From: Bacillota bacterium
Lineage (GTDB): Bacteria > Bacillota > Bacilli > Paenibacillales > UBA4045
DNA: 64,000 nt
Direction: 5' to 3'
Assembly: GCA_023441055.1 (NCBI GenBank)
Contig: JAEZQY010000029.1
Location: 207,328-271,327 of the forward strand
The notes beneath the pieces are model-generated. The model did no database searches. It had not been told where the DNA came from and saw nothing but the letters and a program-made list of their open reading frames with translations. Below are positions 1-64,000 of the stretch, one piece after another. Each line of letters opens with the position of its first letter. Position 1 is the first letter of the stretch. The translations under genes were made by a program, and so were the position numbers.

Positions 1-715
1 CGATTACATCGAATACTATCAATCCTTGATTACAGGCGAAGGCGCAACCTGTGAGGTGATCTTCTCCAACAATCCTAGAACGATTCTGGACTATACCCGG
101 AACGTGTTAACCTGCGATATTCATACCCGCGAGAGGACGAAGCGGATATTAACGGATAGCGGCGCGCAGATTGTGCTTGGGCTTGACGATATTCTGTCGA
201 AGCCGGTGGGCGGCAGCGGCTATAATGAAGCATACGGCCTGCTCGGCTCCAATAAAGCGACCGAGGACAGCGTGAAGCTGTTCCCGAACAACTGCCAGCC
301 CATTGTAGACCAAATCCAGGAGAAGCTTAGAGCGGCGACCGGTAAAACCGTCGAGGTGATGGTATACGGGGATGGCGCGTTCAAGGACCCGATAGGTAAA
401 ATATGGGAATTGGCGGACCCGGTCGTATCACCTGCTTACACACAGGGACTAGACGGCACGCCGAACGAGATCAAACTGAAGTACCTGGCAGATAACAACT
501 TCGCGCATCTTCGGGGCGAGGAGTTGAAGCAGGCCGTCTCAGCATTCATCCAGAACAAGAATGAAGATCTGGTAGGCGCGATGGAAGCACAAGGCACGAC
601 ACCGCGCAGACTGACGGATCTGATCGGCTCGCTGTCTGATCTGACATCAGGCAGCGGTGACAAGGGCACACCGATCGTCTACATTCAGGGATACTTCGAC
701 AATTATACCAAGTAA
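1..715 (+). CDS. CofE-like (F420-0:gamma-glutamyl ligase family) protein, C-terminal part; 5' end lies outside the window
   Basis: The frame is open from base 2 with no stop before the listed TTG at 26; stop at 713-715. The translation resembles CofE-like ligase-family proteins of Bacillota. Confidence 0.55.
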   Translation, partial: DYIEYYQSLITGEGATCEVIFSNNPRTILDYTRNVLTCDIHTRERTKRILTDSGAQIVLGLDDILSKPVGGSGYNEAYGLLGSNKATEDSVKLFPNNCQPIVDQIQEKLRAATGKTVEVMVYGDGAFKDPIGKIWELADPVVSPAYTQGLDGTPNEIKLKYLADNNFAHLRGEELKQAVSAFIQNKNEDLVGAMEAQGTTPRRLTDLIGSLSDLTSGSGDKGTPIVYIQGYFDNYTK

Positions 716-787
716 GATCTAGGGCACCTATTCAGTATAGAAGCGCGGCTGGGATAGCCATTATGAGCAACGTCGGCGGAGCGCTAG

Positions 788-1369
788 TCATTCCGGCTTG
801 AGCGACAATAGCCGCGACGCTACGAGCCTCATGTCCTCCAGCAGCAGCGGATACAGATTCGGACGGCGGCGTGCAGCGAGCGGATGATAGGTAACGGCTG
901 TCGGATAGCCGTTCACCTGCTGCCAGCTCCCTCTCAGCGACTTGACCTCAAGCTCCGGGTTACGGAAGAAGGACTGGACAGCTACATTGCCGAAGCAGAC
1001 AACCAGGGCGGGCTGCTGCTTCTGCAGCTGCTCCAGCAGATGATTCATGCAGATCGCCCGCGTCTTCGGCTTATCATAGGCCCGGATGGGCCGCCTCTTC
1101 AATATATATGTCATATACAGCTGATCACTCGCCATGCCGGCTTCATTCGCTGCTGTCTGCAGGGTCTGGCGCGTCCCGCACACGAACGGGCTGCCCTCCC
1201 GATCTTCCCGAGCGCCCGGGTTATCCAGAATAAACATGACCGGTGCCTTCGGATTGCCCTCCCCCCATACCATTCGCGACCCCTGCCGATACAATTCACA
1301 TTCCCGGCAGTCCTTATGTGCCTCCGGTGTCGGGTCCTCTGTCCAGATTTCCGGACAAAAAAAATGCAT
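788..1369 (-). CDS. uracil-DNA glycosylase, family 4
   Basis: [17 protein letters not shown] motif and overall family-4 UDG layout. SD GGAGGAG favours the ATG at 1369 over the listed GTG at 1378. Confidence 0.8.
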
Positions 1370-1448
1370 GGCAATCACACTCCTCCATGCATTAGGATAA
1401 CCAACTTTTGTTGTCTCTACTTCAGCGTACTTCAGAGTAATGTTCCCG

Positions 1449-2138
1449 CTACTCCCCTGCTAGCATCAGCCGCTCCAACTCGAGTGGCTCAATGTACACG
1501 CCATCCTTGTACGCTCTCATGTTGCCACCGGAGATCTCATCGATCAGGGCAACCTGTCCACCTTGATTCAGGCGGCCGAATTCCAATTTAATATCATACA
1601 GCTCAATGCCCTTCTTGCCCAGCTCGTTCTTGACCAACTGGCTGATCTGCTTCGTTAGCTCCTCCAGTGCATCGTATTCATCCGCAGACACGATTCCAAG
1701 CATAACTAGCGCAGACTTGCTGATCGGCGGATCCTGGCGGTCGTCATCCTTAAGCGTAACCTCCACGAACGCATCGAGCGGCTGCCCCTCCTGTGCATAC
1801 AAGCCGTAGCGACGCAAGAAGCTTCCCACTGCGCGATAGCGGCAGATCACCTCCAGCCCTTGGCCGAATACAGCAGCAGGCACGACGGTCATCGTCGCCC
1901 CGTCGATATCCGCATCGATGTAATGCGTCGGGATGTTTAATGCGTTCAATTTCTCGAAGAAAAACTTCGTCAGCCGCAATCCCGCCCGACCGGCGCCCTC
2001 CATCACTAGCCCCACCGTATTCGCGCCCGGATCGAACACCCCATTCTCGCCGGTCACATCATCCTTGAACTGGAGCAGATAATTCCCATTGTCCAGCTCA
2101 TAGACATCCTTGGTCTTGCCCGTATACACATGCTTCAT
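1449..2138 (-). CDS. purC: phosphoribosylaminoimidazole-succinocarboxamide (SAICAR) synthase
   Basis: Full-length PurC-like sequence (MKHVYTGKTKDVYE..., ...LIDEISGGNMR...). Start taken at the ATG giving MKHVY. Confidence 0.85.
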   Translation of the reverse strand: MKHVYTGKTKDVYELDNGNYLLQFKDDVTGENGVFDPGANTVGLVMEGAGRAGLRLTKFFFEKLNALNIPTHYIDADIDGATMTVVPAAVFGQGLEVICRYRAVGSFLRRYGLYAQEGQPLDAFVEVTLKDDDRQDPPISKSALVMLGIVSADEYDALEELTKQISQLVKNELGKKGIELYDIKLEFGRLNQGGQVALIDEISGGNMRAYKDGVYIEPLELERLMLAGE

Positions 2139-2379
2139 TGCGCAATCTCCTTGTTCAATCAATTTTCATCCGACCTGACATATTCCCTGCCACCGCTTCA
2201 GATTCATTGTTCTACCCACATATTATACATGATTGAAGCATGTTGGAGGAGAACCTCTATGATCATTCCTGTTGATCGCGGCGGGGAGTCGAATTGAACA
2301 CCCTTGTGGGATTGAACCGTCGCCCGATTCAGAAATTTGCGAGCTGCGGTGAGAATCGTTGCTCCTATACGTTGGTATG

Positions 2380-2694
2380 TGCTGTAACGGACCTGAGAGG
2401 CGCTATCAGCCCGAAATTTAGCCACTTAGAAATCTAGCGGACCCAGCTGCGCTTATTGGGGCGAAAACAGCACTCACAGCATCGAATTTACGCGAATAAG
2501 AGCCGTGGAGTCCGTTAGAAAATAAAGAAGGCTATTATTGGTGATTTAGCGCCTGTGGAGTCCGTTAGCTGTGCAGCCAGCGCGGACCAGCGACAATCGA
2601 GCGAGTCCGTTAGCTGTGAAGCCAGCGCAGACTTGCGACAATCGAGCGAGTCCACGTTAGCTGTGCAGCCAGCGCAGACTTGCGACAATCGAGC
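2380..2694. repeat. intergenic repeat cluster: GGWCCGYTA-type core in both orientations plus three tandem 45-47 bp units
   Basis: Tandem units at 2558-2602, 2603-2647 and 2648-2694 (gagtccgttagctgtgcagccagcgc.gac..gcgacaatcgagc). Extra ggagtccgttag at 2508. Inverted cores taacggacc (about 2386) and tagcggacc (about 2436). Confidence 0.8.
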
Positions 2695-2780
2695 TGCAAC
2701 AGCAAGTGGCGGCGCAGGGACACCCTCCCCCAGCACCGCCATATCTTCCTGCAGATTAACCCTGCAGATTAACTCACAGT

Positions 2781-5054
2781 CTAATCCTGCTGATTCAGCT
2801 TCACGATCAGCTTCTCTCCCTCGACGTCCAGGTTCGGCAGCAGGCGGTCAAGCCACTTCGGCAGCCACCAGGCCTTGCGGTCGAATATCGCCATAACCGC
2901 CGGCACCAAGGTCATGCGCACCAGGAAGGCGTCGATGAATATGCCGACCGTCAGCGCGAAGCCGATTTGCTTAATGATGATATCATCGGTGAAGATAAAC
3001 CCGGCGAACACAGATACCATAATCACTGCAGCGGCAAGCACAACACGACTGGCTTGATTGTATCCAAGCACGATCGACTCGGCCCCCCGATGGCCATGCA
3101 CGTAGGATTCGCGCATGGAACTGACCAGGAACACCTGATAGTCCATCGCTAATCCATAGAGAATCCCCGTAACGATGATCGGCATGAAGCTCAGCAGCGG
3201 TCCAGCCGTATCGAAGCCGAATACCGCGTGCAGCCAGCCCCACTGGAACACCGCTGTCGTACAGCCATACGTGGCCAATATGCTGAGCAGGAAGCCCACG
3301 GTCGCCTTGACCGGCACGACAACTGAACGGAATACCAGCATCAATATAAGTAAGGATAGAATCACAATAATGCCGATATAGATCGGGAATACATCGGCCA
3401 GCTTAGCCGACATATCGATATTGACTGCTGTAAAGCCTGTCACACCAAGCTGAATACCAGCAGTCTGCAGGAATTCGGAATCCAGATTGCGCAACTTCGT
3501 GACAAGCTCCTTGGTCTCCGTGTCCGTCGGACCCGTCTCAGGGGTCAGGCTGAATATCGCCAGACTGCCGGTCTCGTTCACCCCAAGCGGTGATACCTGC
3601 GCGACATTGTCCTGACTCTGTAGCTCCATAATCAGGCCGATCATCTGTTCAGGCGTGAACACGGATCCGGCATGCTGCTGCTCGGCAATCAGGACGAGCG
3701 GACCGTTCATGCCTTCGCCGAATGCCTCCGCAATGGCGTCATAGCTCTGTCTGGCCGCAGTATCCAGGTTCGCTGTAGCCGCCCCTGGAATGCCCATATC
3801 CATCTTCGCTGTGGGCAAGGACGCTGCCCCGAGCACAATAATGGTCCCGATGATGACGAGCCAGCGATGCTTCACGACGCCTCGAATCCACTTATCAGAG
3901 AATCCGCTCGCGGTACCCTTGCTCGATCGCTCTTGATTGCGCCGACGAGCCTTCTGCGAACAGATGCGTTCGCCGACCAGACCGAGCATGGCCGGCAATA
4001 GCGTCAAGGCTAGCAGCACATTGATGAACACCGTTGTTGCAGCTACCACTGCCATAGTCGATAGGAACGAGATATCGATGACCAGCATGCCGCATAGCGC
4101 GATAATGACCGTCAATCCCGCGAAGAACACGGCGCTTCCCGCTGTACCAACTGCTCTGCTCGCAGCCTCTTGCGCGCTTAGTTCCTGATCGAAGATCAGA
4201 CGGCGCTGCCGATTGACAATGAATAACGCATAGTCTATGCCTACCGCGAGGCCCACCATCAGGCCCAGGATGGCGGAGACGCTCGTCATCTCAATGAAGC
4301 GCGAGAGCGAGAAGGCACCGCCAACACCGATGCCCACTCCCAGCAGCGCGATCAGCAGCGGAAGACCGGCTGCTATAACAGAGCCTAACGCCAGCAGCAG
4401 GACAATGGCCGCGACAATTACGCCAATAATCTCTCCGTAGCCAAGCCCAATCTCGAATGGCAGCAGGGACTCGCTCGGCAATACGATCACGCCGGGCTGA
4501 CGCTCCACCGCTCGGGCCGCTTCGATAATGGCGTCCTTAACATCCTGCGGAACCAAACTGACTTCTTCCGTGAATTGAAATTGGAATAAGGCAATACTGC
4601 CATCCGCCGAGAGCAGCACCCCCGGCAGCGGATACCCATCCATCACCATATAGCCATACAGCGGTATCTGATAGCCGGGCACCTGCTGCGTCAGCATACT
4701 CAGCTCCTGAACACCCGCAGCATAGGTTGCCGGATTGACCACTTCTTCGAACTGATACACCTCGTTAATCGCCTGACCGATCGCAGCCATACGCTCGATC
4801 GTGTCCATTCGGTCATCTGTCGTGCTCTTGAACACGATGCTGCCCTGTCCGCCAGCAGCCAGCGGAAGCTCCTGGGCTAATTGATCCAGTATCCGCTGAG
4901 ATTCCGTGCCTTCAATAGACATCTCCTGACCGACATGGATGCCATTAGCCGCGATTAACGATATAACGATCGCTAATAGCAAGAGCCAGCTAGTTACGAA
5001 GTACCACGGCTTGCGGTAAGCGGTCTTGCCTATCCGGTATAAGAATGTAGACAT
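2781..5054 (-). CDS. MMPL/RND-superfamily membrane transporter
   Basis: 757 aa with two 6-TM bundles separated by soluble loops. Typical MMPL N-terminus (MSTFLYRIGKTAYRKPWYFV...). TetR gene immediately upstream. Confidence 0.85.
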   Translation of the reverse strand: MSTFLYRIGKTAYRKPWYFVTSWLLLLAIVISLIAANGIHVGQEMSIEGTESQRILDQLAQELPLAAGGQGSIVFKSTTDDRMDTIERMAAIGQAINEVYQFEEVVNPATYAAGVQELSMLTQQVPGYQIPLYGYMVMDGYPLPGVLLSADGSIALFQFQFTEEVSLVPQDVKDAIIEAARAVERQPGVIVLPSESLLPFEIGLGYGEIIGVIVAAIVLLLALGSVIAAGLPLLIALLGVGIGVGGAFSLSRFIEMTSVSAILGLMVGLAVGIDYALFIVNRQRRLIFDQELSAQEAASRAVGTAGSAVFFAGLTVIIALCGMLVIDISFLSTMAVVAATTVFINVLLALTLLPAMLGLVGERICSQKARRRNQERSSKGTASGFSDKWIRGVVKHRWLVIIGTIIVLGAASLPTAKMDMGIPGAATANLDTAARQSYDAIAEAFGEGMNGPLVLIAEQQHAGSVFTPEQMIGLIMELQSQDNVAQVSPLGVNETGSLAIFSLTPETGPTDTETKELVTKLRNLDSEFLQTAGIQLGVTGFTAVNIDMSAKLADVFPIYIGIIVILSLLILMLVFRSVVVPVKATVGFLLSILATYGCTTAVFQWGWLHAVFGFDTAGPLLSFMPIIVTGILYGLAMDYQVFLVSSMRESYVHGHRGAESIVLGYNQASRVVLAAAVIMVSVFAGFIFTDDIIIKQIGFALTVGIFIDAFLVRMTLVPAVMAIFDRKAWWLPKWLDRLLPNLDVEGEKLIVKLNQQD

Positions 5055-5247
5055 GCTATAAACGATTCCCTTCTATTCCTAGAGTCTAAATCAATTTCAT
5101 AACTACGCAAAACCTCTTAGCAGAGACTATATGCGACAACCGAGCTATGCGATTAGCTAACGGTTGCGCTGTATTGACAGAGTGGATCGTTCAGATCAAT
5201 ATATAGTTCCCATTCTAGCTGCTTAGGCATTTATGAAATTGATTCAT

Positions 5248-5856
5248 CTAATGATTGAATCCATTGCGTAGATACTCATAAATCTTATCCAGGTACTGTT
5301 GGAATGAGGTGTCTGATGACGCTTCATCAGGAAGCAGCACTTGCACGCTGCCGTTCAACACAGGCAATATAGCGCCATACACCGCTCCAACAAGCAGATG
5401 AATATAAGCCTCATCATGCTTCCCATCCGAAATCGCCATAAGCGTGTTATGCGCATCAATTTGAATGTGATGCATCTTGTTGAGGAAGAACGGGTGAAGA
5501 GACGGATGCTGAGCGCATAGCTGCATGAGCTGACTTAGCTTCCTAAGAAACGCCATAGTCATCTGCATGTGGATCAATTGGAACAGAACATCCAGCATCG
5601 GTGTTTCCTCATTCAGATTAGCGAGCCAATTCTCGATCTCGATCGTATCGTCAGATATCGAGGCTCCTGCAACGACTGCTTCCTCCTTACAGGAGAAATG
5701 ATTGGCGAACGTTCTTCTGGAATAGCCTGCTCGAGACACGACATCTTCGACTACGAATCCATCGAATCCCGCTTCCAACGCAAGCTCGAATGCAGCGTCG
5801 GCGAGTGCCTTAACCGTTGCCTCTCTCTTCATAAGCCGCAAGTTAGGTTTCTTCAT
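5248..5856 (-). CDS. TetR/AcrR family transcriptional regulator
   Basis: N-terminal TetR HTH (...FVVEDVVSRAGYSRRTFANHFSCKEE...). SD AAGGAG upstream of the ATG at 5856 (GTG at 5868 also possible). The listed ORF start at 6069 overlaps the upstream gene and is not credible. Confidence 0.8.
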   Translation of the reverse strand: MKKPNLRLMKREATVKALADAAFELALEAGFDGFVVEDVVSRAGYSRRTFANHFSCKEEAVVAGASISDDTIEIENWLANLNEETPMLDVLFQLIHMQMTMAFLRKLSQLMQLCAQHPSLHPFFLNKMHHIQIDAHNTLMAISDGKHDEAYIHLLVGAVYGAILPVLNGSVQVLLPDEASSDTSFQQYLDKIYEYLRNGFNH

Positions 5857-5925
5857 GGATGGTTTCACACCTACTCCTTCCCGATTTATATGTTGGGTAT
5901 AATCGTCCCTATTCAGCTTACAATA

Positions 5926-5963
5926 ACATTGCCCAAAGTGCAATCTTGCACTTTGGGCAATGT
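5926..5963 (-). terminator. perfect 18+18 bp palindrome: likely terminator of the AraC/GyrI gene and possible TetR operator
   Basis: acattgcccaaagtgcaa-tc-ttgcactttgggcaatgt lies 6 nt after the stop at 5969-5971, is followed on the minus strand by TTATTGT, and sits just upstream of the tetR promoter region. Confidence 0.6.
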
Positions 5964-5968
5964 TTGTC

Positions 5969-6841
5969 CTATTTTGTTCTGACAGGTATCCAGATCTCGC
6001 TTCTGAATGTCGGTGAACCGTAATCCGTATTCGCATTCCATAGCATCTCAGGGCCGGGGGCCAGCTCATAGTTCGCAGATGGGAACCATTCGGAATAGAT
6101 ACGTCCCCATACCTGCTGCAGCGTCTCCGGGAATGGGCCCACCGCTTCGAAGACTGCCCATGTCGCCGCCTCTACCTCCAGCTTGCTCCATCGCTCAGGA
6201 CAGTCCTGATTCGTAGCGACGCCCACATAATGATCGAGCTCGCCCTGCTCTTCCATTCGCCCCTCAGAGAAATTGACCGAAGCCTGCAGCATCCCCTTGG
6301 GCTCTACATTCGAGAGTGATTTCAGCTCGTCGATATCCTCGCTGGTTAAGCTCTTCCACATGGAGACAATCTCGTTATTGACACCTTCAAATTGAATAGG
6401 CACTCTCTTCTTCAGCCCGACTATGCGGAATGCGGCTTTCTCCTCCATACGATAATGCATGGCACTTCCTCCTTTAATCGTTAACTGGAAGGTCATAGGC
6501 GGATAAGCGATCAGCGGCCGACCATGTGCCTTCACCGCAGAGGGCGCAATGCCGTGTATGTGTTGGAAAGCTCTAGTGAAAGCGTCCGCTGAGCTATAGC
6601 CGTATTTGACCGCGACATCCAAGATTCTTAAATCACTGGTCTGCAGCTCGAATGCAGCTAACGTGAGGCGTCTACGTCGAATGTATTCCGATAAAGTGAT
6701 GCCCGCCAGATAGGAGAACATTCGGGTGAAGTGGTACTCGGAGCAATAGGCCAGCTTAGCCGCTTCCCTCAGATCAATCTCATCAGCCAGATGCTCCTCC
6801 ACGTAGTGTAAGGCCCTGTTCCAATTCGCCAGCCAATCCAT
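5969..6841 (-). CDS. AraC-family regulator with GyrI-like small-molecule-binding domain
   Basis: N-terminal AraC double HTH (...[27 protein letters not shown]...[22 protein letters not shown]...) followed by a GyrI/Rob-like C-terminal half. Confidence 0.8.
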
Positions 6842-6923
6842 ACGTCTGACCTCCCTTCCAAGGTAAGCTTATCAAGTTCCGAAAGCCGAAGTCCGACATC
6901 TGATGCACGGTTGTGCAGGGTGG

Positions 6924-7169
6924 TCAGTTGTCGGGAGCTCGCTCGCTGCCGCTCCCATCGTCCCGCTCCTCTCGATACTCGAGAATATCTCCCGGCTGGC
7001 ATTCCAGCGCTCGGCAGATCGCCTCTAATGTCGACAAGCGGATCGCCTTGGCCTTGCCATTCTTCAGGATGGAGAGATTCGCCATGGTGATTCCAACTCG
7101 CTCTGTCAGCTCGGTTACACTCATCTTCCTTCTAGCCAGCATCACATCTATATGAATGATAATCGCCAT
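6924..7169 (-). CDS. YozG-like XRE-family HTH regulator
   Basis: MAIIIHIDVMLARRKMSVTELTERVGITMANLSILKNGKAKAIRLSTLEAICRALECQPGDILEY. SD GAGGTG 7 nt upstream of the ATG at 7169. Classic pairing with a DUF2975 gene. Confidence 0.8.
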   Translation of the reverse strand: MAIIIHIDVMLARRKMSVTELTERVGITMANLSILKNGKAKAIRLSTLEAICRALECQPGDILEYREERDDGSGSERAPDN

Positions 7170-7179
7170 AGGATTCACC

Positions 7180-7662
7180 TCACACCGTTAAGTCATTCTC
7201 AGATTTAATCGCAATCGCTTCCTCTAGAAGCTTCTCAAGCACAGCCGCGAATACAGCAACGACCACAGCCGCGAAGATCAGCACCATGCCAATCAGGATG
7301 AAGCCCGGAGCGTCATCCCGCTCAGCCACGAGATAGAAGAGCGGCAAGCCGACCGCCAGCAAGCCGCTGATGCCAGCCGCGCAATACTTAATCATCTTCA
7401 GCGCGCGTACCGACAATCCTGAGAACGCCTGATTGCGATCAATATAACCCAAGAGCTTGAATGCCTGATACAGCGCAAAATAGAACAGAATCGCCGCCGG
7501 ATACAAGTCGATATAGAACAGCACCTCGATCCAGGATTGATCGGGATATAACGATGCTGCGAAGCCAGCTAGCTTCGGAACGACAAATAGACAAATCGCA
7601 AGAACTGGAATGCCGATTAGAATGACAGCCGCCCTCAAGAACAGGGTTGTCCCTCTTTTCAT
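7180..7662 (-). CDS. DUF2975-family membrane protein
   Basis: Four predicted TM helices and genomic pairing with the YozG-like regulator. SD GAGG upstream of the ATG at 7662. Confidence 0.65.
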   Translation of the reverse strand: MKRGTTLFLRAAVILIGIPVLAICLFVVPKLAGFAASLYPDQSWIEVLFYIDLYPAAILFYFALYQAFKLLGYIDRNQAFSGLSVRALKMIKYCAAGISGLLAVGLPLFYLVAERDDAPGFILIGMVLIFAAVVVAVFAAVLEKLLEEAIAIKSENDLTV

Positions 7663-7718
7663 CTTTACCGCCTCACTTGTCAATGAATTTAAAATGACTT
7701 TATCACATCGTTTATTGT

Positions 7719-7747
7719 TTTACAATAAATAAGTATTATTTTATGAT
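7719..7747 (+). promoter_or_regulatory. candidate sigma-A promoter (TTTACA-N17-TATGAT)
   Basis: Hexamers read directly in the AT-rich divergent intergenic region upstream of 7853. Confidence 0.3.
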
Positions 7748-7852
7748 AAAAATATGTTGTATTACATGACTACGCGATCGTATGAGCTGCTCGTATTAAT
7801 CCGCCTTGCCGGTGAAATACTAGTGGGATAACGGGATGGAAAGGTGAGTGCC

Positions 7853-8356
7853 ATGACAACCATGACGAATACTGCGACGAATAACCAAGAGGCCATTGCG
7901 AAGGTTCGCGAGCTGATTAAGAATATCGACACCGCGATGCTGACTACAGTCTCGGAGGAAGGCCTGGTTTCTCGTCCTATGAAAACCCAAGAGGTGGAGT
8001 TTGATGGCGATCTCTGGTTCTTAACGAAGAAGGATACGGGGAAATTCCATGAGCTGCTGCGAAATCGGCAGGTCAACGTTGCGTATGCAGGAAAGTCCTT
8101 CGTCTCCATTCGTGGTGAAGCTGAGCTGGTGGAGGATGTAGATAAGGTGAAATCGTTCTGGAATGCCGCCTATGAGGAATTGCTGGAGACGACCTATGAT
8201 GATCCCAATCTGGTGCTGATCAAGGTCAACCCTGAAACCGCCGAATATTGGGATGCCGGTAACAAGTTTAAGATGGTCAAATTCTTATTCAATCGAATGC
8301 TGGGCAAAGACACAGAAGGCTCGCCTATGAATCAGATCCTTACTTTCTCTGAATGA
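7853..8356 (+). CDS. pyridoxamine 5'-phosphate oxidase-family / general stress protein 26-like
   Basis: ...AMLTTVSEEGLVSRPMKTQEVEFDGDLWFLTKKDTGKFHELLRNRQVNVAY... matches the typical GSP26/PNPOx split-barrel pattern. ATG at 7853 follows an AGGTG SD. Confidence 0.7.
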   Translation: MTTMTNTATNNQEAIAKVRELIKNIDTAMLTTVSEEGLVSRPMKTQEVEFDGDLWFLTKKDTGKFHELLRNRQVNVAYAGKSFVSIRGEAELVEDVDKVKSFWNAAYEELLETTYDDPNLVLIKVNPETAEYWDAGNKFKMVKFLFNRMLGKDTEGSPMNQILTFSE

Positions 8357-8518
8357 AGGAGATGATCGCTTAGGAGTATCCTCAGCATCGCTGTATGAAT
8401 ATGGATATTTCCAGATCATGCAGATAGAACGTTCCCCGATTCACTTGGGCCGTCCGCGTTCTGCTTATGTAGCAAGTCCAATTGATGCTCGGTCATAGCC
8501 GGTATCTCTTAATGCTTT

Positions 8519-9082
8519 TTAGATAAAGTGCGCGACATCCGCCCGCGGAATCGACCTTGATTTCTCTGGTACGCCTGCGGCGGATTCTCTGTACGTTCCT
8601 GCAGCGGGCTGATTGGTCAGACCTAACGGTCTAACAATGGTGTAGTTCAGATCATATGCTAGAATATGATCGACAGCGGCTCGATGATCCATGAGCGGAT
8701 TCTTAAGCAATCTCATGATGAGCTTCCCGCTTAGGCCTGGCAGCTCTCGGTCGATGCCCGCAGATGCCGTATAGACAATGCGCTTCACATGATGCTGCAG
8801 CATACCCGCGACGATACAAGCGGTCATCTGCTGCAGCTCTGTGGATTTCTTCATTCCTTGACTAGAGCCCAGACAGGACACGACGGCATCATGCCCTGCA
8901 ATCGCTGCGGACACGTCGTCCTGGTTGAGGGCATCCCCTGTTACAATTGTAAGATGCTCATGTGTGACTTGCAGCTTCGCTGGTGTCCGTACGAACGCAG
9001 TTACTTCATAGCCCTCCTGCAGCGCCTGCCTCACAACCGCTTGACCTACACCGCCCGTTGCGCCAAAAATAATGATTCTCAT
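8519..9082 (-). CDS. NAD(P)H-binding (atypical SDR, YwnB/flavin-reductase-like) protein, apparently shortened by an in-frame TAA
   Basis: MRIIIFGATGGVGQAVV Rossmann N-terminus. After ...ADVAHFI-TAA the same frame continues KALRDTGYDRASIGLAT-TAA, which looks like the normal C-terminus of the family. Confidence 0.7.
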   Translation of the reverse strand: MRIIIFGATGGVGQAVVRQALQEGYEVTAFVRTPAKLQVTHEHLTIVTGDALNQDDVSAAIAGHDAVVSCLGSSQGMKKSTELQQMTACIVAGMLQHHVKRIVYTASAGIDRELPGLSGKLIMRLLKNPLMDHRAAVDHILAYDLNYTIVRPLGLTNQPAAGTYRESAAGVPEKSRSIPRADVAHFI

Positions 9083-9292
9083 CGTTATCCACCTTTCACT
9101 AGTGAGCCCTAATCGTTACCGCTTCTCCTCTCATTTAAACATAATTGATACAGGATGCCAATCCAGATAAACGGCTCTGCCGTCCTCCAAGTTTGCGTAG
9201 CAAACTACTTCGTAAGCAAGGGCGTTTCCGTTTAGCGTCGATATATAAGCAGCTTTAAGTTGAAAACCTATTAAGTCTTATATATTCATAAA

Positions 9293-9336
9293 GAAGCCGA
9301 GTACACCAGGACGGCTCCTGCTCGTTACTCGGCTTC
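9293..9336 (-). terminator. hairpin terminator downstream of 9354-10010
   Basis: 11-bp stem gaagccgagta/tactcggcttc, followed on the minus strand by TTTATGAATAT. Confidence 0.55.
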
Positions 9337-9353
9337 ATGTAGGGTAAGTCAGC

Positions 9354-10010
9354 TTAGAATTTCTCAGGGAATTGCTTGATGATTCCTTCCGTGAGCATGT
9401 CAGCAAAATGAATCATATGGATCTCGTTCTTATCTGTTGCTGCAATATCTGCCTTCCAATCTCCTCGGAGACAGCTAAGGACAATTTCTGTAATCAACTG
9501 GAGATGTTCATACAGCATCTGCTGCATCTCTTTGAACGTCCAGTTCGGGTTGAGTGTGCTTAGCAGCTTCGCGATCTCATCGGCATTGCGATGCCAGTCC
9601 GCCTGTAGCTTCTTCACATCCGCCTGTTTGTTCGACTTGGCTGCTTCAACGATTTTACCTGCAATCAGGATATGCGCTTTAAGCAGTTCAGCCAGCTTAT
9701 TACCAGCTGCTTCCCCATAATAAGGCTTGAATAAGTTACCGATGTCCTGCTGGTTCTGTAATAGTCGGTTTAACACATCCTGTTGATCTTGACGATTAGA
9801 GATGGCACTGACAATATAGCTTCTTGTCCAAATCGTATGATCAATCCAAGCCTTCTGCATATCAACTTTCAGTTGTACCATTGCGGGACTTATGCACGAA
9901 TCCTTATCCTTGATCGCATTCGCATGCGCGAATTCTTGCGGCGGTACGATGCTAAATACGAGCGCCAAGGTTAGAAGCGGCGCGAGTACATTCTTGATGT
10001 TCACATTCAT
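9354..10010 (-). CDS. secreted helical hypothetical protein
   Basis: Signal peptide (…LALVFSIVPPQEFAHA|NA) followed by a helical, His/Trp-containing body. Family not recognised. Confidence 0.5.
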   Translation of the reverse strand: MNVNIKNVLAPLLTLALVFSIVPPQEFAHANAIKDKDSCISPAMVQLKVDMQKAWIDHTIWTRSYIVSAISNRQDQQDVLNRLLQNQQDIGNLFKPYYGEAAGNKLAELLKAHILIAGKIVEAAKSNKQADVKKLQADWHRNADEIAKLLSTLNPNWTFKEMQQMLYEHLQLITEIVLSCLRGDWKADIAATDKNEIHMIHFADMLTEGIIKQFPEKF

Positions 10011-10094
10011 CTGCTCCTCTGCACGTAAGGTATGAACAGGCCGTATTATTATGATTCGAATACCATAAATTATGCAGAGTAGGATTTAATCAAC

Positions 10095-10286
10095 ATGATT
10101 GTCCCGGATCAGCCTGACCCTCAGGCTGCGAAGGTCATGCAAGAGGTACACGGCGGGCGGTTCGGCGAGTTGCGTATCATGATGCAGTTCTTCTTCCAAA
10201 GCAATAACTTTCGTGGACAAGCGTTACAATATCGCGACCTGATTCGCGGTGTGTTCCTGGAAGAGATCTTAATGCATAACCAATAA
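10095..10286 (+). pseudogene. manganese-catalase gene fragment (relic)
   Basis: PDPQAAKVMQEVHGGRFGELRIMMQFFFQSNNFRGQ..YRDLIRGVFLEEI matches the N-terminal metal-site region of Mn catalases. It lacks the first ~12 residues and everything after EEI, leaving 63 codons. Confidence 0.7.
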
Positions 10287-10308
10287 GATACGCAGCAATC
10301 ATCTCAAT

Positions 10309-11364
10309 TTAGCGGAAGTGCTCCGCGGCCTCGGCAGCAATGCTCTCTGGCGCCTTTAAGCTCAGCGATTCACTATGCAGGAAGTTCAAGGTATGGATAT
10401 CGCTAGTTCCTAAAGCGCCATACGTAAGCCGCGGCACCAGACGAATATGCGCCCGACCCGAAGATGGCTGAATGGGGATGAACATAGCCAGGTTAAAGCT
10501 AGCCAGTCCCTTCTCGTTCAAATAGGGGAAGAAGCGCATCATACTGTTCGCAATTGCCTCGCAGCCGGATGCATCTAGCTCCGTGAATGAATGTACGCCT
10601 TCGAACACCCCGATGAAATCCATATGACTTCGTGGAGCGAAGGCGTGCACCCAGTTCAATTGGTTCTGTTGCCCGACCCAGCGAACACCGAGGCGTCGCT
10701 CTTCCTCGATCAAGGCTCCATAATAATCTGCACCATGCTCCTTATAATAGCGTTGAACTGCTGCAGAAGTGACTGCCTGATAGCGCGTCGGATGCTCCGA
10801 GGCCAGCACCTGGATATGCGGATGCAGAATGCTTCCACCCGAAGGGGGGAGATAGTTCCAATTGATTGACACATGCTTCACGGTTGGATCGGTGGCAATG
10901 ACCTTCTCCAGATATCGATGGGCGAGTAGGAAGGCATCGCTTATGCGATCTGCAGTAAATTCCTCCAGCCTCGTGTAATGCTGCTTCGTTATACGGATAA
11001 CGGCGTTATGCTTGGCATAGGGGAACAGGTTAGGGAATAGGACCGCTTCCCCCTTCTCCATTCGCCCGCCCTCCATCACCTGATCCGGAAACTTAGGGGT
11101 AGCAGCCCGTACATTCTCCTCACAGAACGGACACCACCCCTTCGAGGCTTCCTCTGTGTAATCCGGCGGCGCGAACGGCGCTCCGGGATCGAACAGAATC
11201 CGTGATGTCTCCCCTGTCAAGGGGTCATACCGAATTTCCGTTGCCCGGTCTATCAGCTTACCGTCTTGCATAGGGTCATGAAGTGTTAACCATTCCTGTT
11301 CCTTGCGAAATGTAATCGTCACTGGACAGCCCTCCATTGCATCTGCTTTTATCGAGCATACCAT
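10309..11364 (-). CDS. GalT-like HIT-superfamily nucleotidyltransferase (galactose-1-phosphate uridylyltransferase family)
   Basis: CPFCEEN zinc motif and HPHIQV (HxHxQ) active-site motif. Start is uncertain (ATG at 11364 or 11337), neither with a clear SD. Confidence 0.65.
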   Translation of the reverse strand: MVCSIKADAMEGCPVTITFRKEQEWLTLHDPMQDGKLIDRATEIRYDPLTGETSRILFDPGAPFAPPDYTEEASKGWCPFCEENVRAATPKFPDQVMEGGRMEKGEAVLFPNLFPYAKHNAVIRITKQHYTRLEEFTADRISDAFLLAHRYLEKVIATDPTVKHVSINWNYLPPSGGSILHPHIQVLASEHPTRYQAVTSAAVQRYYKEHGADYYGALIEEERRLGVRWVGQQNQLNWVHAFAPRSHMDFIGVFEGVHSFTELDASGCEAIANSMMRFFPYLNEKGLASFNLAMFIPIQPSSGRAHIRLVPRLTYGALGTSDIHTLNFLHSESLSLKAPESIAAEAAEHFR

Positions 11365-11467
11365 AATGAACCGCAGGTCGGGAATGAGCTGTGGTGTTGG
11401 AGCGATTTCGAAAATTGTTGATGATTGGCTATACTAGATAGTAAATCATTTTAAGGAGGAGCATAGT

Positions 11468-11863
11468 ATGGACAAGGTATTACCATTCTTAATGTTTCAA
11501 GGCGGCAAGGCGGAAGAAGCGATGAACTTTTACACATCGCTCATTGAGGATTCTGAAATTACAAGCATTATTCGATATGGCGCTAATGAAGCTGGTGATG
11601 AAGGAACGGTCATGCAGGCTACTTTCACTTTAAAAGGGCAGACGTTTATGTGTATCGACAGTAATGTCAAACATGCTTTTTCCTTTACACCTTCGTTCTC
11701 TATTTATGTTACGTGTAGTACGGAGGAAGAAATCGATACGCTGTATGCAAAGCTAATCGAAGAAGGTCAAGCTTTAATGCCACTAGGGAGTTATGGGTTC
11801 AGCAGGAAGTTCGGCTGGCTGAATGACCGCTACGGGGTGTCGTGGCAAATAAACTTTATCTAA
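11468..11863 (+). CDS. VOC/glyoxalase-fold protein (PhnB/3-demethylubiquinone methyltransferase-like domain)
   Basis: MDKVLPFLMFQGGKAEEAMNFYTSLI...FGWLNDRYGVSWQI. Strong SD AAGGAGG. Confidence 0.7.
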   Translation: MDKVLPFLMFQGGKAEEAMNFYTSLIEDSEITSIIRYGANEAGDEGTVMQATFTLKGQTFMCIDSNVKHAFSFTPSFSIYVTCSTEEEIDTLYAKLIEEGQALMPLGSYGFSRKFGWLNDRYGVSWQINFI

Positions 11864-11880
11864 GGCGTGCGAGAATACGA

Positions 11881-11908
11881 GAAGCCGCCTTGAAATAAAG
11901 GCGGCTTC
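11881..11908. terminator. hairpin between convergent genes
   Basis: gaagccgcc-ttgaaataa-ggcggcttc. No strong T-tract on either side. Confidence 0.5.
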
Positions 11909-11939
11909 GCACATCTAGGCCCCTCCAGGCCCCTTACTC

Positions 11940-14264
11940 TCATTGATCGCTGTTATTATTATTCGCATACCACAGGCGCAGCAGCAACGCTGTCGCTTCC
12001 GCTCTTGTAGCTGGATCCGATGGGCTGAATCGATTGCCTTCGCGTCCGTATATTAAATTCTTCTGAACAGCACCGTTCACATAGCCCTTTGCCCAGCTTG
12101 GAATATCCGTGTCATCTGCGAATGCGGTGTCTCCCTGTTCACGCTCCCACTTCATTGCCTTGGCTAGCATGACGACCATCTCTGACCGACTTACATGCTG
12201 CATCGGCCGAATGGTACGGTCCGGATACCCCTGCAATATGCCGTGTTCCACTGCCGCACTGACTGACGTTCTACCCCAGCCTGGAATTTGTTCATGATCG
12301 ATAAAGCTTCGCCCGCTCTCGGCAGACCCCGAGCTTATTCCAAGCACACGCAGCAGGATCGCCACGAATTCTACTCGAGTGATATACGCTTGAGGCTGGA
12401 AGCTCGACTCGGAGTACCCTTCAACAATCCCGATTCCTAAAGCTTCACAGATGAGCTGCTCCGCCCAATGGCCCTCGGTATCCTGGAAGGCACAAGCTTG
12501 TGTATCAGGCTCCACTGGTATCACCAACCGATGAATCGTCAAGTCATACGTCTGGAGCTTGCCGCTCTCCGCCTTCACTGTGATCTCAAACGCATTAACG
12601 CCATCCATAAGGGTTACGGTTTGTTCCCCAGCAAGTGTCTCTGTATCTAATGTTACAGCAGCATTCCAATCAGAGGCGACCGCTTCAATCGTTACTTCAT
12701 CGGCTGTCGTCTCCACTTGATACTCGGTCGTATCGGCTGAGAACTCCGGTGTTAATACTAGCTCGTCTTCTCCAGCCTTCACAATAAGCTGTGCGAGATC
12801 AGCATTGTCTGATTGCTGATTAACCGTAGGTGTACTGGATGGGGGCGGCGGTGCAGGTGGATTCAGCAGCGTCCAAACCGCATATAATTGAACATCACTG
12901 TTCATTAAGATCGTCTCATGTGGGCGGTACGTATCCCCGCTGCCATCTGCCTCTGTGTTCCATGCGTGAAATTGATAGTCCGCCTTCGTCCAATCATGAG
13001 GGATATCCTGAATCTCCACGGATGTGCCTGGCTTATAGGACTGGATGCTATGTTGCTCACTGCTGTGATCTGTTCCATTCCCTATATAGGTGAGATAGAA
13101 TTGGATATCCTTTACATAGGGATAACCGTTAAGAACCAGACTATGGATATCCCAATCGTTATCAAAGTCCCAGCCGATATAATTACGCCAATCCTTCATC
13201 TCTTCGGTAGTCAGACCTAGTGCGTCAACATCCGATTCTCCTGTGGTCTCCAGATTATAATAACTATTCGTAACTCGTCCAGGATTGCTATAACCTGTTA
13301 CGGCACCTATCGGAGATCCGTTCGTTACCTGCCCGGTCACATAGCTGGTTGTGACCCATCCATCGCTGTTATCACCGACTAGCCCTCCAATCGAATCACC
13401 GGCGCCGCTTACCCCGCATAACCCAGTTACCATTCCAGTCGTAAAGCTGTTGACAACATGCGAATCCTCATTTTCTCCTACTAACCCGCCGGTATCCTCA
13501 CAACCGGTTACGTTGCCAGTTGCATAGCTGTTCGTGATTAGCGCGCCATTTATTTGCTTGCCGACGAGCCCCCCAACCTGATCGTCCAAGCCCTTTACAT
13601 CAGCCGCAGCGTAACTGTGTGAGATCGTCGCACTATCATTAAATCCAAATAAGCCGCCTACATTGGATAAGCCATTAACGCTGCCCGTCGCAAAACTGTT
13701 CGTTACATTCGATGCCACTTGCAGACCTGCCAGGCCGCCTACATACTCACGGCCGTAGACACTGCCAGTAACCCCAACGTTATGCAGGGCTGCTTGATTC
13801 TTACCTGCCAGCAATCCTACATGATCTTGACCGGTTACTTGAATGGCTTCTATCGTAAGGTTTTTTATCGTGCTTGTTGTTCCAATCACACTGAATAGTC
13901 CCACGGGTTCAGCAGCAGCAAGCAAATGGATACTCAAATTATATATTTTATGGTTTTGGCCATCTAGGCTCCCTGTGAATGCTGTGGTCTCGTCCCCAAT
14001 CGGCTCCCATGGACTACCGGCGTCGAACACACTCATATCAATATCGTTAATTAATATAAAATGGCTGTCCAGATAGTTCCTCATTTCATCTAGTTGTTCA
14101 GCAGTAGAGATCCAGTACGGATCGACAAGTGTTCCACTTCCTCCAGCAAAGTCGTCAGCTGCATATACCTTTCCTCCACCGAAACCGAACACCCCTGGAT
14201 AAGCACCGATCAACAGCACCATCACAAGAGATATGATCACACTTCGTCTACGCATCACGTTCAT
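11940..14264 (-). CDS. S-layer-anchored surface protein with GLUG repeats, Listeria-Bacteroides (flg_new) repeat, cadherin-like domain and 3 SLH domains
   Basis: Repeated VGGL(A/F/V)G GLUG motifs; YQFHAWNTEADGSG...VQLYAVW; NADLAQLIV...TEYQVET; three C-terminal SLH repeats (FQDTEGHWAE..., FIDHEQIPGW..., FADDTDIPSWAK...). SD GGAGG before the ATG at 14264, then a signal peptide. Confidence 0.8.
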   Translation of the reverse strand: MNVMRRRSVIISLVMVLLIGAYPGVFGFGGGKVYAADDFAGGSGTLVDPYWISTAEQLDEMRNYLDSHFILINDIDMSVFDAGSPWEPIGDETTAFTGSLDGQNHKIYNLSIHLLAAAEPVGLFSVIGTTSTIKNLTIEAIQVTGQDHVGLLAGKNQAALHNVGVTGSVYGREYVGGLAGLQVASNVTNSFATGSVNGLSNVGGLFGFNDSATISHSYAAADVKGLDDQVGGLVGKQINGALITNSYATGNVTGCEDTGGLVGENEDSHVVNSFTTGMVTGLCGVSGAGDSIGGLVGDNSDGWVTTSYVTGQVTNGSPIGAVTGYSNPGRVTNSYYNLETTGESDVDALGLTTEEMKDWRNYIGWDFDNDWDIHSLVLNGYPYVKDIQFYLTYIGNGTDHSSEQHSIQSYKPGTSVEIQDIPHDWTKADYQFHAWNTEADGSGDTYRPHETILMNSDVQLYAVWTLLNPPAPPPPSSTPTVNQQSDNADLAQLIVKAGEDELVLTPEFSADTTEYQVETTADEVTIEAVASDWNAAVTLDTETLAGEQTVTLMDGVNAFEITVKAESGKLQTYDLTIHRLVIPVEPDTQACAFQDTEGHWAEQLICEALGIGIVEGYSESSFQPQAYITRVEFVAILLRVLGISSGSAESGRSFIDHEQIPGWGRTSVSAAVEHGILQGYPDRTIRPMQHVSRSEMVVMLAKAMKWEREQGDTAFADDTDIPSWAKGYVNGAVQKNLIYGREGNRFSPSDPATRAEATALLLRLWYANNNNSDQ

Positions 14265-14515
14265 TTCCCAACCTCCAACATAGTCAAATAAAACTAGCAG
14301 CATTTGTCACTCCACATTATAACATTGACTAATGATAGAATTATGACAGAATCTGCTCGCAAGGATGGTCCCTTATCTAGGTCCATCCCATGTCGGGTAA
14401 TGTCGACCGTGGTTACTCAGAACCAGCTGCCAACTTGGCTGTAACGCCCTATTCCATCGTACATGCCTGATATGATAATCTTGACGGGACATTCTGCAGG
14501 TATGGGAGGTATATC

Positions 14516-15760
14516 GTGGTGGTGAATGTGGTCAGTCGGTTGCTGAAGCTTGCCGTTGGCGGAGTATTTGCAGCATTGCTGCTTAAAGGTCTACTTGGGG
14601 GAGCAGCCGCGCAAGCCGCGGATTCCCCGATCGTTGTACATGTTGATGGCGAGGCGCTCGATTTCAATATTGAACCTAACCTGCAGGCAGGGACAACCCT
14701 CGTGCAGATGAGACCGATCTTCGAAGCATTAGGACTGGCATTAATCTGGGACCCTAGTACACGCAGCATTACTGCGACTAAGGAAGGCTATACCTTGTCC
14801 ATGACCTTGGGCAGCGATATCGCAACCGTGAACGGACAGCAAGTGAAATTAGCGCGGCCGGCGGCAGCGGTAGATGGCCACACGATTGTTCCGCTGCGCT
14901 TCGTAGGCGAGGCAACCGGGGCTTTCGTCCATTGGAACGGTGTAGGCCGGGAAATTCTTGTGATGTCGGAAGCATACATGGCAAATCTGGGCATGACACG
15001 GGCTGAGGTGGAGGACCTCATGGATGAATTACAACGAGAGCTCGATGAAGAACATGCGCGGAAGGTCGCTGAAACAAAGGAAAAGGAAGCTGTCGCTAAG
15101 TCTGAACCGAAGCCATTAATCAAGGTGGATGAGAGCAAGCTGCAAGGGATGTTCTATGGATTCGAGAATGACTTCGGCGGGTACGAATGCGGGGGAATGT
15201 GCTGGAGATTCTATACGTTCCTGCCTGACAGCCAGGTCGTTGTAGGCGAGCCTGCCGGCGGCGGACCGGAGACGATTAATTGTAAGGTGGATGCATGCCT
15301 GACCTATTCCATCAAGGATGGACAGCTGCATATGACTGGGCAAGAATCCCTCAGCATCGGTCAGACGGAGGAAGGTGTCCTCGTTATTAACGATGCTTAC
15401 CTTAGTAAGGCAGAGCCTGTCGCTGACCGATACAAGCTGGACGGCACATACGTGACAAGAGGCTATCAAGGGTTTGTCGGCATTACGCCATTCTCATCCT
15501 CGTGGACCAAATACCTGACCTTCTATGCGGATGGAACGTTCGAGAGTGACAGCACCTCATTAGGCATATTAGATACGGGCTCCTCCCATACAAGCGGGAC
15601 TGTTGCACCCGACACGGTTAAGGGAACTTATCATATCAACGATAATACGATCACGCTGAACTATCCAGATGGCACGACAGCCAAGCATGTCTTTATCCTT
15701 GACAATGAGGGCGACCTGCAGATTGGCGATAACAATTACAGCTTGGCTACTGAGGAGTAG
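14516..15760 (+). CDS. secreted copper-amine-oxidase N-terminal (stalk) domain protein
   Basis: Signal peptide ending AAAQA|AD. Stalk-domain repeats (...TLVQMRPIFEALGLALIWD..., ...HTIVPLRFVGEATGAFVHWN...). GTG start after a GGGAGG SD. Confidence 0.7.
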   Translation: MVVNVVSRLLKLAVGGVFAALLLKGLLGGAAAQAADSPIVVHVDGEALDFNIEPNLQAGTTLVQMRPIFEALGLALIWDPSTRSITATKEGYTLSMTLGSDIATVNGQQVKLARPAAAVDGHTIVPLRFVGEATGAFVHWNGVGREILVMSEAYMANLGMTRAEVEDLMDELQRELDEEHARKVAETKEKEAVAKSEPKPLIKVDESKLQGMFYGFENDFGGYECGGMCWRFYTFLPDSQVVVGEPAGGGPETINCKVDACLTYSIKDGQLHMTGQESLSIGQTEEGVLVINDAYLSKAEPVADRYKLDGTYVTRGYQGFVGITPFSSSWTKYLTFYADGTFESDSTSLGILDTGSSHTSGTVAPDTVKGTYHINDNTITLNYPDGTTAKHVFILDNEGDLQIGDNNYSLATEE

Positions 15761-15801
15761 CACTTAATGTCTTATCTACGGTTTTCCTAAGACGTACTGA
15801 A

Positions 15802-15819
15802 GGCGCCCATATGGGCGCC
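15802..15819. terminator. GC-rich perfect palindrome between convergent genes
   Basis: ggcgcccatatgggcgcc followed by caatttta. Confidence 0.55.
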
Positions 15820-15824
15820 CAATT

Positions 15825-16259
15825 TTATGTGTTCGTTTGTTCCGCATAGCGTTTGAAGTTATCCATGATCGCCTGCCACCCTGCTTGCTGCATCTCAACG
15901 GAATTTATGCCCTCAGCGTCGAAGATTTGAACGATCTTCGTGGTGTCGCCTTGCGCTGTAAACTTGATATCGACCCGTCGGCCGTCCCCCAATGTATAGG
16001 AGATCACCTCATGCAGCTTCACTTCGTCATAAGTTCCGCCGAAATCAAAGCCCATGCTGCCGTCCTTCGCTTCCATTCTTGTCACGAACGTGCCGCCGAC
16101 CCGCAGGTCGTTCTCCGCTCTAGGCGCATGCCACTCCTCAGATGCCTGATTCCACTTCGTAATGTGGACCGGCTCAGTCCAATAGCTCCACACTCGTGCT
16201 ACTGGGGCCTGAACGACAGCTTCTACGGTTACATTCGTTGGTTGATTTGTCTCCATCAT
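15825..16259 (-). CDS. SRPBCC-superfamily protein (AHSA1/activator-of-Hsp90-ATPase-like)
   Basis: ...VEAVVQAPVARVWSYWTEPVHITKWN...FDFGGTYDEV.... SD AAGAGGTG before ATGATG at 16259. The longer listed ORF overlaps the sigma gene. Confidence 0.7.
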   Translation of the reverse strand: MMETNQPTNVTVEAVVQAPVARVWSYWTEPVHITKWNQASEEWHAPRAENDLRVGGTFVTRMEAKDGSMGFDFGGTYDEVKLHEVISYTLGDGRRVDIKFTAQGDTTKIVQIFDAEGINSVEMQQAGWQAIMDNFKRYAEQTNT

Positions 16260-16320
16260 TGAACACCTCTTTCGGTAATTTTCACTTCTCACTACTATAG
16301 ACGATCGGCGATCCCCATAT

Positions 16321-17277
16321 TCATCGGTCGATTCGTTCCGGAAGCCCCAATTGGGAAAATAAATTCGCATTAATAAAATTCTGAACGTGGAAAATGTGAT
16401 TGTTCTTCACTTCAATGACATGAATACCCCATGGCACCAAATCGGACGAATCCGGGCTGGGCACATACTGCGCCAACGCGGGATAACCGCCATTCACTAA
16501 TGTCGGCAATAACTTAGACCCGACACAATGCCACCGCGTCACCTCGAAGAACTTGGACAAGTCGTCCTGGCCACTTATCCACATTGCGAATGGCGGCATG
16601 GACATGCAGCCTTCCTCATGAAACAGGGCCACAAGTGCTTGAATATCGAATTGTTCGAAAGCCTCCACATAACGTGAGAGAAGTCCCTGATCGGGGACAG
16701 TATCCATCCTGCTGTATTCATCAGAGCGAAGCTTCGTTCGGTCCAGCGTCTCCCTGGCTCGCTGCAAGGCGCTGTTCACCGCCGCCGGTGACATAACTAA
16801 TGTCTCCGCGATCTGCTTCGACGACCATTCGAACACATCCTTCAGAATGAGCACCGCACGCTGGCGGGGCGGTAAGGCCTGCAAGAGCGCGATGAAGCAG
16901 AGCTGCAGGGTATCCTTGCGAACAACAACATCCTCCGGGCTTTCGCCAAACTCGGGTGATGGCCAAATCCAGGACGAATCGGGCAATGTTTCGCTAGGCT
17001 CGACTATGGAGGACGCCGGGTCTGACAGGTCCAGCGGAAGCACTCTGCGCTTGGCTTGCCTCAGCTTGTCCAAGCATAAGTTCGAGGCGATGCGGTAGAT
17101 CCATGTCTTCATGGAAGAATCCTGCCTGAACGTGCTCCAGCTTTGCCAGGCCCGAATATAGGTTTCCTGGACAACATCATCCGCATCATCGAATGAACCT
17201 AACATGCGGTAACAGAATGAGGTTAATCCGGGCTTTATGCGCTCAAATCCATTCAAATCAAATGCGGTATCGTTCAT
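16321..17277 (-). CDS. ECF sigma-70 factor with fused C-terminal SnoaL/NTF2-like domain (ECF41/ECF56-like architecture)
   Basis: Region 2 (DDADDVVQETYIRAWQSW), region 4 (LPPRQRAVLILKDVFEWSSKQIAETLVMSPAAVNSALQRAR) and a ~130-aa extension. SD GAAGGAGG places the start at the ATG at 17277. Confidence 0.8.
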   Translation of the reverse strand: MNDTAFDLNGFERIKPGLTSFCYRMLGSFDDADDVVQETYIRAWQSWSTFRQDSSMKTWIYRIASNLCLDKLRQAKRRVLPLDLSDPASSIVEPSETLPDSSWIWPSPEFGESPEDVVVRKDTLQLCFIALLQALPPRQRAVLILKDVFEWSSKQIAETLVMSPAAVNSALQRARETLDRTKLRSDEYSRMDTVPDQGLLSRYVEAFEQFDIQALVALFHEEGCMSMPPFAMWISGQDDLSKFFEVTRWHCVGSKLLPTLVNGGYPALAQYVPSPDSSDLVPWGIHVIEVKNNHIFHVQNFINANLFSQLGLPERIDR

Positions 17278-17324
17278 CTTTGCCTCCTTCATTGAGTACC
17301 CTTCGATCAGTTTCCCCTTTCCCC

Positions 17325-17353
17325 ATTATATTCCATCCACCAGACCGCCTCAA
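17325..17353 (-). promoter_or_regulatory. candidate sigma-A promoter of the ECF sigma gene (TTGAGG-N17-TATAAT)
   Basis: Read on the minus strand: -35 at 17353-17348 and -10 at 17330-17325. Confidence 0.4.
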
Positions 17354-17396
17354 TAAAAAAAAGACAATAAAGGGAAAGCCCTATACGAGCTTTCCC
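17353..17396 (-). terminator. rho-independent terminator of the LytTR/ABC operon
   Basis: Minus strand: GGGAAAGC-tcgtatag-GGCTTTCCC followed by TTTATTGTCTTTTTTTTATTG. Confidence 0.8.
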
Positions 17397-17431
17397 AAGG
17401 GTGGAGAAGTGTATGAGGTTAACCTGCACGT

Positions 17432-18133
17432 CTACTCATCCTTCAATCGCTTCTGATACAACACAATCGACACAGCCTGGAGCACAACCGCCCATACCAA
17501 CATAATCAGAAGGGGCTTCCACGCCTGTTCAACGGAATAACCGGCAGTCAGCATCTCCACCAGGTGCATAAGCTGTGTGCTCGGCGCATACTCCAGCACC
17601 TTGAATATCGGGAAATCATCCACCAACAGGAAGCCGAATGGTGCTGCAGTAAACAGGATAAGGACTGGGAAGACAGACAAGGATGCCTCCATGACCGACT
17701 TCGAGAACAGGCCGCAAATGGTGCCGGCAGCTGTATATAGAATTGTTGAAATCACCATAGCTGTGAGGAAAACCCATAAGCCATTCGGCTCATACCCGTA
17801 TATGAACGTAACCGCTGCAAGCATGACAGCAGAGACCATGAACACCAAGGAGCTCTTCCCAATGAGCACATCCATAGTCGTAGCTGGTGTTAGCATTAAG
17901 GAGCGTAGCGTGTTGCGCTCCTTCTCTTCTGCGATGAGCGCGGCTTGCATAAAGCAGGATAGCATAGCGAATGTGAAGTTCAGGATAAAGCTAAATACGA
18001 GAATATCCATATCTTTATAGAGATAAGCGAAGGGCAGCGGAAACAGCATCACAATGGAGATTGCATAATTGCGCGTAAACTCCTTGTAATCCTTCACCAT
18101 AATTGCTCGAACACGTCTCATTGAGATGCTCAT
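17432..18133 (-). CDS. ABC-2 type transporter permease
   Basis: 233 aa, 6 TM helices. Its start overlaps the upstream ATPase stop by 4 nt. Confidence 0.75.
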   Translation of the reverse strand: MSISMRRVRAIMVKDYKEFTRNYAISIVMLFPLPFAYLYKDMDILVFSFILNFTFAMLSCFMQAALIAEEKERNTLRSLMLTPATTMDVLIGKSSLVFMVSAVMLAAVTFIYGYEPNGLWVFLTAMVISTILYTAAGTICGLFSKSVMEASLSVFPVLILFTAAPFGFLLVDDFPIFKVLEYAPSTQLMHLVEMLTAGYSVEQAWKPLLIMLVWAVVLQAVSIVLYQKRLKDE

Positions 18134-18984
18134 ATCAGCTCACTCCCTGTCATTTTAATGAAAATATCGCCTAAACTCGGTTCCTTCGTCTCTAGCCGTT
18201 CAATGAATCCTCGCTTCATCCAATCCGCAATGCGATCAGCTGTCTCATCACCAATTGGCAGCTCGTAGATCTCGCCGTTATTCAATTCGACACGAACGAG
18301 CTCCTCGCGATTCTGTCTCTTCAGCTCCTTAGGCGTGCCAATCGCCTGGATCTGTCCGCGATACAGAATCGCCACACGGTTGCATAGCAGCTCAGCTTCT
18401 GTCATATCGTGCGTCGTCAAGAAGATCGTAGTCCCCTGCTCGTTCAGGTAGCGCAATCCCTTGTAGATATGCATGGTGTTGACAGGATCAAGCGCAGAGG
18501 TCGGCTCATCCAGGAACAGCAATTCCGGCTTATGAATAATTGCGCATGCTAACATGACCCGCTGACGCATACCCTTGGACAGAACGCTTACACGCTTCTT
18601 GCGCTCTCCAGCTAAATTGACAAACTGCAGCACCTCATCAATAGCGGACTTGGGGAGATCATATAATTGACGGAACATATCCAGATTCTCCTCAATCGTC
18701 AGCCGCTCATACAGACCGCTGTTATCCGTCAGAATACCGAATCGCAGCTTCTGATCCGATTGGCGCATCTGCTTCGACGACAGCCCCAGGACGCTCGCCT
18801 GCCCGCTCGTCTCTTCCAATTGTCCGGTTAAGATCTTAATTAATGTCGTCTTACCTGCGCCGCTCGGTCCTAGAAAACCGAAGATCTCTCCTTTGGGGAT
18901 CGAGAACGATACATTAGATAAGGCATCCTGGTTCCCGAATCGCTTTCGAATCTGTTCAACCTTGATCACATCCATACTCGCCAC
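18130..18984 (-). CDS. ABC transporter ATP-binding protein
   Basis: Walker A GPSGAGKTT, signature LSKGMRQR, Walker B LLFLDEPTSALD, H-loop TTHD. SD AAGGAG. Confidence 0.9.
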   Translation of the reverse strand: MASMDVIKVEQIRKRFGNQDALSNVSFSIPKGEIFGFLGPSGAGKTTLIKILTGQLEETSGQASVLGLSSKQMRQSDQKLRFGILTDNSGLYERLTIEENLDMFRQLYDLPKSAIDEVLQFVNLAGERKKRVSVLSKGMRQRVMLACAIIHKPELLFLDEPTSALDPVNTMHIYKGLRYLNEQGTTIFLTTHDMTEAELLCNRVAILYRGQIQAIGTPKELKRQNREELVRVELNNGEIYELPIGDETADRIADWMKRGFIERLETKEPSLGDIFIKMTGSELI

Positions 18985-19114
18985 TCCTTATGTGTTGATG
19001 GCTTAAGCATAGTAGGATTCCACTCTTCCAACCATCAAAACAGGATGAATTGTAGCGATTTTGACCTGAAGTGTACCCTAGCGGGCCTGAATGGTTCCAT
19101 TATTTCCGGGGAAA

Positions 19115-20056
19115 TCAGATGTTGAGGAGTGTCTTTAATTCCTGCAGCTTCGAGCGGGATAGCGGAACAACGGCATCCTTGCCTGTACTTAATCGCAAGC
19201 TGTAGCTATTCTTCGTCCAGGTGATGATCTCTCTGACCTTCTGTAGATTAACGATGTAGGAACGATGGCATCTGAAGAATCCGTAATGCTGCAAGCGCTC
19301 CTCGAGCTCGGTCAGCGTCATTGCGCAGTCATAGTTCTCTCCGCCGACATGTACGACGATCGAGCCTTCTATACTTTCTATATAATCAATTTCCGGCGGG
19401 TTAAATACGATCACTTTATCATTTTTCTTCGCAGCAATTTTCTGAATAGTAATGGTCGCTTGGTCCTGCCCTTGTCCCTGCTCTTCCTGCTTCTGATCTT
19501 CCGTGTCCCGGATATCCAGCTGAAGAAGACCGGATTCTCCTAGCCGATAAATCTCATTGCAAGATATCAGGGCATCCTCTAGGTTTGATGTTAAAATCAA
19601 CACCTTCTTCTCTCTCGATAGATCATCTAGAATTCGCTTGAAGTTTCGACGATCCTGTTCCTCCAGATAGAAGTACGGCTCCTCCAGCACAATTGTTGGC
19701 TGATGCGCGAAGTAGACACGCAGCAGCGTCACATACATACGCTTCGAGGCGCTTAAATTTCTCAGTTTCACCTTGCGCTCCTCTTGCAAGGAGAAGTAGA
19801 CAAGCAGCGCATCGACGCTCTCCCCTCTTCCGCTGACATCAACAAGAAATTTCACGAGCTCTGCCACTGTCAGTCGCACATACTCGCCTTGATTAGCCTG
19901 GAATAGATACGCGCTCCGCAGATCCGCTAATTGGTCTATGAGAAGCTGCTTACGCTGCACATCGGTAAGGATGCCAATCGGCAGATTGTTCTGTGTATTC
20001 AGTTCAATTTCCGGCAGCAGCAAGCTGCCATTATGATAGATAGGTTGAAACTTCAT
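19115..20056 (-). CDS. LytTR DNA-binding regulator fused to a degenerate (P-loop-less) ABC-ATPase-like N-terminal domain
   Basis: C-terminus ...GFFRCHRSYIVNLQKVREI...VPLSRSKLQELK is a LytTR domain. The N-terminal ~200 aa align with the neighbouring NBD, but Walker A is GILTDVQRKQ, the signature is LSASK, Walker B is IVLEEP and the H-loop is TSN. SD GGAGG before the ATG at 20056. Confidence 0.75.
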   Translation of the reverse strand: MKFQPIYHNGSLLLPEIELNTQNNLPIGILTDVQRKQLLIDQLADLRSAYLFQANQGEYVRLTVAELVKFLVDVSGRGESVDALLVYFSLQEERKVKLRNLSASKRMYVTLLRVYFAHQPTIVLEEPYFYLEEQDRRNFKRILDDLSREKKVLILTSNLEDALISCNEIYRLGESGLLQLDIRDTEDQKQEEQGQGQDQATITIQKIAAKKNDKVIVFNPPEIDYIESIEGSIVVHVGGENYDCAMTLTELEERLQHYGFFRCHRSYIVNLQKVREIITWTKNSYSLRLSTGKDAVVPLSRSKLQELKTLLNI

Positions 20057-20209
20057 AAGGTCCTCCAGAAAAAAAGCGTTGATTATACCCCTTGAACTGG
20101 GCAGCTGCCATCCTTCCATTACATGCGAAGGGACTCTGATTCGAACAAGCGGCTATCTCTTATTTTGTACGTCCGCTTATCTTTTGGCAAGGGAATCTTA
20201 CAAGCATCC

Positions 20210-20238
20210 TTGCTTTTGTAGACCGATCGGTTTACACT
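20210..20238 (+). promoter_or_regulatory. candidate promoter TTGCTT-N17-TACACT with embedded 16-bp palindrome (likely TetR operator)
   Basis: TAGACCGATCGGTTTA (20219-20234, one mismatch from perfect) fills the spacer upstream of the DUF1348-tetR operon. Confidence 0.4.
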
Positions 20239-20270
20239 AAACCATATCGTATAGAATTGGAGTGATTGAA

Positions 20271-20732
20271 ATGAAAGCACTCGCACCTCCATTTACCCGG
20301 GAGACCGCTATTCAGAAAGTGCGGATGGCTGAGGATAGCTGGAACAGCCGTGACCCTCATCGCGTATCGCTTGTCTACACAGAGGACAGCCGCTGGCGGA
20401 ACCGAACCGAATTTCCAGTTGGACGAGACGAAATTGTGGATCTTCTTACAAGGAAGTGGGCTAAGGAGCTGGACTACCGGCTAATCAAGGAGCTATGGTC
20501 ATTCACCGACAATCGCATTGCAGTGCGCTTCGCATATGAATGGCATGATGACAGCGGGAATTGGTTCCGCTCCTATGGGAATGAGAATTGGGAGTTTGCC
20601 GCCGACGGCTTAATGAAGCAGCGTTATGCATCGATTAATGATATGCCCATTCAGGAATCGGAACGCCTATTCCATTGGACGCTCGGTCAACGTCCAGATG
20701 ACCATCCCAGTCTTAGCGACCTTGGCTTATGA
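20271..20732 (+). CDS. DUF1348-family (NTF2-fold) protein
   Basis: ...[48 protein letters not shown]...[10 protein letters not shown].... ATG at 20271 follows a GGAGTG SD. Confidence 0.65.
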
Positions 20733-21304
20733 CCCGTACCGTCTTAGAGAAAGCCGACGTCATTCCGAGGGTGGCTGAAGTATTCCGCGAGCTTGGTTAC
20801 GAAGGTGCATCCATGACCAAAATTACATCCCGCACTGGCATTTCTAAAGGCAGCTTGTACTACTTCTTCCCCGGAGGGAAGGACGAGATGGCAGCGGAGA
20901 TCCTATCGCATATCGATACATGGTTTGTCGAGCATATCTTCAAGCCGCTTGAACGCGATGAACCCCAGGCCGCCATTCAGAGGATGTGGCGTGAGGTGGA
21001 TGTATATTTTCATTCGGGGCAGCGAATATGTCTTGTAGGGGCTTTTGCTCTCGACGAAACGCGAGATCGGTTCGCCGTAACTATACACCATTATTTCAAT
21101 AGGTGGATCGATGCTTTACAGGCTGCTTTGGTTCGCGCAGGGGCTTCAGCGGATACAGCCGCTTCGCTGGCAGAAGAAGTGATTGGAGGGATTCAGGGTG
21201 GGCTGATCCTTGCCCGAGCGCTTAATGATGAACGGCTTTTCAAGCGGACGCTCTCACGTCTAACTGATCAGATATCTGCGGTTATGGAATTCGAACCGGA
21301 TTGA
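20729..21304 (+). CDS. TetR/AcrR family transcriptional regulator
   Basis: HTH ...[32 protein letters not shown].... ATGA overlap with the upstream gene. Confidence 0.85.
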
Positions 21305-21320
21305 TGATCAATCCGGTTCG
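21292..21320. terminator. hairpin spanning the tetR stop, between convergent genes
   Basis: cgaaccggatt-gatgatc-aatccggttcg. No clear T-tract. Confidence 0.45.
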
Positions 21321-21336
21321 GAATAAATCGGTATAG

Positions 21337-21750
21337 TTAAACCCGCTCAGATGGTGCCACCTTAACACCCTGTTCTGCGAACACTTTCTGCGCGACCTTC
21401 AGTGCATTCAGCACACTCGGAAATCCGGTATAAGGGATGAGATGCATCATGCAGCCAACAATCTCTTCTGGTTGCAGGCCGACACTAAGTCCAGTTTTGA
21501 TATGCATCTCAATCTGCGGTTTACCTTGCGCGACGAGCGCAGTAATCGTAGTAAGAACCTTCTGCTTATTATCCAATCCGGGGCGTGAATAGATGTCACC
21601 GAATGCGAATTCAACAACGTATCGGGTTAAATCAGGCGCAATATCTTGAAGGCCTTCCCCAATGTCCATGAAGCCCGTTGGGTTGTCATCACTCGATGAT
21701 GTGAGCTCCTTTATCTTCTCTATCCCTTGCTGATAACGATCCTTAGCCAT
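21337..21750 (-). CDS. carboxymuconolactone decarboxylase (CMD/AhpD-like) family protein
   Basis: ...FAFGDIYSRPGLDNKQKVLTTITALVAQG...HIKTGLSVGLQPEEIVGCMMHLIPYTGFPSVLNAL... Confidence 0.75.
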   Translation of the reverse strand: MAKDRYQQGIEKIKELTSSSDDNPTGFMDIGEGLQDIAPDLTRYVVEFAFGDIYSRPGLDNKQKVLTTITALVAQGKPQIEMHIKTGLSVGLQPEEIVGCMMHLIPYTGFPSVLNALKVAQKVFAEQGVKVAPSERV

Positions 21751-21798
21751 TCCAGCGTCCTCCTTGGATTAAATTCTCTATGTGCTTGCATGTACTAG

Positions 21799-22284
21799 TT
21801 AATTTCTACTTGCGTGCAACCTTTGATGCAGCTGATGCACTTGTTGCGCGAACTCAGGAACGGGACCCTCTACTTCGGTATCACGAATAACCTCTTGTAT
21901 CGGCAAATTCCGAACGCGCGACGGCGCAACCCCCATCTCACTTAACCATCGGACTAACTGCTCTGACGAACTCGCATAGACGATCCTCCCTAACCCTACC
22001 CAACCGTGGGCAGCAGCGCACATCGGGCAATGCTCTCCAGACGTATATACAGTCGCCTGGCTTCTCTCTTCAGGTGTCATGTGATTAGCTGCCCATCGCG
22101 CAATAGCGAATTCCGGATGCTGGGTATGGTCACCGCCTGCCACATGGTTATGGTCTTCGAACAGCACCTCTCCATCGGCTGAAACCAGTACAGAGCCGAA
22201 TGGCTCGTCACCTTTTTCAAGCGCGGCTTCTGCTAATTCAACACAACGGCGCAAGTGCTTCAAATCGGCATCACTTATCATCAT
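21799..22284 (-). CDS. CMP/dCMP-type zinc deaminase (nucleoside/guanine/tRNA-adenosine deaminase-like)
   Basis: HPE...(zinc His/Glu) and CPMCAAA motifs. SD GAGGAG before the ATG at 22284. Confidence 0.7.
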   Translation of the reverse strand: MMISDADLKHLRRCVELAEAALEKGDEPFGSVLVSADGEVLFEDHNHVAGGDHTQHPEFAIARWAANHMTPEERSQATVYTSGEHCPMCAAAHGWVGLGRIVYASSSEQLVRWLSEMGVAPSRVRNLPIQEVIRDTEVEGPVPEFAQQVHQLHQRLHASRN

Positions 22285-22427
22285 TTCACACTCCTCATAT
22301 ACGTTATTGTACCAACGACACTTCCTCATATAGTTCTACCATATCGCAATCACCGCCGAAGTCAAATCTCATGTAAAATAAGACTTACATAATGACATTG
22401 CCTGCTCCTACCCTTTCCCCTAACCAT

Positions 22428-22459
22428 AAAGAGACAATACCTAAGCGGATTGTCTCTTT
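22428..22459 (-). terminator. hairpin terminator after the PIN gene
   Basis: aaagagacaat-acctaagcgg-attgtctcttt with TTTAT at the 3' side. Confidence 0.55.
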
Positions 22460-22475
22460 ATGTAACATGCTCTAT

Positions 22476-22946
22476 TCATTCTTGTGTTAAATTTATAATG
22501 ACCTCTTTAGGAGTATAATAATCGCAATTTGTAATTACTTTAAATCCCTTGTCCCAGGTTAGCACAGGAATCCCTTGTTCCTTACTTATAACACTTAGTT
22601 TTATATCAATCAAATCCAGCTTAAGAGTCGGATACAACTTCAGAGTTTCACGTATTGTTGCACTTGCCTCAACACCGTCTGCTTCAATAAGAACTGTGAT
22701 CATCTTCGCAATTCTCTCACGAGGTACTTTATACATCTTTTCCATTACAAATACCATTTCTTCAACGACGGCATCAGAAAAGACAAGTATGATCTTACCT
22801 TCATTTATAAGTCGAACAAGCTGTTTTGTATAGGTGACCATACTTGTAATCATTTCCTCTTGCGCATCACTAACCGCTGCCGCAATATCTTGATCGCCAA
22901 CTAGAATTCTTAACCCTATGTTGGCATCTGCTGTGAACTTTCGCAT
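22476..22946 (-). CDS. PIN-domain (VapC-like) toxin
   Basis: N-terminal acidic motif (..TADANIGL..) and C-terminal ...LDLIDIKLSVISKEQGIPVLTWDKGF.... Lies 17 nt downstream of an AbrB-type antitoxin gene. Confidence 0.6.
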   Translation of the reverse strand: MRKFTADANIGLRILVGDQDIAAAVSDAQEEMITSMVTYTKQLVRLINEGKIILVFSDAVVEEMVFVMEKMYKVPRERIAKMITVLIEADGVEASATIRETLKLYPTLKLDLIDIKLSVISKEQGIPVLTWDKGFKVITNCDYYTPKEVIINLTQE

Positions 22947-22963
22947 AAAAATTTCTCCCCCTA

Positions 22964-23239
22964 TTATGTCTGACGGGCCAAGTCATCAGCAATCATCTCC
23001 TCACGGTATTGATCTCTGACTTCTCTTACGTCTATCAACGGTTGATCGAGATCATCCCAGATCCCAAACGCATCTAATATTGATTTTCTTTTAATGCCAC
23101 GAACAATTACTTCATCACCAATATATTCAAACTCTAACCTATCGCCCTCTCCAATACCGAGTATATTTCTAAGTTTAATAGGTATCGCAACAACTCCCTT
23201 AGCCGACAACTTTCCAGTCTCTACTTTGTAATTTTCCAT
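22964..23239 (-). CDS. AbrB/MazE/SpoVT-family antitoxin
   Basis: SpoVT-AbrB swapped-hairpin motif ...KGVVAIPIKLRNILGIGEGDRLEFEYIGDEVIV... Confidence 0.7.
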   Translation of the reverse strand: MENYKVETGKLSAKGVVAIPIKLRNILGIGEGDRLEFEYIGDEVIVRGIKRKSILDAFGIWDDLDQPLIDVREVRDQYREEMIADDLARQT

Positions 23240-23731
23240 GTTTTAATATGTCCCCTTAAGCTCGACCAACCTTAGAGGTACCATATAAAGTATTTGATTT
23301 TCAATTATGGTTTTTTGGTCTCGCATCAATTTGTTTTAGTAAGTAATGTTTACTTATTTCATTTTGTTGTTTTTTTGGTTTACGAGGTTTTTATACTTTC
23401 CAATCTGTATCTGTAGTCAATACATAAGGTGTTCTGAAATTTCTTTTTTTATACTATATCATCGTCTATACAAGTACTTCATACCAATCAACTCCTTCAT
23501 TTCGTAACAGGTCCTCTATCTACATATTATCACACACCCACATATAAGTCAAACCTTTCAGTTAGTTTAACTAATAATTGAGTGTCTAAGTGGGCAAGTA
23601 ATTAGCTTATACTCCAACCCTGACTCCACCCCGCGTATTAACTGAATTCACGATCCATCCATCGTCTTTATCTTGTGCAGCAATATACAGATGAATCTCC
23701 GTATCCCCAGGTTTCTTGTCTACCCGCGAAG

Positions 23732-23761
23732 AGCCCCGCTCTCCTATTCGGGAGCGGGGCT
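23732..23761 (-). terminator. GC-rich hairpin after the PL11 gene
   Basis: agccccgctc-tcctattcgg-gagcggggct, 24 nt past the stop. No T-tract. Confidence 0.45.
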
Positions 23762-23784
23762 TCGATTGATCACGGCAGGTTCTC

Positions 23785-26700
23785 TTATTCAGCTTGCCAC
23801 TGCTGAAGCAGCAGACTCGCCTGGTAGAACAAGTGTTGTCTTGCTAACGGAGAGAGCGTATCCTTCTTCGTCAGATGGTCAAGCTCACCCAAGAATTTAG
23901 TAATGAAATGAATCGCTTGCTTCGTTGATCCCTTCTCATCATGATGCTTGGCTTGCTTCAGGGCATTCTTCAATCGGTTAACAATCGAACCCGCCACATC
24001 GCCTGATTGGATATAGTCGTTCAACAAATTCTCCAGCACGGACAGGTCGCCCTGCTCGCCATCTACTGTATAGTATGCGTTTGGCACAGGTAGCTGCCTA
24101 TTCTGCACGTCATTACGGATGTCCTCACCTAGATAGAAGCCCAAGTGCGCTGGCTGGTTATACATCGCGTTCTGCGCGTTCACCGCCATCCGGTATAGCG
24201 GATCATGCATCAGTGTATAGATGACATGGTCCGTCGGAATATCGGTTGTATAGATTCTTAATGCGTTATTGTCGCTAGTACGAACAAGTACCTCGTCACG
24301 CCAGTCTCCGAGAATATCTGCGATCAGACTTGGATTCGCCTTCGTTCCATTGTTGGAGTAGGTTCCGGTCAATGCCTGAAGGGTCACCAGCTCGCTATGT
24401 CCAGTTGCGTTATCATAGATCAGCTTCGTGATGGATGGCGGTTGTGTAGCATTCAGATTATCTGGCCCATCGAAGAACTCGCTAAGCAGGTCACCGTCCC
24501 AATACAGGATGAAGTTAACAGGAGCCTTATTCGCCACTCCAATGTCCCCGACTTCGGTTGTAATCAGCTTGCCGCTCGCCATGTTATACATAGGTGTCCC
24601 TGACGCCCAAACCTCGAAGCCTGGCATCGCTGTTACATTCGCCGCAACACCGCGCCCAACATCACCTAGGTTTGCCGAATATGTCCACACAGGCTCCCCT
24701 GTAGAACCGCGAACCAAGCTTACGTTGTTCGGAGGCCCCGATTCATGCGGCTGGAACACATAGATCTCATTGCTGTCAGGCACCATTGCCGCTACATGCA
24801 GCGCATCGCCGTGGCCCCCAGCTACTGTACCTCTTGTTCCATTGGTGCTCCACACGATCGTGCCATCGTGGTCCAGTGTGATGCCACCAAGCACAACCTC
24901 CTGATACCCGTCAAAATCCAGATCGGCCACCTGCAGGTTATGATTGCCCTGATTATTGCCAGCGTTCCAATCCGCTAGCTTAAAGCTCCAAATCTCCACA
25001 ATTTCACCGTCGATGAACTGATAAGCTGCCACAAAGTGTGGACCATAGTGCCCGCGCACCTCAATAACTGTGGGATATGGCTCCGCGCCGGGCAGGCCAT
25101 TCTTCGGCATATAGGCCACCGCGCCATTGAAGCGGTCGCTGCGGTTATTGTTGTTATCACCCCAGTTGGGACTGATCGCATACGGTGCGAAGTAATCAAC
25201 GGTATCGACCGGCTGGCCAGTTCCACCATGGAATACTGTGAATGTTTCAGGTCCCGACGCCACTCTGCCAAGTGCCGTGTTATTGACCTGATTATCCATT
25301 GCCGGGTTCGCAAGTCCGCCTACCCATACCGCCGACGGATCACCCAATACCCATGCTGGTGTATCCGTGCGATCATCAATTGTGCCATCCGCTTTAGGCA
25401 GATATCCCCGGGTACCGTCGGCTGTCTTAATCGCCAGCTCAGCTATTCCATCCTGATCCAGATCATAGAAGTTAAATGCGCTGTGATGCGCACTGGACAC
25501 GATATTGATACCTAGGTTAATTCTCCAGAGCAGCTTGCCCTCAAGAGTATATAAGTCGAATATCGTCTCGCCGGTGTGTCGGTTGGCTAGGCCTGGGTCC
25601 TGCGCCTGAGACGGATACCATTTCACGAGAATCTCATACTGTCCATCGCCGTTAACATCCGCAACAGAGACATCATTAGCCGTGTAGGTAATCGGATCCG
25701 CATTGGATGTCGCGCCGTAAGCAAGCGCTGGGTTTGGCCGATCCGCTGGCCGCTGCAAGGGGATGTCCATATAATTATGGACCCATGTCTCCGCAGGCTT
25801 GCTAATTGCACCGGTGTTTACGGTCTCCACCACATAGCTGTCTCCTGCATGACCATCTGCATCCATATAATTAAGCGTTGTAATCGGAGATCCGTTGACC
25901 TTAACGCCATTTCTGTACACATTGAATGTTGCACCCATGTTGTATTCCGAAGCGAGCAGACGCCAAGTTACGAGTATGCCTTCCCCGCTGTTCTCAGGAA
26001 CGGCCACTACTCCTCTATCCAGCCATTCCATGGAGTATGGCAAGGAAGTGATCTTGTCCCGATGGCGGTTCTCAATGTGAAGCTTCGCCTTAAGCCCCAT
26101 TCTCTCGACTGCTACATCCGGGACACTGATCAGCGTCCCCTCGTAGGAGAACACACCCTGTTCATCCGGGTCATAGACCAATTCCGCTGGTATCTTGGAC
26201 CAAGGAACCTCTGTTAGCTCCCAGGTTACGCCTACCGATTCGGTACTGCCGCCTGCCACCTTAACGTTAACAGCTGTCGGCAGGTTAAGCCCTGACTCAT
26301 CGGCTACGTCTCCAATGTATACGGTCTTAAACCAGCTCTGCCACGAATTGCTGTCGGCCGCTCCTGGACGCTCCGGCAAGAAGTCATAGGGCAGCACTTC
26401 TGTTATCGTATCCTCTGATAGAGGCTTGGTGAAGAAATAGAGGTTATCTATACCATTATCCACAACATTGATATTCTGTGTGGCCGCGCGCTCGCCAGTA
26501 AGCACGAATGAACTGATTTGACTTCCCTCGAAGGGGAGCGACACCACCGATGGAGCCTCCGTAACGTCATCTCTCGGAACAAGGGAAACCGTCGCCATCA
26601 TCGTATCAAAATCAAACACAATGCCTACGGTATACCAGCTATCAACCTCCGTGTAATCAAAAGCATGATACCGTTCACCGCTCCAGAAGTTAGCGGGATT

Positions 26701-28218
26701 CGTGCCCGTCGGGCCCGGTAAATTCCCCGCGAACGCGCCTATCGTCCTTACGCCATTATAGGTGCCTGTTCTTAAACTTAACAGAACATTGGTCCCATCC
26801 TGGAAGCTTAGATTAAACGTATTCTGAGGGGTGGCAACTGCTGGAACCTTCCAGTCAAGATTCGCATATACCTTACTGCCGGAGACGGCATAAGGTAAAT
26901 CCCCTTTACCGCCGCGGTTACCCGAGCCGGACGCGTCAAATCTGAAGTAATAATTGGCTAGAGGCGCATCTTCCCTGGCAAGCGTATGGTAAGTGCCGCC
27001 GGCGAATATCCATAGCGGGCTGGCAGCATCTCCAGCGAAGTTGCTGCCGAACTCCAGCGTGTACCCTTCCGCTATCAGGGCGGAGAAGTCTGGGGTAGGT
27101 TCAGCTGTCGACGGAATATAGTGGACATGGATCGGTACGCTATCCGTGATGGCGTCATCCATATTGGATACAGCTGTAAGAATCGCATCCCCCTCGCCAA
27201 TCGCGGTAACCGTTACACTGTTATCCTCATTGACAACGATGGCTGCAATTTCTTCGTCACTGATCGACCACGTGAACGTCCTGTCGGTTGCATTAACCGG
27301 CATGACAACCGCGCTGAACGAGGCTGAATGCTTATCGGCCAGCGAACCTTCTCCATATTCCAAACTCGCGGAGGTCGGAGATATCGTTAGTTCGCTTGGG
27401 TTTATGATCGGTTCCTCTAAGCCGGACGAAGCAGCCTTGAATTGGATATTATCAACGCGCATCCCATAGGTGTTCTCATCCCATTCGATGCCCTCTACGG
27501 CATTAAATCTTGCCCAGTTCTGTCCGCTTGCCCTGCTCGCGCCTATCTGCATACTGGTCAAACTATCTGAGCCTATTGCGATTGGCTGCGGCGTGGTGTA
27601 TGTCCTCGCATCGCCATCAGTCATACTGATTGACGCCTCTTGTAACCGAAGATCAACATTCATCGTTACCGAAAGCTTCGTCAGGCGCGGTACTCCTGTT
27701 AGTGCCGTAGTGGCGCTTCCAACCGCTGGAGCATTATTAGCGGCCATGTTTCCTGTGTAATAAGATAAGGTCGCCGGCGAGTTTGCATTCGTACCACCTC
27801 CGGCGCTTCGGAGCGTTAGTACTTGATCATCGCCGCTGTTTAGCCGGACATCCAGTGAGTTAGCGCTAGGTCGGGTAATGTCCACCCACCAGTCGAAGGT
27901 TACTTCAACAAGATCGTTACCGGTTAGGTCATAATCGCCGCTATCAAGGGGCAGCGTCCACCAATAACTAGCCCCGCCGCTTGATGGAGGCTGTACACGA
28001 AGCACATTGGAGTCCATATTCTCCACCGTAATTGAACCAGGACCACTTGCTTCCGGAGCCCCGACCACTGTCCCTGCTAACTCTCCATCCTCAAATTGCA
28101 ATATGCTGCCCACTTGGATGAAATCAGGTGATGCACCCGATACCCATGCAGGCATAAGCATAATCACCAGTGAGAATGAGAGAAGTATAGCTGTATACCT
28201 CCTAAACCTTCCTTTCAT
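23785..28218 (-). CDS. multidomain secreted rhamnogalacturonan lyase (PL11, YesW-like) with long N-terminal extension, Big_2 domain and C-terminal helical (FIMAH-like) tail
   Basis: The core matches YesW-type beta-propeller sequence (...TANDVSVADVNGDGQYEILVKWYPS...WRINLGINIVSSAHHSAFNFYDLDQDGIAELAIKTADGT...). Big_2-like TFTWSISDEEIAAIVVNEDNSVTVTAIGEGDAIL. SD GGAG before the ATG at 28218, then a signal peptide. Confidence 0.8.
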   Translation of the reverse strand: MKGRFRRYTAILLSFSLVIMLMPAWVSGASPDFIQVGSILQFEDGELAGTVVGAPEASGPGSITVENMDSNVLRVQPPSSGGASYWWTLPLDSGDYDLTGNDLVEVTFDWWVDITRPSANSLDVRLNSGDDQVLTLRSAGGGTNANSPATLSYYTGNMAANNAPAVGSATTALTGVPRLTKLSVTMNVDLRLQEASISMTDGDARTYTTPQPIAIGSDSLTSMQIGASRASGQNWARFNAVEGIEWDENTYGMRVDNIQFKAASSGLEEPIINPSELTISPTSASLEYGEGSLADKHSASFSAVVMPVNATDRTFTWSISDEEIAAIVVNEDNSVTVTAIGEGDAILTAVSNMDDAITDSVPIHVHYIPSTAEPTPDFSALIAEGYTLEFGSNFAGDAASPLWIFAGGTYHTLAREDAPLANYYFRFDASGSGNRGGKGDLPYAVSGSKVYANLDWKVPAVATPQNTFNLSFQDGTNVLLSLRTGTYNGVRTIGAFAGNLPGPTGTNPANFWSGERYHAFDYTEVDSWYTVGIVFDFDTMMATVSLVPRDDVTEAPSVVSLPFEGSQISSFVLTGERAATQNINVVDNGIDNLYFFTKPLSEDTITEVLPYDFLPERPGAADSNSWQSWFKTVYIGDVADESGLNLPTAVNVKVAGGSTESVGVTWELTEVPWSKIPAELVYDPDEQGVFSYEGTLISVPDVAVERMGLKAKLHIENRHRDKITSLPYSMEWLDRGVVAVPENSGEGILVTWRLLASEYNMGATFNVYRNGVKVNGSPITTLNYMDADGHAGDSYVVETVNTGAISKPAETWVHNYMDIPLQRPADRPNPALAYGATSNADPITYTANDVSVADVNGDGQYEILVKWYPSQAQDPGLANRHTGETIFDLYTLEGKLLWRINLGINIVSSAHHSAFNFYDLDQDGIAELAIKTADGTRGYLPKADGTIDDRTDTPAWVLGDPSAVWVGGLANPAMDNQVNNTALGRVASGPETFTVFHGGTGQPVDTVDYFAPYAISPNWGDNNNNRSDRFNGAVAYMPKNGLPGAEPYPTVIEVRGHYGPHFVAAYQFIDGEIVEIWSFKLADWNAGNNQGNHNLQVADLDFDGYQEVVLGGITLDHDGTIVWSTNGTRGTVAGGHGDALHVAAMVPDSNEIYVFQPHESGPPNNVSLVRGSTGEPVWTYSANLGDVGRGVAANVTAMPGFEVWASGTPMYNMASGKLITTEVGDIGVANKAPVNFILYWDGDLLSEFFDGPDNLNATQPPSITKLIYDNATGHSELVTLQALTGTYSNNGTKANPSLIADILGDWRDEVLVRTSDNNALRIYTTDIPTDHVIYTLMHDPLYRMAVNAQNAMYNQPAHLGFYLGEDIRNDVQNRQLPVPNAYYTVDGEQGDLSVLENLLNDYIQSGDVAGSIVNRLKNALKQAKHHDEKGSTKQAIHFITKFLGELDHLTKKDTLSPLARQHLFYQASLLLQQWQAE

Positions 28219-28335
28219 ACGCTTCACTCCTCGTTTTAATAGATTTAGTGCTTGATACAAATTGTATCAATACGGAGTGTCGCAATTGAACTCAAAAATC
28301 AGTGAATCCCTATCAATAATCAGACATAGACCGAT

Positions 28336-29142
28336 TTACTTCATAGGCTGGCTGGATTGCATGGCATGACTCTTATAATCCGTAGGTGAGACACCGAACT
28401 GCTTCTTGAACATTCTGCTGAAGTAGAATTGATCACTGATTCCAACCGCTGAAGCGACCTCCTTCATATAGGTCTGGCCTTTCATAATTAATTCCGCTGC
28501 CTTGTTCATCCGTATATAATTGATATATTGAAATAAGCTCATCCCTACTTGCTCCCTGAATACGCGGCTCAAGTAGTTCTCGCTGAAATTAACATGATTC
28601 GCGATCATTTCTAATGTAAGCTTATCCCGGTAATGCAACCCGATATAGCTAATGACATCGGCAATTTCTTTCTTAGTCACAGTCGAATCAACAGCTCCAG
28701 GAGCATCTGTCCAGAAGCTCAGAGTATCAAAGGCTTCCACGGCGTTCGTTAATACCGCCTCTGAGCTTTTACTTTCCCATACCTTGGTTTTATTCGCCTC
28801 ATATTGCTCAGCATTCATCACTGTAATTTTATTGTCGCTTAGCGGGATATAATCCAAGCATTTGTTGATGCAGGTTTTCAGTGCCGAAGGATGAATCCGA
28901 TGCTGATGGCATTGTTCTATAAAGGTTTCTACCATCAGCGGAATAGAAGCACTATCATCATTATATAAAGAAGACAGAATGGATTTGGAGAAATCCACAT
29001 AGTTCATGAATGCGATGTCATGATGGAAGACGATGTCATCGCAACGGATAACGGAATGTTCTTCATAGAAGGTAATCGCGATAGCTTCTTTACAAGCCTG
29101 ATACTTCTGCCTAGCCTCTTGATAACCGTATAGCTCCAGTCT
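28336..29142 (-). pseudogene. AraC-family (possibly YesN-type) regulator, 5'-truncated
   Basis: The C-terminal AraC HTH is intact (...NYLSRVFREQVGMSLFQYINYIRMNKAAELI...ISDQFYFSRMFKKQFGVSPTDYK). The frame stays open 45 codons upstream of the listed ATG (29007) to a TGA at 29143-29145, with no start or RBS. Composition changes abruptly there. Confidence 0.6.
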
Positions 29143-29191
29143 TCATTGTTGGTGTGCTATTACGCATTGATTTTCCGCGCCTAGTGTATAT

Positions 29192-29316
29192 ATGTTAATG
29201 TCACAAGACGCGAAAATAGGAATGTTTGTGTCACAGGATCACTACAAAAACATTCCTACGTAAATAGTGGATAGCCATGATGTTATACTATTCTTAAAAT
29301 GTATGTTGGTGTCACT
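29192..29316 (+). repeat. three direct copies of ATGTTnnTGTCAC at the island's left edge, plus a 10-bp inverted repeat
   Basis: atgttaatgtcaca (29192), atgtttgtgtcaca (29222), atgttggtgtcact (29303). aggaatgttt/aaacattcct flank the second copy. A weaker copy, ttgttggtgtgcta, lies at about 29147. Confidence 0.6.
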
Positions 29317-29421
29317 GTATACCCCTTCACTCTTCATTATAAACAATAGTCCGATCCTAAATTGATAGATTTTCTAGTCCAGAACTTGTCCATAATCGCC
29401 AAATGCCTAAACAAATGATTC

Positions 29422-30108
29422 CTACCTGCTATCAAAATGGAGGTAAGCATGCTTAAGTTGTGCTTTATTATGAATATTTTTTTCTTGATAGTTTATATTG
29501 AAATTGTCGATGATTATGGCTGCCGCTTTTCCGCTTAAGTCTTCCTCCCACCCATCAACACCAAGTATTTCTTTAGCCTCTTCATCATTTGAAAAAACGA
29601 TGATTGGATCTCTTAAATCGTGGGATAATCTCGGCAAGTTGTTAGACGTGGCTTCATCAACTGTAAAGAGTAGCGTTCCCTCCCCTGTTGCATCAATATC
29701 TGTATACAGGAATTTTCCTGTTAAAATAGTTGTGCCAGTGAATTGAATAGTTCCAACTGGTATATCATCCGAATGAGATATGTTTAATTCCTCCACCTCC
29801 ATGCCGGCAATTGTGTTTCCCCTTTTTGTATTATTGGCGGAGAATATATTCGTATCATTAATGGTGATTGTTTTATCCGATTCATTATAATTTACTCTTG
29901 CACCTAGATTCTCAGCAATAAATCTTACAGGGACATACGCCCTATTATTGTAATTTATCGTTACATACCCTTCTTCTACATTCATTTTGTGATTATTTAT
30001 CTCGTATGAAACTGGGAAAAGAATTGCTTCTATAGAATCTTTAGCGTAAACAATTGATGAAGAAAATATAGTTACTAACCCAAGAACTAATAATATTTTA
30101 TTCTTCAT
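29422..30108 (-). CDS. secreted copper-amine-oxidase N-terminal (stalk) domain protein
   Basis: Signal peptide MKNKILLVLGLVTIFSSSIVYA|KD and ...NNRAYVPVRFIAENLGARVNYNESDKTITIN.... Start taken at the ATG at 30108. Confidence 0.65.
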   Translation of the reverse strand: MKNKILLVLGLVTIFSSSIVYAKDSIEAILFPVSYEINNHKMNVEEGYVTINYNNRAYVPVRFIAENLGARVNYNESDKTITINDTNIFSANNTKRGNTIAGMEVEELNISHSDDIPVGTIQFTGTTILTGKFLYTDIDATGEGTLLFTVDEATSNNLPRLSHDLRDPIIVFSNDEEAKEILGVDGWEEDLSGKAAAIIIDNFNINYQEKNIHNKAQLKHAYLHFDSR

Positions 30109-30124
30109 AATGGACCTCATTTCA

Positions 30125-31717
30125 TTATTTATAGAACAAATTGAAGGTTTTATCGATAATATTACCAAGTTCTTGGCCACGAACTTGATTTTCTAAAAAT
30201 TCAGCTATTTTAATATCGAAGTCTTCATCAATATTTTTTGAAAATGTACTGTTGAGGAATAAATCGTTATATTGTTCAGAGTCAGCTAAATTAAATAAAT
30301 CTAATATCTTATGATAAAACCATACCGAATCTAATGTTTCTTCGTTATTGATACCGGCCTGATAACCCCATTGTATCCAACTATCTTGCAATTTAACAGC
30401 ATTGTCAAACAGGGTAGGAAAAAGCATGGTTTTGAATTCTTCATATTCTTTTGACACATTGAAATCTTCTATTTCTGTGTACATATAATTTTTGTATTCA
30501 TTCCAATGAATATTAAAACTCTCCATCTGGTCTTTATCCCAGTAATATTCTGGTTCATGTGAACGTGGATCAAACTTGGAAATAGGTCTTCCCTCTTTAT
30601 CTACATAATAGGACCAGTAATTACTTCCAGTTACATTATTAATGATTCGCCATAAAGAAACACTTTCTAGTGAATGGTAATGATCAGTGGGAATCGGCTC
30701 TAAATCCTGGGAAATCAATATTTCATTTCGTCCCACAAGTTTTGGGGCGATTATTAAGTGAGCTTCATACTCATGTTCTTCACTTAAACTGTTTGTCCTG
30801 TGTATGGCATAAAAAGTAGTGTCATTTAAAGGTTCGGGGACAAATTCAATAAAGTCCTTTGAAACAAATCCCTCGTATTCATTTATAAAGGGGTTTTTCT
30901 CCATACTACTGTCGTGATCTTCCATCATAGATGTAGCATCTTCGTTTAATATATGAATGCGTATTTTATAATATTCTGTTCCTTCATCGGACAGGATGAT
31001 CCCGCTCTCTCCCCTCATTAACTCAAACCATTCCTCGGTTCCCTTAATATCTTTAAGAAAGGGAATGTTGTTGTCGTTGATATAAAATACTTTATCTTCG
31101 CCCTTATACTTTGGCATGATTAGGCTTTTTTCGCTCCTATCCACCTCGTTAATCCATGTTGTCTTCATCTGTGTAGTCAATTTATTCGGACTCAGAACTA
31201 GTTCTTTCGTGGATTCATATTTCGACCCATCGACAAACGTCAAGTTATCCGGGAGATAAAGTATTACAAGTTCAGGCGGCAAGGTTTGATTGATTGATCC
31301 TATTGATATTTTGTTATTATCTATCGAGTAAAAGTAATTATTTAGATTTGATTCGGAATTTTCCATTCCAATAGGTATATATCTCCCGCCCTGAAAAAAG
31401 TAAACCCCATAATCGGAGTTCTCCGCAATGTCTTGACCGAAAGTTATTTCAATTTTTTGATCCAAGGAGGAACTATAATTAATTATAGAATTATCAAAAT
31501 CATTGTCGTTATACAGCCCGTATTTAAACCCTGGGATTGTTATTGATACAATGCTCTTCCCTCTCTCGTCTTGTTGTGGGCTTACGCTTATCTCATTATG
31601 CTTAAGTTCCGACAATCTCGGGTAATAAAACACTAAAGTGCAAATAGCAACAATTGCTATGGAGATCCATATATATCTTTTATAGTTAATGATAATCCCT
31701 CCTCGTTCATACAACAA
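30125..31717 (-). CDS. N-terminally membrane-anchored hypothetical protein (about 530 aa), no recognisable family
   Basis: One TM helix (YIWISIAIVAICTLVFYY), then a Tyr/Asn/Glu/Asp-rich extracytoplasmic body. Long uninterrupted ORF within an operon. Start codon uncertain (see findings). Confidence 0.6.
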   Translation of the reverse strand: MLYERGGIIINYKRYIWISIAIVAICTLVFYYPRLSELKHNEISVSPQQDERGKSIVSITIPGFKYGLYNDNDFDNSIINYSSSLDQKIEITFGQDIAENSDYGVYFFQGGRYIPIGMENSESNLNNYFYSIDNNKISIGSINQTLPPELVILYLPDNLTFVDGSKYESTKELVLSPNKLTTQMKTTWINEVDRSEKSLIMPKYKGEDKVFYINDNNIPFLKDIKGTEEWFELMRGESGIILSDEGTEYYKIRIHILNEDATSMMEDHDSSMEKNPFINEYEGFVSKDFIEFVPEPLNDTTFYAIHRTNSLSEEHEYEAHLIIAPKLVGRNEILISQDLEPIPTDHYHSLESVSLWRIINNVTGSNYWSYYVDKEGRPISKFDPRSHEPEYYWDKDQMESFNIHWNEYKNYMYTEIEDFNVSKEYEEFKTMLFPTLFDNAVKLQDSWIQWGYQAGINNEETLDSVWFYHKILDLFNLADSEQYNDLFLNSTFSKNIDEDFDIKIAEFLENQVRGQELGNIIDKTFNLFYK

Positions 31718-31718
31718 T

Positions 31719-31748
31719 CATATAGGAGGGCATTCCCCCTCCTATATG
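31719..31748 (-). promoter_or_regulatory. intercistronic 12-bp-stem hairpin between the M23 gene and the 530-aa gene
   Basis: catataggaggg-(6 nt)-ccctcctatatg, followed on the minus strand by ATTGTTGTATG. Confidence 0.5.
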
Positions 31749-31784
31749 ATTCCTGGTTTACACAAATTCATCGTTTCTTAGGGA

Positions 31785-33092
31785 CTAGTGTTCTATATTC
31801 CTAATAAAATCTCCTTCTACATTAAGTCTAGTTTGATTCTTATCTTGGAAGTTTCCAGACACAAGGTATTCCTTACCTACGGAAAGCTCAGGGGCAAGAG
31901 CTGGGTATAACACATTAATGACATAGCTATCATCATTTGAAATTACTTCCCATTCATTTTCCCCTACATTTCTCACCAGTTCCACGCTGTTAATAAAATC
32001 GAACTCCAGGACGTTCACTGTATCAGGGATGTCCACTTTAACTGGTTCTACTGCAGTGGCATACATAGATTCCGTATAGATATCGGAGTTAGCACCCTTC
32101 GCTAGCAATGAAGTGCTTACAAAGAATGGTCTATCCGTAGGGGCCTGATTATCATACCGGTATGGTCTATATCCTGTATAATATGTTGTCCCATTATACG
32201 AGTTGTTCTCTGCCTCGACGTAGTATTGGAGGGTATCAGAGGTCCCATAGAGAGGTGTTAAGTTGCCTGTAAATGTGATATCATCTGATGCTACCGTCAT
32301 AGATGTACTACTCCATGATGTCATGTTACCATTTTTATAGAACAGCTTTACCTTACTCGGAGGGGATGTTCTTAAGACACCACTATAAATTGACTGGATT
32401 TGAAACGTTACCGACGATGAACTTGCTGCTGTTCTTGTTATAAAGGACATCTTATTTGCATAACTTCCACCCTTATGTTGGTAGAAGTATGATGGCGCAT
32501 ATCTTTTCATGGTATTTGTATCAGTAGCTGAGGCACCTCTAAATTCTAAATGCAAGTGAATCGGATAAGAGCTCTCCGTTGTGCCTGATCCACCTGTTTG
32601 ACCAATATTCGTTGTATTTGTTACGGAAGTAGCGCTAGTAACGTTAACACTTGCTAAATGTGCATAAAAAGACTGCACATAGTAATCTGTTCCCCCAGAG
32701 GTTACTTTGTGTTGGACAAGGGCATATCTACCATATGTGCTTCCTAATGTAGTCCTTAATTGGTAGACCTCCCCGTTCCCTAGAACACTGAAAGCATCTC
32801 TACCAGCCGTTCCTGTAGCATTCCTTGAACGTAAATCAACACCAGCATGACCGGATGTTCGGGGCTCGCTATATGGTGCAGTAATAACTACATCATCGTC
32901 GGTGCCTGTACCTGTGTCTCCAACTCTTAATGCGCTCTTCGCATTAATTGTTACTGAACTAATTGTAGGATACCCTGACTCTGATACTTCATCCGCTTCC
33001 ATGAATAGGTGTGCTGCGAAACCCGCTGAAGGGAAAACTGAAATAACCATTAATAGTACCATTAAGAAAGAAAAAGCATGACGAATTTTCAT
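31785..33092 (-). CDS. secreted M23-family metallopeptidase with unassigned ~250-aa C-terminal extension
   Basis: HxxxD (GHAGVDL), YAHL, and HxH (IHLHLEF) motifs. Signal peptide ...VFPSAGFA|AH. SD GGAGG before the ATG at 33092. Confidence 0.75.
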   Translation of the reverse strand: MKIRHAFSFLMVLLMVISVFPSAGFAAHLFMEADEVSESGYPTISSVTINAKSALRVGDTGTGTDDDVVITAPYSEPRTSGHAGVDLRSRNATGTAGRDAFSVLGNGEVYQLRTTLGSTYGRYALVQHKVTSGGTDYYVQSFYAHLASVNVTSATSVTNTTNIGQTGGSGTTESSYPIHLHLEFRGASATDTNTMKRYAPSYFYQHKGGSYANKMSFITRTAASSSSVTFQIQSIYSGVLRTSPPSKVKLFYKNGNMTSWSSTSMTVASDDITFTGNLTPLYGTSDTLQYYVEAENNSYNGTTYYTGYRPYRYDNQAPTDRPFFVSTSLLAKGANSDIYTESMYATAVEPVKVDIPDTVNVLEFDFINSVELVRNVGENEWEVISNDDSYVINVLYPALAPELSVGKEYLVSGNFQDKNQTRLNVEGDFIRNIEH

Positions 33093-33575
33093 CTTCAATT
33101 CCTCCATCTTCATTTTTTTAAAAACTCCCAACTTCGCTCTTAACCAGATGAAAGGGCAGCTATAAACCTTTGTTATCCATTCGCATGACCCCCAATTATC
33201 ATTTATTAGGCGACTGGAAAGTGTGAAACTAAATTATGACGGCCTTACTTATATAGACTTATGGTTCGTCTCCCTTATAACGTTTTCATAACTAATTACT
33301 ATTCTAAACAATGTCCATCTTCTAATAGTGTTTCTATCATGCAATCGTTCCGACAGAAGAATAACGAATCATTGCCGCAATATGAAGATTGTAAACTCAG
33401 ATCATAAGGGGAACTACCCGAAGGAATATTGTATTATATATTTAACATCAAGCTATAAAGTCCAAACTATAATATCATTATATGTAATTGGGTCATTCTC
33501 GAAATATTGGTGTGATTTTGATCTCTCATATTCATATTCTTATTTAGAATTAAGAGAAGGGACAGTGCTAATGAA

Positions 33576-34142
33576 ATGAAATGGTACTACCTGCTACATC
33601 AATTAGATACTCTTCCTTCAGAAATACAGAAGACTATTTACCAGTATTTTTTTGATGCGTTTTATAAAGATGTGTACTATATCCTGAAGGATCACTCACT
33701 AACGGAAGATATAATTCAAGAATCTTTTATGAAAGTAATAACAACATCGCAGAAGTATGAGGTGAAAAACCCCAGTTCATGGATGAAACAGGTGGTTCGG
33801 AATCACACAATAGATTATTTAAAGAAAGTAAAAAAAGTGCGTTATTCAGAGGAGTATAATGACATCTCTATAACTGAGGACTATTTATTTGACAATGATT
33901 CGCTCTTCGTCGAGGATGAAGTTGAGAAATCCCTTGAAATCGAAGCATTACGCCACTCTATACTTGAATTGAAACAAGACTATCAACTATTAATTAAGCT
34001 TCACTATATTGATGAACTGTCTTATAAAGAGATTGCAACGACATTGAATTTATCAGAACCAGCAGTAGGCCAAAAACTACTCCGTGCAAGAAAGAAGCTG
34101 TTAAAGATTTTTAAACGGAAATGGGTGAACGGTAGTGAGTAA
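33576..34142 (+). CDS. ECF-type sigma-70 factor
   Basis: Region 2 (...HSLTEDIIQESFMKVI...W..QVVRNHTIDYLKK) and region 4 (...LIKLHYIDELSYKEIATTLNLSEPAVGQKLLRARKKL). Confidence 0.8.
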   Translation: MKWYYLLHQLDTLPSEIQKTIYQYFFDAFYKDVYYILKDHSLTEDIIQESFMKVITTSQKYEVKNPSSWMKQVVRNHTIDYLKKVKKVRYSEEYNDISITEDYLFDNDSLFVEDEVEKSLEIEALRHSILELKQDYQLLIKLHYIDELSYKEIATTLNLSEPAVGQKLLRARKKLLKIFKRKWVNGSE

Positions 34143-34911
34143 TAACAAGTCTCACAGAGAAGAGTTAATCAAAGAGGTAATACAGCGAATTTACGATGAG
34201 ATTGAAGTACCAGATAGTACAGCGTCATGGAAAGTAATTGAGAAACGCTTGAAGAGAAGAAAGCGTGTTAAAAGAAGTATGAGAATGTTGCAATTAAGTA
34301 GTGTTATTATTATATGTGCATTTATGATGAATTTATTATGGATGGCCGTGTTACCTACAGCCCACTCGCAAATTTCAGAGTTATTTAAAAAGATGAACGA
34401 CAATTTCACGGAAATCTTCCACAAGGATACGAAGCAACCTTCTATCGATAAGGCTAGAACAACAGTACCCCCAGATGATTCAAATGATGGAAGTGCGGAT
34501 AATAATTCGATTAAAGATGTCTCCTTTGAGTATGCAAAGGATAGAACATCGTTTCGACTAAAGGAGCCTACTTACATTCCAAAAGGTTATGAGGTAGAGG
34601 TTGTGCGTGCATTTGAAAGTTCCGGAGTAATCAGCAATGTTCAAATGAAATATAGTAATTCAGACCAAGAAGTGATAACTATAATGCAACAAAAGGTTGA
34701 AGCTGATTCGCATACTCCAATTAAATCTACAATTGCTGTTGATTCGGGTACTTTCAAAGATGTCACTATTAATAATAGTCGGGCAATACTACTGATAGCG
34801 AACAAAGGGAACTCCGTTATAGAATGGGTCGAGGAAGGTGAAATAATTATACGTATATCTGGGGCATTAACAGAAACAGAAATCATTAAGATTGCTTCTT
34901 CATTACAATGA
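34135..34911 (+). CDS. single-pass anti-sigma factor with DUF4367-like extracytoplasmic domain
   Basis: GTG start overlaps the sigma stop by 8 nt. Short cytoplasmic N-terminus, one TM helix (LQLSSVIIICAFMMNLLWMAVL), and a C-terminal domain with ...LKEPTYIPKGYEV.... Confidence 0.65.
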   Translation: MSNNKSHREELIKEVIQRIYDEIEVPDSTASWKVIEKRLKRRKRVKRSMRMLQLSSVIIICAFMMNLLWMAVLPTAHSQISELFKKMNDNFTEIFHKDTKQPSIDKARTTVPPDDSNDGSADNNSIKDVSFEYAKDRTSFRLKEPTYIPKGYEVEVVRAFESSGVISNVQMKYSNSDQEVITIMQQKVEADSHTPIKSTIAVDSGTFKDVTINNSRAILLIANKGNSVIEWVEEGEIIIRISGALTETEIIKIASSLQ

Positions 34912-35037
34912 GAAGGAGGATATCCCCTAGGGGTTCTGATAGTTTTTTAATTGAAGAGAAACATGCATTCCGTTCCCTTTAGATGATTCCCTAGAATAAG
35001 TACCCGCTTTTTGGTGATTTACTTATACAAATAGTTG

Positions 35038-35063
35038 ATTCCCCGCAGTAAGCTGCGGGGAAT
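35038..35063. terminator. hairpin between convergent genes
   Basis: attccccgcag-taag-ctgcggggaat. Confidence 0.5.
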
Positions 35064-35076
35064 CATAAAGGAAAGA

Positions 35077-35544
35077 TCAGTCAACCACAAGTAGCGACGA
35101 GGTATACCTCACCCCATCCTCAAGGACATTATTATACTCAACCCAATGAGTCGTTTTTATTCGGTAATAATAACCAGTTAATACATTTATCTTTCTACTG
35201 GAGAATGAATAGGAATCGTTATAAAAAACAGAGTTAGCCCCAAAATCCTCATTGATCCACACACTACCAGTCCATCTTTGTAAGGTGACCTGGACTCCAA
35301 CCACATCCACATCAAATGTAGCAAACGTGTGTCCATAAACGCTCACCTCTCCATCACCCAAATCGAACATCCCCCCATATCCATCTTCCAAGTAGTCATA
35401 GCTTGGATCGAAAATAGTGTAAGGCATATAATTTGGTGGTGGTCCCGTCAACGGTTGAGTTGTCGAGGCAATTGCCTGCGTGGGGACAATTAGTGCAAAT
35501 GCAATCGTAATTCCAATGAATAACTTCACATACTTGTGTGACAA
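35077..35544 (-). CDS. small secreted beta-rich hypothetical protein
   Basis: Signal peptide ...LIVPTQAIA|ST. No family recognised. Confidence 0.5.
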   Translation of the reverse strand: MSHKYVKLFIGITIAFALIVPTQAIASTTQPLTGPPPNYMPYTIFDPSYDYLEDGYGGMFDLGDGEVSVYGHTFATFDVDVVGVQVTLQRWTGSVWINEDFGANSVFYNDSYSFSSRKINVLTGYYYRIKTTHWVEYNNVLEDGVRYTSSLLVVD

Positions 35545-35765
35545 TTAAATCCCTCCTCAAAATGTGCTTACATAAATATAAGACGGCGCATTTCGAGGTT
35601 ATATAACGATATTAATCAGGAAAATGTTAAAAATATTTTATCCATCATGAAATGGTATGAATAAATAGTTTTCATGGAAACTAGGTAGCACTTTCGCATC
35701 CCATACAACAAAACCCTAGTAATAATTTCATTTGCGTTTGAGGCGTCAATTTGATTAATCCCTCA

Positions 35766-36083
35766 CTAGAAAAATACTTGTATAATCCATCTAGCGTGAA
35801 TGACCATAATGAGGATGTAAACGAAAATGATAACTCGCAATAGCCATAAGAATAAAACACTTAAAAACTTAACTTCTTCAAATTTATAGGAAAACATCCC
35901 CACACCAAACATGATAGCTGATATCCATATCTTCAGAAATAGAAAACTTAGGGGATGCGTGAATAACAAGGAGTTCATAAACGGGTTCATTTCAATCATA
36001 TATCCGCTAACATAGCCCAAATACGACACGACTCCATCAAGAACGTTTAATAGTGCAAACACGAAAAACAACCTCTTCAACAT
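35766..36083 (-). CDS. DUF5658-family small membrane protein
   Basis: ...LLNVLDGVVSYLGYVSGYMIEMNPFM... with 3-4 TM helices. Confidence 0.55.
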   Translation of the reverse strand: MLKRLFFVFALLNVLDGVVSYLGYVSGYMIEMNPFMNSLLFTHPLSFLFLKIWISAIMFGVGMFSYKFEEVKFLSVLFLWLLRVIIFVYILIMVIHARWIIQVFF

Positions 36084-36109
36084 AAAGTATCAGCTCTCTT
36101 ATAACTTTA

Positions 36110-36757
36110 GTTTTCTCAATCACAAAACAAACTGGCGACATCCTTATTCATATATTCAAAGTTGCACTGAGCCCTCCATGCTTTTTCTAACCAAATCGTT
36201 TACTTATAGAATAGGCCAGTCGGGCTGTAGAACATCGGCATCAAGTACGTTTTACCGTCGTTATAGGGATTCGTAATTGTCGTGTCTGTGAATCCAGGAA
36301 TGATCTTCTCACTTACAGTGAACTCCTCACCAGGTACCTTCATAGCGAGTACATCCGTCAGATCCGTCATATTGTTATCCTTGACGAAGGTTTCTGTAAG
36401 CCCTTTCGGTTGACCTACTGCTAAATGGATAGCGTCTGGGAAATCACCGGATTTCATCGTTGGTCCGATAACATCCTCGATGTTCTTCTCAATGGTCATC
36501 TCAACCTTGACACCAGGAACCTTGCTCTCGAATGCAGCGGCTACTTCTTCCCATACCGCCTTACCATAAGCCGTCTCCAGTGCCGCGAACTTCATTGTGC
36601 GAACCTCATTAGAGGAACCATTAGACGAGCCGTTCGATGAGCTATTAGCTGGGTTGCTTGATGAATTGCTTTGCTCTGAATTGCCATTCGATGAACCACA
36701 AGCGGCCAGCATAACTACCATCATCACCGCAAGTACTAAGGCTGCCATCTTTTTCAT
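36110..36757 (-). pseudogene. N-terminal fragment of a family-1 sugar ABC substrate-binding lipoprotein (inverted relative to its C-terminal half)
   Basis: SD GAGGAGG, MKKMAALVLAVMMVVMLAAC|GSS lipobox, Ser/Asn linker, and N-lobe to ...YLMPMFYSPTGLFYK-TAA. The same frame continues SBP-like (TIWLEKAW..NFEYM..). Confidence 0.7.
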
Positions 36758-36827
36758 TCTGTTACCCTCCTCGATTTTTGGAATAACGAATACCGTGCTA
36801 TTCATTCCTCTCTACTTTCACTATCAG

Positions 36828-37580
36828 ATTACCTTTACAAAATCATATCCGGAATACTTGGAGGAAATCCTATATCCATCACTGGCGAATGCCGCTGGCC
36901 TTGCACAGCTGAAGAGAATTTATGCATTCGAGCCCGGCTCCTTTCAGACTGCGTCTGTAAAAAAGGTGTTGGACACGATTGCCAGGATCGGAAACGGTGG
37001 GTATTTGATGGAGGGGACAGTCGGACTTAATCACACCCAATCCCAAACCGATATGATGCTTGGCAAAGCCATATTCATCGTGAATGGTTCATGGATGGAG
37101 AATGAAATGAAGGATGCGCCAAGAGAAGAGGGCTTCGAATTCGGGATGATTCCTGTGCCTGTGTTCAATGCAGGGGATGAACGTTATATCCTTTCTAGTT
37201 ATGAGCAATTCTCTATCCCGCTTAAGGCCAAGAACCCTGAGCTTGCGAAGGAGTTCTTGAAGTTTCTGTACACCGAGGAATCCGTCATCTTATTCGCAGA
37301 GAAGTCCAACGGTACCTTCGCGCTGAAAGGAGCGCAGGAGCTTTCGCGAAACTATCTCACCCCTGGTGTGTATGATATGCTCAGCGCTTATGAAGGAGCG
37401 ACGGCTATTACGCAGGAATGGCATATTATCCCTATGCAATTCAAGGAGGATATTCGAAATCAATTGTTCAAAAAAGCGATAACGCCGATTATGACAGGAC
37501 AAATGACCACGGAGGAATGGATGAATCAAGTGGAGAAGGCGTTTGCCGACATCCAATCCACGATGAACACACCGCAATAA
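36828..37580 (+). pseudogene. C-terminal fragment of the same substrate-binding protein
   Basis: ITFTKSYPEYLEEILYPSLANAAG...GTVGLNHTQSQTDMMLGKAIFIVNGSWMENEMKDAP...NPELAKEFLKFLYTEES.... No start, RBS or signal peptide. The listed ORF's first ~75 codons are antisense read-through of the N-fragment. Confidence 0.7.
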
Positions 37581-37584
37581 CAAG

Positions 37585-38478
37585 CTAGCTATCCTCACTA
37601 GTTGACGTGCGAACGTATGTCGGTCGGAATGCACTCGGCGGCATGCCTGTCCATCGGCGGAATTGCCTAGAGAAATGGCTCGCCGACTGAAATCCGAGCT
37701 GTTCTGCTAATTCCTCCATCGAATAAGTCGAATGCACAAGCAGATGCTTCGCCTGATTCAGAACCAGCTTACTCCGATACTGTCGCGGTGATTGCCCGTA
37801 CACCTTGTTGAATACATGCGTGCAGCGGCCGCGACTGATCCCCAATGAAGCTGCAATTTCAGCGATACTCGCATGATCACCATTCCGCAATTTCTCTTCA
37901 ATCGCGTGGGCCAGCTCCGTCTCAACGACTGAGGCATTCTGCAACTGGTCATCACGCATCGGCGTCTTACGCTGTACGTCATCGTTGTACTTGATGAATT
38001 CACTAATGATGCCTAAGGTATGCGTCTGGATAATCAGGCGATTCAACGCTTTGTCATCATCAACCGTATCGATATGATGATTGTGAGAGAGCGCATGCTC
38101 TATCGCGCTTGCATGCATCGGCAGCGATAGCTGAGCAGCCTCCTCTGCATGAATGAGCATATAATCGGTCCTGCATAACCATTCACGTATAATGGGGTCA
38201 TCCAAATCGAAGTGCAAATTAAAGAAACGATAATCAGCAGCCGGACCGTTCTCAGAAGCATGTGATATACCGGACTTTATTAACAGCCAATCTCCGCTGC
38301 TAAACGCGAAGTCATGATCCCCTATCGTCTGCTTGATTGCCCCCTCCTTGCAATGCAACAGTTCAAAGAGGTAATGATGATGTCTGGGGAAGGACCAATT
38401 CGGATGGAAATTGCCCACATGACAACCGATAATCTGCAAGGTGCTCGTTAAATTAGGAAGCGAATACTGAATATCCAT
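37585..38478 (-). CDS. AraC-family regulator with cupin-type sensor domain
   Basis: N-terminal cupin (..FPRHHHYLFELLHCKEG..) and C-terminal HTH (...ELAEQLGFQSASHFSRQFRRWTGMPPSAFR). Divergent from the GH35 gene. Confidence 0.8.
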   Translation of the reverse strand: MDIQYSLPNLTSTLQIIGCHVGNFHPNWSFPRHHHYLFELLHCKEGAIKQTIGDHDFAFSSGDWLLIKSGISHASENGPAADYRFFNLHFDLDDPIIREWLCRTDYMLIHAEEAAQLSLPMHASAIEHALSHNHHIDTVDDDKALNRLIIQTHTLGIISEFIKYNDDVQRKTPMRDDQLQNASVVETELAHAIEEKLRNGDHASIAEIAASLGISRGRCTHVFNKVYGQSPRQYRSKLVLNQAKHLLVHSTYSMEELAEQLGFQSASHFSRQFRRWTGMPPSAFRPTYVRTSTSEDS

Positions 38479-38647
38479 CGTCTGTAGCCCTCCTGGTTCC
38501 CAATCCTATAGTCGTATTCTAGCGTAATGCCATTCATAACAAAAGGTCAAATTTAACGTCCCTTTGTCCATTTGTTTGATTATTCTTTCCGTTTAGAATA
38601 AGAAGCATCACAAGTCTTAACCACTACATTGCATTGGAGGTCGCTTA

Positions 38648-40408
38648 ATGATGAACCTATTGTCTGTTCATGAGGATCATTTCTATATGGATAACAAGCC
38701 GATTCGTCTGCTTTCCGGAGCGATTCATTACTTTAGAGTCGTACCCGAATATTGGCGGGATCGATTGCTGAAGCTGAAGGCATGCGGCTTTAACACGGTG
38801 GAAACCTACGTACCATGGAATTTACATGAGCCTGCGCCTGGCACCTTTCACTTTGAAGGCATGGCTGATATTGAAGCTTTTATTCGATTAGCAGGCGAGC
38901 TAGGCTTGCATGTCATCGTGCGTCCTAGCCCTTACATCTGCGCAGAATGGGAATTTGGAGGCTTACCGGCCTGGCTGCTTGCCGATCGAGATATGCAGCT
39001 TCGCTGTATGTACCGGCCCTATCTAGATAAGGTAGATGCCTATTACGATGAGCTACTGCCTAGACTAAAGCCTCTGCTTGCCACCAGTGGCGGTCCGATT
39101 ATCGCCATGCAGATCGAGAATGAATATGGCAGCTATGGCAACGATACAGCCTATCTGCAATATTTGGAGCAAGCGATGATCCGTCGTGGCATGGATGTCC
39201 TATTATTCACTTCTGATGGACCAGAGCATCATATGCTACAAGGAGGTTTGGTTCCAAACGTTCTAGAAACCGCAAACTTCGGTTCAAGAGCTGAGGAAGC
39301 GTTCGAGATGCTTCGTCGTTATCAACCGGAAGGCCCGCTTATGTGTATGGAATACTGGAATGGCTGGTTTGATCACTGGGGTGAGGAGCATCATGTTCGT
39401 GACGGTGGGGAAGTTGCGCAGGTGTTCGAGGATATGCTTGCTCTAGGCGCCTCTGTGAACTTCTATATGTTCCATGGCGGCACCAATTTCGGCTTCAATA
39501 GCGGAGCGAATGGCCTGGAGCGCGATCATTATGAGCCTACGGTTACAAGCTATGACTATAATGCGCCACTGAATGAAGCAGGAGATCCCACAGAGAAGTA
39601 CTATGCGATACGAGACATTATAGCGAAATATACGGATCTTCCTGAGATGGAAATTCCTCAAGCATTACCCAAACAGGCGTACGGCACTGTGCAGGCAACT
39701 AGCAAGGCGGTATTGTTCGATCAGCTGCATCAATTGTCTGAGCCGATCCAGGCTGTGGTTCCAGAGCCGATGGAGCGCTACGGACAGAGCAACGGGTTTA
39801 TCGTATACGAAACATTTATTTCGGGACCACGCGAAGAGAAGGAAATTATGATTCAAGACTGCCATGACCGAGCGTTGGTGTTCTTGAATGATAAGTGTAA
39901 AGGAATTATCGAGAGATGGGATTCCAGTAAGAAGGTGTATGTTGAAATTCCTGATGGCGGAGCTCGCTTAAGAATATTGGTTGAGAATATGGGACGCATC
40001 AACTACGGACCGTATCTGGCTGATCGCAAAGGCATCACCGAGGGTGTTCGTCACGGTAACCAATTCCTATATGATTGGACCGTTTGGACATTGCCGCTTG
40101 ATAACTTGAAGCCTTTATCCTTTGCAGCTATCGAGCATGAAACCACCACTGGTCCAGCATTCTATCGTGCAGAATTACACATCGAGAACACACCAGCAGA
40201 TACATTCTTGAAGCTGGAGGGATGGTCGAAGGGAGTCGTCTACGTCAACGGATTCAATCTGGGCAGATACTGGAAGGTGGGCCCTCAACAGACACTCTAC
40301 ATTCCTGCACCGCTCTTGCGCCAAGGCCGTAATGAATTCATTGTATTCGATATCGACGGCACGGAAAGCTTATCCCTTCAGTTTGTAGATCAACCTGAAT
40401 TAGGGTAA
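38648..40408 (+). CDS. beta-galactosidase, glycoside hydrolase family 35
   Basis: ...GAIHYFRVVPEYWRDRLLKLKACGFNTVETYVPWNLHEP...ICAEWEFGGLPAWLL...IENEYGSYG.... SD GGAGG. Confidence 0.85.
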   Translation: MMNLLSVHEDHFYMDNKPIRLLSGAIHYFRVVPEYWRDRLLKLKACGFNTVETYVPWNLHEPAPGTFHFEGMADIEAFIRLAGELGLHVIVRPSPYICAEWEFGGLPAWLLADRDMQLRCMYRPYLDKVDAYYDELLPRLKPLLATSGGPIIAMQIENEYGSYGNDTAYLQYLEQAMIRRGMDVLLFTSDGPEHHMLQGGLVPNVLETANFGSRAEEAFEMLRRYQPEGPLMCMEYWNGWFDHWGEEHHVRDGGEVAQVFEDMLALGASVNFYMFHGGTNFGFNSGANGLERDHYEPTVTSYDYNAPLNEAGDPTEKYYAIRDIIAKYTDLPEMEIPQALPKQAYGTVQATSKAVLFDQLHQLSEPIQAVVPEPMERYGQSNGFIVYETFISGPREEKEIMIQDCHDRALVFLNDKCKGIIERWDSSKKVYVEIPDGGARLRILVENMGRINYGPYLADRKGITEGVRHGNQFLYDWTVWTLPLDNLKPLSFAAIEHETTTGPAFYRAELHIENTPADTFLKLEGWSKGVVYVNGFNLGRYWKVGPQQTLYIPAPLLRQGRNEFIVFDIDGTESLSLQFVDQPELG

Positions 40409-40436
40409 GCCCCATTAGCGTTTATCTTACGGATTT

Positions 40437-40476
40437 AACATGCAGTCATTCCAGCTTGAATGGATGACTGCATGTT
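40437..40476 (+). terminator. rho-independent terminator of the GH35 gene
   Basis: aacatgcagtcat.../...atgactgcatgtt stem followed by GTATTTTA. Confidence 0.7.
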
Positions 40477-40579
40477 GTATTTTAAACTCCACCTAATAAG
40501 AGATTCTTATCGTATTCGTCACGGCACTCCCGGCAGACGATTATAGTCAGATCCCTACTATCAAGATTCGTCTACTTGA

Positions 40580-41428
40580 TCACCGCGTATTGAGCCGATA
40601 ATACAACCTCATTCCTGTTAGGCATATCGCGAATACGAAGATGATGGCTAACAGAATCGCCAAAGCCGGCCATAGCCGAAATACATCCTGGCTCGTTGAG
40701 CTATTGTCCTGTAATTGCGGAACAATGAACAGCAGCCACCCTATCCCTGCAATGGGAATCAACTGAGGGATGAGCCGCAGATAGTAGCGCAAGGCTGAAT
40801 GGTGTCGGCGTCGATCAGACCACTTCTTACTGCGCAAGCATCCTCTAACTCCAAGCGCGACATATAGTAAGGTTTGAATGCCTAGTGAGTAATCGATATA
40901 AGTATGCACTGGGGCCCCCGTTGCCGGTGCTTGTCCCTCGGTCAGTTGAATAATTCCTGCGCTTATCTCGTATGCATGCTCGAAGGTAGTAGTGAAGCTA
41001 TTCAGCAGTACAGCTATAGCATATCCGCTGCTCGGAACGAAGCTATGCTGTGCGTGATAGCTTGATAATGCCCCACTATGCTGGATACGTTGCGGCACGA
41101 TACCCGAAGAACTAAGCGACCAGCCCAGACCGTAACGTTCACTTCCAGGCTGCGGGGAATACGACTCCTCCAGCAATGAGGTGGACAACAATCTTACTCC
41201 TGATGCGCTTACCCCATCATTAGTATGCATAGAGAGCCATTTCCCCATGTCCGTTGCTGTACTAACGATCCCACCTGCACCACTGAACATTTGCTCCATC
41301 TCTGATATGGGTATGGCCGTTCCGTAGGCCGTAACATGCCCGAGAGGCAGCTCAGGAATCGGATCGCTAGCATTCACAGGTGATAGCGAGTCGTCCATGC
41401 CCAGCGGAGCGAACACCTTCGAGTACCT
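40580..41428 (-). pseudogene. serine hydrolase (beta-lactamase/PBP4*-like) with C-terminal TM segments, 5'-truncated
   Basis: Begins mid-domain (..SKVFAPLGMDDS..; the SxxK nucleophile region is absent). An in-frame TAA at 41429-41431 abuts repeat copy A. Confidence 0.6.
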
Positions 41429-41444
41429 TTAAACAGCATACAAG

Positions 41445-41493
41445 GCACAATAATAAACCCCACCATTCACCGGTGGGGTTTATGTTCGGTTAT
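41445..41493 (-). repeat. terminator-like repeat, copy A
   Basis: gcacaataataaaccccaccattcaccggtggggtttatgttcggttat. On the minus strand it forms a stem AAACCCCACC/GGTGGGGTTT followed by ATTATTGTG, immediately after the FMN-reductase stop. Confidence 0.7.
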
Positions 41494-41516
41494 AGAACTA
41501 GACCTTCATTCATATA

Positions 41517-42065
41517 TTATACTTGATACTTCTTCACCAATGACACAAATGCATCGACAGCGGATTGCAAGAAACCAACCGTGTCTTGATTCGTAATTCC
41601 CCCGTCTTGACCTAGCAGTTCATGCACACTCGCAATATAAACCTCCGGTTGTTGTACAACCGGCATATTCAAGAATGTCAGCACTTGACGCAAGTGATGG
41701 TTCGCGCCGAAGCCGGCTAGATTACCTGGTGATTGGCTGACAATCAGAGCAGGCTTGCCATTCCAAACGTTCGATCCGTATGGACGTGATGCAACATCCA
41801 ATGCATTCTTCAAAGCAGCCGGAATAGAGCGGTTATGTTCCGGTGTTACAAAAATAACTGCATCCAATGCTTTCACTGTCTCACGGAAAGACGTATAAAC
41901 TGCAGGGGGATTTTCATCAAAATCTTGGTTATATAGCGGCAGATTTGCGATTTCAACAAACTCAGCCTCATATCCGCTAGGGAACAGGTTTACTATGTTT
42001 TGTGCCAGTTGCTGTGAGAAGGAGTTTTTTCTAGTACTGCCCAGTACGATTCCTATTTTTGCCAT
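41517..42065 (-). CDS. NAD(P)H-dependent FMN reductase (flavodoxin-like, ChrR/YieF-type)
   Basis: MAKIGIVLGSTRKNSFS...VIFVTPEHNRSIPAALKNALD... Confidence 0.8.
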   Translation of the reverse strand: MAKIGIVLGSTRKNSFSQQLAQNIVNLFPSGYEAEFVEIANLPLYNQDFDENPPAVYTSFRETVKALDAVIFVTPEHNRSIPAALKNALDVASRPYGSNVWNGKPALIVSQSPGNLAGFGANHHLRQVLTFLNMPVVQQPEVYIASVHELLGQDGGITNQDTVGFLQSAVDAFVSLVKKYQV

Positions 42066-42162
42066 GCTGTCATCCTCCTAAAGTCCTATAAATGAGTTTG
42101 TTACACTAGAAATTATACCAAATAACTTTTTGTAAGTCAAGTCTGATCCCATAATGCACTGT

Positions 42163-42212
42163 GCACAATAACAAACCCCGCCATCTTACGGGTGGGGTTT
42201 ACGTTCGGTTAT
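42163..42212 (-). repeat. terminator-like repeat, copy B
   Basis: gcacaataacaaaccccgccatcttacgggtggggtttacgttcggttat. Same position relative to the MCP stop codon as copy A has to its gene. Confidence 0.7.
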
Positions 42213-42216
42213 TGAT

Positions 42217-43974
42217 CTACATTTTCACTTGTCTAATCATATCATTCAACTGTACGGATAACTGGGCCAGCACCTCTGAATTTGCAGATATCTCCTCCGT
42301 GGAGGCACTTTGTTGCTGCGCGGTGGAAGCGCTCTGTTCAATTCCCGCTGACGCCTCCTCAGAAGCTGCTGCAATGTTCTCTCCTGCTTTACTAACTTGA
42401 TCACTATTCTGGGCAATGCTAGCTATGTTCGTCGTAATGTTATCAATTCTATCCCGCATCTCGGACACAGCTTGATTGATAGAATCGAATTGCGCTCGAC
42501 TGGTTTGGATTTGTTGATTGCCTTTTTCAACAGCTGCATATCCAACCTCCAGAGATTGTGTCACCACTTGTGTCTCCCGTTGAACGCCGTCGACGATATC
42601 CGTAATTTCAGTAACCGAATTTCTCACTTGCTCTGCTAGCTTTTTAACTTCACCAGCCACAACTGCAAAGCCTCTTCCAGACTCTCCAGCACGGGCAGCC
42701 TCGATCGCCGCGTTGAGGGCGAGTAAGTTGGTTTGCTCCGCTACTTCCTGGATCACATCAACCAATGTTGAGATCATCTGTGATTTGTCGTTTAACCCTT
42801 TAATCTTCTCAACGGATTCGGTGACTATGGTTGTAATCTCTACCATTTGCTTTACAGACTCATTGATTTGAACCCTTCCTTCATTGGACAACTCATATAC
42901 ATTTTTGGAGACTTCCTTTAAAGCTTCACCATCTTGATTGGAATGAATAATTTTCATATTTAAGTCCTCAATTAACGCAGAGATTTCACTAGTCGAGCTT
43001 GCTTGTTCTTCTGCCCCAGCAGATAATTCTTGCATCGTCGATGCAATTTGCTGTGCTCCTGCACTTACTTCATCGGCAGATTGGGTCAGCTCTTCGCTCT
43101 GACTGTTTACATGCTCAGATGTACTTGCGATACGCTTGATCATGTCTATTAAACTGATTTGCATTAGATTCATGGATCTAGCCAATTGACCCACTTCGTC
43201 ATTGGTCTTTATATTCAGCGCTTCACTTGTTAGATCCCATTCTGAAATCCTTTGAGCATGAGTAGTTAATTGACGAAGGGGATTAACCATGCGGTTAGTA
43301 GATATATAGACCAGAATAAAACCAGCCACCAAAGCGATCCCGATCGTAATGAATAAGTTTGTAAGAACCTCATTTGCTCCCTTATTGAAGTCCATCATAT
43401 ATGTACCTGCAGATACGACCCATCCCCAGTGTGGCTCCATTTCCGAGTATGTAATTTTGGGTGCTAATCGATCAGGGTTGTTAGGCAGACCGAACGTAAA
43501 GGTCGTATACCCCCCACCACTCATTCCTTTTTCAATAATATCCCGTTCAAAATAAAAACCAGTTTCATCCTGAGCATCCAACATCGTTAATCCCTCATTG
43601 GTAGGGTGAGCCAATTTCAAACCATTCTCATCCGTCACGAAGAAGTACCCATGTTCCCCCATCGTAATATTCATATCAATGGGCCGCTGACCATTCTCGC
43701 CAATTTCCCCTAGCATATACACCTTCACACGTTCTTGAGCCTCTTCGAGCGCAATGTTCCCCGCTTCTACTTGTTCGTTCAACATGTCGATCATGCCAAT
43801 GATCATACGAACATCATTTTTAAGTTGAGTTTTCCCTTCTTGATCCAGCGCATTTTTAGCCGTGTTGTAGTTTGTAAAACCGATTATGACGCTTGGGAGA
43901 ACCAATAATAATAAGGCAATCATCAGAAATTTGGTCTTAATAGATAGATTATTGATTCTGAGTTTACTGGACAC
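42217..43974 (-). CDS. methyl-accepting chemotaxis protein with double-Cache-like sensor and HAMP domain
   Basis: TM, ~260-aa periplasmic domain, TM, HAMP, then the conserved signalling hairpin ...[35 protein letters not shown].... GTG start after an AGGAG SD. Confidence 0.85.
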
Positions 43975-44237
43975 AATTATGCACTCCTAAGATGTTTTTC
44001 GTTTGGCGTCCCCATTTTCGATAGGATTGCCATTTTCGGAAGTCTTATAAGTCTTTTCATACATTTGACATTGTATCACCGGAGTCTAAAAGTAACAATC
44101 CATATTTCGACAAAAAACGACAGTTAATGTCGAGATAAGACTTCGTGACGAGTGCTTTTTACTTAACTTAAGTCAATGAACGCATACCACTTACACGGTA
44201 GAATGAGATCATCTTTTATACCCAAGGAGGATCCATT

Positions 44238-44927
44238 ATGCAACAACGAACAGCCGCGCGAATTGGAGGAATATCATTAATTGTTATGGCGTTAGCCGCT
44301 TTTTTCTCATTTGGCTATGCGCATGGCACGCTTGTCAGCTTGGGGGATGCCGATGCCACGTTGAATCGTCTCTTATCATCTAACCTACTATTCAAGGCAG
44401 AGATCCTAGGATGGCTGATTATTTTGATTTGCGACATCCTTGTAGCTTGGGCATTTTACGTCTACCTAAAGCCCTACCATCACCATCTATCCTTGCTCGG
44501 CGCTTGGTTTCGCTTGATCTATACGGCGATTCTGGGTATGGCTATCCTGCATTTGATAGTCACCATGATTCTCACGAGTCAAGCGAACGTGCAATCCCTA
44601 TTGGAGACTCCGCAACTACAAGCGCATGTTATGTTATCACTAGCAGCCTTCGAATCCGCATGGTCGTTCGGATTGATCGTATTTAGCGCGCATCTGCTGG
44701 TTATCGGCTTTGTCGCTTACAAAGCTGATCCGATTCCGCGATGGATCAGCATCTTATTGTTGATTGCAGCAGTCGGCTATATGCTCACGAATCTATTTCC
44801 ATTCGTATATGCAGGAGAGAATAAGTTCCTTGATATTCTTACTATGATTCTTACTGTGCCGATGAGCGTTGGTGAGTTAGGCTTTGGGTTATGGCTGTTG
44901 CTTAGAGGCGGGAAATCCGTTTCTTGA
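44238..44927 (+). CDS. DUF4386-like integral membrane protein
   Basis: About 6 TM helices, N-terminus MQQRTAARIGGISLIVMA.... Strong SD AAGGAGG. Confidence 0.5.
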   Translation: MQQRTAARIGGISLIVMALAAFFSFGYAHGTLVSLGDADATLNRLLSSNLLFKAEILGWLIILICDILVAWAFYVYLKPYHHHLSLLGAWFRLIYTAILGMAILHLIVTMILTSQANVQSLLETPQLQAHVMLSLAAFESAWSFGLIVFSAHLLVIGFVAYKADPIPRWISILLLIAAVGYMLTNLFPFVYAGENKFLDILTMILTVPMSVGELGFGLWLLLRGGKSVS

Positions 44928-45480
44928 TTCTGCTGAGTGATTCCGGCGTAACTCCGAGATAGCTTGCCAGTTGATGCTGAGGTACACGGTCGATCAGGCC
45001 CGGGCGTTTATGCAGCAGTGATTTGAACCGTTCTTCGGGCGCAGAAGCGATGAAGTCAGCAAAGTCCTCTGTTACACGCCCGAAGATCTCCACGGTCATT
45101 CGGTTCGTCATTGATTCTAATTGCGGATACTTATTGTAGGTGTCATTAATCGTTGCAAGATCGCCAACAGCCAACACACAATCCTCGAGACAAGTCAATG
45201 TATACTTGGACAGCTTGCTTTGCGCATGCTCATTATAGATGACGACCGCTTGCTCTTCTGTGTAGAAATTGCTGGTGACCTCTCGTCCAGATTCATCTAC
45301 AGCATATTGTCGGATACAACCTTTCAGGATGAAATAACATTCCGTGGGGACGTCTCCCTGCCGAAGAAGAGTCGTACCCTTCTTATAATCATACACTCGA
45401 ATCTCACTCGCGATTATCCGCTGCTCTTCTTCGCTAAACGACGTGTACTTCGTCAGATATTTGAGGACAATATCTTTCAA
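44902..45480 (-). CDS. Crp/Fnr family transcriptional regulator
   Basis: cNMP-binding fold (...LLRQGDVPTECYFILKGCIRQY...) and C-terminal HTH (...VPQHQLASYLGVTPESLSRIKKR). SD GGAGGG favours the TTG at 45480 over the ATG at 45504. Confidence 0.75.
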   Translation of the reverse strand: MKDIVLKYLTKYTSFSEEEQRIIASEIRVYDYKKGTTLLRQGDVPTECYFILKGCIRQYAVDESGREVTSNFYTEEQAVVIYNEHAQSKLSKYTLTCLEDCVLAVGDLATINDTYNKYPQLESMTNRMTVEIFGRVTEDFADFIASAPEERFKSLLHKRPGLIDRVPQHQLASYLGVTPESLSRIKKRISRL

Positions 45481-45571
45481 CCTTTTTCCCTCCCTCATAT
45501 ACACAATTACGCGCCAAAAATCCCTCCATCATGTTAATTTGGAGGGATTTTCGGAAATCATTCAGTTCCAT

Positions 45572-46033
45572 TCACTGATTAGCGTCGATCCGATTACCTT
45601 CTCCTACTTCTACTTCCGCTGCTGGCTCTCTTTTGGCTAATTTTGTTGGTAACTGCCAGGCTGTAGCTACAGCTAACAACACAAAGATGATGTCAATGCC
45701 GCCAAAGAAATCAAAGAAGTTTTCGAAGAAAATAGAGAATACATCAGCGTTAAATATGCCTGAAATGCTCTCATCGTAGTAATAGCCGAGAATTAAATAT
45801 TTACCAAGCACGATTCCTAATAATCCGGCAATAACAGCAATGACTTGGTGTTCTACTTTCACTTTGCTTTTCGTAGCTAGAATGACTGCATAACCAGCTA
45901 ATCCTCCGATCCCCCACGCAATGATTCCAAGCTCATAATCGGTCAGAATCGCAATGATCATCCACACCGCGCCACCAATTATCGCAGCCACAAGCGCGTA
46001 AACAATAGCTAGTCCCGATTTTGTGTTCCCCAT
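45572..46033 (-). CDS. hypothetical membrane protein (4 TM)
   Basis: Hydrophobic segments and an acidic C-terminal tail. No family recognised. Confidence 0.45.
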   Translation of the reverse strand: MGNTKSGLAIVYALVAAIIGGAVWMIIAILTDYELGIIAWGIGGLAGYAVILATKSKVKVEHQVIAVIAGLLGIVLGKYLILGYYYDESISGIFNADVFSIFFENFFDFFGGIDIIFVLLAVATAWQLPTKLAKREPAAEVEVGEGNRIDANQ

Positions 46034-46273
46034 ATGTACATAACCCCCATCTAAATTGTAATTAGAAGGTTAATTCTACATCATATTGTCTTTTCCTTTA
46101 TTTATGTATATATTCTTACGTAATTTTCTTATTCGTCCTGCACGAAGGGAGATTTGTTTTAATGGCGACTACTTATATGGTGGTTTGGTCTTAAAACTGA
46201 ATAGTAGGAAAAAAACAACATTAAAGGTGTGCAGGGATAACGCTAGGGCCATCCCTCGGGATGGCCCTTCGTT

Positions 46274-46720
46274 CTACTTTTGGTCAATCTCCGTATAAAC
46301 CTGGAAAGTTACACCGAATTTATCCGTGACATCACCGAATCCAGGGCTGAACGGTTCTTCTTTAAACGGAAAATTGACTTGACCGTCTTGCCCAAGGGCT
46401 TCATAGATCTTTCTGGAATGCTCGACATTGTTCGTTGTGATGCAGATGGTTACCCGTTTCCCGATTCCTAGCGATGGCGAACTGACTGGCGTATCCGATA
46501 ACATCAGTTCTGTATCACCGACCTTTAACTTGGCGTGTGCCACAAGGTTCTTCATTTCTGCAGTAAAAGTATTGGGCATATCCGGCATCTCGCCATAAGT
46601 AGCCATAGAAAGGACTTCTGCGCCTAATACTTCTTTATAGAACGACATGGCTTCCCTCGTGCGTCCCTCTAAAGTGATATAAGGGGTAAGCTTAACAGTT
46701 ATTGATTGATTCGGTTCCAT
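46274..46720 (-). CDS. VOC/glyoxalase-fold protein (PhnB-like)
   Basis: ...LTPYITLEGRTREAMSFYKEVLGAEV...DKFGVTFQV.... SD GAGGTG favours the ATG at 46720. Confidence 0.65.
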   Translation of the reverse strand: MEPNQSITVKLTPYITLEGRTREAMSFYKEVLGAEVLSMATYGEMPDMPNTFTAEMKNLVAHAKLKVGDTELMLSDTPVSSPSLGIGKRVTICITTNNVEHSRKIYEALGQDGQVNFPFKEEPFSPGFGDVTDKFGVTFQVYTEIDQK

Positions 46721-46845
46721 GTTAATGGACACCTCACTTGTTATTTTCGTCATTTTTTAGTTCTCACATATATAGACGAAATACAAGTAAGAAATTCATC
46801 GGTCTAATCGCGTAGGAAACCCAAATCAGAAGGCTAAGAATGCCG

Positions 46846-47784
46846 TTACGAATGCTGTTCCAGCCATCTCAATATCGCTTGGTTTGTTTCTTCCGGCTTT
46901 TCTTGCTGGATCCAATGACCGCAGTCGAAGCTGATCACATCCACATTAGGGACGAATTTTATCAGATTTTCAGACCTCGGGATCGCATCCCGGTCGCCGT
47001 AGATCATGAGAGCGGGTTGTTGGATGACAGGATCCACGTCCGCCAATAAACGCCAGTTGCGGTCAAGGTTCCTGTACCAATTTATGCTTCCGGTAAACCC
47101 TGATGTTTCGAATGCGGATACGAATACGGCCAGTTCGCTGTCGTTCATCAAGGGCTCGCCGAGCGGTGCTTCCGCGTTGGCAAGATTGATCATAGCCATA
47201 CCGGGCTCAGGTGCTCTGAGAGGCTCGTTCTTGCGGTACAGGTTGCGAAGAAACCGAGACGTATTGTTATCCAATACGGCGTCCGCGACGCCCGGCTGTC
47301 GATTGAAGTGGACAAAGTAATAGTCGCCGCCAAGTATTTGTTCCAAGAACTCGATCCAGGGGGTTTCCCCGCGCTCTTGATAGGGCAAGCTCAGGTTGAT
47401 CACTTTATTGACGCGGCTTGGATGCAACAAGGTCAGTCCCCAAACGACCATCGCCCCCCAATCATGACCGACAAAGGTGGCATCCTCGTATCCATAGTGA
47501 TCAAGAAGTGCGATGAGATCACCCGACAAGTGTGCAATGTCGTAGTCTGTTACTTCAGTCGGACGGGATGAGTTGCCGTACCCCCGCTGGTTCGGGACGA
47601 TGACATGGTAGCCGGCTGCGGCAAGGGCGGTCATCTGATGACGCCAAGAAAAGGCATGCTCTGGCCAGCCGTGACAGAGGACAATGGGTTTTCCGGCATT
47701 CTGCCTGCCTGCTTCATAAACTTCGAGTACCACACCGTTGACTGAAATCAGGGTGGGCTTGGGAAAATCGATTGGATTAAACAC
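46846..47784 (-). CDS. alpha/beta hydrolase (epoxide-hydrolase/haloalkane-dehalogenase-like)
   Basis: HGWPE motif (..IVLCHGWPEHAFSWRHQ..) and nucleophile elbow GHDWG. AAGGAGG SD with a GTG at 47784 (ATG at 47814 also possible). Confidence 0.75.
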   Translation of the reverse strand: MFNPIDFPKPTLISVNGVVLEVYEAGRQNAGKPIVLCHGWPEHAFSWRHQMTALAAAGYHVIVPNQRGYGNSSRPTEVTDYDIAHLSGDLIALLDHYGYEDATFVGHDWGAMVVWGLTLLHPSRVNKVINLSLPYQERGETPWIEFLEQILGGDYYFVHFNRQPGVADAVLDNNTSRFLRNLYRKNEPLRAPEPGMAMINLANAEAPLGEPLMNDSELAVFVSAFETSGFTGSINWYRNLDRNWRLLADVDPVIQQPALMIYGDRDAIPRSENLIKFVPNVDVISFDCGHWIQQEKPEETNQAILRWLEQHS

Positions 47785-47886
47785 TAGAATCAAAACCTCC
47801 TTCTTGTAATACATGTAGTATAATAAACGAAGGGTGACACCTATTTGTCACCGTTCTGAAAAACATTTAGAAAAAAGAGGGCAATT

Positions 47887-48801
47887 ATGGACAAAGTGGA
47901 GAGACTCATTTCGATTATCATGATATTGCTGAAAAAAGAGGTTGTTTCTGCGACGGAATTCTCAACACTATTCCAAGTTTCCAAAAGAACGATTATTCGT
48001 GATATGGAAACATTGAGCTTATCGAACATCCCGATCTACTCTATCACTGGGGTCAAAGGCGGCTACGGCATAATGGAGGAATATAAGGTCGATAAGCGCC
48101 TTTTAAGCAGCTCAGATCTAGAGCATATATTAACTGCGCTCGGCGGATTGGAACAACTCCTCCTAACTGAAGAAGTTGAAAGAACGATCAAAAAAATAGA
48201 GGCAATGGTTAGTCCATTGTCTCTGAATCGTTCCATTCAACTGTCGTTTCATCATTGGGAAGGCAGGTCCGAGATTCTCGATACCTTAAAGACATGTCAA
48301 GAATCTATTTTGAAGAAAAGGCTGGTTTCGTTTGATTACACGGATAAGGACGGGGCTGTAACGAATAGAATGGTCGAGCCCTATGAACTGCACTTTAGCG
48401 AAGCGAGCTGGTACTTGAAAGGTTTCTGTTTACATCGACAGAACGCTCGAACATTCAAGCTATCTCGGATCGATCAGATGACGATGGATGAACGCGTGTT
48501 TCATCCAAGAGACGATTGGGCAGAGCAAGGTCGCGTTGCAAGTTATCAACCGCAGCTCGTCACGATTAAGGCATGGATATCGCCTAGCATCAAGGATCAA
48601 ATCATCGAAAGGTATGGTCGAAGAAGTATTGAAGAACATCGTTCTGGATCTTTATTAGCAACCATGTATGTCCCTCAGATTCGTTCGGGATTTCAATTCT
48701 TGGCAAGCTTCGGCACACAAATAAAAGTTATAGAGCCCAACACCTTTGTTGAGGACTTTCGCAATTACTTATATCAAATGGTGGAGAACTACTCCTGTTA
48801 G
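47887..48801 (+). CDS. YafY-family regulator (HTH + WYL domain)
   Basis: N-terminal DeoR-type HTH (..ATEFSTLFQVSKRTIIRDMETL..) and WYL region (..EPYELHFSEASWYLKGFCLHRQNARTFKLSRI..). Divergent from the hydrolase. Confidence 0.8.
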   Translation: MDKVERLISIIMILLKKEVVSATEFSTLFQVSKRTIIRDMETLSLSNIPIYSITGVKGGYGIMEEYKVDKRLLSSSDLEHILTALGGLEQLLLTEEVERTIKKIEAMVSPLSLNRSIQLSFHHWEGRSEILDTLKTCQESILKKRLVSFDYTDKDGAVTNRMVEPYELHFSEASWYLKGFCLHRQNARTFKLSRIDQMTMDERVFHPRDDWAEQGRVASYQPQLVTIKAWISPSIKDQIIERYGRRSIEEHRSGSLLATMYVPQIRSGFQFLASFGTQIKVIEPNTFVEDFRNYLYQMVENYSC

Positions 48802-48820
48802 ATAGAAATCAGAATGCAGC

Positions 48821-50419
48821 CTAATGACCATTAGCGTTGAGATGCTTAAGCAGATTGCTATTAAGGAGCTCCGACTTCATGATGTTCTCGTATTCGTCAG
48901 GATGGGCTTGAGTGTAATCATATGGACTGGAGGAATGGCCAGGCGAAGACAGGATACGCTCAATCTCCTCATGCACATACTCTAAAGCGTCTATTCGATC
49001 AATAAGATCGATAAGCGTGCTGCTATTTTCCGCGTACTTTCGCACGTCCCCTCCTGCCCATTGCTCAGCCATCTCTCTTGTATACGAATAAGCAGACAGA
49101 GCTCCATCCCGTTCATTCGTAATTGTGCTTGTAATAGAATCGACATTATCAATTAAGCTGAATAACAGGATACTTCTTGCGAATAGAGCGTCTCTGAGGT
49201 GCGCTTCTGCAAGAGCATCCTCCATGTCCCCGGCTTCATCGGGCTCTGCATAATTTATCGTAATGCCATACGGAGGGGCCGTAGTATGCAGCTCCACTGT
49301 CTTACGTTGAATGGTTAACGAATCGGACACGATGTCAATGAGCGTAACAACCTTACTGTTATTTCCTACATAGGGCGTCTTATAATTGATTAGCGCATCT
49401 ACGTTGTACTTGTTATTTTGTTCTGTGCTAGATAGAGGCTTCTGGTCGTTCTGGTCCTTAAGCGGGTTTGCTATCAGCAAAACGAACAGCGCTGCAACGA
49501 CTGCGATAGCGAGGATACTCACCCAGAATGCAGGTTTCCTATAGGTAAGAATGTTCTTAATTCTGGCCTTGATATGGCTCTCACCAAAGCCGAGCGGGCT
49601 TCCAACTAACAACTTGCTCCGCTTAACGGCTAGGGCAAGCAAAGCGTTCGAATACCCACCCTTACGATCAACGCCCAGCTCCTTCAGCGCACGCTCGTCG
49701 CAGGACATCTCCATGTCTTTGCTCATTAAGGCGAAGGATACCCACATCACAGGATTAAACCAATGGACGATCACAACTAAGAAAGCAAGCGGCTTGATTA
49801 CATAGTCCCATCTTCGAATATGGGTTTGTTCATGGGCGAGAATGTAAGATAACTGTTCCTCAGGAATGTTCAGCGGCACGTAAATTCTAGGCTTGAAGAA
49901 GCCGCATACAAAGGGCTGATCAATCTGGTCCGATTCGAAAATATGATCGCGGATCCTTGTAGCTGTGCTAACCTTCCGCATCACCTTGAGGTATGACCAT
50001 ACACTGTAGACAATGAGCACAACCATACCCACTACCCACATCGCGCTGATCACCGACATCATAATCTGCATCGGATTCACACTCATGATCGGTTTTGCGG
50101 CAGGCAGCAGACTGCTGACGGATTGGCTAATACTGCGCACACCAAGATCAACGATTGGACTCTTCATCATGTCTATGTCATAGGGCAGATAGATTAAGGC
50201 GGCTGAGTCGCCCTGCTCGCTTGACTTGAACAAACTTAGGAAGCTGAACGATGAGCTGAAGGAAACGGGAATAACCAGCCTAATGAACACGGCAGCCCAG
50301 AGTACGTACGAGAAGATCCTTGGCAGCCCAGTCAGAAATAAGCGAATAACGATCACACCAAGCGCAACATAGGTCGCGGTTACACTCATGTTGAAAATAG
50401 TAGTGAATAGTGAGCTCAT
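48821..50419 (-). CDS. BlaR1/MecR1-type M56 peptidase signal transducer with non-PBP (DUF4825-like) sensor domain
   Basis: HExxH = AHEQTHIRRWD in the membrane domain. The extracellular C-terminus has ...YKTPYVGNNSKVVTLI... and no SxxK penicillin-binding motif. ATGA overlap with blaI. Confidence 0.75.
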   Translation of the reverse strand: MSSLFTTIFNMSVTATYVALGVIVIRLFLTGLPRIFSYVLWAAVFIRLVIPVSFSSSFSFLSLFKSSEQGDSAALIYLPYDIDMMKSPIVDLGVRSISQSVSSLLPAAKPIMSVNPMQIMMSVISAMWVVGMVVLIVYSVWSYLKVMRKVSTATRIRDHIFESDQIDQPFVCGFFKPRIYVPLNIPEEQLSYILAHEQTHIRRWDYVIKPLAFLVVIVHWFNPVMWVSFALMSKDMEMSCDERALKELGVDRKGGYSNALLALAVKRSKLLVGSPLGFGESHIKARIKNILTYRKPAFWVSILAIAVVAALFVLLIANPLKDQNDQKPLSSTEQNNKYNVDALINYKTPYVGNNSKVVTLIDIVSDSLTIQRKTVELHTTAPPYGITINYAEPDEAGDMEDALAEAHLRDALFARSILLFSLIDNVDSITSTITNERDGALSAYSYTREMAEQWAGGDVRKYAENSSTLIDLIDRIDALEYVHEEIERILSSPGHSSSPYDYTQAHPDEYENIMKSELLNSNLLKHLNANGH

Positions 50420-50775
50420 CGTGTTGCCTCATCTATGATGCTCTGAAGCTCCTTGGCCTCTTGTTCCGTTAACTTCTTACCGCCTAAGAATGCCGTTAAA
50501 AATTGGGGAAGCGATCCGCCGAAGGCCTTATCGACGATGGCGCGGCTCTCCAGCTTCTGAGTGTCCTCGCGCTTGAGTATAGAAGTTACAACAGCTTCTT
50601 CATTGCGAAGCATCCCCTTCTCACCCAGTTTGCGCAGCATCGTATAAGTCGTGGACTTCTTCCATCCAAGTTCCTCTAGGCACAGTCGAACAAGCTCCGT
50701 AGAATTAACCGGCTCATGCTGCCAAATGATGCTCATAACCTTATATTCCGCATCGAATAGTTTATAGGTTTCCAT
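50416..50775 (-). CDS. BlaI/MecI/CopY family repressor
   Basis: Winged helix ...EYKVMSIIWQHEPVNSTELVRLCLEELGWKKSTTYTMLRKLGEKGML... Confidence 0.85.
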   Translation of the reverse strand: METYKLFDAEYKVMSIIWQHEPVNSTELVRLCLEELGWKKSTTYTMLRKLGEKGMLRNEEAVVTSILKREDTQKLESRAIVDKAFGGSLPQFLTAFLGGKKLTEQEAKELQSIIDEATR

Positions 50776-50779
50776 ATAA

Positions 50780-50825
50780 AAACTCCTCTCTAAGGTTTAT
50801 TCGAGTAGACCTTAGAGAGGAGTTT
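50780..50825 (-). terminator. 17-bp-arm perfect hairpin plus U-tract that runs into the blaI start codon (terminator, anti-SD and possible operator)
   Basis: Minus strand: AAACTCCTCTCTAAGGT-(12 nt)-ACCTTAGAGAGGAGTTT-TTATATG. The 3' arm contains the blaI SD. Confidence 0.6.
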
Positions 50826-50849
50826 ATCGCAGTAAACCTTGTTTGTCAA
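50821..50849 (-). promoter_or_regulatory. candidate blaI promoter TTGACA-N17-TAAACT
   Basis: -35 at 50849-50844 and -10 at 50826-50821 (minus strand). The spacer contains the imperfect palindrome GTTTACTGCGATAAAC. Confidence 0.45.
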
Positions 50850-50899
50850 TCTGATTCGAATCTCTTGCTAGGCGAGTGATAAGCGGATTCAGATAGCTT

Positions 50900-52240
50900 T
50901 TAGACTAACTTATGTTCTAGAATAAAATCCTTTAATATATCGTGTAGATTTGGATTTCCGACTTCGTCCAAGTCGTAGTGTACACGGGTATACGGCTTAT
51001 TAATGGTTATAACACGCGATAAATCAATCGGTGTCCCAATAATCACTGCATCGCAATCCGTCTTGTTAATCGTTTCCTCAAGATCTCTCAACTGCTGTTC
51101 ACCGTACCCCATCGCTGGGAGCACATTGCCAATATGCTTATATTTTTTGAATGTATCGGCTAATGTTCCTACTGCGAATGGACGCGGGTCAATAATTTCC
51201 TTCGCGCCTAAACGTTCCGCCGCAACCGTACCTGCCCCAAGCTTCATCTCTCCATGTGTCAGCGTCGGGCCGTCTTCAACGACTAATACGCGTTTCCCAA
51301 TGACGCTGTCCGGTTGGTCAACCGTAATCTTGGATTCAGCTTTTATGATCGTACTATTTGGATTAGCGAATGTTATATTATTTTCTACAATTCGAACGGC
51401 TTCCTCCGATGCGCTATCTATTTTATTAATGATCGCCACATCGGTTGTTCTTAGACAAACTTCTCCAGGATAATATTTCAGTTCATGGCCTGGTCGATGT
51501 GGATCCAAGACCGTAACAGCTAAGTCAGGCTCGAAGAAAGAGAAATCATTATTTCCCCCATCCCACAGGATTACATCACAACCGTCTGGGTCATTCTCAG
51601 CCGCCGCCAATATATCCGCATAATCAACACCGGCATACACAATATTGCCCCGCGCCACATGCGGTTCATATTCTTCCATTTCTTCAATTGTGCAATTATG
51701 TTTTTTTAGATCCTCTACTGTCGCAAATCGCTGAACGCGCTGCGCATTTAAGTCACCGTAAGGCATCGGATGTCTGACGGCAATGACCTTTAAGTTGTAC
51801 GCCAACAGCGTTTCAATGATTTTCCTTGACGTTTGGCTTTTGCCGGTTCCGGTTCGCACAGCGCACACAGAAATAACGGGTTTGTTGCTCTTTAGCATTG
51901 TGCTTTTCGGGCCTAGCAAGGTGAAATTAGCACCCGCAGCATTCACAATTGCGCCTACTCCCATTACATCTTCGTAACTGGCATCACTGTAAGCAAAGAT
52001 GCATTCATTTACTTCCAGCCCTTTGATCAGCTCGGGTAGTTGATCCTGTGAATAAATGGGGATACCTTCCGGGTAAAGCTCACCCGCTAGCTCGGTTGGA
52101 TATTTGCGCCCGTCAATATCTGGAATTTGCGTTGCAGTAAACGCGACAACCTTGTAAGCTTCGTTATTTCTATAATACGTATTGAAATTGTGAAAATCTC
52201 TTCCCGCTGCGCCAATAATAATTATGTTTTTTCGTTTCAT
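50900..52240 (-). CDS. cyclic 2,3-diphosphoglycerate synthetase-like P-loop protein (COG2403-type predicted GTPase)
   Basis: MKRKNIIIIGAAGRDFHNFNTYYRNN..YKVVAFTATQIP... and P-loop AVRTGTGKSQTS. SD AGGAG before the ATG at 52240. Confidence 0.55.
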   Translation of the reverse strand: MKRKNIIIIGAAGRDFHNFNTYYRNNEAYKVVAFTATQIPDIDGRKYPTELAGELYPEGIPIYSQDQLPELIKGLEVNECIFAYSDASYEDVMGVGAIVNAAGANFTLLGPKSTMLKSNKPVISVCAVRTGTGKSQTSRKIIETLLAYNLKVIAVRHPMPYGDLNAQRVQRFATVEDLKKHNCTIEEMEEYEPHVARGNIVYAGVDYADILAAAENDPDGCDVILWDGGNNDFSFFEPDLAVTVLDPHRPGHELKYYPGEVCLRTTDVAIINKIDSASEEAVRIVENNITFANPNSTIIKAESKITVDQPDSVIGKRVLVVEDGPTLTHGEMKLGAGTVAAERLGAKEIIDPRPFAVGTLADTFKKYKHIGNVLPAMGYGEQQLRDLEETINKTDCDAVIIGTPIDLSRVITINKPYTRVHYDLDEVGNPNLHDILKDFILEHKLV

Positions 52241-52331
52241 AGCACTCTCTCCTAACATTAGTTCACGATATTCTTAGGATACTATAACATGCATCTACTT
52301 ACCATTCTACATAGAATAAAAGTCGTATCAT

Positions 52332-52463
52332 TCATCCATCCTGTCCCACCGGTTCTACCGTTATTTTTTCATTCATTGATGTGTTATTCTCTTCACTACA
52401 AGCTGTCAGTATTATTAATAAAGGAATAATACATGCAACTGTGTGCATGTTCAGCAATTTCAT
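52332..52463 (-). CDS. unlisted 43-codon mini-lipoprotein ORF
   Basis: SD GAAAGGAG 8-9 nt before the ATG. MKLLNMHTVACIIPLLIILTAC|SEENNTSMNEKITVEPVGQDG with lipobox LTAC. Same strand as the flanking genes. Confidence 0.4.
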   Translation of the reverse strand: MKLLNMHTVACIIPLLIILTACSEENNTSMNEKITVEPVGQDG

Positions 52464-52551
52464 CCTTATTGCTCCTTTCTCTTTACCGGTATCAACCTGA
52501 AGAAACCATCAGGAGAAGTCTCCTGACGGTCCTGAATCTGGGGAGCTTTAA

Positions 52552-52872
52552 CTATTTTACAGCTGCTACTTCATACGTTATAATTTCGCTCCCAAGAATC
52601 GGAGACTCCTTGTTAGCCTCCTCTGAGCCCGGTTCTGGGCGTTGATGTGCCGACTTAAAGGCATCGCTATTCCTCCAGGCTGTAAATGAATCGATGGTTT
52701 CCCAGTACATATTTACATTTAACTCATCATAATCAGACAGGTTTTGTGTCAACAATACTTCCACTTTGACAAACCCTTCAGCAGTATCCAGCGGTCCTGG
52801 TGCTGTAAAACCTGGGGCCATTACCGCACCCATTCCCTTTTTCACTTTAATTCTGTTCGTCACTACGATCAT
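52552..52872 (-). CDS. ABM-domain monooxygenase, HmoA/IsdG-like heme-degrading type
   Basis: MIVVTNRIKVKKGMG...GFVKVEVLL......W.S.DAF..W..S.AFK.AH. AAGGAG SD 9 nt before the ATG at 52872. Confidence 0.65.
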   Translation of the reverse strand: MIVVTNRIKVKKGMGAVMAPGFTAPGPLDTAEGFVKVEVLLTQNLSDYDELNVNMYWETIDSFTAWRNSDAFKSAHQRPEPGSEEANKESPILGSEIITYEVAAVK

Positions 52873-52972
52873 CCTAACCATCTCCTTATTAATCATTCCA
52901 TCTCAATATCTCCAAGACATGCAGGAGCCATTCGTATTGCTCCTGTTTATGCTTTTGTTGATACGCTTATTG

Positions 52973-53323
52973 TTACAGCAATTTATCGGTATTGTATTTG
53001 GCCCCATGCTTGTTAGCAATGTAGGTTTCATAAATTTCACGATCCACGGGGTCCTCTACAATGCACACCTCTATCCGCGCCACTTCATCCCGATGATTCT
53101 TGACTGGTGATACTGTATCCTCAAAATGCTTCTTAATCCGCTGCCGCAATTTACGGGCTTTGCCTACAAACAGCAATTCATTCTTGCCGTTATAGAACAT
53201 GAAAATGCCGCCCTTTTCCCTAGTGATCAGGTGGAAATCTGTAAAGCCATAGATGTGACTCAATTCGGGTTCCTTTTGCTTGTATATGATTACTTCTGGT
53301 GTTGGAATGCTAATCGTTATCAA
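52973..53323 (-). CDS. stand-alone GIY-YIG domain protein
   Basis: GIFMFYNGKNELLFVGKARKLRQRIKKHF matches the GIY...YIG-K...L..R motif. Confidence 0.65.
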   Translation of the reverse strand: MITISIPTPEVIIYKQKEPELSHIYGFTDFHLITREKGGIFMFYNGKNELLFVGKARKLRQRIKKHFEDTVSPVKNHRDEVARIEVCIVEDPVDREIYETYIANKHGAKYNTDKLL

Positions 53324-53407
53324 GTTTAACCACGTCCTCTTCTCATCATTAAGATAGTATATACCAAGATGGACACCAAAAATAGGTTGATCGATAATAG
53401 AACTTGC

Positions 53408-54754
53408 TCAAAGCCTTTTCTTCTCGTGCATCGTGATATAGAGCATGCCAGGAAACAACACCACAGCAACGACCACCAACACAATCGTCATCGCGCTCAT
53501 ATTCCCTACGTTCATTCCTGTAGCAAACGCCACACCGTATATACTTGATGCAAGTATATTCCCAATAAATCTCGATGTCATAAGCAGTCCAGACGCAATC
53601 CCACTTTCCGAAACATGAATATACTTATACAACAAATTTTGCAGTCCGATATTCTGGATTCCATTGCTAATCCCCATAACAGCAAGAATGATACCAAGCC
53701 AAACTAAAGCAGAATGATCTCTAATCGTAAATAACAAGGTCACCCCGACTAATCCAAGAACAGCACTTACCATTAACGGAATTCGAAATCCATACCGCTC
53801 GATTGATCGAGTCGCAATAGGCGTCGTAATCATGGCAAATATCGAAATGCATAACATCACAATCCCCGCTGTTTGGGGGCTTGTGCCTAACGATCTTTGC
53901 ATGAATGTTGGAAAGCTTAGCAGTATTGAAAAAAAGAGGACCGTTGATAAAATATACTGACCATAAATCAAGGCTACATTCGGGTTTTTACGAAAGAAAT
54001 TCACATCGATGAAAGGCTCGGCCTTTCTTTTCTCATACATGTAGAACATGACGCTTAGTATTAATGCAACAATCAGAGTTAAAAATTGAACACCTTGTTC
54101 TAGTCCAAGTAAAAAGACCATCCAAGATGTGATAAAAGAACTGAATAAAAGGATGCCAAGCCTGTCCATTTTATGGGATTGCTCCGTACCCTTCCTATCT
54201 TTCGGAATGAATAGGCTCGCTAAAGTAATTCCCATCGCTAAGATCGGTAAGTTTACATAAAAAATAACCGGCCATCCTCCGAACGCAATGAGCATGCCGC
54301 CAATAGTCGGTCCGAATGCCGCAGATGTTGTTGCAAAAACAGCTAATGTCCCAATCACACGGTTTTGATTCTGCTGAATGGTATTGCGGATAATCCCAAC
54401 ACCTGCGGGAAAAAGCGCTGACGTACCAATCGCTTGGATGCCACGCATCGAAAGTAACACAAGTAGGTTTGGAGATAATGGAGCTAGAATGGAGGATACG
54501 ACAACAAGCGAAAGACCGACTAAAAAAATCAATTTCCTTCCGTACACGTCACTCCATTTTCCAATCAACGGCGTAAAAATTGCACTAATCATAAAATAAG
54601 ACGCAATAAGCCAGGAGATACTTGTTGAGCTCAGTTGGAAATCATTTTGAATGGAGGGTAACGCCACGGTAATCATCGTTGTATTTAATGGATTAAGGAT
54701 CGTGCCCAATGCGACAGCTAGTATGATAAGCTTTTCTCTTTTGTCCACAGTCAT
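53408..54754 (-). CDS. MFS transporter (DHA2/EmrB-QacA-like drug:H+ antiporter type)
   Basis: About 14 TM helices and motif ...GKWSDVYGRKLIF.... SD GAGGAG before the ATG. Confidence 0.8.
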   Translation of the reverse strand: MTVDKREKLIILAVALGTILNPLNTTMITVALPSIQNDFQLSSTSISWLIASYFMISAIFTPLIGKWSDVYGRKLIFLVGLSLVVVSSILAPLSPNLLVLLSMRGIQAIGTSALFPAGVGIIRNTIQQNQNRVIGTLAVFATTSAAFGPTIGGMLIAFGGWPVIFYVNLPILAMGITLASLFIPKDRKGTEQSHKMDRLGILLFSSFITSWMVFLLGLEQGVQFLTLIVALILSVMFYMYEKRKAEPFIDVNFFRKNPNVALIYGQYILSTVLFFSILLSFPTFMQRSLGTSPQTAGIVMLCISIFAMITTPIATRSIERYGFRIPLMVSAVLGLVGVTLLFTIRDHSALVWLGIILAVMGISNGIQNIGLQNLLYKYIHVSESGIASGLLMTSRFIGNILASSIYGVAFATGMNVGNMSAMTIVLVVVAVVLFPGMLYITMHEKKRL

Positions 54755-55076
54755 TCAGATGTCTCCTCTAGAGGTGCTGACCTTCATCTTAGCACAACAT
54801 GACTGTTTCAACATTTGTAAGATCGCTAGGCACGATTCCCCATAAGGTGTCTTCAACTGCGGGTTAAGGGGTTTACCCATGATATCACTGCGTAAATATG
54901 AATTTCTCTGTAATACTAGCTACCTTACCATCTTTCGCTTCAATAAAGAATGCGTAGAAAATATCAATAACCCAGACTTCTTTTTACTTTTGTCCATCAT
55001 TAAATAAACTCGCTTTCTCATATCAAACGCCCCTTTCTTCGATCCCTCCAATGCATCTTCGGCTGGACTTGTGCAC

Positions 55077-55793
55077 TTACACCTTGAAGCGATATCCCGC
55101 TCCCCATACGGTCTCTATAAACTGATGCCGCGACGGTTCCTTCTGGATCTTGTCCCGGATCTTGCCTACATGGACCGTGACTGTGGCGGTATCGCCATAG
55201 TTGTCGATTCCCCAGACCCTATCCAGCAGCGCCTCCTTAGAGAATACCCGATCCGGGTTTTCCGCGAGGAACAGCAGCAGATCGAATTCCTTCGTTGTCA
55301 TTGTAACCTCCGTCCCGCGCACCGTCACTCGTCTTGCATCGACCTGGATCGTGAGCTCACGAATGTTCAGCTCGCGCGACTTCCGAGCATGCGAAGAACC
55401 AGTGCCTGCCGCGACACCGGTCAATCGATCATACCGTTCTAGGTGAGCCTTCACACGCGCCACGAGCTCCGTGGGACTGAACGGCTTGGTCACATAATCG
55501 TCTGCCCCTAGACCGAGGCCTCGGATCTTGTCAATATCCTCCTTCCGGGCAGATACCATGAGCACCGGAATAAATGTCGTCTCTCGGATCCGCCGCAATA
55601 GATCAAAGCCGTCCATGCCCGGCAGCATAACGTCCAGAATGATCAGATCGTATTCTTGCTCAAGCGCCTCCTCAAGCGCCTGACGACCGTCTGCCCGAAG
55701 GGTAACCTCATAACCATTCACCTCGAGAAAGTCCCGCTCCAGCTCGGCGATCGCTTGATCGTCCTCGACGATTAATACTTTGCGCTTCGACAT
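55077..55793 (-). CDS. OmpR/PhoB-family response regulator
   Basis: Receiver (VLIVEDD...DLIILDVMLPGMDG...KPF) and winged helix (...FIETVWGAGYRF). Confidence 0.9.
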   Translation of the reverse strand: MSKRKVLIVEDDQAIAELERDFLEVNGYEVTLRADGRQALEEALEQEYDLIILDVMLPGMDGFDLLRRIRETTFIPVLMVSARKEDIDKIRGLGLGADDYVTKPFSPTELVARVKAHLERYDRLTGVAAGTGSSHARKSRELNIRELTIQVDARRVTVRGTEVTMTTKEFDLLLFLAENPDRVFSKEALLDRVWGIDNYGDTATVTVHVGKIRDKIQKEPSRHQFIETVWGAGYRFKV

Positions 55794-55794
55794 C

Positions 55795-57276
55795 TCACGC
55801 TCTCCCCGCTTCCTTGCTATCCCGTTTCATCGGAATGCTAATCATCACCGTCATGGATTGGCCCAGCTCGCTTCTCGCATGGATCGTTCCGCCATGATTA
55901 GCAATAATCTGCTTCACGATAGCAAGTCCTAACCCAGAGCCAGCCACGTCCTGATTCCGGTTCGCATCCCCCCGATAAAAACGATCGAAGATTCTCTCCA
56001 GTTCGGCCGGTTCCATCCCGGGTCCGTTATCCGTAACCGAGAATACCCAATTATCCGACTGCCGCCCGATGTGCACGTGGATATGGGGCTCCTGCTTATC
56101 CATGAATTTTATCGAATTGCCGACGAGGTTCTGCATAACACGCTTCATCTTCTGGCTATCCATCGTCACTACATCCTCTTGCCCTGCCTCATATTCGCAC
56201 GTTAGCCGCACACCCGCGCGCTCGCACTCCATCTGGAGCTCGCCCACCGTCTGACGATAGAACGACTCGAGGGACACCGTCTCCAGGTAGAAGTGTTCCT
56301 GCTCGAGATCCAGCTTCGACAATAAGAACAGATCGTCGATCATCCGGTCCATATCAAGCGTCTTCGTATAGATGACGTCGATATACTTCTTCAGCTTCTC
56401 CGGATCGTTTGCAACGCCTACCTGAATCCCCTCGACATAACCCTTAATCGAGGTCAGCGGCGTCTTCAAATCATGCGAAATATTCGAGATTAACTCCTTG
56501 CGGTTCTCCTCCAACGCCAGCTGAACCTCGATCGATCGCTGCAATTCGCTGCGCATCTTCTCATACGAGCGAATGACGCTTCCCACTTCGTTGCCCACCT
56601 TGGATTCCAGTCGGAAGTTCAAGTCCCCTTCGGCGATGCGCAGGGAGCCCTGTTCGAGCTGTCGCAGCGGCCTAACGATATCCCTTGTCGTGATCCAGAG
56701 CAGTGGGCCGAGAATGATACCGACGAGTATCGCGATGACAAGCAGCACGAACAACTTGAATTTGTTTGTCTTGGACTCTGCCATCGTCATGTCGGCCACC
56801 AGATAATACGTCAATGGATCGTCGATGCCAGGGAAATCGTAGGCTACCGACAGCAAGTCGCGTTCTTCCCACGTGCTTACTACGAACACGCCGTCTTCTT
56901 CCGGCCCAGCAGCGGCAACATCCTGCCGCAGTTGCCTTAAGAACGCCTCCCCTTCGCTGAGCTCACCGTAGCTTACCCAGTGCTCGCCTTGCCTGACGAC
57001 AAGGAAGCCCCCGAACGGCTGCAGCCGTTCCCCAATAGAATCCGCGAATTCGGGGGACGTCAGCTCCTCATGAGCGTACCGCTCCGCATAACGCAGGTCC
57101 ACGAACAGGTCGATGCCCCGGGAGAATGCTTCATGCGGGGATTGATCCTTCACGATACCGCTTACGAGATACGAGAGAACCCCTGTGACAATACCGATTC
57201 CAGTCAGCGCAACGATAATCGCCGTCAGTATAATGCCCATGAGATACGTTAGAATAAGCTTCAATCGAATCGACAT
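55795..57276 (-). CDS. sensor histidine kinase (2 TM, ~140-aa extracytoplasmic loop, HAMP, HisKA, HATPase_c)
   Basis: H-box ISHDLKTPLTSI, N-box NLVGNSIKF, G-boxes DNGPGM / GSGLGLAIVK. Confidence 0.9.
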   Translation of the reverse strand: MSIRLKLILTYLMGIILTAIIVALTGIGIVTGVLSYLVSGIVKDQSPHEAFSRGIDLFVDLRYAERYAHEELTSPEFADSIGERLQPFGGFLVVRQGEHWVSYGELSEGEAFLRQLRQDVAAAGPEEDGVFVVSTWEERDLLSVAYDFPGIDDPLTYYLVADMTMAESKTNKFKLFVLLVIAILVGIILGPLLWITTRDIVRPLRQLEQGSLRIAEGDLNFRLESKVGNEVGSVIRSYEKMRSELQRSIEVQLALEENRKELISNISHDLKTPLTSIKGYVEGIQVGVANDPEKLKKYIDVIYTKTLDMDRMIDDLFLLSKLDLEQEHFYLETVSLESFYRQTVGELQMECERAGVRLTCEYEAGQEDVVTMDSQKMKRVMQNLVGNSIKFMDKQEPHIHVHIGRQSDNWVFSVTDNGPGMEPAELERIFDRFYRGDANRNQDVAGSGLGLAIVKQIIANHGGTIHARSELGQSMTVMISIPMKRDSKEAGRA

Positions 57277-57279
57277 ACA

Positions 57280-58002
57280 TCATAACTCTTTTCTTTGGAA
57301 GGCCAGCAAGCCCAATATAGTGCCAATGATATAGTAGGCTGTCATAAATAGCAACGTTGAAACCGTCTTACTGACATCCCCTCCGTACAGGAGCGGCTGC
57401 AGCCAATCCGCATAGTTCGTGACGAAGAACCGATTCAGCTGCGGCTCGAGAAATCCGACGACGCCCATCCCCATCCACAGCGCAACGCTTACGACCAGCC
57501 CAACAGCACTGCTCCCCACCCATAGGGATACACTGTTCGCTAATACAAGCAATAAGCCGCTGAATAGGATCGCGCCGCCAAGCTCCGCTATACCTGCGCC
57601 AAGTGAGGACGCTGCGGACACGCCGTTAAGAATGAAGCCTCCAATGAAGGTCGGCACGAACATACACAGAACGATTAAAGCGCCGGCCCCCAACCCAGCA
57701 AACAATTTCCCCATGAATAGAAACTCCCGGCTAATCGGCAGCTTAAGCGCATGCTTGATTGTTCCCTTGAACTCACCAATCATAAGGTCGCTGCCGAGCG
57801 CCGCCATCAGGAGAGGAAGCACGGTAGCGAGCAGCAGCTCGATAGCCGTCAGCGGCAGATTGTCTTTCAATCCTAGACGGTCTCCGATAAAGACGAACAG
57901 AATGCCAATGATGAAGGAAAGAAGCAGCAGAGCCTTCAGCCTGCCTCCGCGGAACAGCTTGTGCAGCTCCTCCGCAGCGACACCATTCATTAGTGCGATC
58001 AT
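57280..58002 (-). CDS. ABC-2-type permease-like membrane protein
   Basis: 6 TM helices. ATGA overlap with the upstream ATPase gene. Confidence 0.65.
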   Translation of the reverse strand: MIALMNGVAAEELHKLFRGGRLKALLLLSFIIGILFVFIGDRLGLKDNLPLTAIELLLATVLPLLMAALGSDLMIGEFKGTIKHALKLPISREFLFMGKLFAGLGAGALIVLCMFVPTFIGGFILNGVSAASSLGAGIAELGGAILFSGLLLVLANSVSLWVGSSAVGLVVSVALWMGMGVVGFLEPQLNRFFVTNYADWLQPLLYGGDVSKTVSTLLFMTAYYIIGTILGLLAFQRKEL

Positions 58003-58724
58003 ACGGCGGTCTCACCCCTTACCTGTGCGAGTTGAAGTAAATAATAGTCCTCCACACCTGCATAAGACTCCCGGATCTGCCCGATGTCCGCCGTATGGAC
58101 ATGCCGCCCCTCATAAACGATGCAAGTGTGTGTGATCCAATCCTCAATGTCATGCACCTGATGCGAAGACACGATGACGCTCATCCCCGTGCCCTCCACT
58201 AAGCCGCGCAGCATCATCGAGATCTCCCGCCTGCCCTCGATGTCCATGCCCGAGAATGGCTCATCAAGCAGCAGCAGCTTGGGCCTGTGGAGCAGCACGC
58301 TGGCCAGCTCGATCCGCTGCTTCATGCCGGTGGAATACTTCTTAATCTTCAGGTTCCCATGCTTAGTCATGCCCACGAGCTCCAGTGATTGCCGGATGCG
58401 CGCTTCGTCGACACCTGGGTACAGCTTATGGTAGCACTTCACATATTCATATCCCGTTAGATAGAGGTACGGGGATGGCTCTCCGATCATCAGGCCCATG
58501 TACGCCTTCGTCAGCTCGGGCCGATCAGCAACTGAAGCGCCGTTCCAACACGCCTCCCCGCGATCTGTCCCAACCCAGCCGGCCATTGCCTGCAGCGCCG
58601 TCGTCTTCCCGGCCCCGTTGGGCCCCAGCAAGGCGACAACCTCACCGGCTTGCACGGTGAGGTTCAGCCCTTGGATGCCGCGACCGCCGGGGTAAACCTT
58701 CGTCAGATCATTTACTTCGAACAT
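57999..58724 (-). CDS. ABC transporter ATP-binding protein
   Basis: Walker A GPNGAGKTT, signature YSTGMKQR, Walker B LLLLDEPFSGMD, H-loop SSH. Confidence 0.9.
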   Translation of the reverse strand: MFEVNDLTKVYPGGRGIQGLNLTVQAGEVVALLGPNGAGKTTALQAMAGWVGTDRGEACWNGASVADRPELTKAYMGLMIGEPSPYLYLTGYEYVKCYHKLYPGVDEARIRQSLELVGMTKHGNLKIKKYSTGMKQRIELASVLLHRPKLLLLDEPFSGMDIEGRREISMMLRGLVEGTGMSVIVSSHQVHDIEDWITHTCIVYEGRHVHTADIGQIRESYAGVEDYYLLQLAQVRGETAV

Positions 58725-58753
58725 AGGTATAGTCCTCCCGAGGTCAGCCCTTG

Positions 58754-59725
58754 TTAGCGGCGATCGTCAAATTTCGCAGCATCGATCATTTCGACGGACT
58801 TGCCAGCGGGATCATACACATCCGGTGTCGTGGCGTTGATGCCGCTAATGTAGCCTGCGCCTTCCAGCTCCACGCGGTGGCTGGTGCCCGCCTTGTCTTT
58901 GCCGCTCACTTCAAGCTTTCCTCTCACGCCCTGCACCTCGTTATTCGCATTGACCGTCATTGACAGCCGCACATGTTCAATGGCAACGTCTTCTGTCAGC
59001 TCCGGCAATTGCTCCTCAAGGTCAAGTGCCTCAAGTCCTTGGAAGAAGGGAAGGTGCGCCAGCTGCTCCCACTCTTTATGCGCTTCCGGCATATGCGCGC
59101 GTCCTATTCTGTCCTCGGCGGATGCCGCATTCATCAGTAAACGCGGTAGAAGTGGAACGTCCTCCTTGCTGATGTTGACCGTAATCGTCTTCAAACCGTC
59201 CGCCTGGTTCGCCACACTGAAGTTATCCTTCAGGTCGCCAACGATGAAATCGAGTAGCGCTTCTTCCGCTTTATTCATCGGACGATCCTTTACCTCCACT
59301 TCATTCGACCAATCCCGATGCTCACCGGTATGCTGATCGTCCAAGTTAATCACCTGATAATGCAGATCATGTGTCCGGTCTACGAGATAAACCTCGTCTT
59401 CGCCGCTGCTGTACAAGCTCGCTTGTCGTTCAACACCCATGATCGTAAAGTCGAAGTCACCGCTAACGTTGTGATCGCCGTCCGCTTCTCCCATCCTCCC
59501 CGTCCCTTCCGCCTTCAACACCGTCTGACCGTCAACCGTCAGGCTGAAGTTTCCATTGAACGTTGCACTCTCAATTGCGTACCCGGAGGCATGGTTGGCA
59601 TTCAGCACCTTCTTGAACGCATCATAGCCATCCGTGTTCGGACTATACGCGAAAGCCGACGCCGTGAATATCGTCATTGCACCTACAGCTGCACAGATCA
59701 TGATGAATTTGTTTTTCTTTTTCAT
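58754..59725 (-). CDS. secreted hypothetical protein, first gene of the ABC/two-component operon
   Basis: Signal peptide ...TIFTASAFA|YS, SD AAAGGAG. No family recognised. Confidence 0.55.
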   Translation of the reverse strand: MKKKNKFIMICAAVGAMTIFTASAFAYSPNTDGYDAFKKVLNANHASGYAIESATFNGNFSLTVDGQTVLKAEGTGRMGEADGDHNVSGDFDFTIMGVERQASLYSSGEDEVYLVDRTHDLHYQVINLDDQHTGEHRDWSNEVEVKDRPMNKAEEALLDFIVGDLKDNFSVANQADGLKTITVNISKEDVPLLPRLLMNAASAEDRIGRAHMPEAHKEWEQLAHLPFFQGLEALDLEEQLPELTEDVAIEHVRLSMTVNANNEVQGVRGKLEVSGKDKAGTSHRVELEGAGYISGINATTPDVYDPAGKSVEMIDAAKFDDRR

Positions 59726-59776
59726 TTTCCCTCGCTCCTTTAAGATTGTATGGTCTCACTCTTGCTTACAACCTTA

Positions 59777-59830
59777 GTCTAAAGGAGGAGTCTAAAGTCC
59801 CTCGAAAGCAATTCGAAAATATTTCTAAAG
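59777..59830 (-). promoter_or_regulatory. direct repeats CTTTAGAC x2 (13-bp period) plus CTTTAGAA upstream of a TACAAT -10: candidate response-regulator binding sites
   Basis: Plus-strand gtctaaag at 59777 and 59790, ttctaaag at 59823. -10 TACAAT lies about 20 nt downstream on the minus strand with no good -35. Confidence 0.4.
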
Positions 59831-59857
59831 TTCGGCTTTCACGATTTCCGTTATTTC

Positions 59858-60778
59858 TTATTTAAGTTCAATATGTCCTAAAGGATTCTTATTCTTACCT
59901 AAACCCGCACAAGCCGCCTCCCAGCTAGAATGATCGAAGCCCAGCTCGCTCCTAAGATAGCTCCAAGTGGTCTGCTGGATCAGCGCGACCCGATCAGGAC
60001 TCTCATCCGTTGTCTCTGCGACACTGTAACCTGATATTCCACCAAGCGAATGTTCGGCTTCATATAGGGTGAGCAGGCTCTTGCTGCCTGGACTCAGGTA
60101 ATAGGGATCTGTAAACCAATCAGGTCCTCTTGTAGACAGTAGAGACTGGTCATGATCCCCTGCTACTACAAGAGTCGGTGTGTTCATCGCAGAGAAGTGT
60201 GCGTTCATGAACGGAAAACGTTCTGCTGCGAATGAGGTCAAATCTGCTCCGCCCGTGCCCGTCGTAGCTAATAGCACCCCCGCCTTTACACGTAAATCTG
60301 ACATATCCTCTCCCGGCTGGCCGTTCGCATCAAGAACTCGTGCACCGAGGAGCATACTTACTGTCTGTCCTCCCCACGAGTGACCTGCTGCAGCGATACG
60401 ATTTCGGTCAAGACGACCCCTGAGTACAGGCGCAGCGGCCTCAATGTGATCGAGCTGATCGAGAATTTGTTTCAAGTCTTCGACTCGGGTACGCCAGATG
60501 TGTGGTGTTCGGGGATCATCAGACGGAAGCCGAAGAGTCCTAGAGTCTAGATGCGTAGGCTGAACAACCACGAAGCCATGAGATGCCCAATAGTCGACCA
60601 GGGGGTCATAAGCATTCATGGACCAGCCAAAGCCGTGCGAAAAAACGATAATAGGTAATTCATCCCCTATTGCGGGTGCAGTTATTCGCACCTGCAATTC
60701 GTCACCACGTTGTGGATTCGCTAGAATAACTGGCTTCACGGAAACGGTTGTCGCAGATTTACTAAAGTTTATTGTCAT
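59858..60778 (-). CDS. alpha/beta hydrolase (chlorophyllase/PAF-acetylhydrolase-like)
   Basis: Nucleophile elbow GHSWGG, ...PIIVFSHGFG..., and late D/H residues. Confidence 0.7.
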   Translation of the reverse strand: MTINFSKSATTVSVKPVILANPQRGDELQVRITAPAIGDELPIIVFSHGFGWSMNAYDPLVDYWASHGFVVVQPTHLDSRTLRLPSDDPRTPHIWRTRVEDLKQILDQLDHIEAAAPVLRGRLDRNRIAAAGHSWGGQTVSMLLGARVLDANGQPGEDMSDLRVKAGVLLATTGTGGADLTSFAAERFPFMNAHFSAMNTPTLVVAGDHDQSLLSTRGPDWFTDPYYLSPGSKSLLTLYEAEHSLGGISGYSVAETTDESPDRVALIQQTTWSYLRSELGFDHSSWEAACAGLGKNKNPLGHIELK

Positions 60779-60805
60779 AGTCGTATTCCTTTCCTTTATA
60801 AACTA

Positions 60806-60862
60806 GGTTGATGTGTCAACCACATGTTTTAATGTAGCACGGTTGTGGTTGATGTGTCAACC
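60806..60862. promoter_or_regulatory. two identical 16-bp palindromic operators GGTTGATGTGTCAACC (likely MarR sites)
   Basis: Perfect copies at 60806-60821 and 60847-60862 in the marR/hydrolase divergent region. Each reads TTGACA on the minus strand. Confidence 0.6.
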
Positions 60863-60863
60863 A

Positions 60864-60872
60864 TGTTATAAT
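60864..60872 (+). promoter_or_regulatory. extended -10 element TGTTATAAT of marR
   Basis: TGnTATAAT ends 6 nt before the ATG at 60879. No SD between them. Confidence 0.5.
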
Positions 60873-60878
60873 AAGCTT

Positions 60879-61322
60879 ATGAAAAGCTATGAGCTAAGTG
60901 AACAAGACATGCAATTGTGGTATATGTGGAAGGGATCCTATCAGAGGATTTTCGAACGCGTCATTAACGAGTTGACCGAACATACGGGGCTATCCGAAGG
61001 TGACTACGGCGTGTTAGATCGACTGGACCTTCTGGGGAATGGCTGCCTTCGTCAACAGGAATTAGCTGACTCTATGAAATGGGATAAGAGTCGGTTGTCC
61101 CATCATCTAACGCGGATGGAAAAGCGCGGACTTGTCGCAAGGAAGCCACTTGATACCGAACGAGGAGTTCAAGTAGTGATCACTTCAACAGGGGAATTAG
61201 CGCTAGGAGAAGCGCGCCCCGTCGTCTCCAGGGCCATACGCAAACATTTCCTCGATCAACTCACTGTTCAAGACAGGGAGTTGATAGCTAAGCTGGCGGG
61301 AAGAGCGAAAGAATCTATCTAA
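60879..61322 (+). CDS. MarR family transcriptional regulator
   Basis: Winged helix ...LRQQELADSMKWDKSRLSHHLTRMEKRGLVARKP.... 147 aa from the ATG at 60879, a typical MarR length. Confidence 0.8.
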   Translation: MKSYELSEQDMQLWYMWKGSYQRIFERVINELTEHTGLSEGDYGVLDRLDLLGNGCLRQQELADSMKWDKSRLSHHLTRMEKRGLVARKPLDTERGVQVVITSTGELALGEARPVVSRAIRKHFLDQLTVQDRELIAKLAGRAKESI

Positions 61323-61332
61323 ATAGAACAAG

Positions 61333-61379
61333 AGCCGCTGTGATGTAGTTATCCTACCTTACAGCGGCTTCTTTGATTA
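61333..61379 (+). terminator. rho-independent terminator of marR
   Basis: agccgctgt-(19 nt)-acagcggct followed by TCTTTGATTA. Confidence 0.65.
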
Positions 61380-61481
61380 TAAAACTTACGTCATTCACAA
61401 CCATCGGGAATCAATTTATCCATACTAAATCTCCTCGGTCTGCACTTTCATCATGGCGATTTTCTGGTTTACATAGGGCTA

Positions 61482-61682
61482 TCAAGTCATAATTCTTTTG
61501 ACCCGCCCTACTTGTCCATCTTCCAACCTAACTTTAATCCCATGTGTATGATGTATTGATTTAGTTAATATATCTTTTACGATGCCACGAGTAGTCTTAC
61601 CCGTTCGTTGATCCTCTTTTAATACGATATCAACTTCTATACCTGGCTTTATATCATTCCTATTTGTTCCATCATTACCCAA
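61482..61682 (-). CDS. YwbE-family small protein (DUF2196)
   Basis: ...IKPGIEVDIVLKEDQRTGKTTRGIVKDILTKSIHHTHGIKVRLEDGQVGRV.... TTG start after an AGAGGGA SD. Confidence 0.75.
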   Translation of the reverse strand: MGNDGTNRNDIKPGIEVDIVLKEDQRTGKTTRGIVKDILTKSIHHTHGIKVRLEDGQVGRVKRIMT

Positions 61683-61708
61683 GGTTATCCCTCTTTTCGT
61701 ACGAATGT

Positions 61709-61754
61709 AAAAAACCTCTACCCATCCACTTATATAAGTTACGATGGTAGAGGT
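61709..61754 (-). terminator. rho-independent terminator after the Nfu_N gene
   Basis: Minus strand: ACCTCTACC-(23 nt)-GGTAGAGGT followed by TTTTTTACATT. Confidence 0.65.
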
Positions 61755-61766
61755 GTCATCTATGAT

Positions 61767-62030
61767 TTATAACTCGTTCAATACTGCTTCAACTTTAGAA
61801 ATGATTTCTTCCCAATCGGCGTCTGGCTCTTTACTTACCGTTACAAAGTCATTCATCCCAAAGATGTTATCCACACCTTCAATTTCTATTAAAGCTTGGG
61901 CTAACGGATGGTCTGTTTGTTCTCCGCGCTTCAAAGATGTACTGCCAGGTCCTGCGAAAATAGATTCACTTGCATTTATTTTCACGGAATTTGGATTCGG
62001 TGTTTGTTGTACAGTAAATTGGATGGACAC
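61767..62030 (-). CDS. NifU N-terminal-like (Nfu_N scaffold) domain protein
   Basis: VSIQFTVQQTPNPNSVKINASE...ALIEIEGVDNIFGMNDFVTVSK.... AAGGAG SD 9 nt before the GTG at 62030. Confidence 0.7.
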   Translation of the reverse strand: MSIQFTVQQTPNPNSVKINASESIFAGPGSTSLKRGEQTDHPLAQALIEIEGVDNIFGMNDFVTVSKEPDADWEEIISKVEAVLNEL

Positions 62031-62190
62031 TATGATCAACTCCTTACAGAGAATTGTACCATTGAAAGAGGGTTTCATACAACAATCAGCAGACAAGATG
62101 GCATTCTATGCATTTATCTGCAACAAAATAGAGGGGCTTGCGCCCCTCCAGTGCATAATTAAAACTCTAAATTGGGAGTCACTACTCTTT

Positions 62191-64000
62191 TTAGTCTATT
62201 AAACCTGTCTGCTTTAAGATGCGCTCAATCAAAACCGCTGCTTCCGCACGAGTCATTTTATCTTGAGGATTCAAGTGCTGCTCGTCGACTCCATGTACAA
62301 TGCCAAGAGAAACCATCAAAGCGACTTCTTCTTGTGCCCACTTGGAAATATCTGCGTGGTCCACATGGTTAGCTAGGATGCTGCTTATCTTCCCTTGACT
62401 TAATACGGGTTGCGTCTCGATGAAGCGATACGCACGAGCAATCATAGCGATGCCTTGTTCTCGAGTAATGCGTTGGTTGCCACGGAATGTTCCATCGCCA
62501 TACCCTAACACGATGCCAAATTGATCCGCAATCATGATAGGATCATGATACCATGTGCCCGTCTGCACATCTTCAAACTTTGTTTGCTCCACATTCTGGT
62601 GCATTAAGCCCAATCCTCGAGCGATAAAGGTAGCAAATTCCGCACGAGTTACTTCCCGATCAGGTTCAAACAAATTATTCCCCGTTCCTTCAATGATCAG
62701 TCTAGCACCCATGTTATTCGCTGCTGCCCCCACCCAATGATTCTCTACATCAGAGAAGCTTCGTGGGTTCCAAATGACTGAGTATGTGCCATGGCTTATA
62801 AGATCATTAATTTTGGCAAAATATTGACCGCTTCTATTGACGACTTCCGTAGGTACATGGAAGATGGTTCCATCTGGATACGTAATGATCCCTGTAGTGA
62901 TTCGGTTGCGATCGATGCCTGCCGGCAGCGCAATATATTTCGTTGCATAGCCATTCAGGTGATCGATCTGAACGGTTTTCCCATTATGGCTAAAGGTTAA
63001 GTCTAGTTGAACAGGGTTCACGAGTATGTCATAGTTTCCACTAGCTGCTGTTTGTTGTGCTTCCAGAACCTGGTTATCGTCAGCAGGTCGAATCGTGATC
63101 TGTGCTTCGATATCCTCTAAGGCTGTGTCGCCAAATTGTCTAGCAAGTTCTTCTAAGTTCAGTTGATTTTGCGGTACAGGGTACAGAGCTAGAGGTGTAC
63201 GGATTTCTAAGGTAGAGCCTGTCTCCCGAAGTTCACGAATATCTTCAGCAGTTAACCCCCCAATTTGCACCTCTCCTTCTGCATCGACTTCAATACCAAG
63301 CTGATGGGCTTGTCCATCACCAAAGATCGTTTGAAGTCGATCTGAGTCAATGGTCACTTGTGTCCCTTCATCGGTCGTTTCACCTGTAGCAAAGGGGGCG
63401 TCTTGACCATTATCGGTAGTAATGATACCGGCTGATTGAGCATCTTCTGCTGATTCAGCACTCGGCGCACCGCTGCCGCCGCCGCCACCGCCTCCACCGC
63501 TACCACCACCGCTGCCTTCACGAGTGATTTCCATGGTATAGGTCTCTAAGAGATCCCCATCATCATTATAAGTCTTCACTTCAATAACGTTCTTACCTAC
63601 CTGAAGTGGCAGCTTTGACCAATCGCTTACATCTACTAGCTGGCCATTGAGGTAGACCTTTAGACTAGTTCCTGCTTCGGATTTCACAGGATTTATGCTA
63701 ATTTCCTCCGTACTATTGGGCACTGTAGCTGTATATATGCCGCCGTTGTTAGAGGTAAAGGCTGGATCAGTCGCAATGGCATTGCCTGTGCTGTCCCTCA
63801 ATTCTAGAACAGCCAGTTCCCCCGGGTCCCCTGTAACTACTTCTTGGACTCCATTTTCCACTAGCTGATAGAAGCTAGCAAGTGGTGTAGCGTCATTCGC
63901 AGCTTCAACATTCCCGACTGCTTCATCATAAGATATAGTTAGCGTCTCACCTGGCTTCACAGCTCGATTCAAAGTCAGGGTAAGGGTTTTGCCATCAGCG
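62191..64000 (-). CDS. S-layer-homology surface protein with cadherin-like/Ig-like modules and Gly linker; 5' end outside the window
   Basis: Three C-terminal SLH repeats (FSDVENHWVGAAANNMG..., FEDVQTGTWYHDP..., ...ADISKWAQEEVALMV...). The frame remains open to base 64000. Confidence 0.8.
   Translation of the reverse strand, partial: ADGKTLTLTLNRAVKPGETLTISYDEAVGNVEAANDATPLASFYQLVENGVQEVVTGDPGELAVLELRDSTGNAIATDPAFTSNNGGIYTATVPNSTEEISINPVKSEAGTSLKVYLNGQLVDVSDWSKLPLQVGKNVIEVKTYNDDGDLLETYTMEITREGSGGGSGGGGGGGGSGAPSAESAEDAQSAGIITTDNGQDAPFATGETTDEGTQVTIDSDRLQTIFGDGQAHQLGIEVDAEGEVQIGGLTAEDIRELRETGSTLEIRTPLALYPVPQNQLNLEELARQFGDTALEDIEAQITIRPADDNQVLEAQQTAASGNYDILVNPVQLDLTFSHNGKTVQIDHLNGYATKYIALPAGIDRNRITTGIITYPDGTIFHVPTEVVNRSGQYFAKINDLISHGTYSVIWNPRSFSDVENHWVGAAANNMGARLIIEGTGNNLFEPDREVTRAEFATFIARGLGLMHQNVEQTKFEDVQTGTWYHDPIMIADQFGIVLGYGDGTFRGNQRITREQGIAMIARAYRFIETQPVLSQGKISSILANHVDHADISKWAQEEVALMVSLGIVHGVDEQHLNPQDKMTRAEAAVLIERILKQTGLID

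Follow-up and report, generated by a model that had tools for sequence, protein, structure and literature searches.

Within the window, the 64,000-nt stretch of DNA analysed here, three consecutive minus-strand genes encode a protein with a C-terminal LytTR DNA-binding domain behind a degenerate ABC nucleotide-binding domain (NBD), a genuine ABC ATPase and an ABC-2 permease, followed by a terminator-like hairpin (Table 1). The original prediction, made from the sequence alone, had proposed these genes; its coordinates for all three stood up to an ORF check, and Pfam matches together with the hairpin bore out its sequence of a normal ATPase, a permease and a terminator behind the fusion gene.

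Table 1. Features of the fusion locus, numbered from the first nucleotide of the window
Feature	Position	Strand	Details
Pseudo-NBD/LytTR fusion gene	19115..20056	−	313 aa; ORF, stop codon included
Degenerate NBD fold, residues 1–182	19511..20056	−	Fold, profile and BLASTP evidence
Acidic, Gln-rich linker, residues 183–212	19421..19510	−	Predicted disorder at ~residues 183–205
LytTR DNA-binding domain, residues 213–311	19124..19420	−	PF04397
Promoter-like site of fusion gene	20082..20111	−	ATGGCA, 18 nt, TATAAT
Direct repeat R0	19086..19097	−	GAACCATTCAGG; 21 bp upstream of R1
Direct repeat R1	19065..19076	−	GTACACTTCAGG; at least 80% conserved in 72 loci
Direct repeat R2	19044..19055	−	CTACAATTCATC; 9-bp core stops 6 bp short of the −35
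Putative internal promoter of transporter genes	19009..19038	−	TTGATG, 18 nt, TACTAT; read from sequence, conserved
Genuine ABC ATPase, DrrA/ABCA type	18130..18975	−	281 aa; all motifs intact, DrrA-type C-terminal domain
ABC-2 family permease	17432..18133	−	233 aa; ABC2_membrane_3 (E = 9.7e-14), ABC2_membrane_2 (E = 1.6e-10)
Intrinsic-terminator-like hairpin, end of unit	17372..17396	−	10 pairs, 6 G-C; loop 5; tail TTTATTG

The fusion starts at an ATG (20056) with a GGAGGA ribosome-binding site 5′ of it, and this start (MKFQP/MQFQP) is the same in all 74 full-length orthologues compared; the identical protein is present on five contigs. Its LytTR part, anticipated from the sequence, matched PF04397 with an E value of 1.9e-27 (95.8 bits against a cut-off of 22.6), placing the protein in the LytTR family, and was matched in the PDB by 3d6w and ComE (4cbv). 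His264 is invariant, the neighbouring residues of GFFRCHRSY almost so. No Response_reg match was obtained in the fusion—the NCBIfam BtsR and LytR matches were confined to the LytTR part—and the neighbourhood of the gene contains no kinase gene. With a 105-sequence alignment as input, AlphaFold2 modelled the fusion at a pLDDT of 92.3, the LytTR part adopting a beta-rich fold with values >90; from the single sequence, without an alignment, the N-terminal domain reached a pLDDT of only 44. The linker block scored 51–61, its sequence being conserved despite the predicted disorder (0.86 in the orthologue alignment).

As for the partner genes, the ATPase ORF spans 18130–18984, with ATG 18975 as the likeliest true start. 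The protein matches ABC_tran (E = 1.4e-32) and DrrA1-3_C in Pfam as well as TIGR01188 (E = 6e-72), and its top PDB matches are ABCA3 and ABCA1. Permease start and ATPase stop overlap by 4 nt; a sequence search for solved structures related to the permease returned none.

The N-terminal domain of the fusion

Of the two Pfam families expected in the fusion, only LytTR was matched; ABC_tran (PF00005) had no match in the N-terminal domain, where the NCBIfam ABC models CcmA (E = 2.6e-8, residues 59–159) and DrrA (E = 2.8e-6) scored and where PDB LptB chains matched by sequence at 1e-3. The proposed alignment to the neighbouring NBD was recovered by BLASTP (fusion residues 55–169 against ATPase residues 88–204; 28% identity over 120 aa, E = 2e-7). 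Foldseek searches with the AlphaFold2 model found the NBD fold, on which the original prediction depended: LptB (4qc2_A) was matched with an E value of 1e-10 and a probability of 1.0, superposing with a TM score of 0.62 by target length and an rmsd of 3.3 Å over 207 columns, and further NBDs, including MalK, were matched with a probability of 1.0 and E values of 1e-10 to 1e-11.

Profile alignment agreed with the claim that every catalytic motif is degenerate. In the fusion, (GIL)TDVQRKQ-L takes the place of the ATPase's Walker A motif GPSGAGKTT, LSASK that of the signature LSKGM, LEEP (VLEEP) that of the Walker B LDEP, and TSNL, with Asn replacing His, that of the H-loop TTHD; in addition, ~24 residues of the beta subdomain following the Walker A helix are deleted. 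The same pattern extends over a family that is large (>100 clusters at 50% identity) and widespread across Bacillota, a few members of which still have Walker A and B. Among the 105 diverse sequences of one family alignment (A1), GxxGxGK[ST] is missing in 98 (both strands of evidence counted), and a variant signature, L[ST]xS[EQ][KR][RK]R, is conserved. Also retained are the YxRLT block at the start of the helical subdomain (Tyr in 90/105), the EEP of Walker B (Pro in 96/105) and the acidic residue of the D-loop (81/105). While Walker A and B survive together in some members, the H-loop His is kept in none. An intact Walker A might have marked the fusion as the sole ATPase of its unit; this idea was dropped, as three members with intact Walker A and B (P0167, P0219 and P0258) have a separate ATPase gene all the same. 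Among members with an intact Walker A, a single locus (L090) lacks one. On sequence and model evidence, the input domain is best explained as an ABC nucleotide-binding fold that lost ATP binding and catalysis.

With all catalytic motifs degenerate, the domain could in principle be a functionless relic of an ATPase gene that was duplicated and then decayed, an explanation that we find scarcely credible. In the 74 intact orthologues, a Paenibacillaceae-dominated set, the mean majority fraction is 0.87 for the N-terminal domain vs. 0.92 for LytTR, and the one-time Walker A stretch (IGIITDLKRKQLL) is at least 90% conserved. These conservation data in effect refute decay, against which the size of the family and the confident AlphaFold2 model argue as well. 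Judged by its sequence, the pseudo-NBD is evidently under strong constraint rather than decaying.

Promoters and direct repeats

The fusion gene is the first of its unit, as had been proposed; its status as head of a single operon needs amending, because it has a sigma-A-type promoter-like site of its own and a second conserved promoter precedes the ATPase gene. At the position equivalent to the former, most Paenibacillus orthologues carry a conserved CTGACA-17-TATAAT. Upstream of the fusion gene, 21-bp repeats were found neither in the window nor in the orthologues, and as its promoter thus lacks repeats, the gene is probably not autoregulated. Two possible LytTR repeats had been pointed out in this region. 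They exist as described (AGATAAGCG, 20182–20174, and AGATAGCCG, 20158–20150; 7/9 identical and 24 bp apart), but lie 38 bp from the −35 and were not detected by the repeat finder; as an operator we rejected them, the pair being weak and the region not conserved in other species. The fusion gene and a divergent DUF1348/TetR operon share this intergenic region, in which there is also a palindrome (TGTAGACCGATCGGTTTACA, 20217–20236) that is more likely a TetR site.

A more convincing candidate is found in the 139 nt that separate the fusion gene from the ATPase gene (18976–19114), a gap that the original prediction had named solely as one to be tested. Across 72 loci whose proteins are only ~70% identical, most positions of the gap are 80–99% conserved. 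Three direct repeats, R0 to R2 (19097–19044), follow one another there in exact 21-bp phasing and adjoin an internal promoter that is weak (8/12 consensus positions) and falls below the threshold of a consensus scan. Within the 64 kb, ACNNTTCA-N13-ACNNTTCA occurs in this gap only, in two overlapping occurrences. R0 is absent from four species with a gap of 110–111 nt (L004, L016, L026 and L027). Distant operons carry other repeats in equal place and phasing (e.g. GGTACAnTTCAACGGAAAA, CTCCAYTCAYC and GCCAGTYGTCG): the best repeat pair is spaced by 21 bp in 7.5 of 13 loci and by 20–22 bp in 7.7, compared to a mean of 1.4 and a maximum of 5.4 in shuffled sequences. In the metagenome set, the best pair is spaced by 21 bp in 23/65 loci (shuffle mean 2.4, maximum 5.5). 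In known LytTR regulatory systems (LRSs), repeats of 9 bp separated by 12 bp are reported to precede the −35 by a few bp (PMC6193735), and R0–R2 fit this target-site pattern (~9-bp direct repeats, ~12-bp spacer, near a promoter) at the level of sequence. We regard them as a putative LytTR-type operator.

Given the position of the repeats directly upstream of a weak promoter, we infer that the fusion activates the transporter genes. The opposite sign, with the fusion repressing the internal promoter or blocking the path of read-through transcription and leaving the DNA when engaged by the transporter, appears very unlikely. Read-through is to be expected, since the fusion and ATPase genes have no terminator between them, and an inverted repeat (18991–19001/19032–19042) brackets the internal promoter, its left arm being the −35; both would suit a repressor. 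The direct repeats, however, lie upstream of the −35 and overlap neither −35 nor −10 nor start site, and a weak promoter (8/12, with an 18-nt spacer) is what activator-dependent LytTR promoters have (PMC6193735). Nor does the inverted repeat behave as a conserved structure: over the 72 loci its variation is pair-breaking or one-sided (wobble), with no compensatory changes, and we discarded it as an RNA element. Rfam had no match at E values up to 1 within 18800–20400.

Gene linkage and the transporter partner

The survey of architecture and neighbourhood that the original prediction had called for revealed a recurrent gene order. Fusion, ATPase and ABC-2 permease genes follow one another in ~70 of 80 species genomes, in 50/51 evaluable metagenome loci (35–74% identity) and in six of the seven distant relatives whose contigs reach the downstream genes; an eighth relative was left out of the count because its contigs were too short to include these genes. 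The locus scan used a second alignment (A2), A1 being too diverse for this purpose.

Losses of the partner genes are one-sided. Five loci (L021, L038, L046, L054 and L079) lost the ATPase gene at five different breakpoints, all retaining operator, promoter and permease ribosome-binding site; one of them, L038, belongs to P. faecis. In L064, other genes have taken its place; L102 lost it too, and it is absent from two two-gene loci (L163 and L090). In total there are ~9 losses, with fusion, operator and permease retained, and among the loci surveyed none has the ATPase without the permease. That ~9 ATPase-less lineages keep the other components suggests that the indispensable partner is the permease rather than flux driven by ATP. 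Some of the losses may reflect decay instead of a selected state. Decaying loci were seen as such: L080 is without its LytTR half, and the ATPase gene is split in both L004 and L013.

When 10 fusions were compared with 10 ATPases in a BLAST matrix, a weak test, no cognate preference emerged, the N-terminal domain resembling its cognate ATPase no more than foreign ones. Recurrent duplication and pair-specific co-evolution were set aside on this result; a single old origin is more likely.

From these data we derive a working model whose prospects we consider evenly balanced: produced from its own promoter, the fusion would bind R0–R2 and activate the internal promoter, its activity being set by docking on the transporter. 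It would thereby act as a one-component LytTR transcription factor with an NBD-fold input domain. Expressed from a sigma-A-type promoter, its LytTR domain would recognise the 21-bp-phased repeats and, once bound, promote rather than repress transcription of the ATPase and permease genes from the promoter at 19038–19009. Docking of the pseudo-NBD on its cognate transporter is plausible given the strict gene linkage and the retained helical-subdomain, signature and D-loop positions; its primary contact would be the permease site normally taken by an NBD. The genuine ATPase might be contacted too, via the retained signature and D-loop face, but such contact could be regulatory at best, since both composite ATP sites would be impaired in the heterodimer. 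State or occupancy of the permease would then set the amount of regulator that is free or competent to bind DNA—the direction of this signal is our supposition—in a circuit resembling a membrane-inhibitor or trigger-transporter arrangement. A more specific version, which we put forward tentatively and with some doubt, has the pseudo-NBD in the coupling-helix site of the permease, whose conformational or substrate state directly gates DNA binding; a permease without ATPase would then be a pure receptor.

Two other accounts of the linkage have to be weighed. The fusion could be the non-catalytic member of an asymmetric pair of NBDs bound to a homodimeric permease; its LytTR domain would report the unassembled state only: free fusion would switch the transporter genes on, and newly made permease and ATPase would titrate it, with no reading of substrate or flux. 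Such feedback on assembly or stoichiometry would be in keeping with the rule of two NBD-type genes per permease gene; the signature-like motif and D-loop are kept as in degenerate-site heterodimers, some members retain Walker A and B yet none the H-loop His, and the repeat-free promoter of the fusion gene, hence the lack of autoregulation, would fit as well. We nonetheless consider it rather unlikely, because with both ATP sites of the heterodimer defective the protein of the window would make a poor energising subunit, because the system is kept in lineages without any operon-encoded ATPase, and because a pure homeostat leaves the strong conservation of the one-time Walker A surface unexplained.

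Alternatively, the pseudo-NBD might have nothing to do with the transporter and only dimerise or bind a cytoplasmic small ligand, thereby placing two LytTR domains on the repeats, with the linkage reflecting merely that the transporter genes are the target. LytTR proteins do need two DNA-binding domains on successive repeats, NBDs are natural dimerisers, regulator genes often adjoin their targets, and the cognate-similarity test gave no pair-specific signal. Against this stands that NBDs lacking Walker A cannot undergo ATP-driven dimerisation. Moreover, a domain derived from a transporter subunit adjoins the same transporter type at every evaluable locus, which exceeds usual target adjacency, and permease retention is strictly favoured over ATPase retention. 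We therefore deem a transporter-independent regulator improbable.

If the coupling-helix version is true, the transcription factor would be a removable 'subunit' of the transporter, with the NBD fold recruited as a signalling domain. The family would constitute a class of one-component signalling coupled to transporters, widespread in Bacillota and previously unrecognised, and would link ABC transporters in evolution with LytTR regulator/membrane-inhibitor systems.

Relation to known systems

The sensing of transporter status is understood for few systems (MalK-MalT, PhoU/Pst and BceAB-BceS), all of which, to our knowledge, rely on separate signalling proteins. Here, a transcription factor appears to owe its input domain to the converted fold of a transporter motor domain. 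With partners, promoter and operator defined, the unit offers a compact, genetically tractable three-gene system linking transporter state to gene expression, for which the natural ATPase-less variants would serve as ready-made controls. It would add a clear case of a pseudo-enzyme acting as a sensor, and some hundreds of genes annotated as 'ABC transporter ATP-binding protein' or 'LytTR family regulator' would gain a function. The practical pay-off hinges on the substrate; antibiotics, lantibiotics and ions are frequent ones for exporters of the ABC-2/DrrA type.

The original prediction knew of no characterised example, and a search of the full-text literature likewise yielded no characterised ABC-NBD/LytTR fusion in the papers that it covered; the paper that first described LytTR and a commentary published later may list an ABC-LytTR combination.

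LytTR-type response regulators such as AgrA, LytR, BtsR and NatR share with the fusion the DNA-binding domain and the 21-bp repeat logic. A precedent for LytTR control of an ABC-2 exporter is provided by B. subtilis, where NatR regulates the ABC-2 transporter NatAB. Unlike these regulators, the fusion has neither a receiver domain nor a nearby kinase gene, the NBD fold standing in as input.

Also related are the LRSs, for instance HdrRM, BrsRM, SMU_433/434, SMU_1070c/1069c and lmo0984-0987, in which a membrane protein controls its partner, a LytTR regulator that is not phosphorylated; their operators are likewise direct repeats of 9 bp, separated by 12 bp and located a few bp before the −35, and several members are co-transcribed with ABC transporter genes (PMC6193735). 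The fusion has no receiver domain, and the membrane protein of its unit is the ABC-2 permease, the ATPase gene lying between the two. LRS regulators, however, are small and comprise little beyond LytTR, whereas the fusion adds an NBD-fold input domain of 180 aa; the inhibitors of LRSs are of the DUF3021/DUF2154 type (PMC6193735), while the permease is the sole membrane protein in the fusion unit. The repeats also differ in place: in LRSs they lie upstream of the regulator gene and mediate positive autoregulation (PMC6193735); the promoter of the fusion gene has none before it, and those of the unit lie downstream, before the transporter genes.

The original prediction had likened the fusion to BceAB-BceRS, in which the transporter is the sensor for its own induction (PMC4513084). 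That system combines an intramembrane histidine kinase and an OmpR-type regulator with a 10-TM permease of the FtsX type, which bears a large extracellular domain (PMC4513084), and neither an FtsX-type BceB permease nor a BceS-type kinase nor an OmpR-type regulator is found at the fusion locus. The ~9 lineages that deleted the true ATPase gene weaken the case for Bce-like flux sensing; strict flux sensing fits poorly with them, and they argue against a strict need for flux.

In MalK-MalT of E. coli, contact with the idle transporter, via its NBD subunit, holds the activator inactive (PMC6906923), similar to the docking envisaged here. There, a catalytic NBD with a regulatory domain binds a separate activator (PMC6906923), whereas the fusion has its NBD-like domain within the activator. 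Degenerate-site NBD pairs (TM287/288, TAP, CFTR) resemble the fusion in that a non-catalytic NBD is kept beside a catalytic partner, but these degenerate NBDs still bind ATP and are fused or dedicated to a transmembrane domain (PMC7756269). The domain in the window, by contrast, is without any Walker A and bears a DNA-binding domain.

An NBD-like input domain on a LytTR regulator

An HMM scan, proposed together with the original prediction, located an unambiguous C-terminal LytTR domain in the fusion protein (residues 213-311; PF04397, E 1.9e-27). The N-terminal half, predicted to resemble an ABC nucleotide-binding domain (NBD), gave no Pfam ABC_tran match but did match the NCBIfam ABC ATPase models CcmA (2.6e-8) and DrrA (2.8e-6), LptB chains in the PDB, and the adjacent ATPase (28% identical across 120 aa at E 2e-7). 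AlphaFold2, run on an alignment of 105 diverse family members, modelled the fusion with a pLDDT of 92.3: the N-domain spans residues 1-182 and is joined to the LytTR domain by a linker of low confidence (~183-205). Foldseek's top PDB matches to this model were exclusively ABC NBDs, e.g. LptB (4qc2_A; E 1e-10, TM 0.62 by target length, rmsd 3.3 A, 207 columns), with MalK, ModC and PotA as further matches of the N-domain.

Adding the neighbouring ATPase to the family's profile alignment reproduced the predicted map of degenerate catalytic motifs: Walker A GPSGAGKTT of the ATPase corresponds to TDVQRKQ-L in the fusion, the signature LSKGM to LSASK, Walker B LDEP to LEEP, and the H-loop His to Asn; ~24 residues after the Walker A helix are missing from the fusion. 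The sequence establishes the fusion as a LytTR regulator with a predicted non-catalytic input domain of NBD fold.

The fusion, ATPase and permease genes lie head to tail on one strand (see table). As anticipated, the two genes after the fusion encode a normal ATPase (complete, of DrrA/ABCA type) and an ABC-2 permease, and a terminator-like hairpin follows. A 357-kb metagenome-assembled contig encodes the identical fusion protein with the same neighbours; the protein's closest relatives (73-75% identity) all belong to Paenibacillus or Fontibacillus.

Features of the three-gene locus and its surroundings in window coordinates
Feature	Position	Strand	Remark
Fusion gene	19115-20056	-	313 aa; ATG at 20056 preceded by GGAGGA site
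ATPase gene	18130-18975	-	281 aa; start (MDVI) as set by gene callers and shared by all orthologues; ORF extends upstream to GTG at 18984
Permease gene	17432-18133	-	233 aa; 4-nt overlap with preceding (ATPase) stop
Terminator-like hairpin	17372-17396	-	3' of permease gene
Direct repeat R0, GAACCATTCAGG	19097-19086	-	fusion-ATPase gap
Direct repeat R1, GTACACTTCAGG	19076-19065	-	fusion-ATPase gap
Direct repeat R2, CTACAATTCATC	19055-19044	-	fusion-ATPase gap
Internal promoter, TTGATG-18-TACTAT	19038-19009	-	followed by ribosome-binding site and ATPase start
Inverted repeat, TGTGTTGATGG / CCATCAAAACA	18991-19001 and 19032-19042		11 nt; brackets internal promoter
Palindrome, ATTTCCCCGGAAAT	19102-19115	-	overlaps fusion stop codon
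Palindrome, TGTAGACCGATCGGTTTACA	20217-20236		perfect-looking; likely TetR operator
Divergent operon	20262-21304	+	DUF1348/SnoaL-like protein and TetR regulator
Sigma-70 family gene	16321-17292	-	directly past terminator; NTF2/SnoaL-like C-terminal domain (SigJ-type ECF)
Antitoxin and toxin genes	22476-23239	-	paired; MazE-like (AbrB/SpoVT) and PIN-domain
Low-GC stretch	~28000-36000		GC 0.34-0.40 vs about 0.50 elsewhere; may be horizontally acquired DNA

Predicted operator and promoter before the ATPase gene

In the 139-nt gap that separates the fusion gene from the ATPase gene, most positions are 80-99% conserved across 72 loci, the proteins being only about 70% identical; the gap matches no Rfam family. 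It holds the three direct repeats, whose starts are exactly 21 bp apart, and the internal promoter. Within the 64 kb, ACNNTTCA-N13-ACNNTTCA is confined to this gap; distant operons carry other repeat sequences at unchanged position and phasing. When the best repeat pair was sought without bias and compared with shuffled sequence, its spacing was 21 in 7.5 of 13 loci and 20-22 in 7.7 (shuffle mean 1.4, maximum 5.4), and, in a metagenome set, 21 in 23 of 65 loci (shuffle mean 2.4, maximum 5.5). In the layout documented for LytTR regulators, 9-bp repeats separated by a 12-bp spacer precede the -35 element by a few bp (PMC6193735).

A conserved, putative operator of LytTR type preceding the transporter genes is thereby established from sequence. 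We conclude that the transporter promoter is the predicted LytTR target, and that the locus would comprise two transcription units, that of the fusion gene also reading through into that of the transporter genes. Most likely, the fusion activates this promoter; the rival reading of the same arrangement is that it represses instead.

The inverted repeat bracketing the internal promoter has the -35 element inside its left arm; both arms are conserved, and no compensatory changes occur in the 72 loci. The palindrome at the fusion stop codon recurs in most orthologues in a partly conserved form, ATTTCCGGGGNAAT; its loop is too short for a terminator. Between stop codon and repeats, several Paenibacillus (loci L012, L013, L015, L018, L028, L031, L046) carry an inserted 40-nt hairpin element, AAATGTTTGCGAAGCAAACATAACTTCGTAAGCATATGCC, with four tandem copies in L018 (about 4937-5100), which looks like a small REP/MITE-like repeat.

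The repeats originally suspected upstream of the fusion gene do exist but are weak, and the region is not conserved. Most Paenibacillus have a conserved near-consensus promoter here (CTGACA-17-TATAAT; ATGGCA-18-TATAAT in the window) and a 5' leader, without 21-bp repeats. In the window, the suspected repeats and the palindrome TGTAGACCGATCGGTTTACA lie in the intergenic region (20057-20261) shared with the divergent operon.

A family with the permease as its invariant genomic partner

The fusion belongs to a family and is not a curiosity. A word-indexed search returned 1303 clusters at 90% identity, and an exhaustive search of 50%-identity representatives 4342 matches (E up to 1e-3), many to the LytTR domain only, with 95 at E below 1e-30. 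For more than 100 representatives of 290-350 aa in the 50%-identity set, the alignment runs from about residue 50 through to the C-terminal end and so takes in both domains. Named members, from Paenibacillaceae, Jeotgalibacillus, Tenuibacillus, Lysinibacillus, Kurthia and Staphylococcus equorum, are labelled only 'LytTR family ... domain-containing protein' or 'ABC transporter ATP-binding protein'.

Walker A is absent from most members. Six representatives in the 105-sequence alignment (P0167, P0219, P0246, P0248, P0258, P0259) keep GxxGxGK[ST], mostly together with an intact Walker B (usually LLLDEP), and probably bind ATP without efficient hydrolysis. Since the H-loop His is missing and the signature irregular even in these six, the entire family looks non-catalytic or poorly catalytic, grading from ATP-binding-competent to fully dead, with the window's fusion at the dead end. 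No cognate-partner preference emerged from a BLAST matrix of 10 fusions and 10 ATPases, which favours a single old origin over repeated duplications.

Conservation among 74 orthologues, mostly Paenibacillaceae, is 0.87 in the N-domain, former Walker A stretch included, vs 0.92 in the LytTR domain, a pattern indicating selection on the N-domain for something other than ATP chemistry. Conserved NBD positions in the wide family comprise a YxRLT block at the start of the helical subdomain, the variant signature L[ST]xS[EQ][KR][RK]R, the EEP of Walker B and the D-loop acid; going by general knowledge of ABC structures, they presumably lie on the side facing the partner NBD and where the membrane domain's coupling helix is received.

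The proposed neighbourhood survey found fusion-ATPase-permease order to be the rule in 80 species genomes, in 50 of the 51 non-redundant metagenome loci that had sufficient flanking sequence (35-74% identity), and in six of seven distant relatives looked up individually on contigs reaching the downstream genes (contigs of an eighth ended too early). In five Paenibacillus loci (L021, L038, L046, L054, L079; about 4936-5215 each), the ATPase gene is internally deleted with five different breakpoints, twice in frame, leaving a mini-ORF; all five keep the promoter region upstream as well as the final codons, in which the permease ribosome-binding site lies. A TetR/SDR pair replaces the gene in a Saccharibacillus locus (L064, 5000-6970), a 216-nt gap suggests another deletion in L102, which also lacks it, and L163 (degenerate motifs, 40% identity), like L090 (Walker A and B intact), has only a fusion-permease pair. 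A locus keeping the ATPase and lacking the permease was never seen among the 80 and 51 loci. By this comparison, the ATPase appears to have been lost repeatedly and independently, with fusion gene, repeats, promoter and permease retained; the permease, not the ATPase, is the invariant partner, and gene content establishes an apparently obligate genomic partnership of fusion and ABC-2 permease. Some decay does occur: in Paenibacillus motobuensis (L080, 4001-5623), the locus is decaying, the fusion gene being truncated with loss of its LytTR domain, an unrelated opposite-strand ORF occupying the expected ATPase position, and the permease still present.

We propose that the pseudo-NBD would dock at the permease site where an NBD docks, perhaps also against the genuine ATPase, and that this contact would control the amount of regulator able to bind DNA. 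Of the conformational or flux sensing originally envisaged, strict Bce-like flux sensing (cf. PMC4513084) is less likely than sensing of permease state or occupancy, since the system persists in lineages that lack the ATPase. Rival accounts are a simple assembly homeostat or, for the pseudo-NBD, a role as transporter-independent dimerisation or ligand domain.

Relation to known systems

The combination of LytTR and ABC ATPase is already visible in database annotation, so the architecture itself is not a discovery; a literature search found no paper on the fusion, in keeping with the original statement that no characterised example was known. LytTR regulatory systems (LRS) pair a LytTR regulator with a membrane protein, as the fusion system would do, but here there is no DUF3021/DUF2154 inhibitor and the regulator gene is not preceded by autoregulatory repeats. 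As proposed, the fusion system would resemble MalK-MalT and Bce modules in using a transporter as sensor; unlike the latter, it has no BceB-type permease, and receiver domain and kinase are both absent. By these features it falls outside each of these systems; what is new is that it is read as a one-component regulator coupled to a transporter, with a defined, predicted operator.

Follow-up and report, generated by a model that had tools for sequence, protein, structure and literature searches.

A decayed sugar-sensing and uptake cassette in which an AT-rich insert occupies the place of lost genes

The 64-kb stretch of DNA analyzed here (the window) carries a decayed sugar-sensing and uptake cassette that very probably still lies in its ancestral orientation and owes its present form to two lesions, a replacement and a separate deletion, with no inversion involved. 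The surviving fragments and the AT-rich insert are listed in Table 1. The first-pass annotation of this DNA had proposed that a single solute-binding protein (SBP) gene was split into two pieces. The two SBP fragments are indeed oriented head to head, but they are not one gene: by their sequence, the N-lobe and the C-lobe are leftovers of two different neighboring SBP genes, the full-length paralogues of which are 30% identical to each other within one genome.

Table 1. Features of the decayed cassette, the insert, and the right flank
Feature	Coordinates	Strand	Remarks
3' half of YesN/AraC-type response regulator, pseudogene fragment	28336..29136	minus	residues ~273-545 of ~545
AT-rich foreign insert, 7,067 bp	29137..36203		occupies the place of ~5.56 kb of the ancestral cassette
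Secreted protein with copper-amine-oxidase N-terminal-type (CuAO-N) domain	29422..30180	minus	Pfam Cu_amine_oxidN1, 1.6e-9
530-aa membrane-anchored protein, very small uncharacterised family	30125..31717	minus	partner of the M23 gene
Secreted M23-type metallopeptidase-like protein, 448 aa	31785..33131	minus	HxxxD (HAGVD) and HxH (HLH) motifs, read from the translation
ECF-type sigma factor, 188 aa	33576..34142	plus	Pfam Sigma70_r2 and Sigma70_r4_2; NCBIfam TIGR02937, 88.5 bits
Putative anti-sigma factor, DUF4367 domain, 258 aa	34135..34911	plus	Pfam DUF4367, 6e-13; 8-nt overlap with the sigma gene
155-aa secreted protein, signal-peptide-like N-terminus	35077..35544	minus	terminator-like hairpin 35065-35036 after the gene
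DUF5658 small membrane protein, 105 aa	35766..36083	minus	Pfam DUF5658, 2.5e-13
Weakly SBP-like patch, K*TIWLEKAWRAQCNFEYM	36147..36203	minus	carries TAA stop; in SBP reading register
SBP448 pseudogene fragment, first ~185 codons (lipoprotein signal peptide and N-lobe)	36204..36757	minus	transport-type SBP, 448-aa family
Retained divergent intergenic DNA	36758..36828		runs up to the junction of the second deletion, which falls at ~36822 to ~36846
SBP478 pseudogene fragment, last ~250 codons (C-lobe, residues ~229-478)	36829..37580	plus	membrane-anchored SBP, 478-aa family
AraC-family regulator, 297 aa (AraC297)	37585-38478	minus	intact right flank; 77% identity to L002 orthologue, full length; Pfam domains
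GH35 beta-galactosidase, 586 aa	38648-40408	plus	intact right flank; 87% identity to L002 orthologue, full length; Pfam domains

The ancestral cassette and its three remnants

The full cassette is present in five relatives, namely Paenibacillus sp. FJAT-27812 (L002), a metagenome (L003, with the same locus also in L004 and L005), Cohnella sp. AR92 (L007), Paenibacillus sp. 2TAB19 (L008), and Bacillus sp. FJAT-26390 (L010), in all of which SBP448 and SBP478 are adjacent and divergently transcribed. On one side lie, from the distal end and all directed away from SBP478, the response regulator (CheY and AraC domains, 545 aa), the histidine kinase, a DUF6903 protein, two permeases, and SBP448; on the other side SBP478 is followed by AraC297 and GH35, which point toward and away from the cassette, respectively. 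Judging from this shared order, the ancestral locus was probably a conserved nine-gene carbohydrate locus of Paenibacillaceae, in which a minus-strand operon would have encoded the lipoprotein SBP448, the two permeases, the DUF6903 protein, the histidine kinase, and a YesN/AraC response regulator, with the second, paralogous and membrane-anchored SBP478 encoded divergently on the plus strand and an AraC regulator and a GH35 beta-galactosidase next to it. In the relatives, the kinase (~581 aa) displays a HAMP/His_kinase/HATPase_c architecture, and the regulator (~545 aa) combines a receiver domain, a long linker, and an AraC-type helix-turn-helix (HTH). Because the nearest relatives share only ~77-87% protein identity in the flanking genes, this ancestral state is reached by parsimony rather than observed in the lineage of the window; a search for an intact cassette in a conspecific genome found none. 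The cassette is absent from Paenibacillus sp. YIM B09110, and in Paenibacillus sp. LHD-38 it has undergone an independent decay of its own, the kinase breaking off after residue 315. The window retains the flanks, order, and orientation of the cassette, with AraC297 and GH35 (37585..40408) as the synteny anchor, and of the sensing and uptake genes themselves it holds only residues 273-538 of the regulator (tblastn match at 28339-29136), 1-193 of SBP448, and 230-475 of SBP478 (36831-37568).

What had been described as a truncated AraC-type gene is, as its alignments identify it, a YesN-type response regulator reduced to its C-terminal half. As the first-pass annotation noted, its minus-strand frame stays open for 45 codons beyond the listed ATG (29007), up to a TGA at 29143-29145, and neither a start codon nor a Shine-Dalgarno sequence is present there. 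The suspected loss of the 5' half is borne out by the full-length orthologues, which measure 535-545 aa and possess an N-terminal receiver domain. The fragment aligns from residue ~273 to the end of the L002 and L003 regulators (545 and 535 aa; 68% and 62% identity) with no internal stops, matches only HTH_18/HTH_AraC in Pfam, and has lost the receiver domain together with half the linker. The DNA homology begins at ~29136-29137, upstream of which similarity is random.

The two SBP fragments have different counterparts. The N-lobe fragment, with a ribosome-binding site GAGGAGGG at 36765-36772, a lipobox signal peptide, and a minus-strand frame running from 36757 down to a TAA at 36200-36202, is 80.4% identical to P0042, P0044, and P0045 over 184 aa and 28-33% identical to the 478-aa family, whereas the C-lobe fragment is 85.5%, 83.7%, and 82.5% identical to P0001, P0002, and P0005, respectively, over 246-248 aa and 28-32% identical to the 448-aa family. 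In the C-lobe fragment, the Pfam matches are confined to the C-terminal portions of SBP_bac_1 and SBP_bac_8. The two families are found together on the same contigs.

These identities bear directly on the proposal that a 0.7-kb local inversion (~36110-36826), following the acquisition of an island, cut a single SBP gene in two. The head-to-head placement would fit such an event, as would the joint extent of the pieces, which together approximately span one family member (N-lobe columns 1-186, or ~204, and C-lobe from 230), but the comparison of paralogues, which the first-pass annotation had itself named as a possible refutation, came out against a single gene. The pieces are not contiguous to within a few residues, as had been stated, but 44 alignment columns apart, or ~25 if the weak patch beyond the stop codon is counted; flipping the segment would yield a 448/478 chimera unlike known proteins, the best match of the concatenated pieces being 56%; and the breakpoints have no inverted repeats. 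A local inversion is thus extremely improbable. The other version of the proposal, insertion of the island into the SBP gene followed by inversion of the block 29146-36826, accounts for the head-to-head geometry and nothing else, and faces the two-paralogue problem equally. Undoing it would place the SBP448 start beside the regulator fragment and far from SBP478, in conflict with the conserved divergent arrangement that the window preserves, and we regard it as next to impossible. Because the full-length paralogues stand head to head in five relatives, the orientation seen in the window is ancestral, and deletions explain everything.

Two lesions and the support for their junctions

Comparison with L002 by blastn aligned 28347-29132 with 2785-3570, 36204-36794 with 9130-9691, and 36845-40408 with 10702-14272, the breakpoints being refined by further alignments with relatives. 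The first lesion would have removed the ~5.56 kb between codon ~185 of SBP448 and codon ~272 of the response regulator, and left the AT-rich segment in place of the 3' 60% of SBP448, the two permeases, the DUF6903 gene, the histidine kinase, and the regulator's 5' half (L002 3571-9129); this lesion alone would truncate both the regulator and the N-lobe SBP. A second, independent lesion would have deleted ~1 kb, taking away codons 1 to ~229 of SBP478 and the greater part of the intergenic DNA between the divergent genes, after which the SBP448 5' UTR would adjoin the SBP478 C-lobe. The intergenic remnant was placed by alignment with the intergenic regions of the five relatives and with SBP478 codons 200-260. 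It amounts to ~65-75 bp of ~347 bp, in agreement with the earlier view that the SBP gene had lost its upstream DNA, and no sigma-70-like promoter was found within it.

The incoming DNA may have been joined by illegitimate, non-site-specific recombination, with the intervening host DNA lost then or afterwards, and a further deletion may subsequently have hit a locus freed from selection; this sequence of lesions is our proposal. No positive signature of a recombination mechanism was found at the junctions, no remnants of the lost cassette genes were detected inside the insert, and no translocated copy of the missing genes was present within the 64-kb window.

It is very improbable that any of the three junctions is an assembly artefact in which unrelated contig ends were fused. 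All the assemblies are short-read assemblies, but two others, a Logan contig of 55.8 kb (SRR13358410) and an ENA SPAdes contig of 357 kb at 23x coverage, match the window at 100% identity over 20.8 and 21.5 kb and span all junctions, although the three matching assemblies may share one isolate or even one read set. Furthermore, no repeats of at least 25 nt at 80% or higher identity that could mislead an assembler were found at or between the junctions, and the ancestral order and orientation are kept, unlike in random mis-joins.

The AT-rich insert and its route into the locus

The GC content falls from 50.2% on the left, before 28336, to 42.1% within the regulator fragment and 36.5% within the insert, and stands at 46.9-47.3% in the two SBP fragments, compared to 47.1% for the whole window. 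The drop at the regulator break, originally estimated by eye, is therefore real, although its figures had to be corrected, whereas the right edge formerly drawn at ~36110 is not borne out, strong homology to the relatives resuming at 36204. None of the seven proteins encoded in the insert (0/7) was found in the syntenic loci of the relatives, which, together with the composition, upholds the view that a foreign block was acquired. Searches of the insert against plasmid and phage collections, Rfam, and PADLOC gave no match, and a search for a donor locus found none.

In gene content, the insert looks like a composite cargo block, with an ECF sigma/anti-sigma pair divergent from a secreted-protein operon and two additional small genes. 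The operon comprises the M23 peptidase, its rare 530-aa partner, and the CuAO-N-domain protein, which is 252 aa long as an open reading frame and 228 aa in the gene calls of public assemblies (L001 and L012). The M23-like protein has homologues with 57% (P0123) and 49% (P0124) identity and scores 28.3 bits against Pfam Peptidase_M23, just below the 28.7 cut-off. The 530-aa protein had no match in Pfam, NCBIfam, PHROG, or PADLOC, and its family numbers just 24 representative clusters at E<=1e-3 among 1.84 billion; its homologues (~38% identity) adjoin M23 homologues in L013 and L015. The 155-aa secreted protein had no match in Pfam, NCBIfam, or other family searches.

SBP-like sequence had been reported to continue past the TAA to ~36110; what stands of this is a weak in-register patch (36147-36203) beyond the end of strong homology. 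Within it, 23-26 of 57 nt (40-46%) agree in register, compared with 14-15 +/- 3.3 under the null, with an empirical p of 0.001-0.01 for a patch length picked after the data were seen. The SBP family HMM runs 11 residues into the patch, gaining 8.8 bits, and the patch on its own does not score against the family profile. A simple illegitimate join would not predict an in-register patch of this kind.

Conceivably, but in our assessment unlikely, the incoming DNA carried a distant SBP remnant that crossed over in SBP448 near the conserved ...MPMFYSPTGLFY motif, the join inside the regulator being illegitimate. Consistent with such a crossover, 30-57 nt past the break keep the SBP frame and register at the above identity, the string 'FYK*TIW' is two substitutions off the common 'FYNKTIW' motif, the patch looks AT-rich by eye, as does the insert, and junction A, on the regulator side, has no such patch. 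However, apart from the failure of the profile to recognize the patch alone and its post hoc length, so divergent a donor gene would offer little identity for homologous crossover, and no donor locus came to light. Delivery by a mobile element (IS, transposon, or integrative element), with later deletions removing the recombinase, the element ends, and neighboring host genes, is likewise doubtful. The LHD-38 cassette is interrupted beside a DDE transposase gene, and IS activity thus does strike this locus in the group, but neither a recombinase nor a transposase or integrase family was found among the Pfam-marked genes at ~20-47.6 kb or, elsewhere in the window, among open reading frames of 150 aa or more, neither inverted nor direct repeats occur at the insert ends or breakpoints, the window has no tRNA gene, and the insert has no phage, plasmid, or PADLOC matches. 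On the lack of a recombinase and of inverted repeats, the first-pass annotation was correct.

Relation to known systems and fate of the cassette

The preferred reading, replacement and separate deletion in a cassette of ancestral orientation, can be set against several known systems. YesM/YesN-type kinase/regulator pairs occur in carbohydrate loci of Bacillales. In Ruminiclostridium cellulolyticum, the CuaD-CuaS-CuaR system, in which CuaD is a lipoprotein and CuaR is a 538-aa member of the YesN/AraC family, performs three-component sugar sensing alongside the cognate ABC importer CuaABC (PMC10384115, PMC5663094). The cassette of the relatives has the same parts list, with a pair of paralogous SBPs encoded together, two permeases, a kinase, and an AraC-HTH regulator. 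By gene organization and analogy, SBP478 is inferred to be the sensor partner of the histidine kinase, its ligand being likewise inferred. Its N-terminal anchor looks uncleaved and has no lipobox cysteine, in contrast to the lipoprotein CuaD.

Horizontally acquired genomic islets can replace host genes by illegitimate or homology-facilitated illegitimate recombination (HFIR), the latter reportedly treated by de Vries and Wackernagel in 2002. The insert resembles such islets in its atypical composition, its absence from the corresponding site of the relatives, the loss of host DNA at the insertion point, and the lack of a site-specific signature, with one clean junction and one possibly homology-associated; it differs in that a homology anchor or microhomology would need the donor and the pre-insertion sequence. 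Site-specific inversion switches, such as Hin/Gin/Fim-type invertons and shufflons, share with the window no more than a head-to-head pair of homologous coding fragments, given that flanking inverted repeats and a recombinase are missing, the fragments are not one gene, and the orientation is ancestral.

ECF sigma/anti-sigma pairs can control adjacent secreted-protein operons, and M23 proteins are peptidoglycan hydrolases of the LytM/lysostaphin type. The insert matches this pattern in its ECF factor (r2 and r4), the overlapping downstream DUF4367 membrane protein, and the divergent operon that begins with the M23-like protein bearing both motifs, and departs from it in an M23 domain just under the Pfam gathering threshold and a partner from a tiny uncharacterised family. 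That the operon is regulated by its ECF factor is a guess, because the M23/530-aa pair occurs without an ECF factor in L013 and L015.

Overall, with only three fragments kept and the kinase, permeases, and receiver domain gone, the locus is a relic rather than a working member of the Cua-like systems. The three fragments are all remnants of pseudogenes and the sensing and uptake cassette as a whole is dead, with the AraC297, GH35, and RGL11 lyase genes still intact beside it; the locus thus represents ordinary gene-cluster decay and not one gene split by inversion.

Paralogous binding-protein fragments and the ancestral cassette

The first-pass annotation described two head-to-head pieces of a solute-binding protein (SBP) and proposed that they were halves of one gene separated by an inversion. 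The pieces are present in the arrangement described, but they do not originate from a single gene. The concatenated pieces were used as a query against 5.8 billion proteins with the aim of retrieving full-length homologs of the "rebuilt" gene, and each lobe was then scored separately against all 120 proteins returned. In the alignment of the concatenated sequence with its best matches, the C-lobe was nearly identical and the N-lobe was not, and the identities of the lobes to two SBP families were cleanly bimodal. The N-lobe is 80.4% identical to members of a family of ~448-460-aa lipoproteins (SBP448; P0042, P0044, and P0045) and 28-33% identical to a family of ~477-478-aa proteins (SBP478); the C-lobe, for which the Pfam match is limited to the C-terminal part of SBP_bac_1/SBP_bac_8, is 85.5% (P0001), 83.7% (P0002), and 82.5% (P0005) identical to the SBP478 family and 28-32% identical to the SBP448 family. 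Some contigs are common to members of both families, and the two full-length paralogs of one genome, that of Paenibacillus sp. FJAT-27812 (P0005 and P0045), are 30% identical. The lobe identities thus assign the pieces to different paralogs, the very outcome that the first-pass annotation had set against its own reading. No chimeric 448/478 gene of the rebuilt kind exists: the best full-length match was 56% identical, and the lobes hit different families. The pieces are also not contiguous to within a few residues, as had been estimated, because strong N-lobe homology ends 44 alignment columns before the C-lobe begins, a gap of ~25 columns if a weak stretch beyond the stop codon is included. 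Both paralogs, with putative roles in signaling and transport suggested by analogy, are represented by fragments in the window and are full length in relatives. The Ser/Asn/Gly-rich linker that follows the lipobox of the SBP448 fragment (SSNGNSEQSNSSSNPANSSSNGSSNGSSN; 36622-36700, minus-strand codons 20-50) is ~10 residues longer than in the orthologs from FJAT-27812, Bacillus sp. FJAT-26390, and Cohnella sp. AR92, which suggests repeat expansion in a low-complexity tether.

The genomic context of the 478-type protein was fetched from Paenibacillus sp. FJAT-27812 (locus L002) and from a metagenome lineage (L003-L005), and a genome scan with the AraC297 regulator of the window added five more loci, without finding a conspecific genome. 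In L002 and L003-L005, the order is RR <- HK <- DUF6903 <- permease <- permease <- SBP448 / SBP478 -> <- AraC297, GH35 ->, and tblastn with the nine L002 proteins showed that Cohnella sp. AR92 (L007), Paenibacillus sp. 2TAB19 (L008), and Bacillus sp. FJAT-26390 (L010) share this arrangement of all nine genes, orientations included. Two full-length divergent SBP genes, oriented as the window fragments are, occur in five relatives. In the window, the same search found AraC297 and GH35 complete and parts of RR, SBP448, and SBP478, in the order and on the strands seen in relatives; nothing else of the cassette matched. In particular, HK581, perm296, perm299, and DUF6903 have no orthologous match anywhere in the 64-kb window, and neither the insert nor the rest of the window contains remnants or translocated copies of the lost genes. 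Because the remnants share order and strands with the relatives, the head-to-head geometry is ancestral. The missing parts of the cassette were deleted.

Table. Features of the window and of the ancestral cassette
Feature	Position	Strand	Details
AraC-type regulator fragment	28336-29007	minus	ATG-started ORF; from ORF listing and translation
SBP448 N-lobe fragment	36757 to 36200	minus	RBS GAGGAGGG, lipobox signal peptide (...LAAC), N-lobe, TAA end
SBP478 C-lobe fragment	~36829-37580	plus	own start absent
tblastn match, RR	28339-29136	minus	residues 273-538
tblastn match, SBP448	36149-36757	minus	residues 1-193
tblastn match, SBP478	36831-37568	plus	residues 230-475
blastn block	28347-29132		L002 2785-3570
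blastn block	36204-36794		L002 9130-9691
blastn block	36845-40408		L002 10702-14272
Insert protein 1		minus	CuAO-N-domain protein
Insert protein 2		minus	530-aa protein; no family match
Insert protein 3		minus	M23-like protein; signal peptide, HAGVD/HLH motifs
Insert protein 4		plus	ECF sigma factor; Sigma70_r2 + Sigma70_r4_2; TIGR02937, 88.5 bits
Insert protein 5		plus	DUF4367 protein, likely anti-sigma factor; 8-nt overlap with sigma gene
Insert protein 6		minus	155-aa secreted protein
Insert protein 7		minus	DUF5658 membrane protein
Ancestral RR			545/535 aa; Response_reg + AraC HTH
Ancestral HK			581 aa; HAMP/His_kinase/HATPase_c
Ancestral DUF6903 protein			51 aa
Ancestral SBP448-SBP478 divergent intergenic region			~347 bp

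Since the relatives carry divergent genes in the same orientation as the fragments, the proposed inversion, whether of 36110-36826 or of 29146-36826, has to be abandoned. A scan for inverted and direct repeats between 27.5 and 38.5 kb returned only short, low-identity chance pairs, none of which pairs the breakpoints (36110/36826 or 29146/36826) or lies at the junctions, and no recombinase or transposase family was detected among the called genes of the window between ~20 and 47.6 kb or in ORFs of at least 150 aa elsewhere. The earlier remark that breakpoint inverted repeats and a recombinase are lacking therefore holds, and all the defining features of the inversion-switch family that the first reading implied are missing in the window. 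A gene split by inversion is accordingly rejected on three grounds, namely, the distinct paralogy of the pieces, their ancestral orientation, and the lack of these repeats and enzymes.

Several features of the relatives' loci are worth recording. A palindrome, GAATAACGAA-N5-TTCGTTATTC, precedes the SBP448 start by 20-45 nt; the L008 copy is perfect, those of L002 and L010 have one mismatch, and that of the window (36781-36809) is degenerate. The palindrome is a candidate operator of the transporter operon, or it may form a hairpin in the 5'UTR. In Paenibacillus sp. LHD-38 (L006; NZ_JAVIFU010000028.1, 10001-13358), the same cassette has been destroyed independently: 9 nt beyond AraC297, only kinase residues 1-315 are left, followed by a 468-aa DDE_5/DDE_Tnp_1 transposase ORF, with SBP478, SBP448, the permeases, DUF6903, and the regulator all missing. 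In Paenibacillus sp. YIM B09110 (L009, 10001-20888), the GH35/AraC297 pair is present and the cassette absent, with AraC297 adjoined by a different two-component system and ABC transporter (~23-31% identity).

Two lesions in an otherwise colinear locus

The three blastn blocks shared by the window and L002 are colinear. From these blocks, the counterpart of L002 3571-9129 (5,559 bp) in the window is 29133-36203, and that of L002 9692-10701 (1,010 bp) is a stretch of ~50 bp. The locus, otherwise colinear, carries two lesions. In the first, 7.1 kb of foreign DNA has taken the place of 5.6 kb of host DNA, which accounts for the truncation of both the regulator and the putative transport SBP. The second is the loss of ~1 kb spanning the divergent promoter region and extending into SBP478. 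In multiple alignments, the first homologous bases at the left edge of the insert (junction A) lie at ~29136-29137 (...GGAGCTATACGGTTATCAAGAGGC, minus strand); upstream, identity is random (12-16/57 nt), with no diverged in-register patch like the one at the right edge (junction B). At junction B, ~77% homology runs through ...TTCTATAA and ends at 36204. Upstream of the SBP448 start, ~65-75 bp of intergenic sequence survived the second deletion, whose join falls between 36822 and 36846, to SBP478 codon ~229-233; a promoter scan found no sigma-70-like promoter in the kept ~70 bp. Because the cassette fragments are free of internal stops and frameshifts, the lesions are probably not ancient.

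As the first-pass annotation recorded, the AraC-type frame of the regulator remains open for 45 more codons, up to a TGA at 29143-29145, where both a start codon and an RBS are lacking. The fragment aligns to its orthologs from residue ~273 to the end without stops and comprises residues ~273-545; Pfam finds the AraC HTH only, the Response_reg domain being absent, whereas the orthologs in relatives contain both receiver and AraC HTH. The GC content of the fragment (28336-29136) is 42.1%, compared with ~47% in both SBP fragments (36204-37580), and the cassettes of relatives are likewise 2-4 points below the surrounding 21-kb locus, so that the reported drop in GC begins before the true junction.

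An assembly artifact is very unlikely. A Logan contig (SRR13358410, 55.8 kb) matches the window at 100% identity over 20.8 kb, and a 357-kb SPAdes contig from ENA (coverage 23) does so over 21.5 kb. Both span all junctions, although these assemblies may derive from one isolate or even one read set; a mis-join would also have to keep the ancestral gene order and strand.

Past the break at 36204, the minus strand keeps the frame and register of the orthologs for ~19 codons (K*TIWLEKAWRAQCNFEYM), the orthologous counterpart being N-E/A-G-L-L/F-E-Q-K-G-W-E-V-P-x-T-W-D-E-M. This patch is the frame that had been read as SBP-like to about 36110; it is there, but strong homology does not extend past 36204. 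Its nucleotide identity of 23-26/57 compares with a mean of 14-15 (sd 3.3) for all 57-mers of the insert and corresponds to an empirical p of 0.001-0.01, for a length chosen post hoc. The family HMM (119 homologs) runs 11 residues into the patch, adding 8.8 bits as an anchored extension only, and the patch alone does not score against this HMM. In composition, the patch looks AT-rich like the insert, and its "FYK*TIW" is two substitutions away from the common "FYNKTIW". The patch may be the remnant of a distant SBP gene on the incoming DNA end, which would hint at homology-assisted integration; alternatively, the similarity may be due to chance.

Given the absence of a site-specific signature, we infer that the foreign DNA was joined by illegitimate recombination. 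Loss of the kinase, regulator, and permeases would then have freed the orphan SBP478 from selection and led to the second deletion, the reverse order of the lesions being equally possible. The region shows an accessory carbohydrate locus in ordinary decay, together with a small block gained by horizontal transfer.

Composition and gene content of the insert

The insert (29137-36203; 7,067 bp) has a GC content of 36.5%, compared with 47.1% for the window, 50.2% for the left flank, and ~47% for the SBP fragments, and the composition drop noticed initially was reproduced, with 29-43% GC per 500-nt window between ~29.1 and 36.2 kb. None of its seven proteins was found in the syntenic loci of relatives (L002-L010). 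The atypical GC content and the absence from the relatives' syntenic site support the island acquisition suggested in the first reading. No mobility signature (integrase/transposase, flanking direct repeats, or tRNA target) was found for the insert in the window, which contains no tRNA; the insert has no match in plasmid and phage records (blastn, distant mode), among the defense systems of PADLOC, or in Rfam, and only generic sigma and peptidase matches in PHROGs. Metagenome scans for a donor with the anti-sigma and DUF5658 proteins returned nothing.

The ECF pair consists of a sigma factor with sigma-70 regions 2 and 4 only and a downstream membrane anti-sigma candidate, the DUF4367 protein, which likely is the anti-sigma factor. 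The M23-like protein scores 28.3 bits against PF01551 (gathering cut-off, 28.7), contains HAGVD (HxxxD) and HLH (HxH) in its translation, and has homologs (P0122-P0127) pre-annotated with PF01551. A word-indexed search with the 530-aa protein matched only the protein itself; an exhaustive HMMER search revealed a family of 24 representative clusters (E<=1e-3) among 1.84 billion proteins. The genes for these two proteins form a conserved module in three unrelated contexts (window 30125-33131; L013 10001-12919; L015 10001-13287). In the two other Firmicute contigs (L013 and L015), identities are 57/49% for the M23 protein and ~38% for the 530-aa protein, and the ECF pair is absent; in L015, the module lies between sfsA and hflX, a housekeeping region, and one of the two contigs has 36% GC overall, like the insert. 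Given the recurrence of the module without the ECF pair and this low-GC host contig, the insert appears to be a composite block of cargo that was acquired horizontally from a low-GC relative. It is improbable, taking all parts together, that the insert is a self-contained horizontally moving module in which the ECF pair controls a secreted M23 hydrolase and its obligate 530-aa partner, that such a module is a cell-wall-targeting competition or remodeling system spreading without its own recombinase, and that the SBP-like patch at its right end records homology-assisted capture at a carbohydrate locus.

Between the M23 and 530-aa genes, a perfect 15-nt inverted repeat (AATCATATAGGAGGG / CCCTCCTATATGATT; 6-nt spacer; 31716-31751) includes an AGGAGG and directly adjoins the TTG with which the 530-aa ORF starts; its possible functions are sequestration of the RBS in a hairpin and intercistronic termination. 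A strong terminator-like hairpin (35036-35065; 13-bp stem, 8 GC) follows the 155-aa gene, and a 15-nt inverted repeat with a T-rich tail (29217-29258) follows the CuAO-N gene, ~80 nt before junction A, so that the insert operon may stop within the insert instead of continuing into the regulator fragment. The window also encodes a second Cu_amine_oxidN1 protein (414 aa; 14516-15760) and another ECF-type sigma factor, in fusion with an NTF2-like domain (323 aa; 16321-17292), and these domain types are thus not unique to the insert.

Relation to three-component sugar sensors and biological implications

Literature on YesM/YesN in Paenibacillus yielded nothing useful, and papers on CuaDSR provided a useful analog. 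In Ruminiclostridium cellulolyticum, CuaD (SBP), CuaS (kinase), and CuaR (538-aa YesN/AraC regulator) control cuaABC (PMC10384115), and this three-component sugar sensor with its ABC importer is also covered by PMC5663094. The ancestral cassette has the same parts list, a three-component sugar sensor coupled to an ABC importer. By analogy in gene organization, SBP478, which has an N-terminal hydrophobic anchor and no lipobox, would take the role of sensor partner, and SBP448, a lipoprotein, that of the transport SBP. In contrast to CuaDSR/CuaABC, the window lacks the receiver domain, the kinase, and the permeases and therefore fails as a working three-component system; its locus is a relic rather than a functional member of this group of cassettes. 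More generally, two adjacent truncated paralogous binding-protein genes can mimic one gene broken by inversion, and paralog-level identities together with synteny are the sole way to tell the two apart.

A MazE-like antitoxin and PIN-domain toxin pair (~22476-23239; 18395-19158 in L012, a public assembly matching the window) is encoded immediately beyond the gene for a 1,491-aa RGL11 rhamnogalacturonan lyase, and in none of the relatives' loci is this lyase within 10 kb of the cassette.

The insert is a further uncharacterized block of secreted proteins linked to an ECF factor, and one of its protein families is very rare; the mildly new elements are limited to the rare module of the M23 and 530-aa genes and the unusual patch at junction B. 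The independent wrecking or absence of the cassette in two other Paenibacillus genomes fits rapid turnover of accessory carbohydrate loci in this group. The GH35 beta-galactosidase and its AraC regulator are accompanied in relatives by a cassette for sensing and uptake, which this strain has lost, and the strain has retained the enzyme genes, including that for the large RGL11 lyase; it is therefore predicted to respond to the cognate oligosaccharide, or to take it up, in an altered way.

What the first reader, a model, noticed from the sequence alone, without database searches (positions are those of the whole stretch)
29146..36110. AT-rich island encoding only envelope proteins under an ECF sigma/anti-sigma pair: candidate undescribed envelope or antagonism module
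All seven ORFs are exported, membrane-bound or regulatory. An ECF sigma is translationally coupled (8-nt overlap) to a single-pass anti-sigma with a DUF4367-like ectodomain. A three-gene operon runs divergently from them. Its first gene is an M23 metallopeptidase (HAGVD, HLHLE) with a ~250-aa C-terminal half I cannot assign. Its second is a 530-aa N-terminally anchored Tyr/Asn/Glu-rich protein with no recognisable family. Its third is a copper-amine-oxidase-stalk-domain protein. A 155-aa secreted beta-rich protein and a DUF5658 membrane protein lie beyond the anti-sigma. There are no metabolic, phage or transfer genes. M23 enzymes include bacteriolysins such as lysostaphin and zoocin, which travel with dedicated immunity functions. 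A foreign-composition block combining such a peptidase with orphan envelope proteins and its own extracytoplasmic sensor looks like a self-contained acquired system. It could serve cell-wall attack with immunity, or envelope remodelling. I do not recognise it as a described system.
Basis: inference. Interest (0 to 1): 0.7.

Follow-up and report, generated by a model that had tools for sequence, protein, structure and literature searches.

The report
Rare M23 wall-peptidase plus membrane-partner module
An AT-rich, apparently acquired 7-kb block carries a rare gene pair conserved across Bacillota, a secreted cell-wall-cutting M23 peptidase and a large membrane-tethered partner of unknown family, next to its own envelope-sensing sigma/anti-sigma switch; only the pair and, once more, the switch recur elsewhere, not the whole block.

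Summary
All seven ORFs, their domains, the 8-nt sigma/anti-sigma overlap and the GC drop (36.5% against 48.4%) are present.

The block is not a seven-gene system. The conserved unit is two genes: an M23 peptidase with all catalytic residues, plus Ig-like and OB-like C-terminal domains, followed by a membrane- or lipid-anchored partner of about 530 aa. A confident AF2 model of the partner (pLDDT 88) shows a beta domain, an SH3-like domain and a helical bundle. It has no Pfam, PDB or viral match.

The partner family has only 24 representatives among 1.84 billion protein clusters. In six independent loci (GC 28-49%, partner identity down to 19-23%) the M23 gene lies immediately upstream. A seventh locus keeps only an M23 remnant. 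One further locus has an ECF sigma and a DUF4367 anti-sigma directly upstream of the partner, so that link recurs once. The copper-amine-oxidase-stalk, 155-aa and DUF5658 genes do not recur.

The block abuts a 5'-truncated regulator gene and a split, half-inverted sugar-binding-protein gene. No phage, plasmid or integrase signal was found.

Best reading: an accessory, inducible cell-wall-remodelling hydrolase held or controlled by its membrane partner. The main rival is a bacteriolysin with an immunity protein. This is an uncharacterised variant of a known theme and of moderate interest.

The parts
29146..36200 (.). AT-rich block (36.5% GC, against 48.4% in the rest of the window).
   Evidence: Composition profiles and the GC computation. 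It is bounded on the left by a stop codon that ends a start-less regulator reading frame. It is bounded on the right by the cut end of a sugar-binding-protein fragment.
31785..33092 (-). Secreted M23 metallopeptidase (435 aa; the ORF is open up to 33131). Domains: signal peptide, conserved acidic N-terminal stretch, M23 domain, beta-sandwich (about 230-340) and OB-like barrel (about 379-445). First gene of the conserved pair.
   Evidence: Pfam PF01551, 28.3 bits. The family profile hits solved M23 enzymes at E 3.5e-10. H95, D99, H158, H192 and H194 are invariant. The AF2 model has confident C-terminal domains. Foldseek gives IF1-like OB matches with TMt up to 0.69 at E about 1e-2.
31716..31751 (-). 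Perfect 15-bp hairpin between the M23 stop and the partner start. It could be an attenuator or an mRNA-stabilising element.
   Evidence: the repeat finder pair I9 and the sequence itself. Function not tested.
30125..31717 (-). Membrane-anchored partner protein (up to 530 aa; the true start is probably near 31690). Domains: TM helix 12-40, beta domain 56-176, SH3-like domain about 197-292, small beta unit 302-334 and helical bundle 344-528. Second gene of the conserved pair.
   Evidence: No Pfam or NCBIfam hit. Only 24 relatives among 1.84e9 representatives. AF2 model with pLDDT 88.2 and pTM 0.84. No PDB or BFVD whole-chain match; only SH3 and Ig domain-level hits. Weak SH3_3 hits in family members. 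W447 and W450 are invariant; E351, H387, N298 and P296 are nearly so.
29422..30108 (-). Secreted copper-amine-oxidase-stalk-domain protein (228 aa). It is the third gene of the operon in this genome only.
   Evidence: Pfam PF07833, E 1.6e-9. It starts 16 nt after the partner stop. It is absent from all related loci.
29217..29258 (-). Hairpin followed by TTTT on the minus strand, downstream of the three-gene operon. Probable terminator.
   Evidence: the repeat finder pair I10 and the sequence itself. Inference.
33093..33575 (.). Divergent intergenic region between the M23 operon and the sigma gene. It presumably holds both promoters.
   Evidence: Sequence. No convincing shared ECF-type motif was found.
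33576..34142 (+). ECF-type sigma factor (188 aa).
   Evidence: Pfam Sigma70_r2, r4_2 and Sigma70_ECF. NCBIfam TIGR02937, 88.5 bits, above its cut-off; no equivalog reached.
34135..34911 (+). Single-pass anti-sigma factor (258 aa) with an extracytoplasmic DUF4367 (LolA-like) domain. It overlaps the sigma gene by 8 nt.
   Evidence: Pfam PF14285, E 6e-13. Coordinates. The LolA-like nature of DUF4367-bearing proteins is from bioRxiv 10.1101/2025.01.13.632879.
35036..35065 (-). 13-bp GC-rich hairpin between the convergent anti-sigma and 155-aa genes. Terminator-like.
   Evidence: Terminator scan.
35077..35544 (-). 155-aa secreted protein of unknown family. A passenger of the block, not linked to the pair elsewhere.
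   Evidence: No Pfam, PDB, PHROG or PADLOC hit. Absent from related loci.
35766..36083 (-). DUF5658 small multi-pass membrane protein. A passenger of the block.
   Evidence: Pfam PF18902, E 2.5e-13. Absent from related loci.
28336..29142 (-). Left flank: AraC-type HTH regulator. Its reading frame stays open for 45 codons upstream of the first ATG, with no start codon, up to the edge of the block. Probably the 5'-truncated remnant of a YesN-type response regulator.
   Evidence: Frame translation. The best solved relatives of the HTH are two-component response regulators, including YesN. The truncation is inferred.
36200..37580 (.). Right flank: one sugar-binding-protein gene split into an inverted N-terminal half (36757->36200, minus strand) and a C-terminal half (36822-37580, plus strand). 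About 40 residues are missing.
   Evidence: The halves match residues 30-167 and 207-434 of the same solved protein, 9h0n_A (E 1.8e-39 and 1e-27). The same arrangement is present in L001 and L007.

Best explanation
The functional core is a two-gene extracytoplasmic peptidoglycan-hydrolase module.

**The two proteins**
- Gene 1 is a secreted, catalytically competent M23 endopeptidase. It carries an Ig-like beta-sandwich and an OB-like barrel in place of the usual SH3b or LysM targeting domains.
- Gene 2 is a large partner held on the outer face of the membrane by an N-terminal helix (a lipobox in distant relatives). Its ectodomain is a beta domain, an SH3-like domain and a conserved helical bundle.

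**Proposed mechanism (inferred)**
- The partner binds the peptidase at the producer's own membrane-proximal wall.
- There it positions the peptidase or gates its activity. This would be an accessory autolysin with a dedicated membrane-tethered regulator.
- It resembles ActH-LytH, SweCD-CwlO or FtsEX-EnvC in logic, not in sequence.

**In this genome**
- The pair arrived inside a low-GC block. The block replaced host DNA between a response-regulator gene and a sugar-binding-protein gene.
- The pair lies back to back with an ECF sigma and a DUF4367 anti-sigma. That pair probably switches on the M23 operon when its LolA-like ectodomain senses an envelope cue.
- This is analogous to sigma-I/RsgI control of the endopeptidase LytE in Bacillus subtilis.

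**Shown**
- Gene content and intact catalytic motifs.
- The partner's architecture and its rarity.
- Conserved gene order across deep divergence.
- A second sigma/anti-sigma-partner linkage.
- Compositional foreignness and disrupted flanking genes.

**Inferred**
- Physical interaction between the two proteins.
- Action in cis on the producer's own wall.
- Control of the M23 operon by the ECF sigma.
For: **Conserved pairing**
- M23 homologues at 57, 49, 36 and 33% identity are each followed at once by a partner homologue at 36, 36, 19 and 23% identity. The loci are L002/L003/L015, L004, L005 and L011.
- L008 carries the end of an M23-family gene upstream of its partner.
- L009 carries an M23 C-terminal remnant upstream of its partner.
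- The loci range from 28 to 49% GC and sit in unrelated neighbourhoods.

**Domain sharing**
- The L004 partner ends in the same OB-like domain that ends the M23 protein: 38% identity, E 2e-4. This suggests a common target or mutual binding.

**Protein features**
- The M23 active-site residues are all invariant, and the family profile matches solved active M23 enzymes.
- The partner is membrane-tethered and has an SH3-like domain. Relatives have a lipobox.

**Sigma/anti-sigma link**
- In L010 a sigma fragment and a DUF4367 anti-sigma lie directly upstream of a partner homologue, in the same direction.
- LolA-like proteins related to those that carry DUF4367 regulate wall hydrolases in spore-formers, for example GerS-CwlD.

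**Block edges**
Against: - No interaction or regulation was tested.
- No shared ECF-type promoter motif was found in the divergent region or upstream of the other genes of the block.
- Most M23-partner loci have no sigma/anti-sigma. ECF control is therefore at best a local add-on.
- Some distant partner homologues have no M23 gene directly upstream (L010, L014). Others are instead linked or fused to a DUF5050 propeller.
- The rare, patchy distribution fits an antagonism or immunity pair at least as well as a cell-wall housekeeping function.
- The M23 model is poor over the catalytic domain (pLDDT 50.8 overall).
Confidence: 0.45

Rival explanations
1. Bacteriolysin plus immunity. The M23 enzyme is a secreted weapon against neighbouring Gram-positive bacteria. 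The membrane-tethered partner is a new kind of extracytoplasmic immunity protein that captures or blocks the enzyme at the producer's surface. The ECF pair induces the weapon or the protection under envelope attack.
For: - The M23 active site is intact and the enzyme has its own signal peptide.
- The pair is rare, patchy and context-independent, and here it has foreign composition.
- The partner diverges faster than the enzyme: 36% against 57%, and 19% against 36%. This is common for immunity genes.
- Zoocin A and lysostaphin are among the solved relatives of the catalytic domain.
Against: - No FemABX-like immunity gene is present. That is the only immunity type described for M23 bacteriolysins in the M23 review PMC9662197, which cites Zif.
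- At 500-830 aa with four domains, the partner is far larger than known hydrolase immunity proteins (own knowledge).
- There is no secretion, processing or quorum-sensing gene in the block, and no plasmid or phage link.
- Some family members occur without M23 or are fused to a propeller.
Confidence: 0.3
2. Sporulation- or germination-linked wall module. The pair remodels cortex or germ-cell wall in endospore formers, and the partner anchors the enzyme to a spore membrane.
For: - All the loci appear to come from Bacillota. Several lie beside sporulation-related genes: spoVK-like AAA and hfq-hflX in L004, yqfC/yqfD in L013, DUF421/DUF4363 in L009.
- DUF4367 occurs in the B. subtilis protein SsdC, which the paper treats as the GerS orthologue. 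GerS activates the germination amidase CwlD in C. difficile.
Against: - The family is far too rare to be a conserved sporulation function: 24 representatives, and one related locus among the GTDB species representatives.
- The neighbouring genes are not conserved between loci.
- No sporulation-sigma promoter was identified, and control by an ECF sigma is atypical for sporulation genes.
Confidence: 0.1
3. The block is a mosaic of unrelated envelope genes. Apart from M23 and its partner, the genes have no functional connection, and the sigma/anti-sigma pair regulates something else.
For: - The stalk, 155-aa and DUF5658 genes are absent from every related locus.
- No shared promoter motif was found.
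- Most M23-partner pairs lack a sigma/anti-sigma.
Against: - A sigma with a DUF4367 anti-sigma lies directly upstream of a partner homologue in the unrelated locus L010, at 28% GC. By my rough estimate a chance repeat is unlikely, because such regulator pairs are a very small fraction of genes.
- The whole block shares one low-GC composition.
Confidence: 0.15

Closest known systems
Lysostaphin/Lif and zoocin A/Zif (M23 bacteriolysins with FemABX-like immunity)
   Same: A secreted M23 endopeptidase with intact Zn and catalytic motifs, encoded next to a dedicated second gene on acquired DNA.
   Different: The second gene here is an extracytoplasmic, membrane-tethered multi-domain protein. It is not a cytoplasmic FemABX-type cross-bridge modifier. 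The enzyme has Ig-like and OB-like domains instead of an SH3b or TRD domain. There is no plasmid context.
Sigma-I/RsgI control of LytE in Bacillus subtilis (own knowledge)
   Same: An alternative sigma factor, held by a single-pass anti-sigma with an extracytoplasmic sensor domain, is linked to a peptidoglycan endopeptidase gene.
   Different: The sigma is a true ECF type. The anti-sigma ectodomain is DUF4367 (LolA-like), not the RsgI domain. The hydrolase is M23, not NlpC/P60. Regulation is not shown here.
Membrane-protein-controlled hydrolases: ActH-LytH, SweCD-CwlO, FtsEX-EnvC/PcsB (own knowledge)
   Same: A wall hydrolase is paired with a membrane-anchored partner that positions or activates it.
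   Different: There is no sequence or fold relation. The partner here has one anchor and a large ectodomain. EnvC-type LytM factors have lost their catalytic residues, whereas this M23 keeps all of them.
GerS-CwlD (C. difficile) and SsdC (B. subtilis) (bioRxiv 10.1101/2025.01.13.632879)
   Same: A LolA-like protein, carrying a DUF4367 domain in the Bacilli orthologue SsdC, is functionally tied to a peptidoglycan hydrolase in a spore-former.
   Different: There the LolA-like protein is a lipoprotein activator of an amidase. Here DUF4367 is the ectodomain of an anti-sigma factor, and the hydrolase is an M23 peptidase.

Membership tests
Peptidase family M23 (PF01551) | H(x)nD and HxH zinc/catalytic motifs, plus a further His about 30 residues before HxH (PMC9662197). 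| tested here: met
   H95-x3-D99, H158, H192-x-H194. All are invariant in six homologues. Feature definitions.
Peptidase family M23 (PF01551) | Sequence match to the family model above the curated threshold. | tested here: inconclusive
   The window protein scores 28.3 bits against a gathering score of 28.7. However, the L011 homologue scores 47.2 bits, and the family profile hits solved M23 enzymes at E 3.5e-10.
M23 bacteriolysin with FemABX-type immunity (lysostaphin/zoocin type) | An adjacent FemABX-like immunity gene. | tested here: not met
   No gene in the block or in the related loci has such a domain.
M23 bacteriolysin with FemABX-type immunity (lysostaphin/zoocin type) | A C-terminal SH3b or TRD wall-targeting domain on the enzyme. 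| tested here: not met
   The C-terminal half is a beta-sandwich and an OB-like barrel. The SH3-like domain is on the partner instead.
M23 bacteriolysin with FemABX-type immunity (lysostaphin/zoocin type) | Lytic activity on other species, with the producer protected. | not testable with these tools
   Needs enzyme assays.
ECF sigma / anti-sigma pair | The sigma has regions 2 and 4 only. A co-transcribed membrane anti-sigma lies immediately downstream. | tested here: met
   Pfam r2 and r4_2 hits, and TIGR02937 above its cut-off. The genes overlap by 8 nt, and the anti-sigma has one hydrophobic span followed by DUF4367.
ECF sigma / anti-sigma pair | An autoregulatory ECF-type promoter shared with the target genes. 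| tested here: inconclusive
   No consistent AAC...CGT-type motif upstream of the sigma gene, the M23 operon, the 155-aa gene or the DUF5658 gene. Only one genome was available.
Degenerate LytM factors (EnvC, NlpD, SpoIIQ) | Loss of the metal-binding and catalytic residues. | tested here: not met
   All the residues are retained. The match to SpoIIQ is only E 0.45.
Classical genomic island | Composition that deviates from the host. | tested here: met
   36.5% against 48.4% GC.
Classical genomic island | An integrase or transposase, a tRNA target, and flanking direct repeats. | tested here: not met
   No such genes, no tRNA and no terminal repeats. Instead both edges abut truncated or rearranged host genes.

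The most novel reading that the evidence does not exclude
The partner family is a previously unrecognised class of extracytoplasmic, membrane-tethered proteins that bind M23 peptidases. It would act as an immunity or gating factor. The DUF4367 anti-sigma would sense the enzyme's action or its muropeptide products, giving a self-contained sense-and-cut (or sense-and-protect) envelope module that moves horizontally among Bacillota.
Probability: 0.25. Interest if true: 0.65.

Novelty: new variant of a known kind. Interest (0 to 1): 0.45.

Why it matters
M23 peptidases are being developed as enzybiotics, and how Gram-positive cells restrain or aim them is only partly understood. This work defines a conserved but very rare enzyme-partner pair whose partner has a confidently predicted, unmatched architecture. 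That gives a concrete candidate for a new way of tethering, gating or neutralising a wall hydrolase. The recurring ECF sigma/DUF4367 anti-sigma link also offers a possible handle on what LolA-like anti-sigma ectodomains sense. The scope is limited: the family is tiny and no function has been shown.

Tried and rejected
**Homologue searches**
- Word-indexed searches with the 530-aa protein and with its four-sequence profile returned only the protein itself. The exhaustive HMMER search was needed.
- The pattern scan of GTDB genomes found no relative of the partner. For the M23 C-terminal domain it found one locus. Three alignments were too divergent to scan with.
- Phage, plasmid and IMG/VR searches were all negative.
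- PADLOC gave no hit. PHROGs gave only generic M23 hits.

**Structure tools**
It worked with proteins from the representatives search.

**Specific leads**
- L006 (Clostridiales MAG; M23 31% identical): the next ORF is not a partner relative.
- L012: the fragment upstream of the partner looks like the OB-like M23 tail by eye. It did not score above shuffled controls, so I did not count it.
- ECF-promoter motif search: nothing consistent.
- Terminal repeats of the block: none.
- I considered that the partner's helical domain, with its 'LES' motif, could be lysozyme- or transglycosylase-like. No Foldseek support appeared, so I dropped the idea.

Full report
**1. Observation**

Pfam results:
- 29422-30180(-): copper-amine-oxidase N-terminal (stalk) domain.
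- 31785-33131(-): M23 domain at 28.3 bits, just under the gathering score of 28.7.
- 33576-34142(+): sigma-70 regions 2 and 4.
- 34135-34911(+): DUF4367.
- 35766-36083(-): DUF5658.
- The 530-aa and 155-aa proteins: nothing.

NCBIfam places the sigma in the ECF superfamily model only, with no equivalog. The sigma and anti-sigma genes overlap by 8 nt.

GC falls to 27-43% between about 29.1 and 36.2 kb, against about 48-53% on either side. The block is 36.5% GC and the rest of the window 48.4%.

Small corrections:
- The M23 gene most likely starts at 33092 (435 aa).
- The stalk gene most likely starts at 30108.
- The partner's start is ambiguous. A strong GGAGGG lies inside the 530-aa ORF, 6 nt before an ATT. 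Most homologues begin at that alignment position.

**2. What recurs elsewhere**

The 530-aa protein is nearly an orphan.
- Two word-indexed searches found only the protein itself.
- An exhaustive HMMER scan of 1.84 billion cluster representatives found 24 relatives, four of them below E 1e-30.
- The only source name found among the ten partner clusters looked up is 'hypothetical protein'.

The M23 protein has six relatives in the 5.8-billion-cluster index.

Gene order is conserved. The M23 gene lies immediately upstream of a partner homologue in each of these loci:

| Locus | M23 identity | Partner identity |
|---|---|---|
| L002/L003/L015 | 57% | 36% |
| L004 | 49% | 36% |
| L005 (Paenibacillus sp. 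GSMTC-2017) | 36% | 19% (hhalign probability 99.9, E 7e-33) |
| L011 | 33% | 23% |
| L008 | contig-cut M23 tail with the family's YRPYRY...APTDRPF signature | 34% |

- L009 keeps only a C-terminal M23 remnant upstream of its partner.
- These loci span 28-49% GC. Where the contigs are long enough to show neighbours (L002, L004, L005, L009), the neighbourhoods are unrelated.
- The pair is therefore a real functional unit and not a local accident.
- L010 has the 3' end of an ECF sigma gene and a DUF4367 anti-sigma directly upstream of a partner homologue, in the same direction. The sigma/anti-sigma link seen in the window thus recurs once, independently.
- The stalk protein, the 155-aa protein and the DUF5658 protein were found in none of the related loci.
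- Distant partner homologues can also be followed by a DUF5050 propeller (L012) or fused to one (L014/P0023).
- A more distant M23 relative, L006 at 31% identity, is not followed by a partner.

**3. Anatomy of the two proteins**

M23 peptidase:
- H95-x3-D99, H158 and H192-x-H194 are invariant. These are the defining residues of active M23 enzymes (PMC9662197).
- The family profile matches solved M23 peptidases at E 3.5e-10. ShyA, zoocin A and lysostaphin are among the hits.
- The AF2 model is poor overall (pLDDT 50.8). It is confident for a beta-sandwich at about 230-340 and a small barrel at about 379-445.
- Foldseek relates the barrel to IF1-type OB folds and the sandwich to Ig-like domains, at weak E-values. 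The profile search gives the same Ig-like hint.

Partner:
- AF2 with the 24-sequence family alignment gives a confident model, pLDDT 88.2 and pTM 0.84.
- Its layout is an N-terminal membrane helix, a beta domain, an SH3-like domain, a small beta unit and a helical bundle of about 185 residues.
- Distant relatives replace the helix with a lipobox.
- No whole-chain match exists in PDB or BFVD. Only SH3 and Ig domain-level similarities appear.
- The most conserved positions are P296, N298, E351, H387, W393, Y408, W447 and W450.
- The L004 partner carries at its C-terminus the same OB-like domain that ends the M23 protein (38% identity, E 2e-4). This shuffling between the two genes argues for a common target or for mutual contact.

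**4. The block and its edges**

- There is no integrase, transposase, tRNA or terminal repeat.
- There is no phage, plasmid or viral relative.
- Left edge: the AraC-type regulator's frame stays open for 45 codons beyond its first ATG, without a start codon. It stops exactly where the AT-rich DNA begins. Its HTH is closest to YesN-type response regulators, which suggests a 5'-truncated gene.
- Right edge: two fragments in opposite orientation match residues 30-167 and 207-434 of one solved sugar-binding protein. This is one gene, split, half-inverted and missing about 40 residues.
- The same arrangement is present in two other assemblies that carry the block.
- In the other loci the pair is only 2-4 GC points below its flanks. 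I infer that this block came from a lower-GC Bacillota donor and replaced host DNA.

**5. Mechanism**

Best supported (confidence 0.45):
- An accessory wall hydrolase whose membrane-tethered partner positions or gates it at the producer's own wall.
- In this genome it is wired to an ECF envelope sensor.
- The conserved order, the shared OB-like domain, the membrane tether and the SH3-like domain on the partner (not on the enzyme) all favour a cis-acting, partner-dependent enzyme.
- LolA-like proteins, which in Bacilli carry a DUF4367 domain, are already tied to hydrolase control in spore-formers.

Main rival (confidence 0.30):
- A bacteriolysin with a new kind of surface immunity protein.
- It fits the rarity, the patchiness and the faster divergence of the partner.
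- It lacks a FemABX-type immunity gene and any export or quorum-sensing genes. The partner is also unusually large for an immunity protein.

Minor rivals:
- A sporulation or germination role (0.10).
- A purely mosaic block (0.15).

I could not find a shared ECF promoter. Sigma control of the operon therefore remains an inference from position and from L010.

**6. Comparison and novelty**

- The enzyme is a divergent member of family M23.
- The regulator pair is a standard ECF sigma with a DUF4367 anti-sigma.
- The partner family has no Pfam, NCBIfam, PDB or BFVD counterpart, and the only source name seen for it is 'hypothetical protein'.
- A hydrolase paired with a dedicated membrane partner, and a sigma/anti-sigma controlling a hydrolase, are both known themes. 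I therefore rate this as a new variant of a known kind.
- It is of moderate interest. It gives a concrete, testable new enzyme-partner pair, but the family is tiny and no function has been demonstrated.

Noticed in passing
window 36200-37580: One sugar ABC-transporter binding-protein gene is split. Its N-terminal half is inverted (36757->36200, minus strand) and lies head-to-head with its C-terminal half (36822-37580, plus strand). About 40 residues are missing. Both halves match the same solved protein, 9h0n_A.
   Followed up: yes
window 28336-29142 (-): The AraC-type regulator's reading frame continues for 45 codons upstream of its first ATG, without a start codon, and ends exactly at the edge of the AT-rich block. 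It is probably the 5'-truncated remnant of a YesN-type response regulator.
   Followed up: partly
window 31688-31751 (-): A perfect 15-bp hairpin lies just upstream of the partner ORF. A strong GGAGGG lies inside the annotated ORF, 6 nt before ATT/ATC codons. Most homologues start at the position that aligns with that ATT. This suggests either a non-canonical start codon or a mis-set start. NCBI's 502-aa version would cut the membrane helix.
   Followed up: partly
L004 13066-13263; window 31794-31985: The OB-like C-terminal domain of the M23 protein also occurs at the C-terminus of the partner protein in locus L004 (38% identity). L008's M23 appears, by eye from its translation, to carry two copies in tandem.
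   Followed up: partly
L012 2755-3810; L014 743-3250: Distant partner homologues are followed by a DUF5050 beta-propeller protein (L012) or fused to one (L014). This is a second, M23-independent association of the partner family.
   Followed up: partly
window about 22476-23239 (-): A MazE-like antitoxin / PIN-domain toxin pair lies in another low-GC patch (40-43% GC) between the rhamnogalacturonan lyase gene and a deaminase gene. Coordinates are mapped from locus L001.
   Followed up: no
window 23785-28260 (-): A very large secreted protein (1491 aa) lies immediately left of the block. It has rhamnogalacturonan-lyase and FIMAH domains. With the beta-galactosidase and AraC regulators, it indicates a plant-polysaccharide utilisation neighbourhood typical of Paenibacillus-like genomes.
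   Followed up: no
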